A program made the translations under genes and the position numbers. A stretch of DNA of 49,134 bases, filler included, from Jimgerdemannia flammicorona (taxonomy: Eukaryota), in assembly GCA_003990765.1 (NCBI GenBank). It is 2 parts of 2 records of this genome, joined end to end, with 100 filler letters (N's around TTAATTAATTAA, not from the genome) between each part and the next. Parts side by side here need not be neighbours in the genome. Positions count along the whole stretch, not along the records: positions 1 to 24,518 come from RBNJ01000966.1; 1 more part is not named here. One strand, 5' to 3'. Shown one piece after another: positions 1 through 49,134 of the stretch. Each line of letters opens with the position of its first letter. Within the stretch, counting starts at the first letter, position 1. The notes beneath the pieces are model-generated. The model was not told where the DNA came from. It saw only the letters and a program-made list of their open reading frames with translations, and made no database searches.

Positions 1-10
1 AAAAAAAAAA

Positions 11-309
11 ACTACTTAAGAAAGAAACTGCTAAATTAAGCAGACCATTATGCTGTACAGAAATCTTCTGCCACTCAAGAAGGAAGCTATTCATACATAT
101 ATACAAACTGTCACTTATATCTAAGAATCTGTCCCAATAAGGAAATTGCACAAACCACTTGCAGATATCTAGCTTTGACTAAATACTGACAAGGATATTA
201 GGAATCTTAGAACATTTTTTTGCATTTAAACAAAGTAACTGGGGGCTCAAGCCAAACTACATTAACTCCCAACTTTGGAATTTGCTTCTATTGAGCCAGA
301 CATATTACA
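11..309 (+). repeat. 3' part of the 5' LTR of gypsy element 1
   Basis: Direct repeat of the sequence flanking the Ngaro insertion; ends in CA and is followed by a PBS. Confidence 0.85.
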
Positions 310-311
310 TT

Positions 312-330
312 TGGGGGCTCAACTGGGAAT
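312..330 (+). promoter_or_regulatory. Primer-binding site, tRNA-Pro-like (TGGGGGCTCAACTGGGAAT)
   Basis: TGG starts 3 nt after the LTR end; resembles the canonical tRNA-Pro PBS TGGGGGCTCGTCCGGGAT with CpG transitions. Confidence 0.7.
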
Positions 331-343
331 ATTTCAAATTAAT

Positions 344-2350
344 ATGACTTTTTAGCTCACAAGAACTTACAGTCAAACTGGATATATTTAATATAACACC
401 AATATAGAAGAACTAGTCATCACTAGTATTTAGACAGGAAGAGAAGTAATTACTTTAAGACTTGCCAATTATCCAGCTTCAGAAGGATATCAAAGGAAGC
501 CAGTACAGTACAGAACCCCCTAGCTAATATCAATAGACTTATTACTAGACCAACTAGACTAACCAGACAAACCAGATTATATAGGCAGCTCTGCCAGAGT
601 TTTTGATGAGCTTGTACAATAACTTGAAGATCTCATTGAACAAGCCTGACTTTCTGTAGAGGCCCTACCAATTTCACACATTGAATCTCTACCACTAGTT
701 GTCACAGAATAAGAAGATCAAGGAGTAGCTCCTTTAAGAATAACCTGATCTATTCTACTTTACCCAAGATCTCCAATACCTTCCTCAGGATACCCAAGTA
801 TCCCAAACTCCAGCAATAACTCAGAAAGTATACCAGAATTAGAATCTGAATCAGAGTTAGAATTAGAACCAGAATTAGAATCAGGAGACATTGATGATGA
901 AATGGCAACCCCATTGTCAACCATTGCAGGATACTCTAAAGAAGACCCAAGAGAATTCCTTAATGAAATTGAAGGAATTGCAGTTCTGAAGAATCTTACC
1001 TCTGAAAGGAAAATTGCCATTTATAAGGCCCAACTCAGAGGACCAGTTAAAGGGATTTTCACCTAAGTAAGAAATGATCTAATCTCAGACCTCGGAGCAG
1101 CCATCAATACAGCACCAACTTGGCTAGTAGAATATGAAGCCATTATCTATTGGTTCATTAAAAAGTATGCAGAAAACGAGACCTGCCACAAGGCTCAAGA
1201 ATCTATCATAGGAATGAAGATGAATCTTGGGAAATTGCCTAGAGCATTCTTTACTAGAATTCAGAAGAGAATGTATATAGCTAGGTTCAATGCCACCAAC
1301 CAAGACATCATAGGTCCAATGATTTTCATGAATGGAATTCCCCCAAACATTACCCAATATGTCTATATCTTAGACATCAAGAGGTCTGAGGAACAAGTAG
1401 ATACAGCTTAAGAATTTTTGATATCAGATAAGAAAAACCTAGAGTGATAGTGACCATGATAAAAAGGATGGCAAAAAAGATACCCTGGTCAAAGCCCTAC
1501 AAGGACTTCTTCAAGGACAGGAAATATTCAAAGAAAGGAAACCAACTAAAGAATGGAAGAAGAATAGGAATAAAATCCAGAATCTCAGCTCCAAGTTTGA
1601 TTGATTGATGAGGCAGATTGAAAAACTCACTATATGTGAAAATTGGAGCTATCCACAAGACAATAGAGGGTAGACACCACAAAGGAACTAAGGTTATCCA
1701 TCTAGAGATAATGAGAGCTACTAGTAAGAAGGAAGAAGATGCTCTGTCTGAGATAGAGCCCAAGTCCAATATTTCTACTATAGATAATTTGGACACTATG
1801 CCACTGAATGTAACAATAAAAGAAGTAACTAAAGGGATATAGAACCACCAAACCAATGGAATGAAACCCAGTACAAGAAGACTAAAGCCCATTCTGTTGA
1901 AGACTATAGTGATCTAGACTTGTACCCAGCCAAAGTTATTACTAGAAAGACAGTTTACCTGGCAGAGAAAAGGAAGAGACCTGTAGGAAGACCATCTAGA
2001 AATATCGGCAGAGGAATTTAAGAAGAAGATCAAGAACATAAAGAAGAGTAAGTAGAAATACCTTCTCAGTCTCCCTCACCTTTTGTTTCTAAAACAAACA
2101 AACTATCTCTAGAGGATGATGAAATGGAGTAAGAGCCTACTACCCCAAGCCCAAGAGGAAATATACCCCAAAGACCATGCTCAGAGATATCTACAATGAA
2201 GTCTGACAGAAGATTCAAGAAGCTAAGATGGAAGTTTCTCTTCCGCAGATCCTGCAACTGATACTAGCTAGAGTCTGAAACAGACAATTGAGAATCACTA
2301 GGTCTATCACTGGCCAAATTCCAATCCTACAGTAAGAACTAGCTCCCACT
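344..2350 (+). pseudogene. gag: gag of element 1 (long N-terminal extension, capsid-like region ~900-1410, decayed CCHC knuckle ~1767-1812)
   Basis: AGYSKEDPREFLNEIEG..., QYFYYR*FGHYATEC (= CxxCxxxGHxxxEC after TG>TA changes); many stops. Confidence 0.7.
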
Positions 2351-2379
2351 GCTATTCAAGCTGCAAAGAGATATATATA

Positions 2380-5300
2380 TCAGTACCTATCTATATAGAG
2401 ATATTTGAGGACAAAAGGCAAAAATTCTCATAGATATAAGAGCAGCTATCTGTATCATTACTAAATGATTGCTGGACACCAATCAATGGCCCATTGATGG
2501 ATTATCCAACCTCAGCATCATAATAGCAGATAGAGCCCAAACTCAACCTCTTGAAGATATATGAAATATCACTATCTCTCTGAGCCACATTCAGTTTTCT
2601 ATTTAAAAAACTGTTATCACTGAAGCTATTACCTATGATATGATCCTTGGTACCAACTGGATGAAGGAAATGAATACAGTTATTGATATCAGTCAACAAG
2701 CACTCAAGTTTGACTACTGAGGCAAAAAGTACAGAATTAAGGTAACCAGCTATAAGTAATTGAAGAAGAAGATCACTATTTAGAAGGAATATACCAGTAG
2801 TGAAGAGTCTACTATAGAAGAGGAAGAAGAACTCAAAGATGGAAATAATCCCAGACTCAATCCCCAAATCAACCTAGTAGATGATAGGCCAGAGGACAAT
2901 ATGTGGGCCAGGAATACCATCCCTATCACAATTGGAGCCATTATAGGATATATGTATCAAAGGATGTCCCATCTGTCTCAAAAGATACAAGTGCCCTGAG
3001 CTCCAAAATCATTGAGATAAGGAATTCACCTGATACAGCCTACCCTGAGTACAGAAAAAGGAAGAAAAAATACAGATATGTTCCAGAGACACCTGCAGCT
3101 GAAGCTGCAGAAGTATAAGCAATCTGGGGTTAAGAATTATCTAAGGAAGAAAAAACCCCTGAACAGGAGGTTTCTGAACAAGAAGTATCTGAAGAAGGAG
3201 AGGTCTCTGAACCTATTCCCTGAGATGACCCTCACTGAACACTACTAGAAGATAATGACTCCTGGAATATTGAAGAAGGATCAAGAATAGTTACCATTAT
3301 CCCAAAACAAGAAACACACCAGAAAAAAGCCTTCAGGCTAGGAAGATACCAGCACCAAATGGTCTTTCACTCTCTCTAAGACAACTACTATCAGTGCTAT
3401 CTCCTGGATCAACAGAAAAAACAGAAGCCCCACAGACCAGAACTCCCAACTATAATCATACATTAATTATCTTTTAAGAAATAACCACAGTATTGCAAAG
3501 TCAAGCTAGGGGACAGGACCTCTTCATCTATATAGAAGTATACCCCCATCCACTCTTCCCCCAGTCTATGACTAAGATAGATACCAATTTTCAAAGCAAT
3601 AAGAAATCAACAGATGAGAGCAGTATTTCAGAACAATGGAATACTGCAATCATGGAAGACACCCTGACTGCTGAGACTGCAGACACTAGAAGATTTATCT
3701 CAGCTAAGATGTTGTGGTCCATATACTAAAGAGAGGAGACAATAGAACTCAGATCTGAAAAAGCCAAGTAAAGAAACCTGGAAGCAAGATCCTCAAGATC
3801 TATAGTTTGGAAGAAGACATTCTTACCCTCATCAGACATACAACTCACCAAGAATGGGTAGAAGATGCTACCAATTTTATAGAAGCCCTTGACCATACAG
3901 AAAAAAGAGAAATTAATTATCTCTGAGATCCCTCTACTGAAGCCAGATGGCTATATCTCAACCTCAGAGCTTGGAGACTTCCTGCCAGTAGAGCTTTAGC
4001 TCAAAGATAGCCTAAACTCAATAAGGTATATTCTGCCACATTCAAAGCCCAAACCTCTGACCAAAGCTCATCACAAAGATGTCGGGTATGACCTCTACAG
4101 TCTGGAGAATAAACCCATCAAGCCTGGAAGAACATTGGTGTTCAGAACTGAACTAGCCATACAGCCACCCAAAGGAACTTACATCCAACTAACCTCAAGG
4201 TCTGGACTTACCAGACAAGGAGTAACTATAGAAGGAGGAACTATAGATCCAGAATATACAGACAAAATCAAGATCATCCTATAATAGTGATACAGAATAG
4301 CACCAAATTCTTAGAGGACAGAAGATTGCTCAAGCAGTCTATATGGAAGTCTAGACACCACAATATAAAGAGTCTCCAACTAAAGGAACAAGACAAACTA
4401 AAGGATTTTGAAGCTCAGATAAGAAGGAAGTACATCTTCTTCAGATCAACCACTTTGAGAAAGATATCCCTCAGCAAGTATACTGCCAGCCAATCAGACT
4501 ATACAAGAACCTCATCTTGGAATGAAGAGAGCAAACCACCTTCGAAATCTTTGCCCCATCTGATCCAAGAAACCTTTTCTTTGAACCTAATGAAGATATC
4601 AATTATCTGAACATTGAGGAATATATATTCTCTGACAAAATGAACTCTGTACACTCTTGAGCAATCAATCAGAGCTGGGAAAGCATCATCTTGCCAAGAG
4701 GAATCATCATAGGATACTGGTGCCTTTTCTCAACTGAACTCACAGAGAAGTTTATAAACTAAACTTTTTGGGAAATGGCAAAATGTCTCAGAAGAAAGGA
4801 AAGGCCCCTCTGCGACCCAGGAGACAGTGAAGCCTTCCACCAACATTGGAGAAGAATTGACAACTCAACAATAGCAATAACTAATAGAACTTCTTCATAA
4901 GTATCAAGATATCTTTACCACCGACTATAACAACCTGCCATATAATCTATCATATTACTACAGTATAAATATAGGAAATGTAACACCCATCTAGCAGAAA
5001 CTCTATAAAATACCCCATCATCTAAAGATATTTGAAAAGGAGCACATTAAAGAACTCTTAGACAATAGAGTCATCTGACTCTCCATCAGCCCTTGGGCCA
5101 GCCCTATACTTATTATACCAAAGAAAGGAGGATGGAGACTCTGCATAGACTATTAGAAACTCAATTCAGTCACCAAAAAGGTTACCTATCCTTTACCCAG
5201 GATCATTGATCTCTTAGACCAATTACAAGATACCAGATACTTCAGCAGTATGGATCTTTTCACACAATTCCACAAGATCTCTATGAACCCTGAGAACATT

Positions 5301-7309
5301 CAGAAAACAGCCTACCTTACCCTAGGAAAACTGTTTGTGTACCTCTGAATGTCCTTTAGACTTTGTAATGCATCTCCTACCTTCTAGAGAATGATGAATT
5401 CAGTCTATGGCCCACTGATCTACTACTGTCTGATTGTATATATAGATGATTTAAATGTCTATTCAACAAATTTTGAGGACCACCTACACCACCTAGAAGA
5501 GTTATTCAAGCTCACCCATAAGAATCACCTGAGACTCAATGCCAAGGAGTATTACTTTGGAAAACAGAATCTTGAATTCCTTAGATATATAGTTTCAAAA
5601 GAAAGAACTCATATAGACCCAAAGAAAACTGAGAAGATCAACATTGGCCAGTACCCAAGACCCTGAAGGAAACATTATCATTCTTGATACTAATATCCTA
5701 TTACAGAAGGTTTATTAAGAACGTTGCCCAAATTACTGCTCCAATCTGAATCCTTCTCAAGAAAGAAGTATCTTATAAATAGACAAAATCACAAGAGGAA
5801 GTCTTTAAGGAACTCAAGCACTGCATGACCACAATACCAATCCTTGTATATCCCAATTTACAGAAGCCATTCATCTTGTATACAGATGCTTCCAAAGATG
5901 GTCTTGGAGCAGTTCTAGTCTAGAAAGGATCTGAACAACAATATTATGTAATAGCTTATATAAGCCAAGCTATCAATCAGCAACAAACCAACTATGGTAG
6001 CACCAAACTGGAATACCTTGCAGTTGTATAGATAGTCACTCTGTTCAAACATTATCTTATTAGAAAAAGGTTCACCCTAATAACTGATCATATGGCCCTC
6101 AAATAGTTATTCAACTATAAGAAACTCACTGAAATCCTGGCCCACTAGATCCTTATCCTTCAAGATTACAAAATCACCATTACTTACAAAGCAGAGAAAG
6201 CTTACAACAATATTGATGTACCTTCCCATCAATCCCAATGAATCAGAAGAAGGGTGTACTGAGGAACTACACCCTAAAGAAAGCTTCTCTGAACATCAAA
6301 GCACAAGAAGATCTCATTCAAAAAGAATACCAGAAAGCCCACCAAGGAGAGGTGAATATAGAAGAAAGTTGCAAGCAATATATCAACATTGGCCCAACCT
6401 CAGAGCACAAGTCTGAGACATATTTAAGAAATGTGACATCTGCCAGAAGTACTAATGAATAAAGAACCATCAAGTACCACTACAACCAATTATATTGCCA
6501 GATAATATCTTTTAGAGATGGAGAGTAGATGTAATTAGATCTCTACCAGTTATACCAAGAAGGAATAAGTATATCCTTATATTTTTAGAACATCTGACCA
6601 AGTGGTCTGAAGCTTTTCCAATAAAAATCATAGATGCCCTGTTCATTGTAGGCCTCCTCCTTAGACTCATACTCAGATATGGACCCCCAGAAGAACTCAT
6701 CTCTGTTTGAGATACAGAATTCATCAATAACATAATTTATACTCAAATTCACAAGATCCATCTCAAATAAACCACATCATACTACCCTCAGACCAATGGT
6801 ATGACAGAATGAATGAACCAGACCATCAAGAAAGAACTTGCCCAACTCAATCCTACCAACTGAGACCTCTGCTTATCTGAGAACCTATGGGAAATTCGAA
6901 ATATCTCTGCTGCCTCCACCAAACAAAAACCATTCAAAATAATATTTGCCAAGAGAACCAGACCTGCTGACCATGAGAACTTCAGAGACCTCCTCAAGAA
7001 GGCAGAACAGTTATATAATCAAGCACAAGTTCAGATTATCAAAGCCCAAGAGAGACAAAGAAAGTACTATAATTAGAAGCAGAAGGATCAGAAGATCAAG
7101 ATTAGAGATCAAGTACTAGTTTGGAGAAGTATGATTGAAATAAACTTTGCTGCCAAACTGGAGCCCAAATGGAAGGACCTTATCTTGTACATAATATCAG
7201 AGAAACTGACATCTATTTAAGGAGTATAGATGGATGAACCCTGAGGATACTAGTATATATCAACTACCTCAAGATATATCTCTCTCCACACAATGAATCA
7301 GAGGATTGA
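2380..7309 (+). pseudogene. pol: pol of element 1: protease ~2400-2750, dUTPase ~4040-4410, RT ~4980-5640 (YIDD), RNase H ~5860-6220, integrase ~6300-7290
   Basis: ILIDIRAAICII; DVGYDL..RSGL..IEGGTIDPEYT; PWASP..LCIDY*KLN; VYIDDL; LYTDAS; YYPQTNGMTE*MN. Confidence 0.9.
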
Positions 7310-7804
7310 CCAGTACCTCCAGACCCTCATCCTTAGTTCATTCAAGTCACTTCCAATTCCTCTACCTTAATTTCATCTAGTCTATAGAAACTCCCTTCAG
7401 CAAATTTAGATTTATCAAGACAATCTCACCTTGGCCAGACATCTTCTACAAGTCTACCAACTACAGGTCTACTATACAATTGGTGACAGTTGTAGAACCT
7501 TCTAGCTTCAGAACAGACCTATATCAGAAATACCATAGGTCTGACATAAAGGCATATCACTACTGCTGACAGACTATATACTATCTACAAATGAAATATC
7601 ACAGCATTAGTACAGGTACAGTTCTTCCTACATAATGTACAAGGAAAGAACCGAGCCACCTACTTGAGCATCATCAATCATGTTGAAATCTTATATCCAG
7701 TGGAAGAAGAAAAACCCATAAAGTGGAGTGATCCAGATGCCAATAAAGATGATAGTTCAGGTATTGATGCTGAAGATGCTTATGTACATTGGAATGATGA
7801 CTAA
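7293..7804 (+). pseudogene. Accessory ORF2 downstream of integrase (unknown function)
   Basis: ATG overlaps the pol end in the +1 frame; MNQRIDQYLQ..QLQVYYTIG..HITTADRLY..ALVQV; similar to 43274-43735 and 48797-47701. Confidence 0.65.
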
Positions 7805-7834
7805 AGAATAGTCTGAGAACAGTCCATTCTTTAG

Positions 7835-8898
7835 TAATAAGTAGCAGAAATTATAAAAAAATATTATAAATAACTATATAGTTATAAGTATACAAAAAGA
7901 CAGTCTTACATGTCTGGGACATCTAGGACTGCTTTGTCATGACAACTTATATAATTTGCCAGATATATCAGAAATAGTATATATATCTGTACAGGACCTG
8001 AACACTTGTATAGAACCTGAACACTTGCACAGGACATGAACACTTATATTGAACCAGAAACACCTGCCATAAATAATCTTCTATAATTAGCTATGTAGTA
8101 ATCAGGTAGTAACCACAACTGTATAAAATACCCCAGAGACAAGAGTGAATAAACCTCAGTCCAAAAATCAAAAGCAAAAGCCAATTGTCTGGTATACTTA
8201 GGAGGAGAAACCTGCCAACAAGCCACTGCCAAGAAGTTGTGAGCTATTTTCCACTCTGGTCCACTTTCCGATACGAAGCCTGAGTTTGCTGCCAAAGTTC
8301 GAGTGAAGAACTTTGCCGCCATTTGAGTAATCTGCTGCTTAAGGAATAAGCTGCCGATTTCAAGAGAAGTCCGTTTTTGGTTCACTTGCCAGATAAGCCT
8401 GAAGAATCCAAGTTATCCGCCATTTCCAGAAAGCCCGCCATTCTTGCCACAAGCTAGTCTATCTGATGCAACTTCGCAGTAGAGCCAGTGTATGACATAA
8501 CCCCATGCAAACGAAGCCAGTCTTTGACATAACTTGCCAAGAATCTGCGTTATCCGAATTATCCGTGCCGTTCGAGTTATTATTCAAGAAGCCCACCGAT
8601 TCAGGAGAATTCGCGCCAAAACCGAGTTATCTGAATTGACTGCCGAATCTGCATAAGGAATATTGCCAAGATTGTCACACCAAGATCGCTATGCCAGAAA
8701 TCACATACTTTTGGAGATCATTACACTACACAGAGTTCGTCGCGCTACACAAAGATCATCATGCAGAAATCACATAAGGAACCCGTCGTGCTACACAGAG
8801 ATCGGCTGCCACTCAAGAAGAAAACTGCTAAATTAAGCAGACTGTTGCGCTATATAGAAATCATCCACCACCCAAGAAGGAAGCTGTTCGTGTCACAC
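7835..8898 (+). repeat. 3' LTR of element 1, left part (start approximate)
   Basis: Contains a 19-bp tandem repeat (7990-8065) and a TATAAA..AATAAA cassette (8122-8153) also found in the LTR at 14889-15985; its right end matches 11-80. Confidence 0.75.
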
Positions 8899-9153
8899 AA
8901 TGAGTGGGCTCACTCAAGACTATAGGTCAATGAATGCAGGAAGGTCTTGGGCATATAGTGCCCAAAATGTTTCAACGCCATTGTTTGTCTAAGGTGTTTC
9001 TAAATCAGGTGTAGTCTTTCCTTTTTTGGTACTAGCATGGTAGGTGCATTACTTCTATATGTAATTCTACCATTCACCCAACATTACTTTGTATGCGCTT
9101 TACACTTACGCTTTTGCGCTTCCGTACATTCGTATGCATTTCATTACATTATC

Positions 9154-10568
9154 ATGGTTCTCTCCACAAATTTCTGCCTTTTGAGTCAATACAACCCTTC
9201 CCATATGTCGAAGGGCCAACATGACCTGGGCTCCGCCACCTGCCCTTTCCGCTTGGACATTAATTTCATCGAGCATGTGCTCCATTTTCTGCAAGACGAC
9301 CTGGAATCTGATAGCGAGAACCCTGATGTTGCTATCCTCGTGGATTATCTCGCCACCCTCCCTGATCACTCTACTTCCGCACCCCACCAAATCATGTGTC
9401 TATCAGTGCATGCTGCATCCAAGGCTCCCGCTAGCACTACGGCGGCCGGACCAGCTTTTTTCAGCACACCAGCCTCTGATGTTTCCATCAAAGCCAGTGT
9501 TGCTCAGCTCCAAGAGCATGCATCTGCGCAAGACTGTTGGTTCGATGAACTTTTTCAGCTCTTACGCTCTCGCCCTGACATCGTATCTTTGGCGGCACTG
9601 GCTAGTGCAGTTCCTGCCATTTCTGGTCAGGACGCATCTCCCATCATCGATCAAGCCTTTATCGATCGCACTACTGCCTCTCTTTCGGTGGTTCTCGCAT
9701 CCCCATCCTCATCCCAGCCCTTACTGACTATCTCTTTGGTTCGGTCCACTGGCATTCACAGCCCTGCCAGTAATCCCCAGGGTGAGTCTATCCCTATACC
9801 TCCTTCTGTCGTCTCTGCCCATACCGTTGTCCGAGGCATCAATCTCTCTTTAAAATATGCCTATATTAATCAATGGCTGTTGGCCACAGTCATTGACAAT
9901 TCATTTACCACCGTGTCGCTCGGCCATTTCTTGGAGCGAAACGTCATTTCTATTGGTGGTCTTCCTGACGCTCAATTCATTGAAATGTTTGACGAATCAG
10001 GTGCCCAGATATTCTTTGAAAGCCGCCATCCCTTATCAAAGATCTTCTGGACGTCCCTGCTTTCCTTGCTGCCCTGCTTACGTATTTCAGCATTCTTCAT
10101 GACACGTACCCGGGCCTCACCGATCCTACTCCATTCTTTTCATATGCCACAGATTTTATTTTACTATCAACGTCGTCATATTGGTCCATGCTTCTCGATT
10201 ATCATGTCTCCTTTCACACAAAACGACTGGTGGAGATCACAAACGATGGTGTTTCTTTAGTATTGGGCAAGCACTGGGCCTGGTGCGACCCCGACCTCTT
10301 TATGATCCTTAGTCTACATCAATGTCCGCGAACTCCGACCTCTACATCTAATCCGCTTAAGTCCTTTAAGTCTCGCAATGTACAATGGGGGCTACGTCTT
10401 ACTGATGGCTCCTCCGCTCCATCTACCAAGAAAGCCTCTCAACGGTCTACTTGTTGGGCATACAATGGCATTCTATTCGATGGATCACCCATGAAGGATC
10501 CTGGGTGCAATAGAAAAGGGTGCCCTTATGAACATTTCTGTTCTCGCTGCAATGGTGATCATCCGTAG
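9154..10568 (+). pseudogene. Ngaro ORF1 (gag-like) with C-terminal Cys/His zinc finger; frameshift near 10050-10190
   Basis: ORFs 9037-10260 and 10188-10568; CWAYN..CNRKGCPYEHFCSRCNGDHP. Confidence 0.75.
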
Positions 10569-10599
10569 TATCGATGCTCCCACAATCCATCGTCTCGCC

Positions 10600-12446
10600 C
10601 CTAGGAACTCGCCCCCGTTTATTCTTTACACATACCTCCAGCTGCTCCAAATACCCTACTCCGTCGCCCATTTACCGCCCCTCTCAACGAAGCTGCTCAA
10701 GACATTCTACATCGTTTTCCTCTTCCTTCTTCTGCTCTTCACCCTGTCGCATGGGTATGTGAGCTCGAGTTGTATCCTGCCCTGTGGGTAGCTCAGGCTG
10801 CTATTGCCGCTATTACTCAAGGCGCTCTTCTCGGCTTTGATGGGCCTTGTCAGCACCTGCTGTCCTATAATCATCGCTCCACTCTCGACCACCCAGAAGC
10901 GATCACGTCTGACATTGAGCGGGAAGTCGCCGCTGGTAGAATTTGTGGTCCATTCTCATCCTCTCTGTTTGAATGCTTTCACTCATCTCCTCTTGGCGCC
11001 GTCACAAAGAAGAATTCTAATAGTACATGGCGTCATATTCATGACCTTTCTTGGCTCTGTCATGGCGATTCGGTGAATACTGGCATAGATACCGATGCCT
11101 TCCGGCTCTCTTACATTAAGTTCGACGAGGCTTTGGACTTGGTTCATCATTTTGGCCAGGGATGTCTTCTATCGAAGGTCGACCTCGCCAATGCATATCA
11201 TCATATTCTAATCCATCCTACGGATTGGGAGTTGCTGGGTTTCGAGTGGTCGGGGCAGTTTTATTTCGATCGGTTCGCTCCTTTTGGCACATCCTCGTCA
11301 CCATTTCTTTTCAACCTTTTCGCGGAACTTCTCACATGGATCGCCCACCATCACGACATATGCGCGCTCATCCACTACATTGACGATTTTCTCCTCGTTT
11401 CGCCGCCGCTCTGGCCGTTTGCCCTCTCCAACCTATGTTTACTTCTTGCCATCTGTCATCATCTCAGCTGGTCGATTCAAGAGCACAAGGTCAAAGGCCC
11501 GACAATGTCACTCATCTTTCTGGACATCGAATTGGATACAATGGCTATGGAAGCCTGCCTGCCTCTCGGCAAGGTTGATATGTTGCTCGCCACCCTTCAG
11601 CAGTGGCTATCGCACACACTATGTACACGCCCTCAACTGCAGTCTCTTATTGGTTCCTTGGCATTTGCCTGTAAAATCATTCTGCCGGGCCGCCCATTCC
11701 TGCGGCAGTTTATCGACCTTCTTTCCAGCAATACCTCATTCCATATCTCACTGAATGAGGAATTCTACACCGACATTCATTGGTGGCTCGAATTCCTACC
11801 CCACTGGAATGGTATTTCCATTATATATCTGGTAGCATGGTTCTACAAGCCTGATGCACAATTATGGATGGACGCCAGTAGAATCTAAGGCTTTGGTGCA
11901 CATTTCAATAGCGAATGGTTTTCCACTCCCTGGCCTCCTGATATAGCCTCGCGCGACATTCAGTTCAAGGAACTTTATGCCATGGTCGCTGCTGCTGCTA
12001 CCTGGGGCACTCAATGGCATTTTCACCGTATATTGCTTTATTCTGATAATCAGGCAGTCATTGCTATTATCAACTCGGGCTCTTCACGCAACCCTCTTCT
12101 GCTGGAACTTCTCCACTAGCTCTATTTTCAAATGGCGCATCACGCTTTTCAACTTCGCACCATATTCATCTCGACGTCCGATAATGGCATTGCTGATGCT
12201 TTATCCCATGCTGATCTTCCTCGTTTCTGTCATCTTGCCCCTTATGCTCAGATGCTCCTGAGCGCAATTGGTATCATTTGCATTCCGTGCTTCCACCCAT
12301 CGTTGCCTTCTTTTTGTGGTTCAGACTGGCAAAATCAATGCGCTGCTCATACTCTTTGGGACAATGCAGCTTCCTCTAATTCTGCAATCTCCATGGCAGT
12401 AATCATGCCTCTGGCGGGCCTTTGCCCACATCTGAACTGGTGCTAA
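10600..12446 (+). pseudogene. Ngaro RT/RNase H (start approximate; stop at 11886-11888 and another near 12117)
   Basis: SSPLGAVTKK, KVDLANAY, PFG..SSP, HYIDDF, WMDAS, IQFKEL, SDNQAV, ADALS. Confidence 0.9.
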
Positions 12447-13285
12447 TGTGGTGGGTCTGTAGCTTGGCCTTGCGACGGCTTCAACCATCCACAATCAAAT
12501 GTTACCTCTCAGCTGTTCATTCTCTACACATCGACTCCAGTTTTGCCGATCCATTCATCGGTCTTCACCAACTTCCCCGAGTGATGTGTGGCGTGAAGCG
12601 GTGGCTAGGCATATGCCCAACTCGACCTCGGCTTCCTATCACGCTCGGTATTCTTCGCAGTCTTATCAGTTTGCTTCGGCTATCTGATTATGATGATCTG
12701 CATCTTGCGACCGTGATGTCACTTACATATGTCGGCTTTCTTCGCTCTGGCGAATTTACATGGGACAGGTCTTTCGATCCCATTTCCCAGCTGTCCCACG
12801 GCTCTGTGGTCTTTCAACCTAGCATTGCCGACCCCACCCATATTACGCTCACCCTGCTGGCCTCTAAAACAGACCTGTTTTGCCAGGGTGCAATACTTTT
12901 TATCACCAAAATGGATCCCGCCGTGCCATGTGTTGTATCCTTACTTCGCCTTCTTTACCTGGTGCACCCAGCCCCACCTGACACCCCTCTGTTCTGGCGT
13001 TCCGCGAATCGATTGTTCTCTCGGGCCTATCTCGTTAGTCATCTTTGCGTATTACTTCCACGGATTGGTCTGAATCCGCTTCTTTACACCAGGCATAGTT
13101 TTCAGATTAGTGCAATATCTGATGCCACTGCGGCCAGTTTATCTGATTACGAGATTCAGATGTTGGGTCGGTGGGAGAGCGTGGCATTTAAAGGCTATAT
13201 TCATATGCCTATTTCTCGCATTCTCCACCTTCGGGCTTCATTAACTTGTAATACTTGTTCTGTTACTCATATTACTTGCGGTTAA
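12270..13285 (+). pseudogene. Ngaro tyrosine recombinase, overlapping the RH end; catalytic HxxR reads HSFQ
   Basis: STIKCYLSAV, RLPIT, GFLRSGEF, SKTD, HSFQISA (cf. HSFRIGA), GRWES, Y. Confidence 0.9.
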
Positions 13286-13308
13286 TGATTTCCCATTCCT
13301 TTTTTTCT

Positions 13309-13675
13309 ACCGCGTAGCCTGCGACACCAGCTTATTCCGGGTCCCACGCGGCGCACAACACCAGCCTTTACCTCTCCTCATCGGCCTTACATCACTGTGC
13401 AGCTCACAATACCAGCCTTTAATCCACCCACCTCAGTCTCTTGCCACCGTGTAGTTCACGATACCAACCTTTTCCGACATTGTGCAGCTCATGACACCAG
13501 CCCTCCTTCTTTTCGTTATCGCACAGCTCGCGACACCAGCCTACTCGGACCTCCGCGCAACTTGTGACATCAGTTCTATCCCTCGATCGCTGGGCTCGTT
13601 AAATCAGCTTCTTGGCTGTTGCACGATTCGTGACACCTGCCCTCGGTTTAAACCGTGTGGCTCACGACACCAGCC
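13309..13675 (+). repeat. Array of 9 degenerate ~24-bp direct repeats (consensus ~CCGCGCAGCTCGCGACACCAGCCT) with unique ~7-40 bp spacers
   Basis: Copies begin at about 13309, 13343, 13394, 13446, 13479, 13518, 13552, 13618, 13652. Confidence 0.8.
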
Positions 13676-14604
13676 ATATCATCGACATTGGGCACAGCCT
13701 TTCTATTAAGCCTTCAGTACCTTTCTATCATCTACTCCACTCACATTTCTACATCCATAACCCCCTTTTTACTTCATTTGGGCTGAGTTCTTTCTTTCGG
13801 CACTGCCAACTCACACTGCTACACATCATCATCCCACACATTTTACATATAACATTTGGGCCGGTCTTTTATACCAGTGTTTCCACCCAAATACAGAACA
13901 ATCGATCATTTATTTGAGGTTTCTTTCCTAGGATTTCAGGGTGATGCATGGTCATTTCGGTGACATGGGGTTGTTGGTGTTTTATCATGAAGATTGACAT
14001 CACGTGAGCATAGCATAGTTGACATTATGCAAAACGTAGTATAGTTACGCCTCCCTAGCATAGATCGACATTATGACAAAAATATTGAATAAGGGGGCTC
14101 GCTCGAGACCACAGGTCAATGAATGCAGGAAGGTCTTGGGCGTATAGCGCCCAAAATGTTTCAACGCTGTTGTTTGTCTAAGGCGTTTCTAAATCAGGCA
14201 TAGTCTTTCCTTTTTTGGTACTAGCACAGTAGGCGCATTACTTCTATATGTAATTCTACTATTCACCCAACATTACTTCATACGCGCTTTACACTTATGC
14301 TTTTATACTTCCATACATTCGTACACATTTCATTACCACCCACCTCACCCTACATATATATACATAGTGGTTGGGCCGGTCTTTTATACTGTGTGTTTCC
14401 ACCCAAATACAGAACAATTGATCATTTATTTGAGGTTTCTTTCCTAGGATTTCGGGGTGATGCATGGTCATTTCGGTGACATGGGGTTATTGGTGTTTTA
14501 TCATGAAGATTGACATCATGTGAGCATAGCGTAGTTGACATTATGCAAAATGTAGTATAGTTACGCCTCCCTAGCGTAGATCGATATTACAGCAAAAACA
14601 TTGA

Positions 14605-14824
14605 CACACAAACCACCACTTGCATCCAAGAACCCGTCCCAATAAGGAAATCACCCGAACCACTCGCAGATATCCAGCTTTGACTATTATACTACTAAAC
14701 ACTGACAAGGATACTAGGAATCTTAGAACATTTCATTGCTTTTAACAAAGTGACTGGGGGTTTAAGCCAAACTACATCAACCCCCAACCTTGTAATTTGT
14801 CTCCATTGAGCCAGGCACATTACA
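14605..14824 (+). repeat. 3' LTR of element 1, right part
   Basis: Aligns with ~90-309; ends cacattaca. Confidence 0.85.
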
Positions 14825-14829
14825 CTATA

Positions 14830-15985
14830 GATATTGGAGTAATGACTAAAGGACAGTCTGAGGACAAACCATTCTTTAGTAGAACTGATATAATGGATGA
14901 ACATTTAGTATAGCCAAATGATATACAAATTATCTAATATAGTTACTCTATATAGTTATCTGTTGTACTATCAATTACTTAAATAATCTAATATACTAAA
15001 TTAGAAGAAAAACTAATCACACTCTGGAACACTGTTCATACTCTAGAATACTGTTTATATGTATACTGAAATACTATTTATACTCTAGAATACTGTTCCT
15101 ACTCTGGAACACTATTCCTACTTGTAAACTACAGATCATACCTTCCTAAATTGGTATTACTTCACATTCTATAATTATCCAGATAACAACCAGATAGCAA
15201 TCATACTTATATAAAGTATCCCAGAGATTTGAGTGAATAAATCCAGTTCCAAAATCTGAATTCAAAGCAAAGCCAATTATCTGGTATACTTAGGAGGAGA
15301 ATACCTCCTGTTAAGTGACTACTAGGAAATTGTAAGCTTTATTCCTTTTTCACTCCAGCCTTCTTTCTGATACAAAGAAGTCTGTTATATTTTATCTACT
15401 TATCAGATTAAGCCTGAATAGAAGTCAGTCATATTTTGACATAACTAAGCCTATCAGTCAGATATATCTATATAGTAAACTTATTTTGTATAAATGAAGC
15501 AGTTGACTGATGTAACCTACTTGTCAAAAGAAGTCTGCCGATTTTGGTATACTTGCTGGACAAAGCCATAAGTACTTGAGAAATCCACTACATTTTTGGT
15601 CTTCTTACCAGATTAAGCCAGAAGAGAAATCTGTTGTATTTTTGGTATGTTTGCCAGACTAAACCTGAGACCCAATTTTTGGTAGGCCTGCCAACCAAAG
15701 CTAGGAGAACTTGAGAAATCTCCTACATATTTGGTCCACTTGCCAGACAAAGCCTGAAGAATCGCCGACATCTATCAATCTGCTATATTATACAGAATTT
15801 GTGTCATTTAAGAAGTTTGCCGAATCTGCACCTAATTAGGCAACTGCTGAAATCATCTGCATTATGCGAACAAGAGAGAAGCGATTGGATATTTTGTTCT
15901 TTTTGACAAAGTAACTGGAGGCTCAAGCCAATCTACATAGCCACGCCAACCTTGTAATCTGCCTCCATTGAGCTGATACGTTACA
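14830..15985 (+). mobile_element. 3' end of a related gypsy element: ORF2 tail/PPT region (14830-14888) plus LTR (14889-15985)
   Basis: 14830-14880 matches 7788-7835; the LTR shares the TATA/AATAAA cassette and 3' terminus (..gttaca) with element 1; internal 19-bp and ~40-45-bp tandem repeats. Confidence 0.8.
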
Positions 15986-16754
15986 CTACACCAAAATCCC
16001 AATGCCTCGGTAATCGACATCAAGCTGCGATGCACAGGAGCATTTTAATAAATGTAGAGGAGACGAATATGTCCAACAACTTTTAGGTTGTTGACGAAGA
16101 TATTGGAAAGGGAAACAACTATTGCCGACCATGCTGGACGAGCAGTAAGTAAAGAAGGGAACCCAAACACAAAATCCGAATTACGTGCGTGGAATTGTCA
16201 CTGGACGGCTTCGGCAAGAATGTCGAGACAGGTTGCTCAACCTAACTCACCATTACCGAGATGCCTAACCAGGCGTAGAGGTTCATCTGTTTCACCTGCG
16301 GTGATACTGCCTCTACAGGTGTTGTCGTCGAGCGTTTTTTGTGATATGACTTTAGACGAAGGAGTGAAATTCATTTTGGCATCGAATTAATTCAAAATAT
16401 TGTTCTAAAATTACATCTATTTAATAACATAATTACGGGCCTCTCGTTAATCAGAAGAAAGTTGATGCCAAGATGTAACTTTGTATCCCAATCTTGGGAT
16501 TCACTTTAAGTATTTACTAATTTTATAAAATTTGTAAACAGCCCTCACAACTGAAGCTTTTAACAAAACAATATTCCTCAGAAGCTTCCGTTCAGTACGG
16601 TAACCATATTTTTCGTTTTAGCTGACCCGCCACAGACCTGTGGCATCGTTCTCTTTCCTCAGGGATTAGCGCCAAAGTGATTTTGCCCCTGCCAGCATAT
16701 AATTTTGGATTTAGCTGAATACAAAGGAAGCCATCTAAAACCGCATGAATTAAA

Positions 16755-17830
16755 TTATTTGTAAAAATCGATTTGGTTGAAAACTTGCCTGGCAGGAAGA
16801 ACTTTTGCAGGAGCCACCTGGTCTCCAATTTCTGACTTTGAGCTTTCATAGAAACTGATCTCGGACTCTGAAGAGGGGGTCATAGGATTCGCTGAGGCTT
16901 CGGTGTTACTGTACGGCCAAATATATTGAGCTATCGCTGTCTCTATGCCTTCAAGATCCTGCAATACTTCGTCAATGGTCGGTCGCATTTCAGGATAAGT
17001 GTTCCAGCATCTCATGTAGATATCGGAATACTCCTTTGGTGTTTCAGGGATGAGCTTTTCGCGCAATCCATGGGCGGCATCTTCGGGTGGATTCATTGCA
17101 TCTCCTCGAGGGCGACTTCTTGAAGTAAGTCGCCATAGAAGTGTTCCGAGGCTGTATATGTCGGATTTTTGCGTGTAAAGTACAATAGTGTTCTTCAATA
17201 CTTCAGGTGGGAGATATTTAATCTGTCCTTGAATATGATCATCATATTTTTTGAAGTGTTCCACAGTGTCGCTTATACCGAAATCAATGATCATTGGATT
17301 GGAATAGTCTGTATGGAGAAACACGATATTTCCTGGGTGCAAGTCATTGTGAATCAACCCCGCATTATGAACCACTTGCAAACTGCGGGTAATTTCTGTA
17401 GCAATCCGCCACACCTTTGACCAGGAATTGGGCGGAGACTTTTTGAGGAGTTGTGCAAGATCACCACCCGCAGCGTAGTCCATCACCAGCATATAACATC
17501 CGGCTCTATCGTCCTTTGACATTCCTATGACTGTTGGCGTTGCTGAGTGACCGGATTTGTTGCAGAGCTGAAGATATATGTTTACTAGTAGCTGTTACGA
17601 CAAGAAACAAGTTTATGATATAAATTAATTGTAAAATTAAACCTTCCAGCTATAAGATGAAAATTAAAATATACCTCATTCCGCAATTGGTTATCAAAAA
17701 TGTTACTCTCTTTCAATATCTTCAGTGCAACAAATCTTCTGTCGTTCTGACTATCATTCACTGTGGCTTTGTGTACAGTTGCAAATGCACCTTCCCCCAA
17801 CTTTTCCATCAGTGTCAATTGGTCGTAAGA
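16755..17830 (-). other. C-terminal TKL-type kinase domain (non-RD)
   Basis: GEGAFATV, VALK, NE, LVMDY, HNDLHPGN, DFG, YLPPE, SDIYSLG, CW..RP. Confidence 0.9.
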
Positions 17831-20800
17831 TATCCAAACAATGCAAGCGGCAAGTTCAACCATCTCTAGCATGTTCAAGCACTCCAAGAGCCTATTCTGG
17901 TCACTAGGAAATTTGGGTTTAAGCTTCGACAGGGTATTGCAATCCATTGTCTTGAGAATATCTTGAATCCGATCAAAGATGTTTGTGGCTTTTGTCGACG
18001 TGCCAATTTGGGCAGGAGGCAGAAGTCTAGACACTATCCGTTAAAACCCAGCATATATACAACATAATGAGCTGTATCCCATCAAGCAGCCGGAAACAAT
18101 AGATTACAATTGTAAAATACCTCTGAGATTGAACGTAATGGTCGCGTTTCGTTTCAGAGCCTCACCAAGGGTGCGGACGTTCTTGCCACTTATGTTATTC
18201 TCTGAAATCGAAAAAGGGAGGGATGAGTGAAAACGCACAGGGCGTGAACAGGAGCCCATCTAGTAGATATAAAAACAGGTCTCCTGTTCTAATATACCAA
18301 AAACATCAAGCGTTGTCAGGGTTATGTTCTGCATCAGAGATTCGGTCAGTGCGCGTGCTCCCATATCGCTAATGTTGGTGTCTAAAGATGGATAATGGAT
18401 GGATAAGAAACATGCTCGGGTCATGGCGGGAACTCGTTGCACAGTTGAATATAAAAATTTACATACTATTGAGATTCAGTTTGGTCAGGGCCGTGCTCAT
18501 TTTCAGAGAGTTGGCCAGAGCAATTGCACCTACATCGCCAATTTTGTTGCCTGACAATAAATGGGAGATATATGAGACAAAACCCAATATCAGCTGGAAC
18601 TCACCATCACACAGCTGAAATAAAAATTTTACACACTTTTAACAAACCTTTGAGATTTAACATGAACAACGTCGTGTTGTTCTTTAGAGATGCCGCCAGT
18701 GCGCATGCCCCCTGCGCGCCAATATTGTTGGCTAAAGTTAAACAGAGGATAGATAATAATATAAGTGGGACGGATGAAAAAGTGGCGAACAACAGTTCGC
18801 ACAGATCTAACCTACATTGGAGATTAAGCATGGTCAGGGCCGTATTCATCTTCAAACACACGGCAAGTACGCGTGCTCCCTCCACGCCAATGTCGTTGCC
18901 TGAAGATATACAGAAGATGGATGAATAAAATAAATTAAAATGTGAACTGGATTTCTTCAAACACCTGCAATCAACATTTCATATAGTTACAACATACGAA
19001 AAAGTTTCAACGTGGTCAAGGTCTTGTTTAGCTTCAGCGATTCAGCAAGTGCGCGTATTCCTTTGGGACCGATCTTGTTGGCTGAAAATGAACAGACGAT
19101 TGGTCACTAAATACAAGCAAGTGTTGAGCCGGATCTCATCAAACATTTGCAAGCAACAGTTGTCCAAGTTCAAACTTACAATTGAGATTCAGTGTGGTCA
19201 AAGTCGTGTTCTGTTTCAGAAGCTCCGCAATTGCACATGCTCCCAGGACGCCGACATTGCTGGCTGAAGATGATCATCAGATAGGGGAACAAAAACATAT
19301 AAAATGCGAGCTGGAACATTTCACATACTTCTAACATACCTCGGAGATTCAGCGTCGTCAGCGTCGTGTTGTTATTCAAGGATTTGATCAATCCATGGGT
19401 TTTCTCGTCACCAGTTCTTTTGTCTATATATAAAGTGAGGCTGACAGTTAGCTCTATTCAGTACAAATTATGTCACTAAACAACCAGATCAAACCTCTGA
19501 TACGGAAATATTGAATATCATTATGAATCTTATTTTAAAATATAACTTTCGCTTTCATAATATGAATTCTAAGAGTAAAGACCATAAATCATCACTATGA
19601 TTTTGACAGCACGAACCTGCGAGTTTACCAAGCCACATATCTAAATTAGGCTTTTGATGGGTGCTGGCGGTCAATGCTTCTTGCAGCGGGGAGGGTGTTT
19701 GGGGAGTATTAACGGTAAACATTTCGGACTGCAGGGAGAGCGTTTGCGGGGTGCTGACGGTCAGCGCTTCCGGCTGTATGGCGGGCAGTTGGGTGGTGTT
19801 GGCGTTCAACGTTTCCAGCGTTTGGGTGGTGTTGGTGATCAGCGCTTCTGGCTGCGTGGAGGGCATTTGGGTGTTGGCGGTCGGTGCTTCCGGCTGCGGG
19901 GAGGGCGTTTGGGGAATGTTGGTAGTCAACGCTTCTGAGTGTGAGATGGACGTTTGGGAGATATGGACAGTCAATTTTTCCAGTGAGAGGGAGAGCGGTT
20001 CGTGAGTATTAGTGGTCAATGCTTCCAGCTGCGGGGAGGGCGTTTGAGGGGTGTTGGCAACAATTGCTTCCGGCTGCCGGGAGAGTGTTTCGGGGGTGTT
20101 GGCGGTCAACGCTTCCGGCTGCGGGGAGGGCGTTTGGGGGTTGCTGACAGTCAACGCATCCGACTGCGGGGAAGGCGTTTCGGGAGTGTTAGCGGTCAAC
20201 ACTTCTGGCTGCGTGGAGGACGTTTGAGAGGTGATGACGGTCAACGCTTCTGGCTGGGAAAAGGACATTTGGGAGGTGTTGGCGTTCAACGCTTCCACCG
20301 GCGGGGAATGTTGCCTACAAGGTCGTGGCGGGAATAGGGGCTCTTCGTCATAGGAAGAAAAGAGGCAATGCTGGGTTGATGAACAAATAAAAGAGTCAAA
20401 CCGACAGATTGCGTCAGTGTCACGCCCGCTATGTATTGAATTGCTCCTGAAAATAAAAAAAGTGTGTGTTTGCAAAGGATGATAAGACCTACTTCAAGCA
20501 GTTCGCTGGCGGAAGCACGCTGCGAATAATCTGGTTTCAAACATCGATCAACGAAGTCCATCAGCAAGTCATTCATATTTCGGGGATAATGTGGCCGACC
20601 TTGCTCGATGATCTTTCGCTTAAGCTATTTGAAGTGTAAGAATATAAAATTAAATCCATTCTGCGACAATCGACAGGTTTCGACAAATGAAATTTTAAAA
20701 ACCAACCTCTCCCTTCTCTAGGTGGTCATCTTCGTAGGGCGCCTTGCCGAAGTTGAGAATCTTGAGGACGACGATGCCGAGTGCCCAAATGTCGGCTTTT

Positions 20801-21609
20801 TGATTGATGAACTTGCCTTCACAGACTTCGGGGGCCCAAAACAATATGTCGCCAGCCTCTTCAGATGACGGTTTCACAATAGGTTTCAAGGAGCTGAAGC
20901 CGAAGCCACCTGATTGTGGGAAGAGGTAAAGGATTAGAATGAGCGAGGCACGTGGTAACGACGTTTGGGGGAGAGGCAAGGTAATCACCGATCACGATGG
21001 TGTTGTCTTCGCCAAGGAAGAAATTTTCGCATTTGATATCGCGATGGATGTAGCCATGCTTGTGGATTTCCACGAGACCTGACAAGAGCTGTGGTATTTG
21101 TACGGCCAGGATGGATGAAGCACAAATTATTTAGGGTAGCCCCACAACGCCACGCAGCACGCACAATATACCAACTAAATACAACGAATACAAAGCACTA
21201 AACTGACCCTTTTGAGGATGAAGACCATTTGGGACAAAATGACCCAATTGTCTATGCAGTACTGTTGCAGGGTCCCGCCATTGCAGTACGGTGTCACGAG
21301 GAAGACGCAGCCATCGTAGATGTAGATGCTGTGCAATCGCAGAATATTTCGATGTTGTCCACATTTGGCCATGGTGATGATTTCGCTTTCAACGAGCTTC
21401 TCGTCCTTGCCCCCCTCGATAATCAGGTACTTTTTTATGGCTACATTCTGGCGTGTGCCGCCTGACTCGTTGTAGTGGTACACGTTACCCTGTCCCGAGG
21501 GACATGTGGGGTTTATGGCGCTGAGCCCGCTCTAAATGAGCTGCGGGTCGGAGAAGTGTTTAGACACGCCGTCTAACTTGCGTGCCATTAATGATTCAAG
21601 CACCGACAT
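16755..21609 (-). CDS. Tandem-kinase LRR protein: STE20/PAK-like pseudokinase + S/T/P repeats + 8 RI-like LRRs + TKL kinase (15 exons, ~1147 codons; in-frame TAG at codon 26, so possibly a recent pseudogene)
   Basis: Hand-built GT-AG exons: 21609-21208, 21088-20989, 20909-20707, 20624-20493, 20370-19629, 19423-19340, 19263-19180, 19081-18998, 18899-18816, 18731-18648, 18550-18467, 18381-18298, 18201-18121, 18033-17675, 17591-16755; total 3444 nt, frame maintained. Confidence 0.8.
18121..19423 (-). repeat. Eight ribonuclease-inhibitor/NLRC3-type LRR exons (7x84 nt, 1x81 nt), all bounded by phase-1 introns
   Basis: e.g. NKIGPKGIRALAESLKLNKTLTTLKL, NDIGVEGARVLAVCLKMNTALTMLNL, NNIGAQGACALAASLKNNTTLFMLNL. 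Confidence 0.92.
19650..20298 (-). repeat. 45-bp coding tandem repeat, ~15 copies (PEALTANTPQTPSPQ)
   Basis: Visible in the DNA and in ORF 19555-20475. Confidence 0.93.
20350..21530 (-). other. N-terminal STE20/PAK-like kinase domain with DFG>GFG and a degenerate Gly-loop (probable pseudokinase)
   Basis: VAIKK, HRNIL, GGTL, HRDIKCEN, IVIG-GFG, FWAPEV, ADIWALG, R-SASELLE-H. Confidence 0.8.
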
Positions 21610-21790
21610 GGTCCTTTATGAAATTTTCCAATGAATGTCTTCACAGAGGCGTGAATTTGAGCGTCTAAAAATGTCAAAAAAGTGACAGTCCGCAGTGGGT
21701 GGCGAAAAAGATCACGTGCAATCATATCTTTAGCATGACTTTATGACGTCAGCGCGAGCTTAGAAATAGGGATATACTGCGGCGAATGAA
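21610..21790 (-). promoter_or_regulatory. Putative promoter of the kinase gene with E-box CACGTG (21713-21718) and CRE/ATF palindrome TGACGTCA (21744-21751)
   Basis: CpG-containing segment between accATG and an abrupt AT-rich TE relic. Confidence 0.4.
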
Positions 21791-21849
21791 TAATTTGAAT
21801 TGTCCAATTTGTTAAAATAAATTCATTATGTTGTATTATTTAAAAGAAA

Positions 21850-23985
21850 TTATATATATTACCACAAGTTTAATGTATAATATATTTTTAAAGATTACGA
21901 TACTTAAATATATATCAAATTTGAAATAAATAAAAATATTATAACTAATAAATAATATTTTAATAACTTTATAAAATAATAATTAGATAAATATTTTAAT
22001 TTAAAATGCTAATTGGTAATTTAATTAATATATTAATAAATACAGTAATTACAATATTTAATATTTAAAAAATTATAAAGTAGATTTGACTTTAATATAA
22101 GACTTATATTTTAAATAAATAATATAGATATTATTTAAGCTAAAAATAAATATTATAATAATTAATCTAAATTAGAAAAATTCAAAAGTTAGATATTTGA
22201 TTATTGAATCTAAATCTAATTCCCAAATATAGTTAGTAGCAACTCTTAACAATATTATTAATATTATTGATAATATGATTTCTAATTAATAATATATAAC
22301 TTAGCTAATATATAGTTTGTAAACTTCTATAAATAATTTAATATTTTAAAGTAAATAAACTCTAATTGAAGTAGTTTCAATATAAAGAACTATATAGTCT
22401 ATAAATAGATATAATTATATCAAACTCACTGATTCTTACTAATAATTTTAAAGAGTTATAAAGACTAAGAAATTAAAATAAAGAAATTTACTATTCTTTT
22501 TAAATTAAGCTTTTAATATATTATAACTTAATATCTATTGGCTATTAATTTAAGACAAATTTCTCACTTTTAAGATATATAATAAATAACTAATATTACT
22601 ATATAAAATCTTTTCAAAATATTTAGATTAAATAATATAATGGTTGATCCAAATTCAGATGAGGGCTGAGTGGTTCATCTGAATAATAAATTGTCTCTCC
22701 ACAAGATAGTAGTGGAACTTCTCTATAGTCTAAATAACTGCAAGATATTCCAACTTATAGAATTTATACTCTTTTTCAACTCCTCAAGTTCCTCAGCTGA
22801 GATATATAATAATATACTCTACTTTATCTTTCTTCTAAGCCAGAACTGCTCCTAGTCCTTATATACTTGCATCTGTTTACAGGATGAATTCTTGGATTCA
22901 ATCAGGTCTTCTGAGAATTGGCACTTGAGTCAGTCTGATCTTATACTCATTAAATGCTTTTTGTTATCTACTAGTCTATTGGAACTTAATATCTTTCTTA
23001 TTAAGTTCTAAAATTGAGTCTATAATATTAGAGAATTCTCTAATAAATCTGCAGTAGTATGAGGTGAGTCTTATGAAGGCTTGGGCTTCAGTAACAGTAA
23101 TGAGCCTTGGGTATACTGCTATGTACTACTTAGATCTTGAGCAGATCTGTATATATTCCATTTTTAGTTAATGATATGAGCAAGATAGATCTTGATTTCA
23201 ACAAACTTACACTTCTTGGGCTTGATGTATAGATCATGCTTCTTTAGCTTTTCCATCATCTGCCAGATATACTATAGATGTTCTTCAGCTGTCTTGTTGT
23301 AGATAATAATATTATCTATATAAACTATTATACATCTTCCCATATTATAGTAGAAGATTTTGTTTATTATTTGCTGAAAGCTTGCTGATGTATTGTATAT
23401 TCTAAATGAAATTTGAAGATAAACATAGATTCTATCTGGAGTGATGAAGGCTGATTTTTTACTTACTACTTTAGTAAGACCAATCTGGTAAAATCTTAAG
23501 TATAAATCCATAGTACTATAATATTGTACTTTATCTCCCAGAGTTACAAGAATGTTACTGATGAGGGGCAGTAGTTGGTAATTCTTCTTTATAGCTAGGT
23601 TGAGCTGCCTGTAATCAGTACAGAGTCTTCTCCTGACTTGCTTCCTTTTTCAGAGCCAATATAACTGGTGAAGCCCAAGGGCTGCTAGCTTCTTTAATAA
23701 TACTAGTATTATCTATCTGCTTGATTTCTTTTCTGAGTCATTCACAATAAGCTGGTGGAATTGGTCTTCATTTTTGGTAGATTGGTCTAGTATCTCCTAT
23801 ATCTATATCATAATAATAGTATAGAGTCTTTCTCTTGATATTCTTGAAATCTGTGGTCAGAATATCCTCAAATTTGAAGAGTATCTTTTTGAGTTCCTTT
23901 TTGAGTAGAAATTTATTTCTAATAGTATAGCTGTATATGTTTGTAATTTTCTCCTTTTTGTTATCTAATTTGGTAAACTTGATAC
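21850..23985 (-). mobile_element. Heavily decayed Ty3/gypsy RT-RH-(IN) fragment, related to element 4
   Basis: PWASPVIL..LCTDYRQLN; MDLYLRFYQIGL; VYIDNIII; YKLEYLAVI*TIEKFHYYL. Confidence 0.8.
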
Positions 23986-23989
23986 TAGC

Positions 23990-24518
23990 AAATACTGGGA
24001 AGGAGGTGCCAAGGAAGATGAGGAATGAGATCCTGGCTGTTCTCCTGGAGTTGGTTGAATATCAAGTTGATGATCAGAGAGAAGAGGAACTTAGGAGAAT
24101 TGTAAGTGATAGGGCATTATACTTGTAGAACTCAAGGAAGGGACTGAAGAAGTGGTATGCAGTCTGCATGGACTACTGATCAGAGATGGAGGTAGTGGAT
24201 GGAGTGGAATGTCAGGAAATCTTGGAGGCACTAGATGCTCAGGCTAATGCAGAGGGTGACTTGGAAGCTGAATGGTGCTTGGATCTGGCTGGGGATGAGA
24301 TGAGCATAGAATACTAGGCTGGGGTCTCTATTGCAACATTCTTTCAATATGAACAGTACAACTAGGATATTTTCTTTGAATGTAAATGGGTTATGGGGGG
24401 TGGCTAGGAGGAAGTATATATTTGGATGGCTTAAGGAACTGGATGTGGACCTCTTCTTGTTACAGAATGTTCATTATGAGGTGGATGTAGATTTATAGGA
24501 TTGGACTAAGGAATGGGG
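23990..24518 (+). mobile_element. L1-clade LINE fragment: ORF1 end and ORF2 start (ATG 24349, APE endonuclease)
   Basis: MNSTTRIFSLNVNGL..WLKELDVDLFLLQ; homologous to ~28150-28650 on the minus strand. Confidence 0.75.
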
Positions 24519-24618
24519 NNNNNNNNNNNNNNNNNNNNNNNNNNNNNNNNNNNNNNNNNNNNTTAATTAATTAANNNNNNNNNNNNNNNNNNNNNNNNNN
24601 NNNNNNNNNNNNNNNNNN
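24519..24618. other. Artificial assembly linker (44 N + TTAATTAATTAA + 44 N)
   Basis: Exactly 100 bp, symmetric; the 12-mer places stops in all six frames. Confidence 0.93.
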
Positions 24619-27600
24619 AGTCACTCGGACTCTTCCTTTATTACACCCATCTATCCTATATAAGTACAGTGAACCCACCCCCTATCCAATCCCCCTAGGG
24701 GGGCCCCTCCACTACTTCAACTCTCTCCCTACTCTGCTTATAGACTTTCTCTACTAAGCAATGCCTCCAACTATCCTGCAAACTCCACCCAAGCCACTAG
24801 TTTGTCAAAGTGTTTTCCATAAGCCTTTGTCATCACACTAGCCAGACCTCTAAGCCCAGTCTCCTCCCTTCCTCAAAAAAAAATAACCAGTGACTGGCTA
24901 GTTTCATCTAAATTGCCAAAATCCAACCTAAGGTAAGCCACTCCTTCCCCACCCCCCCCACCAGTCTATCTCTCAAATCCTCCCACTGACTCCATGTACC
25001 ACCTCTCCTACACACTACTCTCAAATAATTCCCAACAGTCTACCAAAAGTCACTAAGTACTTCATACTCTCCTAGCCAATGTTCAGACATCTGTACATAT
25101 CTCCCTTCCTGCTCTACATTGTGGCACTTCTCACAGTCAAAGCAACCCCCCTTGATAAGGTGACCTGAGCAGAAGTTGAGCATTATATTCCTTCTCAGCA
25201 TATGCCACCAGACCACCCAGTACTTCAGTGGCATCCACCTCCTTACCTCAGTACTTTAGGCCCAAACTCTATACCAGTTCTACTTCTCTCTGATACCCAC
25301 CAACTGCTATCCACTAGGCCACAGATCCTGGCCTAGTCTCCTTTGGCATTCTATCTCATCACTAATATCGAACTCAATTAAGAGAATATCTCCCAGCAAC
25401 ACTTGGTCCCATCTCTACATTGCTGGGTTCTAAGCTACCTCTCCTTCATTTTTCTACCAATGAATTTCAATATGATGCACCCCCTCTTCTACCCCCCACC
25501 AAAAGCCTTTATATCTCAATTGTCCAATGTTCTGAAGCTCAACTAAGAATAATAGATCTCCTGTTGAGCCTCTTAGTGAGGACCTCATCTCTCAGACCTT
25601 CTGTAATAGGGAAACTCAGCTACTTCCTCTCAACTCCATTGCTCTCTTTAATCACTATACTCTCAAGTAGTATAGTCTCTTCAGAAAGTCAACCAGCCTA
25701 AGTCCTCCTCTTATCACCAGTAAGGATAAGACCTCCCAACTGATTTGACTTCTTCTTCCAACCCAGATCTACTCTTTAGTCAGCTTCATCAGTCTCTTTA
25801 TCATCCAGGCTAGAAAGTCCAGATGATAGCCAGGTATCACAATTTTGGCAGCTAATAGACATTCAAAATTGAGATATGCCCCACTAGAGACAAGTGGTGA
25901 CCACTCCAACTCTACAGGGCCTCCCCCCAGATTACAACCCTCTACTCCTATCAAAGTCTCAGCAAGACTGACCCATATACTGACAAATAGATACCCAAGT
26001 ACTATACTATCTCTCTAGCAGAGATGATTGTTCCAATAACATCTCCTCCTACCAGGCCATTGCCTAACACCATTGTTTCATACTTGTGCTAGTTGAGTTT
26101 AGCCCAAGAGTTCTCCTCATACCACTCCACTGTCTTCTTGAGCTCCTCAATATCAGTGATTGATCCCAGACTGACCACCATATCATCTGCAAAGGCCCCA
26201 ACTTTCCACCCAATTTCAAAGACTGAGAGTCCCACTATCTTTCATCTAATTCTATCTATTAGAGGTTCTAGGAAAAGAGCATACAGAATGGAGGACAGTG
26301 GGACCCCCTGGGGTATACCTCTATCCAGAAGAAACAACACCCCTCTATGCCCATTACACATGAGCACAGCTCTACTCTCTTTTGGTAGGCTGATCATTAC
26401 TGATCAGAACTGGTGCAGTACCCCAGTTCTGTCTAATACTTTCACTAGTCAGATTCACCATACTCAGTTATAAGCCTTCTCCTAGTCCAAGAAGACCAGT
26501 TATCCATCCAGTTCACAAGCTCACATCTCTTCAATAACTCCATATACCTAGGCTATACCATCCCTAATGAGCCAGTCTCCTACAAAGCCCCTTTGTTCAA
26601 TATCCAAAACTTGCTGGGCCACCCTCTATAGCCTCATGACCACCACCTTAGTTACCAACTTTCTGTCCATATCCAGCAGTATAATCAGCTACCAGTTCTT
26701 CCAGTCCTCTCTTCTTCTCTTATTCTTGTAAAGCAATATCACCAGCCCCAAATCCTGCTCCCCCACCCATCTTCCTGACTGTAGTATAAAATTACACAAT
26801 GCTGTCATCTCACCCAGTACCCCTGAGACTCCCACTATCTTCTTTCAGAAGTTCTAGGGCAGACCATCCTCCCCAGGTACTGTACCCAGCATTGTTATAG
26901 CAAGAACCTGGTGGATCTCTTTCTCTTATACTGGCAATACCAAGTCACTCAGCCTGTCTGCCTGTGGGGGGTACCAATCCTCCAATGTCTATTCAATGGT
27001 AGCAGCATCAGCCCCACCCTCCTCCACACTCCATAATTCACTCCATTGCTCCTTTAATGATCCAAAAATATCTTATATACTATATATCAGATTACCATCA
27101 GAGTCAAGTACTCCCTCCCACTATTACTATATTCTTCTCACCTGCAGGGCCCTTGTGAGATACTTGGAGGGCCTTTCCCCTTCCTCCAAACCCTGTCATC
27201 AAAGCTGTACTGCCAAGCTCTGCACTCTTGCCTCTTCCTCTTTCCACAGTGCTTATTGTAATTCTCTAATCTTCATTTTTGCCCTCATTAATCTCCAATC
27301 CTCTCCCCCCTTCAACATCACTAGCTCTGCCCAATCTTTCAAGAGTCTAGTCAGTCTTACAGAAGTCCATCTCACCAGCCACCTCCTCTGCTTCCCAGCC
27401 TCCTTGTCAGTCTCACTCCAGTATACTCTGGCCATCTCTTTTATCCTCATCTACCAGACACCAACTGGGGCACCTTTCTGCCTCCAGTCCTCTACCCTCA
27501 GTTGAATGTCCTCAGCCCACTTATCCCACTAGATCCTATCATTTAATAAAGAGGAATTGAGGTACCAATGTCCAGGCCCATCCCCATTTCCCCCAAAATG

Positions 27601-30600
27601 TTCCTGTCCTAACAGCCCTCAATGATCTGACCATAGACACCACTCTACCTCTTGCAACTTCTAAACATTCAAACTCCAGCAGCTAGCTGTCAAAATCCAA
27701 TCAATTCTTATCCCCAGGCCCCCTGCCCAATGTATATATATCTACCTATCCCCCCAGCACTCCCTGCCAGCATCTATCAGAGTACTTAGCCTTTCTACTT
27801 TCTCCTATACTACCAGCCCTCCACTCCTACTCTCAGCTCTCCATCCTCTATCAGTTCTATCCACCAGTATGTCCCAGACCATATTGAAGTCTCTACCTAG
27901 CATATTCACCCCCACTTCTGCCAGAACCCCACTCTCTTGAAGACCCTTCATCCAATCCACACACTCACTTCATATAGCAAGACAGTAGTAGGAGCCCACT
28001 GTGACTGGCTCCCAACTTGTATATGTTCACTCTCCCCAGATCAATCTATCTCCCTAGCTCCTCACATCATATATCTCCCCTCTGTCTCTCTGGACCAGAA
28101 TCCCAACCTTGCCCTTCCAAACTGCCTCACCTCCCCATTCCTTCATCCATTCCAGTCTATGTAAATCATCCTCACACCTGACATTCTGTAAGAGAAAGAG
28201 ATCAGCCTTCAATCTCTTCAGCCAAGTAAAAATGTTTCTATATCAAGAAGAGCCCCATAACCCATTTATATTCAAAGAAAAAATATTGGTTGTACTATTT
28301 ATAATAAAATATGATATATTATCAGGTCCATCCTCTACTACTTCATATTTATCTCTTCCTGCACTATGTCCAGATTATATTCTACAGTCACCTTCTCCTC
28401 TTCAGCCCTCTTAGCCTCCAATCCAGCCAACAGCTCATTCATCTCCCCATCTGCCTTCTCCTCAAACTCCTTCCAGTACTCCAGGCAGACCTTCTGCCAG
28501 AGCTACAATCTATGATGCTTAGTCCAGCAGTAGTTGGTCCTCTCACCAGTAACATCAGCCAGCTCCACCTTCTGCTCCTTATCTATCTTATATCCTTTCT
28601 TCTCCAGATACACTGCAAGGATTTCTGCCTTCAATGCCATTACCACTCCATCCCCCTGCAGAATCTGTGCCCAATGCTCTTCAGCTGTCAAGTTATTCAT
28701 CATCCTATATATCCAAAGTAGGTTCCCCACCTCCTTCACTCCAGGAGTTACTGGCCTCTCTCCATCCAGCATTGTGGTATTAGCCCTGGCACTTGCAGAC
28801 TCATCCTATATCTCCAGGATATCCACCAGTTCCTCCTCTCCAACCACCACCACTTGTCTCTCTTTTGCCATCTCTGAAACTCCAAATTGCACTTGCTGGG
28901 CCTTCTGCATTAGCACATCCTCTACTACTCTGCTTTGGGAAGCCAGACCTTACTTGATAAGAGGAGTAGGAGTAGGTGAGTCCTTCCAGGCCTTCTTCTA
29001 GATCTCAAACATACTATCAGCATATGGATCATTATCAGATATCTCCCTGTCCTCTTCTGTCCCCTTCCCTGCACTCTCTTCACCCTTACTGATTCAGATA
29101 CTTGCTTTGATACCCCCTGCCTCCTCAATTTTACCTGCCTCCTTCTGTGGTCTACCCTCCAGCTTAGCCAGCAGCTCCTTCTACCTCTTACATCTCTGTA
29201 CTCTTTCCCACTGCCCCTTGTCTACTTGAATCTACTTCTTATCCACTACCTCCAAATGTGTCAACTCTACAAAAGTCTTCCAAGCCTTCACCTGCTGCTC
29301 CACAGCCCCACTCAGCTCTTTCAGTACTTCTAATAAGTCCTCTTTCTCCTCCTCACTCCCCTTCACCCTTGTCATCTTGTACAAGATTACCCCCCAGACC
29401 ATTACGAAGACCAGTTCCTTGTCTTCCCAGTAGCTTCCTTCTCTACCAGCTAAATTCTCACATCAACATCCCTAGTCCTGAGCAAGGTCCCTTCCCAGAC
29501 TCTGAATCTGATATCCACCATCTCTCCATATTCAGCCATGACCTCCTCAACTCTCCTTCTCATCTTCACTACTGTCACTGTGAGCACTCCTTTCACCAGC
29601 AGTTGTACCACTCTGGGTGTAACACTTTAGCATAGTTTATTTCTTTTCTCTGTCTTTCTTGAATATTCTATAACCTCCCAGTACTTTCCATATACTTAGA
29701 AATCTCCTTCTTGGCACTGAGCATTAACTAGTACTTATCTAGCTAGTCATGGAATATCCTGGAAACTTGTAGAACTTTATTTGTCATCATTTGTCATCTT
29801 TACCAAGAACTTTCCTCTTGGCATTTTCCTTTGATTTCTCAGGTCCTTCTGGATTCTTCTTTTAGATCTTGTATAAATATCCCCTTTATTTTCATGAATA
29901 AAGCCTCAGAATATTTTCTCTCAGGAATTCTTTGAGAATACTTGAATCCTTAGTATCTCTTTGAGCTACTTAGGACTACCAGTACTAGTCACTTCCTCAT
30001 TTAGAAACTAGAATCATTACACTTAGTAGTAGTGGTTAAGTTATATCTAGCCTTATCAAGACACCTCTTAAGATATCAGTCACAACACTATGGAGGACAA
30101 TGGGTAGAACCCTTCATACAGTACCTATGGTCCAGGTAATATCTCATACAATCAGCAAGAAGAAGAGGAACAGCAAAACCCTACTCAGTCAAATGGGGCC
30201 ATTGAGAGTCTTTTGTAGACCACATTAGCTCAGATTGCTCAACTTTAAGAATACATAGAAAGAAAGGAAAGCAAGGCCTCTGCTCATACCTCTACACCTC
30301 TACTGACATCAATATATCCAACAGTAGTCACTATCAAGCCTCAGAAGTCCAACATCTTTGATGGTCAAAGAGAAGGACTGTCTACCGATGCCTGGCTTTT
30401 CTAATTGGAGCAATATGGAGAACTGACTAATTTGGAAGAAGCAACACTAGTCCAATTTGCTGCCACACTCTTCTGAGGGAATGCTGCAATCTGGTAGTAA
30501 AATTATATCCAGAATACCAGATTCTCTGGCTGAATCAAGACCTGGGGTGAATTCTCTGATGCTATTCAAGGCCAATTCAAACCAGTCAACAGCACCAAGG

Positions 30601-31124
30601 CTGTGTAAGACCATCTGACAAATGTCAAACAACTCAAGTCTATGCAAGCATACAATGTACAATTCCTATCAATCCTGCTAGAATTACTATATATCACTGA
30701 AGACGAGAAGGTTGACAAGTACATTCAAGGCCTGGAAGGTCAAACCTGAGTTTGTATCAAACTAGAAGAACTCAAGGACCTAGATACAGCAATGAAAATT
30801 GCTGATAGGTTTGATGTCATCACTTATGATCACTGCTTTGAACAGAAGAGACTGCTTTTCAACAACAACAACAACCACAGAAGGGAGGAACCCAAAGTTA
30901 GAACTATTGGACCTGCTCCCATAGACCTAGATACCATTGACAAGAACAAGAAAGGCAAGCTTACATCCAAGGAAAAGGAGTGCCTCAAGAAGGCTAGAGT
31001 CTGTTTCTTTTGTTGTCAGCCTAGTCATATTACAACCAAATGTCCCAAGAAAACTGCCAAACCAAAGAGGATTCTGGTCCCATCCAAAGACACTCAAGGT
31101 CAACCAGTTGAACAAGAAGTTGTA

Positions 31125-31535
31125 CTCAATTTCATATGAGTCAACCCCAAGGCCCAGATCCCTCAAGTACAGTCAGAAGGAGCCATTGGTTTGGACCTTC
31201 AAGCAGTACAATAAGTCACTATTCCAGTATATGAGAGAAGGCTCATTCTAACTGGCCTTTCAGTCGAAATCCCCAAGAAACATTATGTAAGAATTGCACC
31301 AAGATCTGGCCTCAGTTTCAAGCACTCATTAGATGTTGGTGCTGGAGTCATTGACTCTGACTTCTGAGGTGAAATACAAGTCCTGCTAGTCAACCACAAG
31401 AACTAACCATATACCATCAATGAAGATGACAGAATTGTGCAGCTCATTCTGGAGCAAGCCACCCTACCAGTCATCAAAGAAGTCACCAAGCTGTCTCCAA
31501 CTAAGCAAGATCAGAAAGGCTTTGGCAGTACTGAC
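31125..31535 (+). pseudogene. dUTPase domain of element 3, between the gag knuckle and protease
   Basis: [36 protein letters not shown] (motifs 1-5). Confidence 0.92.
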
Positions 31536-34500
31536 AAAGTTGCAAGCATAGCTGAGAACTAAGCCAATTCAATGCTCATTTTCAAAGGTTTAGTCAAGAG
31601 ATAAGAACTAGATGTTCTCATAGATAGTGGAGCTGTTGGGAACTTCATCAACAAGAACCTCATCGACAAGCTCAAGATTCTCACCAAACCAGCTGGCAAG
31701 AATGGTGGAGTTGTTACTGCAGATGGCACTATCTTACCAATCAACTCAATTACCACTAAACTTCCCCTCAAGATCCAGAAGTACTGGGAACATTTAGATT
31801 TCAAGGTAGCACCACTAGGAGACCATGACCTGATCCTAGGCAAACTCTGGCTTATATGGCACAACCCTCAGATTAATTGGATCAAGAATGAAGTCACCTT
31901 GATTCAAGATGGAGCCAACATTACCATCAAGCCAGACAAGACTCAGACAAGAATCCCAATTGCTACCCTTTCAGCAATTCAGTTCAAGAAGGCTCTCAAG
32001 AAAGCTACCTGTGCCTTTATAGTACTGATCTAACCAAAGAAAGAAGATAAGAAGCTATTAATTAGTGAAAGCATCAAGTTACTGCTAAATAAGTACAAGG
32101 ATGTCTTCCTGGACAAACTACCTGATCTACCATCTTCAAGAGACCATGACCACGAAATCAAGTTGGTACCTGATGCAGCTATACCTAAGAAGAAAATGTA
32201 CCACATATCTCTACTCAAAATTGAAGTAGTTAAGAAGGAACTCAATGAATTCATCAAGTGAGGAGCCATTCAGCCAAGTAAGTCACCCTTTGGCTCCCCA
32301 GTCCTATTTGTCAAGAAAAAGGATGATACTCTGCAAATGTATATAGACTACTGAGCACTCAACAAGATCACAGTCAAGAACTATTATCTGCTACTACTCA
32401 TAGATCAAATCTTTGATGCTCTCATACTTCACTAAGATTGATCTCACCTCTGGATATCACCAAATTCGAATCAAGCCAGAAGACATACCCAAGACTGCCT
32501 TCATGATATCCTTCAGACTTTACGAATTTCTAGTCATGGCCTTTGGTCTCACCAATGTGTCAGCAATCTTTCAAGATCTTATGTAAACTGTCTTCAAGGA
32601 TCAGCTCTATATCTTTGTACTTGTATATATTGATGACATTCTGATCTTCAGTAGCACTGAAGAAGAACACCTCAAGTATATTGAACAAGTCCTCAAGATC
32701 CTCCATGAGAACAAGCTCAATGCAAAGCTCAAGAAATGTGAATTTTTTAAGGATCAAGTTAAATACCTTGGACACATTGTATCAGCCAAAGGAATTTAAG
32801 TAGACCCAAGGAAAATACAAGCCATTGAACAGTGGCCTATACCAGCAAACCTCACTAAACTTAGATCCTTCCTTGGTCTGGCTGGATACTACCATCAATT
32901 TGTCAAGAACTTCTCTAGTATTACAGAATCTTTGACAAACCTCCTGCGAAAGGAATCCAACTCTGACCTCTATGTCCCCTATATCTGGGATGCTTTCTGT
33001 CAACAAGCTTTTCAAGAACTCAAGAACTGCCTGACCCATGCACCTGTTCTTAGAAATATAGACCCAAATTGAAGTTCATAGTTACTATAGATGTATCTAA
33101 CTTTGCCATTAGTGCAGTCATTTCTCAAGATAATGGTCAAGAATATCAACCTATTGCCTTTGAGTTAAGAAAATTGTCCCCAGCAGAACAAAAGCTGGCT
33201 ACTCATGAAAAGGAACTCCTGGCAATCATGCATACTCTCAAGACCTGACAATATTATCTAGAAGGAGTTGAGTTTGACATGATCACCAATCACAGGTCCC
33301 TTCAGTACATCAACACTCAATCAACCCTTTCTCACCAATAAGCCAAGTGGAGTCAACTGCTTCAGACCTTTACCCTAAACATCATCTATAAGCCTGGCAA
33401 AACTCTAGTTGTATCAGATGTACTTTCAAGGAGACTTGACCTTGCCACAATTTTACAAGTCACTGTGGCACCTGAATTTCTCAATCAGATCAAGAAGGTA
33501 TATAAACAAGACTCTCTGGTTCTACAAAGAAACATCAAGGAATTCAAGGAAAAGTACACCATCAAGGACAACCTTGTATACTATCAAGACAAAGTATATA
33601 TTCTGACCAACCCTGAACTATAGTATAAGATTCTTCATGAACATTATAATTCCCCACTAGCTAGTCACCTTGGAACTGAGAAGACCATCAAGAATATCCA
33701 ATGAGACTACTACTGACCAAACATGCTCAAGGAAATCAAGGAGTATGTCCAAAGCTGTGATCTTTGCCAAAAAAACAAATCAATTAACCAAGCATCTGCC
33801 AGTCTTCTACAACTCTTCCAAGAAGTTCAAACAAGTCACAATAGACTTCATTGTGCAACTCCCATGAACCAAAACAGACTATGATACTATTGTTATATTT
33901 GTGGACCATCTCACCAAGATTACAATCACTGAGCTAATCACAACTAATGCCACTGCCCCAGAAATTGCAAGAATCTTCTTCAAGACTGTCTTTTGCCATT
34001 ATGGACTTCTCTGAGTAATTATCAGCAACTGTGACCCCAAGTTCATAAGCCACTTATGGCAAGCACTCTTCAAGACCCTTGGAACCCAAATTACTATGTT
34101 TACTGCCTTCTATCCTCAAACTGATAGACAGACTGAGTGAATGAACAGAATACTCAAACAAATGCTCAGAAACTATATGTCTTATGAGTAAGATGATTGG
34201 GACCACTATCTGACCTATGCCGAGTTTGCCTACAATAATGCCACCCAATCATCAACTAGCCTTTTCCCATTTCAGCTACTTCATGGTCAAAACTCCAAGA
34301 CCCCTGCAAGCCTAGTCCCATTCCAGCAATCCAGTTACACACAAGTCCCCACAGCCCAGAACCTTATCAACAAAATGGATTCCTTTCTCAAGATTATTAC
34401 TATGAATCTGCAAAAGGCTCAGCAACATCAAGCTAAGTATACAGATAAGAAGCTGCGAGATATTATATTCAATATTGGTAATATGATTCTACTCAAAGTC

Positions 34501-34734
34501 AATAACATCAAGGCTCAATCTCAAGTCAACCACCAGTCAGCCAAATTCCAGCCCAAGTATCTTAGACTCTTTGAGATCACTGAGTAAGTCTCTACCTGGC
34601 CTTACTGCCTCAATCTGCCAACAACTATGTATATACACCCAGTATTCCATATGTCACAACTCAAGGCCTAGAACTGTCACCCCCTTACCCTGGTCAAATT
34701 TCAACATCATCAGCACTAGTGATAGTTGAAGACC

Positions 34735-34891
34735 ACATTGAGTATGAAGTCGAGAAAATCTTAGACAAGTGAGTTCAATACTATCACACAGAATACCTAG
34801 TCAAGTAGATGGGTTATCCTGAATATAACACCATCTGGGAACCTGCTGCCAATCTCAAGAACTCTCAAGACCTCATCCAAGAGTTCGAGTA
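34735..34891 (+). pseudogene. Integrase C-terminal chromodomain of element 3
   Basis: EYEVEKILDK..EYLVK*MGYPEYNTIWEPAANLKNSQDLIQEFE. Confidence 0.88.
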
Positions 34892-36344
34892 AAAAGGAAC
34901 TCATTGACTGCCCATGAGATTCTCTCCTTGGATAGTAGATGACCTACTGTGCTGATCAGGTACATCATGCATCAGAGCTCTCTAAAGGATATAGCATCAG
35001 AAATAAGAGATATAGGAAAATCCTATAAATTCTACAACCAACAAGGTTTAAACCAGTTCTCATCTGATCAAGATAATACTTTGGCCCTCGCCTTATACAA
35101 GGATGGCCAATCCTTACCAATGAGTTGATACATTTAATTTGAAGTTTCTTTTAGTCTTATTGTTTATTATATATAACTTTGAGAATTCAATAAGGATGTT
35201 GATTCTTAAGGAGGGGGAGATGTAACAATTTAGTGTAGTTTATTTCTTTTCTCTGTCTTTCTTGAATATTCTATAACCTTCTAGCACTTTCTACATACTT
35301 AGAAATCCCCTTCTTGGCACCAAGCATTAACTAGTACTTATCTAGCTAGTCATGGAATATCCTGGAAACTTGTAGAACTTTATTTGTCATCATTTGTCAT
35401 CTTTGCCAAGAACTTTCCTCTTGGTATTTTCTTTTGATTTCTCAGATCCTTCTGGATCCTTCTTTCAGATCTTGTATAAATATCCCCTTTGTTCTTATAA
35501 ATAAAACCTCAAAATATTTTCTCTCAGAAATCCTTTGAGAATACTTGAATTCTTAGTATCTCTTTGAGCTACTTAGGACCACCAGAACTAGTTACTTTCT
35601 CATTTAGAAACTAGAACTGTTATACTGGGATCCCATCTCAGGCAATGTGCTATTAGAATATATACTTCTTCAATAGACAATCCAGTCTTCAGCACCTTCT
35701 CCAAAGGCCCAGCCTCCTCAAAGCCCACCTTTACTCTCTCCAATCTCTTCAGAAACTTTACTAATACTACTCTAGTCACCTGCTTAATGATAAGCCTCAG
35801 TATCATTTTTACTGTCACTGCTAGACTCTGAAAGTACAACATAACTATGAATGCTGAAATTGACTTTTTGAGTAATGGAGTCACCACCAGGCCTATTATA
35901 CTATCTGCTAAATTCTCCTACCTTCTAAGCCCCAACCACTCAGCCTTGCTATTAGCAGTCACATCTGGATTTTTTTCCAGATTGGCAGTCTCATTACCAT
36001 CAGCCATCACATTTACCCCAGCCACTACACCCCCTAGCTCCACCACCCATACCACTAAGAGCTACTCCCTCATACATATACTACTGTCTTCTCTATCTCC
36101 TTACCTTTCTGTAGCCATCTCTTTAGTCTAGATACCTGCTATCTCTTCTTCACTATCTCTGTAAAGCTCACCCTTCCAGACCTCTATTCTCCTCTGCTGC
36201 TCTCTCCCCTTCTGTGTCCTCCTGCCAGCAGCCCCCTTATATTTCCCCCCAGGCTAGGGCCTCTCCCTACATACTGCTAGTTGAACACACTCAGACCACT
36301 CTACTCAGTATGTACCTCAGATTACCAGTCAGTTACCATGTTGC

Positions 36345-37010
36345 TAGTCTCTTTTCTCTAAGAATAATGTTATAAGTGCTTTCCAAAGATTGTGTAACCC
36401 AAATGGTACTGGAGAAAGAGGGCCTAGATCTAATCTTTGGTCAGCTTCAATAACCTCTTCACTACCCAGGCTAGAAAGTCTAGATAGTATACCAAATACT
36501 ACATCTTCAGTAGCTAGTAGATATTCAGAATTGTGATGCACTCTGCCAAAGAAAGGTGGCAGCCTCCCCAACTTTGCAGAACTTCTCTCCAGATAGCTAC
36601 TTATCTCTCCCACTAAGACTTTGACAGGACTGACCCATATATAGAGAGATAGATACCTAAGTATCTTATAGCCTCTCTAATAGAAATAATTATTTCAATA
36701 ATATCTCCTCCCATCAGACTATTATCTAATACCATTGTTTCACACTTATATTAGTTAAGTTTAGCCCCAGAATATACCTCATACTACTCTACTGTTTCCT
36801 AGAGTTTCTCAACATCAGTAATCAACTCTAGACCAACCACCATATTATCCACAAAGACCCCAATCTTCTACACAATGCTGAATATAAAGAGCCTTACAAT
36901 CTTCTGCCTAATTCTATCCATCAATAGCTCTAAGGACAGAGTATATAAGATAGGGAACAGTGGGTCCTTCTAGAAAACACTCCTCTCTAGAGAGAATACT
37001 ACCTCCAGAT
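36345..37010 (-). mobile_element. Second LINE RT fragment, paralogous to ~25740-26330
   Basis: Collinear similarity including PLFPILY, FVDNM and YLRYL (= PLS, FADD, YLG). Confidence 0.7.
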
Positions 37011-37559
37011 ATAAACTTATTATCTATAGATATAGAACATATATATTTTTTTTATAAACTACTATATATATATTTCTTTCTATTAATATATATATATTTT
37101 TTCTATAAATACTTTCTCTTTATAAATATTTCTCTTCTACTCTATAGTCTGCTCACTAATCTATCTATCAATCTATTTACTAATCTATCTGCCAACCTGT
37201 CTACCAACTTGCTCACCAACCTATATATTAATCTACTTATCAATACATATATCTATCAATCTATCTATCAATCTATAAGTAATAAGTTACTGAAAGTTCT
37301 AATAAAATTTCTAATAAAATTATATAATAAAATTTTAATATAGTAATTATATATCTTATATAGTATAACTATATATAGATATATTTAATATATTATATTT
37401 AACCATAGCTCTCTAACTTATATAATTATTCTCTATATTAAGTATATTATAACCCCAGTTCTATTTTTTCTTCTTAAGAATAAAGTAATATTTTTATTTA
37501 GATATCTTAGATCTGACTTATTTATAATTCTAAGTCTAATTAACTTAGAATATATATAA
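37010..37559. repeat. AT-rich low-complexity relic with a 12-bp tandem repeat (~37150-37280)
   Basis: aatctatctatc/aacctgtctacc units. Confidence 0.55.
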
Positions 37560-40159
37560 TGTAATAGTATAGCTGAATTAGGAAGAAGAAAATAGGGAAT
37601 AGATACTTGATCGCACCCATTCCCAAAGTAGTATAGTTTTATAGTTAGCAGTTGCTGATTTCGACATTGTCTAAATTTCTAGATATTGTCCAAATCGAAC
37701 ATCCCGATTTAGTATAGCATTTCGACATTGTCTAAATTTCTAGACATTGTCTAAATGACTCATAACTTAGCCATGTAACTCAGTAGCTATCTCATAGCTA
37801 GCAAACTTGTATAAATAACCCAGTATCTTCAAGTGAATAAACCTCAGATCGAAAGTATTAGAAAAGAACAAGTATACTGATAAAAGGACCTTCGGAATTA
37901 CCTCTTTAAATACATTTGGCCTCAAGAAACTACTGACTCTGGAAGTCAAGAAGACAAGAATTCAAGATAAAGAAATCTGACGAACTTGCCCATCTTAGCA
38001 TCTGCTACATTACAACTTGGTGCCTATTGGCTGGTGATTTAAGACGAATCCCTCACTTTCAAGCTGAACAATGAATAACTGCAACAAGAACCCACACAAC
38101 ACAATTAGACAAAATGGATATGAGACCACTTGTATTCCATGGATACACCTCTGATGAATCAATCATCACCTTCATTGATGATTTTGAGCAGTATGCTGCT
38201 GTAAGGACCTTAAGTGCAGCACAACAAGTAGCCCTACTCCCTGTAAGCCTCCGAGGCCCAGCAAGAACCATGTTTACTGCAGCTAATGTATAAGGAGCTG
38301 ACGATCCAGCAAGAATCCTGGCCTTCAAGGCCTGGCTCTGGGTAACCTACTATATAGATGAAATCAAACAGACACTCAAAGATCAACTGAATACCATCTG
38401 CCAAGAAATGTCAGAAGACCTAAAAACATTCTACACAAGGATCCAATACCAAATAGTCCTCGCTAACTATCCCGATACAGTTCAAGACCAAGTGGCTGAG
38501 AATACCTTCATGAAAGGCATTCACCAAGAAATCACTTTAGCCATTCGATCTATCTCAACACTACTGGACCTGGGACAGAAGGTTACCTATGTCCAAAGAT
38601 ACTGGACTGCCAGACACCCTCAAGGCCACATAATGGAAAGGATAATCAGAGTAAAAATCAAACAAGTACCAAGAGTCACCAATACAATCCCAGCTACCAT
38701 AGTCAACCAGAATACACAACCGCAATCACAAGAACAGAGAAGGGTTGACCCAATGGAGGAACTGGCCAAACAGTTCACAGAAATGACTGCATACCTCAGT
38801 GACGTAGTCAAAGAGTTCAAAAAGAAGCCAGTACAGAAGTTTGCTGCTATAAATGCAAGATGATCCATAACATGCTACAACTGTGGAGAAGAAGGCCACT
38901 ATGCCTCCAAATGTATGACAGAAACCAAGCGAAAGGTCAATCCAAGCAATGCAACCAGAAATCGCGAGCAGGCAAACACTATCACCTTCAAGGAGATTGG
39001 AGAATCTGAGGAAGAGAGGGAGGAATGGGAAGCTTACCCTGCCACCTCAAGCAAGAAGGATGTCTGATCCAGTCCCTACAAAAGATCTCCAGGCAGACCT
39101 CCTAAGAAGGCCCAGACACAAACAAGATAACCAGAAAGAGTCATCGAAAAAGAAAGTCAGCAGAGTGAAGCTGACCAAGATATGGAGCTAGAACAAGATG
39201 CTGAGCTAGAGTGAGCAGTAGAAGATATTATTCGAAATACTACTCCATCAAGTGAAGGGAAGAAGGAGCAGAAACTGTGCAAGAGCAAGACCTTCAAGTA
39301 TGACATCTTCAAGGACCTCAAGGATCAAAAGGTCAATGCAACCTTTGGCCAGCTGGCTGAAATCCCAACATTTAGACAACAAATGAGAACAGGAATCTCA
39401 GACATCGGTAAAGACCAAGGTTATAAAATAATCGAAGCCAACAACACATAAGAGGATTCAGATGAAGAGAGTGAAGACAACCAGAAAACATCAGCCTATG
39501 CTATGTATCTGCCAGATCGAGGACCAGGTCTTTGAAGCCATCATTGATACAGGAGTAGGAGGATGTCTCATCACCAAGAAAGCAGTAGACCACCTAGGTT
39601 GGGAGATAGAAGAAGCCACCAAATTGGTGTTTGTCACAGCCAATGGGACATGAGCAACACCCTTGGGAAAAATTCAGGATGTACCAATCAAGTTCGGCAA
39701 AGCCACTATACCTGTAGATGTCATTATCACCAATGAAACCAACTATGATATCCTCATCAGCAACCAGTGGCTTCACAAAGCCAAGGCTATGATTGACCTC
39801 AGTGCACAGAAGATGCAGATCATCTACTGGGGAAAGAAGATCAGAATTTCCATCAATGTCCACAAAGGAGTCTGCCCTGAGATAGAGGAAGACTAAGAAA
39901 AAGAAGCCTATATGGTTATTATGAAGAAAGAAAAAGGCAAGCAATTGACAGAGGAAGAATAGTATATAAGAATCACAGATGGATATGCCCCACTAGGAAG
40001 GTGCCCCCATGGTGAAAGAATGTACTGTACCCAGCACTTGGATCACTGCTACTCCTGTATCATTGAGGTAAAGAAGATTACCAACAAGCTAAAGAAGAAC
40101 CAGGAGAAACCAGAAGATGGACCACCAGAACTATTGGATGATAGTGATGATGAAGAAGA

Positions 40160-40575
40160 CATCACAGTCAAGATACGAAGAATCCACCCTAATGCAGTCA
40201 TACCACAATACAAATCAGAGAATGTAGCAGGAATGGACCTATCTACTACAACACATACAATACTCAAACTGCAGACCACCACCATTCTAGGAACAGGAAT
40301 TGAAGTAACCATTCCGCCAAACTATGTTGGAATCCTCAAGATAAGGAGCAGCTTGGCAAAGAGTGAAATATCTATAGAAGGAGGAGTCATCAATTCGGAT
40401 TATACTGGAGAAATCCTTCTCCTTGCCAGGAACCACAACCCAACAATCCCATTCAAAGTAAGGAAGAAGGATCGGCTAGCGCAAATGCTCATCCTACCTG
40501 TCCTTAATTCAAGAATCAAGAAAGTCACAAACATCAGACAAACTCAATGAGGAAGAGCTGGATTTGGCTCTATAG
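40160..40575 (+). pseudogene. dUTPase domain of element 4, between PR and RT
   Basis: AGMDL, RSSL, IEGGVINSDYTGEI, DRLAQML, AGFGS. Confidence 0.92.
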
Positions 40576-43273
40576 GAAGAGGAGTCCTCGCAGCAACTAA
40601 GATTACTGAATTGGAGTACAAGAAGGAGGAAAGCCGAGACAAACAGACCTATACAATCAGAAGAAACTTTCCCCTCAGGGAAGAATTGCAGAGCCTCTTG
40701 CATACATTCGAGGATGTACTGGCCACAGATTTCAAGGACATCAAGACCAAGTAACCCTTGTATTATCATGATATCAATACTGGAGATGCAAAGCCAATCT
40801 ATCAGAAGGCCCACCTCATTCCACCAGCATACAGAGAATGGCTCAAGACAGAGATCAAGGAAATGGAGGAATCCAGTATCATTGAAGAAGCCAGTAGCCC
40901 TTGGTCCTCCCCCATTGTTCTTGCACCAAAGAAAAGAAGCCGACCAAGAGAATTTGCACCAAGACTTTGTACAGATTATAGAAGACTCAATGAGGTCACA
41001 GAGAAGGACAGATAACTATTGCCCAACATTGGTGACATTCTTATCATGCTGGAGAATGAAGCATGATTCTACACCACTCTTGATCTGTTCTCTGGATTCT
41101 ACCAAATTGGCCTTACATCTGAAGCCAGCAAAAAGTCAGCCTTCATCACCCCAGATGGAACTTATGTCTATCTCCGCATGCCCTTTGGAATGTGCAATGC
41201 ACCAGTAAGCTTCCAGCGAATGATGAACAGTATCTTCAGAGATATTATGGAGAAATGGATGATGGTATACATAGATGACATAATCATCTTCAGCCGAACA
41301 GCTAAAGAACACTTGGACCACATTGAGGAAATCCTCAGAAGGCTTCGCAAACATGGCCTCTATATCAAGCCCAAGAAATGCAAGTTTGGAGAAGAAGAAA
41401 TTGCATATCTTGGACACATCATCAACCATGAAGAAACACATACAGACCCTACAAAGATCAAGGCAGTAGCAGCATACCTAGTACCTACCAGTACCACTGA
41501 AGCCCAAGTCTTCATGGGACTTGCATCCTACTATAGAAGATTTATCAGAAGGTTCTCCTACATTGCCAGTCCTATCTATGATCTGTTCAGAAAAGAGGTC
41601 AAGTTTCAGTGGACTCAGCAGCAGCAACTAGCCTTTGATGAGCTCAAGACCAGATTGACCCAGGCCCCAATCCTGAGAAGACCCGACTGGACTCAAGAGT
41701 TTATTCTGCAGACGGATGTCAGTGCAATGGAACTTGGAGCTGTCCAAGCACAAAAGAAGAATAGTGCCAAATATGTGGTAGCTTATCTCAGCCAAGGTAT
41801 CCAAGGAGCCAAGCAGTCCTATGAATCATACAAGTTGGAATGCCTTGCAGTCATCTGGGCTGTAGAGAAGTTCCACTACTATCTAGCTGGCAGACACTTC
41901 ACCATCCAGACAGATCATTCAGCACTCACCTGGTTGCTCACTACCAGTGAACCCAAAGGAATCTATGCCCAATGGATCATAAAGCTGCAAGTATATAATG
42001 CCATGATCACCCACTACTCTGGAAGAACTAACACCAATGCTGACACCCTCTCATGGACACCCTGAAGGACCCCACCCCCACAAAATCACTATAAATAGGG
42101 AGCTATATTATGGAATTATCAGCTACCTGGGGCAGCAAAAGATGTCCCTGCATCTGGAAGAATGGACAAAAACAATTATTAATTGAACATGGAAACAATT
42201 CGAAACTGATAGAGAAATACTCAAGAAAGGACAATAATTAGTTATCCCTAAGCACCAGAAGAATCAAGTGATGAAAGAAGTACATGAACAGAGTTATGTA
42301 AGAGGAACAAATACGTATGACAAAGCAAAAAGAACTATGTAGTGGCCCAGAATGGAAGAAGATATCAGACAATTTGTCAGAACCTGTGACAAATACCAGA
42401 AACAGAAACAAGACCAATGGGATCAAGCCCCTGGATCAGCAGACATCAAACCAATACCATTTGCCCACATTGCAATGGATGTAATTGGCCCTCTACCCCT
42501 GACATTAACTGGCAACTGATATATCATTGTAATAGTGGATCTATTTACAAAATAGGTAGAGGCCAGACCCCTCAAGGAAGCCAATGCACAGTCAATTGCT
42601 GATTTCTTTTATAGAGAAATCATCTGCCAATTCATGACCTCAAAGCAAGTTACTACAGACAGAGAAACAGAATTTGTCAACCAGTTCTATGAGGTTCTTT
42701 ACAAGAAGTACAAGATCCAGCACATCAATACTACAGCCTATCACCTACAAGGAAATGGACAAGCAGAAAGAATCAACAAGACCCTCAAGAACATCATTGC
42801 CAAAATCTGTAATGAATATGGAAACTGGGACCACTATCTACCAATAGCATTATCTACTCTGTGGGATGTACGATCACAAAGCACCCATTTTACACCACGA
42901 GAAATGCTATTCAGTGAACAAGGTTCTGGTGGAAGTTTGTCAGCAGGTAACAATGCAATCTGGAAGCATATGGATATGGAGATACAGAAATTGCATCAAA
43001 TTAGGAAAAAGGCAGAAGATTACATAATCAAGGTGCAGGCACTACAACAGAGCAATGCAGAAAAAACCCACAAGTCCCTGGAGATTATCAAGATAGGAGA
43101 TGAAGTCCTGGTATATCAGAATATGGTAGAAGCCTCTTGGTCATGAAAACTGGAGCCTAAATGGAAAGGACCTTACCTGGTGCAAGATATAAAAGGGACC
43201 ACTTTCTGACTACAAAAGCCCTCAGATACAATAATCCCCACTACCATTTACTGAAACTGACTCAAGAAGTACC

Positions 43274-43735
43274 ATGGCCAATAACCAGAGCACTGCAGTG
43301 GCACTCAAGATCACTAGTGCTGTACAAAGGGCTATTGAAAGACAATGGTACACCACTGAGCCTCTGACCATAGAGGCATACTATGAGAATATTCAGAGTA
43401 TTGTGCAGACTCATCTCTCTCAGATCTCACATTTTAGTACCTACCAATATCAGGCAGAGTTCCAAGAGTACTTCAAGCTTGGACAGGTACTCAACCAGGA
43501 TCCAGCAAAGACCAAAGAAGACTGGATCGCAGAGTGCCAACTCTCCTACTCACAGATCACTATTGCCAAAAGGATCCACAAGCTATTTCAAGAAGATGAA
43601 TCAGCATTAGTCCACCTGCGAGGAGTGACCCCTACCGACTTCGATAAAATAAGGAGACATTATTAGGAGACAGTCATGCAATAAATTGAATAGTACAAAA
43701 CCATACAGACAGTCGAAGTATGGAAGTTTGAATAG
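43274..43735 (+). pseudogene. Accessory ORF2 of element 4 (130 aa open, ~153 codons to the probable ancestral stop)
   Basis: ATG overlaps the pol stop (43282-43284) in the +1 frame; ends just before the PPT. Confidence 0.75.
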
Positions 43736-44170
43736 ATGCCTCAGAGACGAGACCATCTATTCAGGAGGAAGTTGTGACGATATAGCTGAATTAGAAAGAA
43801 GGAAATAGGGAATAGATACTTGATTGCACCCAGTTCCAAAGTAGTATAGTTTTATAGTTAGCAGTCACCAATTTCGACATTGTCTAAATTTCTAGACATT
43901 GTCCAAATGACTCATAACTTAGCCATATAACTCAGTAGCCACTCTCTCATAGCTAGCAAACTTGTATAAATAACCCAGTATCTTTGAGTGAATAAACCTC
44001 AGATCAAAAGTGTTAGAAAAAGAACAAGTATAATGATAAAAGGACCTTTGAGATTACCTCTTTAAACACATTTGGTCTCAAGGAACTACTGACTCTGGGA
44101 GTCAAGAAGATAAGAATTCAAGATAAAGAAATCCAACATACTTGCCCATCTTAGCATCTACTATGTTACA

Positions 44171-47024
44171 CTAGTAATAATAATTATATCATTAATCTAT
44201 ATACTAATGAATATTATACCATTATCATAATACTGGACATATATACAATTATTCATTTTGCAATATGTAAATTCATTATTAAGGAGATATTTATCAATCC
44301 TTTTATTCTATAATTGCATCACTTGTTTGATACTATATAGTCCTTTATATAATTTATATATAAGCTCACCATTTGGGCTATTATATAGTTTATATTCTTA
44401 CAGTTAACAGATATATAATTTGATATCTACATCATCATTTAAGAATACTGTCTTGATATCTATTTGAGAGATTTCAAGGTCATATACTATACCAATTGCA
44501 AGAAGTATTCTAAGCAAAGTAAACTTAAATACTGGTAAAAATGTCTCATTGTAATCTATGTTATAATTCTGCAAATAATACTTAGCAATAAAATGAGCTT
44601 TATATCACTCTATATTACCATCAGTATTGTATTTTATCCTATAAACTCACTTGGATCCAATTGCTTGACAGTTTGGCAGAAGAGGTACTAGGTCTCAGAT
44701 ATTATTTTCAATGAGCAAATCATATTTCTCATCTATTACACATTCTCATTTCTTGTTGTTAGAGCATTACATAGCCTTATCATATGTACTTGGCTTGCTA
44801 AAAGATATCACAATATATGTACATTCATATGCTTCAGCATAGCTCACATAGTCTTAACATTGTTACTATCTAGGACTTACTAATATCTCAATAACTTCTT
44901 AATTCTGAATATATCTCATTTCTGAGCTTATGTTTTGGCTTTTTCTTACTCTTGTTCTTGATGGAAGATTTCTCATTATTGGAGGATTCACCATTATCTT
45001 TATCTTTGATCTCAGTAATCTTTGACTTAGACAACTCTGGCTCAGATATATATAGTAATTGATAATAATTTTAATTTACCACTAGAATCATTAGAGATAT
45101 TGGTAGCACTAGTTATTATGTTAGCTGGAATATAGATATAGAGATCTCTATGGGTATTTTTATATAAATCTCCTTATTATTTCCTTTTCATTAAATTGTA
45201 CATTATGCAAAATCACTATATATTTTATATATAAATTCCAAAACCTATACAATTTTCCACTATATCTAAGAAGTATGTGCTTAATCAGAATTTGTATTAG
45301 ATAGCATTGCTTTTGTCAAGGACATATGTATTACATCCAAATATATATAGATGAGATATATTTGGCTTAGTTCTACTCTATAATTCTTCAAAAGTAAGAT
45401 CATTATCCTTATATGTATTATTGCCAGCTTCCTTACTTAGTGATCAAGATATATATCTGTTACAGATATATACCACCATATTGATGGCTTTGGCCCAATA
45501 GAAATATCTTAGTTCAGCTGCATTAATCATTATATATATATATTATTTCTATAGCTATATAGTTAAATTACTTAGCTATGCCATTTTGCTAAGATATATA
45601 AGAAGCTATCATTTGATAGCTTATATTTTATCAGAAATCTCCTGAATATATTATTTATATATATATTTATATCCATTATCTGAGTGTATAGCATATATTC
45701 TATATCCTATTTCATTCTTAGTGATTGCTTTAAATTCTTTAAATTTCTCCAAGGCTTTGCTCTTTACTGATAGGAAATATATATATATCTTATATATAAT
45801 CATTGATAAATATCAGAAAATATCTCTTACTGGAATATGATGAAGTATATATTGGGCTATATATATTGGTATAGATGAGATCAAGAATTCCCAAGGCATA
45901 CTTTAATTGTTCTTCAAATAGTTGTTAGAAAGCTTTATTTTTTATATATATTTTGCAAAAGTTATTCTCTGAATATATATATACTAGCAATTCTTTCATC
46001 AAGCTATTTCTTATTATATATTTAAAACTTATCTTGCCAATATATCCTAAGTATTAATACTATATATTGAATATATCAGATATAGTTATTACATAAGTAG
46101 AGGCTTTCATATTATTTCTGTTCAGCATACTATTGATTATGTAAAGATTTCTATATTTCAAAGCTATCATTAGCTCATTATTATACAAATCATATATAGT
46201 AGTACTCTTTGCATATATGTGTATTTTTTTGTTACTATAAGCTATTATCTTATCTATAGAAAAGATGTTCTTTTCTATCTCTGGAGTATACAGTATATCC
46301 CCAAGAGTAGCAGTGGGCTTAATGATATTTCTATAGAGATGTATCTCTATATTTCCCTTTTCTTAAGTATAGATGATATTATTATCTTCTAACTTAATAG
46401 ATATAGAGTATTTGAAAGACTCATATGTAGAGAACCATTCTCTATATAGTATTATATATTGAGTGACTCCTGAATCTATTAGCCAGACATTGTTATTATC
46501 AGCTATATTGATAGTATATTTGTTATTATCACTTTTCATCAGCCCAAAAGTATTTCACTGACTGAGATTTATAGATGATAGGTTGGTGGATTTGATAGTA
46601 GATCTTGCACTGACAGAACTAGTACTGGTAGAATTGGTAGAACTTTTTGGTCTATAATTATCATTCTTCTAATTAGATTTTGTAGATGTAGATCTCATAC
46701 TAGCAGAATTGACAGTAGAGCTGGCAGCTTATACAAAAAATAGATTACTACTTTCATCAGTTTTAGTAATATTTACATTACCACATTTCTCTCTATGGTT
46801 CCTGTATCTATATTGCTAACACTGGCTTTTATATTATTACTTATTTTCACCACTCTTCTTGTCATTTTCCCAGCTATAGTAATAGTATTTTCTATATCTA
46901 TACTTATTATAGTATTCACAGTACTCATCATACTTAGCTGATTGGCTACTATTGTATTTTTGAGCTTAGGTTTGGATTTGTCTCCTTGGCCTTATTATCT
47001 ATACTTCTTTTATTTAACACTACA
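44171..47024 (-). mobile_element. Heavily decayed Ty1/copia element (gag knuckles-PR-IN-RT), truncated by flanking gypsy elements
   Basis: WLIDSG, DLIYTNI, HSDNG, QNGIAK, W..VIDEKY, GSK*VY, LAIGSI..*IDIKTVFL, I*IND (= YVDD); copia domain order. Confidence 0.85.
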
Positions 47025-49086
47025 TATAAGAGGGTTGCTTTTTAGGGTAACTGTTACATAGTTCTAGAAGGGTTTTCTGGATATTCTGGATATTCTAGAA
47101 GACTGTTTTCTTATGGTCAAGATCAATTTCATATGGAGTACATCCTCTACACTTATTGATTTCAAGATTGGGTTGATGTCTCAACCAAAGTCCTTCTTCG
47201 AACTTGTTCTGGATGTTCAGGATTTTTCGTATTTCAGGAAGTTTAAGAAACTAAGACCAGCTTAGTTGAATTGGCGTATCGCTGCAGACAATACCCAATT
47301 AGGAATTTTCGTGATGGGGTTAGGAGTGGGACCTAACAGGGAGCAGATTTACTTAAGAGTGGTTTGTGGGTTATTGAATAGGTTTATTTGCTATTTATGA
47401 TATTGCTATATTAAGAGTAGTTGTGTGAAGGGATATTGTGGGGAAGTATTCAGGAATGTTCTTGTGTATTCGAATCTGAGATTCTGAGGTCTGGGGGAGG
47501 GGGTATTTATACTAGTGAGGGGCTATCTGGACTATGCTAGATATGGATGTAGCACTAAGTGCTTTGCTGAGTCAGAATGTAGTCATATAGTACAAGTGTG
47601 ATCTGACATATCAAGAGATCATCTGACTGCTGAGTCAGTTCACAGTCACGTCGTACAAGGCTAATCTAACTATACTATGACTGCTAGGCTATTTATGGGT
47701 TTAGGCGCTGTCTGGGTAGTCCTCGATGACATCACCATTGATTGCATCATCTCTGATAAAGTAGTTGTCTAGGAAGAGTGATTCGCGGATTACTTCTCCT
47801 TGTTCGCTGAGGTAATAGTATATTGGAACTTCATCTCTATCCTACAGGATAGCATCATCTGTCTCGTATGCTGGATAAGGTATTGGTGGGCGAAGGATGG
47901 TATATTGTCTTCACTTTCATCGGATTCACTATCTGCGTACCTTCTATAGGTTACAGCACTATGAGTTGCAGAATTGTAGTAAGCTGGCAGCTGTGGTTTA
48001 TGTCACTCATACTCAGGTGGTGGAGTGGTTGGTTCAATCTCAAGAGTTGTCTAAAGGTACAGATTGTGTTCTCCGGTCTCTTCATTGTAGTTGAAGTAAT
48101 CGGGGGTAAATGCAGGTTGGTATTCATGCCAGTGGTCATTGTCCCAATAAGTCTTGTATGTAGTTATGAACTGTTGTAAGTTCATCAGCAAGGTTGGCAG
48201 TATGACCAGGGTTGGCAGAGATCCTTGGCTAGAGGTCATGTCGGTGTCAGAGGGATCATTGTCTTCTGCTTCATCTTCATCAAAGTGGATTATATCGTAG
48301 ATGTCCTTCATAGTATATCCAACTTGGGGCATTTGTAGGATATGATCATTGGGGTGTGGGAAGGTTCTATCTGTGGTTTCAACATACTCAAGGTACTTCT
48401 GGTTGAGTTCTTATATTATGTCATTGATTTGGCCATAGGACAAAGTAGCAACCATTTTGCTGGTAGTAACTCAGAGGCGGGGAATAAAGGTGCTATACTC
48501 GTAGAAGAGTTCTTGATGTTTGCAAGCGATGAGCTTCTAGTGTTGAGACATCTGGGTAATGTCTGTATCATGGTGGTGTTCGACTATGTCTTCCAGGAGG
48601 CAGCCAATCTGGTAGTAGCTTGAGATTTGTCCGATTCGGTGGGCCTCGCTAAGCATGTTCAGGGCATTCCATCAGGCTTCCACGAAGTAGAGGGGTGCCA
48701 GGCTATGGATATTCATGAGGGGCAGAGGGGGTGTGGCTCGGTTGACAATGGTATTCCAAATGTCAGTGTGGATATAGTTGTAGATCTTGGTGGTCATGTT
48801 TATGTGTTTGGAAGTTGTGGTTGTTTGTTTATTTTGGTTCTCTGATTCGACACATCTTAATGCTTGGTATATATGCATTTGGTCCTGATTGGTAAGATCC
48901 CATTTGTGTAAATCTTGTGTTCCGTGACTTCATATTGACTCAGCTTTGTATGCTGTGACTTCGGTTTGACTCAGCTTTGTAATCAAGCAAGTGATTTTCA
49001 GATTTGTTCGAGGGTCGTGTGTAATTTCAGTGGCTTATTCAGAGGGTGATGTGTAATTTCGGTGGCTTGGAGGTTGTGTGCTTACA
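47025..49086 (-). mobile_element. ~2.06-kb 3' LTR of gypsy element 5 (body lies beyond the window), containing an ORF
   Basis: On the minus strand: PPT (49087-49101) then TGTAAG...CTTATA termini; the pre-LTR context aaggacgttg..taagaagaggagag resembles that of element 3; TATAAATACCCC at ~47500-47511. Confidence 0.7.
47701..48797 (-). pseudogene. ORF2-family gene inside the LTR (~365 codons, several stops and one frameshift)
   Basis: MTTKIYNY..QISSYYQIGCLL..KLIACKHQELFY..IPRL*VTT, followed by an acidic/Pro-rich tail ending DYPDSA*. Confidence 0.65.
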
Positions 49087-49134
49087 ACTCTCCTCTTCTT
49101 AGCTTTCAACGTCCTTGTTGGGGCTTTTTTTTTT

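Follow-up and report, generated by a model that had tools for sequence, protein, structure and literature searches.

Does one gene of Jimgerdemannia flammicorona encode two kinases of different groups, held together by a repeat linker and a block of leucine-rich repeats (LRRs), and what could such a protein do? The question is raised by a locus within a window of 49,134 nucleotides (the whole stretch of DNA analysed, filler included; assembly GCA_003990765.1), which a sequence-only reading had interpreted as a candidate tandem-kinase immune receptor gene. The locus is encoded entirely on the minus strand (21609→16592), where the modules follow in the order PAK/STE20-like pseudokinase, 15-residue-repeat linker, eight ribonuclease-inhibitor (RI)-type LRRs and TKL kinase. 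This inventory and order, as originally proposed, agree with the PAK1- and RIPK-type matches, with Pfam and with the analysis of the repeat and LRR units. Our favored reading, at a probability of roughly 0.55, is that a Jimgerdemannia flammicorona-like fungus (Endogonaceae, Mucoromycotina) carries a single 16-exon gene here, spliced to give a four-module soluble protein.

Gene structure and genomic setting

The 15 junctions of the 16-exon model (Table 1) are all phase-compatible, and each is GT-AG or GC-AG (14 GT-AG and one GC-AG; introns of 76-193 nt). The earlier description, 15 GT-AG exons in one frame, thus holds for the phase-compatible junctions but not for the exon count, the 3′ end of the last exon or the uninterrupted frame. 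The 3′ end is corrected by a spliced RNA contig, X1 record 1 (337 nt, 0 mismatches), which joins 16687 to 16788 and, having 4 ambiguous letters, is compatible with a joint at 16688/16789; the 100 nt that it skips fit the GC-AG intron 16689-16788. Because this intron is removed, the stop is the TGA at 16592-16594 in a 16th exon, and the TAA at 16755-16757, previously taken as the stop, falls inside the intron. The frame is interrupted near its start: because of an in-frame TAG at codon 26, one open frame across the exons is not present in the assembly.

Table 1. Features of the fusion locus, in coordinates of the window
Feature	Position	Strand	Remarks
Exon 1	21208..21609	-	ATG 21609-21607; pseudokinase N-lobe, degenerate Gly-loop PSGQGNVY, VAIKK; contains in-frame TAG
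In-frame TAG	21532-21534	-	Codon 26, exon 1
Exon 2	20989..21088	-	Catalytic loop HRDIKCEN; borders fit P0125 alignment
Exon 3	20707..20909	-	GFG for DFG across exon 2/3 junction; WAPE kept
Exon 4	20493..20624	-	Pseudokinase domain end (...SASELLE); 100 % identical to P0125 residues 236-279
Exon 5	19617..20370	-	Linker, about 250 aa; ends in conserved MWLGKLA
Exon 6 = LRR 1	19340..19423	-	84 nt, phase 1-1
Exon 7 = LRR 2	19180..19263	-	84 nt
Exon 8 = LRR 3	18998..19081	-	84 nt; weak LRR_6 match, E 0.0077
Exon 9 = LRR 4	18816..18899	-	84 nt
Exon 10 = LRR 5	18648..18731	-	84 nt
Exon 11 = LRR 6	18467..18550	-	84 nt; LRR_6 E 0.0058
Exon 12 = LRR 7	18298..18381	-	84 nt; introns on both sides RNA-confirmed
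Exon 13 = LRR 8	18121..18201	-	81 nt
Exon 14	17675..18033	-	Helical pre-kinase segment, TKL Gly-loop GEGAFATV, VALK; homology to P0004, P0028
Exon 15	16789..17591	-	TKL core (HNDLHPGN, IDFGIS, YLPPEV), then Ser-rich tail
GC-AG intron	16689..16788	-	GCAAGT...CAG; spliced RNA contig
Exon 16	16592..16688	-	Last 31 codons + TGA 16594-16592

Two borders depend on a choice. The acceptor of exon 15 was picked by homology, aligning NELLVNIYLQL with NEFFLNIYIRM of P0004/P0028, and an alternative phase-1 donor would place the end of exon 5 at 19629. Once spliced, the gene would yield a soluble polypeptide with a length of about 1,170 aa. Its first module, the PAK/STE20-like pseudokinase, would take up residues about 27-279 and lead into a disordered tether, about 250 aa of Ser/Thr/Pro/Gln-rich 15-mer repeats. 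Next would come the eight RI-type LRRs at residues 531-753, each on its own phase-1 exon, and finally a helical pre-kinase segment with a TKL kinase that is catalytically complete and of the HxDLHxGN type expanded in Mucoromycota. Kyte-Doolittle hydropathy finds no transmembrane (TM) segment in the predicted protein, in line with the earlier claim of solubility: no 19-residue window has a mean above 1.6, the top two lie in a kinase helix and the pre-kinase segment, and the N-terminus is hydrophilic. The setting is TE-rich, as had been noted. Retroelement debris is present on both sides of the locus, and every flanking ORF of at least 110 aa that matches Pfam (6 of 38) belongs to an RT, RNase H, integrase, protease or dUTPase family.

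The pseudokinase and the repeat linker

The N-terminal kinase is PAK/STE20-like, since P0125, an annotated protein 97 % identical to it over 279 aa, matches PAK1 at E 1.2e-29, followed by MST4 and PAK4. Its N-terminus is conserved in the paralogues (exon 1 is 94.7 % identical to P0125 residues 1-133 by tblastn). The domain had been called a pseudokinase, and both the degenerate Gly-loop and the change of DFG to GFG bear this out; GFG also occurs in all 4 annotated paralogues whose models include that exon. Further changes of catalytic motifs are seen in P0126 (HRN) and in P0127/P0128 (VVIR). Normally, PAK/STE20 kinases combine an active catalytic core (GxGxxG, VAIK, HRD, DFG) with an N-terminal CRIB/PBD regulatory region. 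While the window domain matches them strongly at the level of the fold, only 26 residues precede it, and together with the Gly-loop and GFG this led us to reject an active PAK/STE20 kinase with an N-terminal regulatory region.

The linker proved to be a true repeat, as described before: a 45-nt (15-aa) tandem repeat of 10.6 copies with 69 % match. T, P, S, L and Q abound in it, its units of about 15 aa are QPEALTANTPQTPSP-like, and no Pfam family was found in it below E 0.1.

The LRR block and the TKL kinase

The eight LRR units are 28 aa long (consensus xNxIGxxGAxALAxSLKxNTTLTxLNL) and each occupies one phase-1 exon, seven of 84 nt and one of 81 nt. Translated singly, three of the eight exons give weak LRR_6 matches (E 0.0058-0.091) and five give none, because the model straddles the exon borders. 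An HMM built from the eight units finds the Endogone protein P0030 at 4.4e-43; P0030 in turn carries LRR_6 at 1.3e-33, and its LRR part matches ribonuclease inhibitor, NOD2 and NLRP3/5/9/14 chains. By these sequence matches the block belongs to the ribonuclease-inhibitor type (Pfam LRR_6), whose repeats measure 28-29 residues, so that the eight RI-type LRRs of the earlier reading stand.

Among solved kinases, exon 15 best matches RIPK1, RIPK4, TNNI3K, TAK1 and DLK at about 1e-16, and it matches Pfam PK_Tyr_Ser-Thr at 8.3e-27. With the N-domain nearest to PAK1/MST4, the two kinases indeed fall into different groups. The TKL catalytic residues are all present (VALK 855, E in LRNELL 870, HNDLHPGN 954, DFG 975), and the domain is predicted to be catalytically complete. 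It is matched by 130 representatives at E ≤1e-30, with identities of 50-56 % to Endogone and unnamed relatives and 32-39 % to Rhizophagus and Gigaspora proteins. Judged by its HxDLHxGN loop and conserved helical pre-kinase segment, it is a Mucoromycota-expanded TKL. At least two kinase domains occur in 103 of the 150 best representatives, in a ranking that favors multi-domain proteins; tandem-kinase proteins are not unusual among its closest relatives. In Glomeromycotina, TKL proteins with several kinase domains are common. These multi-TKL proteins (for example Rhizophagus clarus P0026, 1,845 aa, and P0027, 941 aa) belong to the same TKL family, with HxDLHSGN loops, and like the predicted window protein they have several kinase-fold domains each, some copies being without catalytic motifs. 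Unlike in the window, however, these domains are all tandem TKL paralogues, and no LRR or STE20-like domain accompanies them.

Family members and annotation

Seven annotated J. flammicorona proteins (P0124-P0130, "kinase-like domain-containing") in four sequence groups make up a small, multi-copy, lineage-specific family. Since the family is multi-copy and lineage-restricted, it is not the conserved single-copy housekeeping family that would have spoken against the sequence-only reading. P0124 is the public model of the locus itself, with 99 % identity, 191 aa and the N-terminal kinase only; it contains 46- and 48-nt introns, skips exon 3, and avoids the TAG through the 48-nt intron 21577-21530. 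P0125 is a 284-aa protein that ends in ...SELLEEQFNT and a stop via an alternative acceptor at 20447. P0127, P0129 and P0130 combine pseudokinase and repeat linker as the window does, but no annotated model of the family reaches the LRRs or the TKL, the longest having 572 aa.

The full architecture was found in none of the 275 database proteins compared, nor did we find a description of it in the literature, which agrees with its earlier presentation as undescribed. Among these proteins, LRR and TKL occur together only in P0030 (Endogone sp. FLAS-F59071 BC937DRAFT_86469, 769 aa). This single annotated protein is likewise soluble and has nine RI-type LRR units and a related TKL (34 % identical, HEDLHPGN). 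However, its order is reversed (TKL, linker, LRR), and it has neither the PAK-like pseudokinase nor the 15-mer repeat linker.

One transcript or several genes

RNA bears on the single-transcript claim in part. Spliced X1 contigs identical to the window confirm 3 of the 15 introns, while among the X1 pieces listed (there are 58 more) none bridges exons 4-5, 5-6 or 13-14 at the locus. In addition to the GC-AG intron, the confirmed introns flank exon 12: X1 record 5, on 18298-18381, has joints 18381/18467 and 18201/18298 with ends CT..AC, the former confirming intron 18382-18466 downstream of exon 11. Identical X1 contigs fall on the linker (19833-19982), the LRRs, the pre-kinase exon 14 (17828-17978, and 17675-17834, which stops at the donor with 12 more letters), the kinase exon 15 (17146-17327) and the 3′ end. 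As for the remaining 5′ junctions, introns 1-3 match exon borders of P0125, and the intron 4 junction ELLE/HCLFSSYDEEPLFPPRP has a colinear counterpart in P0127, P0129 and P0130, where kinase and linker lie in one annotated protein.

Alternatively, the locus might hold two or three genes on the same strand: a PAK-like pseudokinase standing alone, perhaps with a repeat tail, and a separate LRR-TKL kinase. In that case the fusion would have arisen artificially when compatible splice sites were joined. We regard this as rather improbable. It would fit the annotated P0124 and P0125, which finish just past the kinase domain, the ends of P0127, P0129 and P0130 at the linker end, the lack of an annotated protein for the TKL part of the locus in the protein database, and the unbridged junctions among the RNA pieces listed. 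Yet the 46- and 48-nt introns of the annotated models are outliers against the 76-193 nt of the other 15, the 48-nt one serves only to step over the TAG, and the EEQFNT ending would leave the in-frame, paralogue-conserved HCLFSSYDEEPLFPPRP segment non-coding. Moreover, merely 193 nt separate exons 5 and 6, and the LRR part is without a conserved start codon: its exons have no in-frame Met before unit 4, and the Met of MWLGKLA is Leu or Ile in the paralogues. P0129 and P0130 cease to resemble each other right after their conserved LWLNEYA; the window has MWLGKLA there, followed by the phase-1 donor CAG/GTTCGT, and 2 of the 3 pseudokinase-linker paralogues end at this shared xWLxxxA boundary. 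The tail of exon 5 would supply the first beta-strand that exon 6, one exact 28-aa unit, does not contain. Finally, weak evidence comes from an X1 contig of a paralogue, with depth 17.4, sides of 25-26 nt and a likeness of 90-95 %: it touches, in order, the start of the linker, two of its repeats, LRR 1 and LRR 2.

The TAG raises a different possibility. It replaces a Tyr codon that is kept in all 6 relatives having the region (P0125, P0126, P0127, P0128, P0129 and P0130; ...PxxIYSGLS / ...DFYDGLS). Therefore, this copy probably represents a null allele or one in decay, provided that the base is not an assembly error. That it should be a family pseudogene, inactivated recently and without function today, its intact splice sites reflecting the recency of the nonsense mutation, is possible though on the whole unlikely: across 1,171 codons and 15 introns the TAG is the sole defect, the downstream parts have spliced transcripts identical to the window, and a single-base assembly error could also be its source. 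The single 16-exon gene remains our preferred reading of the locus.

Comparison with known receptors and kinases

The kinase domains of plant tandem kinase proteins derive from plant RLK/Pelle lineages. In these proteins, such as Rpg1 and WTK1/Yr15, kinase and pseudokinase stand in tandem (PMC8761531), and a decoy logic is proposed for them. The predicted window protein likewise places a kinase and a pseudokinase in a soluble polypeptide (the two kinase-fold domains, one a pseudokinase, are present; their union in one polypeptide is predicted), and its immune reading invokes the same decoy logic. However, its domains are STE20/PAK-like and RIPK/TAK1/MLK-like, and they are separated by an LRR domain and a repeat of 250 aa; homology stops at the kinase fold. 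Descent from RLK/Pelle was rejected, as the N-domain is best matched by PAK1/MST4 and the C-domain by RIPK1/4, TNNI3K, TAK1, DLK and Mucoromycota TKLs.

NLR/STAND receptors have a central NACHT or NB-ARC NTPase domain; the exon translations match no NTPase family in Pfam, the repeat linker is the sole long stretch outside the kinases and LRRs, and this class was rejected. LRR receptor kinases of plants and oomycetes consist of signal peptide, extracellular LRR, single TM helix and kinase, and were rejected on hydropathy (19-residue maximum 1.6, hydrophilic N-terminus). ROCO/LRRK proteins (LRRK1/2, Dictyostelium Roco) have a cytosolic LRR, Roc GTPase plus COR, and a TKL-group kinase. The window resembles them in its cytosolic LRR followed by a TKL-group kinase, but it has no Roc GTPase or COR and its LRR is RI-type; with about 79 residues from the last LRR to the Gly-loop, and only kinase families matching exon 14 in Pfam, this class was rejected as well. 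Lastly, LRR-containing PknD kinases are described (PMC10507103) as common to Glomeromycotina and Mollicutes-related endobacteria and as horizontally moving. They share with the window the combination of LRR and kinase in Mucoromycota-associated genomes, but Atlas clusters of that kind are bacterial with LRR_4, not LRR_6, whereas the window gene has 15 spliceosomal introns.

Potential function

The protein would most likely act in the cytosol, as an LRR sensor or scaffold kinase. A protein or small ligand may be bound by the concave side of the LRRs, with the TKL domain as the output; the tethered pseudokinase could serve as a regulatory, docking or bait module, and the S/T-rich linker would offer phospho-acceptor sites. 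A more specific proposal, which follows the sequence-only reading and argues by analogy, is a cytosolic innate-immune or allorecognition receptor in which a pseudokinase acting as a decoy for effectors and an LRR sensor would let a RIPK-like TKL trigger defence or cell death. To us this has a small chance of being right. Several observations are consistent with it: animal NLRs use RI-type LRRs as their sensors, and those of P0030 match NOD2 and NLRP3/5/9/14; RIPK1 and RIPK4 are among the nearest solved kinases; Endogone P0028 joins a 52 %-identical TKL to a caspase-like Peptidase_C14 domain; the window's family has several copies, is restricted to its lineage and lies in TE-rich DNA, with a presence/absence-like null allele; and the kinase-pseudokinase tandem recalls plant tandem kinase proteins (PMC8761531). 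On the other hand, the protein has no nucleotide-binding domain, non-immune signalling also uses LRR-kinase combinations, and the seven differences listed relative to the X2 allele (4 non-synonymous, 3 synonymous) are uninformative.

Presence/absence-type polymorphism is typical of immune genes. Highly speculatively, the stop-interrupted allele could be a polymorphism of this type in an Endogonaceae family of NTPase-less, LRR-based cytosolic receptor kinases, an independent fungal invention with pseudokinase bait, RI-type LRR sensor and RIPK-like TKL executioner. If true, plant tandem-kinase resistance logic and the animal NLR sensor repeat would be combined in fungi.

The literature context of Endogonaceae genomes is plant symbiosis and Mollicutes-related endobacteria (PMC10507103). 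According to published reviews and surveys, fungal NLRs use WD40, TPR or ANK repeats, not LRRs (PMC10197012), and LRR-type pattern-recognition receptors are absent from fungi, with only a few intron-less, bacterial-like LRR-kinases among 49 genomes (PMC2939053). The locus is a case in which automated annotation split a multidomain gene and missed part of it; therefore, early-diverging fungi may hold more such architectures than have been counted. A lineage-specific RI-LRR-TKL family that is rich in introns and fused to a pseudokinase would represent a new candidate class of intracellular sensors.

Gene model and splicing

On the minus strand, coding pieces chain from an ATG at 21609 to approximately 16590, as seen from stop-to-stop frames and from translating 21900→16500 in three frames. 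Every frame-compatible GT/GC-AG junction between adjacent pieces was enumerated, and the joins were chosen by homologues and RNA contigs. The gene model so obtained comprises 16 exons and 3,519 nt (1,171 codons plus the stop), with 15 introns of 76-193 nt, 14 of them GT-AG and one GC-AG. GC content is 0.42-0.57 in exons and 0.23-0.51 in introns. Acceptor 17567 for intron 14 was rejected, as homologues favour 17591, and so were donors 19595/19582 with acceptors 19453/19440 for intron 5, which would disrupt an 84-nt, 28-aa unit.

Two sets of assembled contigs, X1 and X2, were compared with the window. Spliced contigs in X1 match the window exactly, so X1 is RNA-derived. These contigs confirm introns 18382-18466 and 18202-18297, on either side of LRR exon 12, as well as the GC-AG intron, across which X1 record 1 (337 nt, 0 mismatches) joins 16687 to 16788 with four ambiguous letters. 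The sequence-only reading had 15 exons and ended the gene at a TAA at 16755; this TAA falls within the confirmed GC-AG intron, and its removal brings in one more exon at the 3' end. Such an intron would escape gene models that allow only GT donors.

Features of the locus and of the flanking DNA (positions along the whole stretch)
Feature	Position	Strand	Remarks
RVT_1	10605-11885	+	Pfam match
Last exon	TGA 16592-16594	-	31 codons; added once the GC-AG intron is spliced out
GC-AG intron	16689-16788	-	GCAAGT...CAG; spliced X1 contig identical to window
LRR exons	18121-19423	-	one unit per symmetric phase-1 exon: seven of 84 nt, last of 81 nt
RVT_1	23275-23649	-	Pfam match
RVP_2	31605-32030	+	Pfam match
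Retroelement remnant	39963-43143	+	Pfam: dUTPase, RVT_1/RNase H, sub-threshold integrase, in that order

The exons had also been thought to join in frame into one protein. In the assembly, this frame is interrupted by an in-frame TAG at 21532-21534, codon 26 in exon 1. Six other J. flammicorona kinase-like proteins carry Tyr at this position, namely P0125 (...SDPQLIYSGF...), P0126, P0127, P0128, P0129 and P0130; the TAG therefore represents a nonsense mutation of a conserved codon rather than a mis-set frame. In P0124, the public model of the locus, the second ATG serves as the start and a 48-nt intron (21577-21530) takes out the TAG. A 36-nt or 72-nt intron excising the TAG was rejected, because the relatives are colinear there and an X2 contig is unspliced across the segment: the contig at 21386-21553 crosses the site without a joint, showing four differences from the window, of which only 21445 is listed. 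The public annotation does not capture the architecture, and the allele in the assembly is stop-interrupted.

Domain architecture

P0124, a J. flammicorona protein of 191 aa annotated as 'kinase-like domain-containing protein', shares 99% identity with the N-terminal kinase exon. P0125, with 97% identity to the model across 279 aa, matches Pkinase (2.5e-39); among solved structures it is closest to PAK1 (1.2e-29), PAK2/3, MST4, STK24 and PAK4. The domain retains VAIKK, the alpha-C Glu, HRDIKCEN and WAPE; its Gly-loop reads PSGQGNVY, and GFG stands in place of DFG across the exon 2/3 junction. All four annotated relatives with that exon (P0125, P0126, P0127 and P0129) have GFG, the segment being missing from P0124, P0128 and P0130. 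Further losses are seen in the relatives, HRN in P0126 and VVIR in P0127/P0128. Together, these changes indicate that the pseudokinase state is a character of the family.

The linker of approximately 250 aa is built of units of approximately 15 aa, with T, P, S, L and Q making up 62% of its residues. At the DNA level it is a 45-nt repeat (10.6 copies, 69% match) with super-periods of 90 and 180 nt. It is followed by eight LRR units of 28 aa each, except for the last one of 27 aa, with the consensus xNxIGxxGAxALAxSLKxNTTLTxLNL. Each exon border splits a repeat, with ...LNLx on one side and xNxIG on the other. Single-exon Pfam scans gave weak LRR_6 matches in three of the eight units (E 0.0058-0.091) and were blank in the other five, because the LRR_6 model straddles the exon borders. 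An HMM of the eight units found nine in P0030 (4.4e-43), an Endogone sp. FLAS-F59071 protein, and no other match among 275 stored proteins. P0030 itself matches LRR_6 (1.3e-33), and its LRR part matches ribonuclease-inhibitor-like proteins, RNH1, LRRC34, NOD2 and NLRP3/5/9/14, which bears out the earlier assignment of eight RI-type LRRs. With one repeat per phase-1 exon, the duplication or loss of an exon can change the number of repeats. In X1 and X2, stretches of 291-818 nt between LRR exons are missing from paralogous transcripts, consistent with paralogous copies having fewer repeats.

The C-terminal kinase matches Pfam PK_Tyr_Ser-Thr (8.3e-27) and carries GEGAFATV, VALK, the Glu in LRNELL, HNDLHPGN, IDFGIS and YLPPEV; it has every residue required for catalysis. 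Its best solved relatives, at about 1e-16, are EGFR, RIPK1, RIPK4, TNNI3K, TAK1 and DLK. The two kinases therefore belong to different groups, as had been proposed, the N-terminal one being nearest to PAK1/MST4 and the C-terminal one to RIPK1/RIPK4/TNNI3K/TAK1/DLK. The N-terminus is hydrophilic and no TM-like segment was found in the predicted protein, in agreement with the sequence-only reading. The protein is predicted to be soluble.

One gene or several

The single transcript proposed earlier is borne out in part: three of its introns are confirmed by RNA, and the kinase and the linker are joined in three annotated proteins (P0127, P0129 and P0130), but none of the RNA pieces listed at the locus bridges exons 5-6 or 13-14. 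The same holds for exons 4-5, and none of the listed window-identical contigs lies on exons 1-4. Unspliced window-identical contigs cover the linker (19833-19982), the pre-kinase region (17828-17978 and 17675-17834, the latter stopping at the donor) and the kinase (17146-17327).

At the 5' end, introns 1-3 match the exon borders of P0125. Intron 4 (20492-20371) yields ...SELLE followed directly by HCLFSSYDEEPLFPPRP; P0129/P0130 are colinear here (...ELLKHSFLSPDVEAPLFPPRP), as is P0127 in its corresponding segment. The alternative is a separate kinase-only protein ending in EEQFNT and a stop, as in the annotated models P0124 and P0125. However, this ending requires a 46-nt intron and would leave the conserved segment after SELLE untranslated. 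At the linker end, P0129/P0130 share LWLNEYA and then diverge, and the window has MWLGKLA followed by CAG/GTTCGT; exon 6 begins exactly one 28-aa unit ahead of the next intron. A paralogous X1 contig (depth 17.4) touches 20320, 20105-20130, 19718-19746, 19401-19425 and 19258 in order, that is, linker start, repeats, LRR 1 and LRR 2. Each side measures only 25-26 nt at 90-95% likeness, and such joints call for caution; the contig lends weak support to the joining of linker and LRRs. The LRR-to-TKL junction is less supported than this one and is based on an 87-nt phase-1 intron, a frame opening at the acceptor, and the same LRR type with a related TKL kinase in Endogone P0030. Taken together, we consider a single gene probable (about 0.7).

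Relatives and distribution

Among 59 candidates, a search with exon 1 found seven proteins, each from J. flammicorona, that form four sequence groups (P0124/P0125, P0126, P0127/P0128 and P0129/P0130). A metagenome scan with the pseudokinase alignment found no close relative, all 80 loci kept being generic kinases at most 38% identical. Within the window the locus is single-copy. Many high-depth contigs of 90-95% likeness stack at the catalytic-loop region and at 19184-19221 in the LRR motif, which shows that numerous paralogous LRR and TKL genes are expressed. Their summed X1 depth is 144-745 at 17224-17404, 18310-18490 and 19034-19214, whereas window-identical contigs have a depth of 2-4; paralogues expressed far above the window copy thus exist in the same organism. 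The listed differences between the window and X2 are four non-synonymous and three synonymous changes, too few for dN/dS.

Proteins of Endogone sp. FLAS-F59071 and other relatives share 50-56% identity with the TKL exon, and those of Rhizophagus, Gigaspora and Funneliformis share 32-39%. An exhaustive search with this exon gave 130 representatives at E <=1e-30. By local HMM, at least two kinase domains are present in 103 of the 150 best representatives, a count biased by summed scores that favour multi-domain proteins. In Rhizophagus clarus, P0026 has six full kinase-fold copies and one partial copy split into two matches, among which HxDLHxGN loops occur only twice and NFG once; P0027 has three tandem copies. 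Several TKL copies in these two proteins are without catalytic motifs, for example NFG for DFG. These data indicate that kinase/pseudokinase tandems are common in this TKL family; such arrays appear to be frequent among gene models of Glomeromycotina, unless they reflect merged tandem genes. A STE20-like pseudokinase or an LRR between kinases was not found elsewhere. As far as the searches reach, the architecture is restricted to Endogonaceae.

Genomic surroundings

Six of the 38 ORFs of at least 110 aa outside the locus match Pfam, and all six are of retroelement type, in keeping with the TE-rich setting noted before. The AT-rich blocks at 22-23, 37-38 and 44-47 kb have a GC content of 0.21-0.28. 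Two N runs of 44 bases (24519-24562 and 24575-24618), 12 bases apart, mark a join, precisely where the public contig with P0124 stops. The region 25000-30000 (approximately 5 kb) shows strong strand asymmetry, with a GC skew of -0.35 to -0.53, and overlapping long plus-strand frames for S/L/P-rich low-complexity peptides. These frames have no Pfam match, and a search of the C-rich stretch at 24.6-30.5 kb revealed no tandem repeats. This region may be a degraded element.

Possible function

The observation made from the sequence is largely real, with three corrections needed, and the architecture is a new variant of known parts. In PMC2939053, no LRR receptor kinases are reported among 49 fungal genomes, and the only LRR-kinase genes are four from Batrachochytrium and five from ascomycetes, the latter intron-less and bacterial-like. 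PMC10197012 describes fungal NLR repeats as mainly WD40 or TPR and not LRR, and PMC10507103 describes LRR-containing PknD kinases common to Glomeromycotina or Mortierellaceae and their Mollicutes-related endobacteria. Plant tandem kinases are treated in PMC8761531. Like the sequence-only reading, our literature search, mainly of open-access papers, found no description of a pseudo-PAK/RI-LRR/TKL protein.

Theoretically, the LRR would bind a ligand or partner and the TKL kinase would signal, while the pseudokinase, on a long, probably disordered and phosphorylatable tether, might regulate the TKL, dock to it or act as bait. A single gene working by such a generic sensor-kinase mechanism is, in our estimate, somewhat better than an even chance. 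The immune-receptor reading is a speculative if attractive analogy. It is about as likely that the MAP4K-like pseudokinase and the MAP3K-like TKL form a scaffold for ordinary MAPK-type signalling.

In Endogone P0028 (719 aa), a TKL kinase 52% identical to that of the window is joined to a caspase-like Peptidase_C14 domain at residues 18-240 (E 9.5e-06). This suggests a modular design of a variable N-terminal domain, a pre-kinase region and a TKL kinase, and the protease-kinase fusion hints at a link of this TKL subfamily to cell death.
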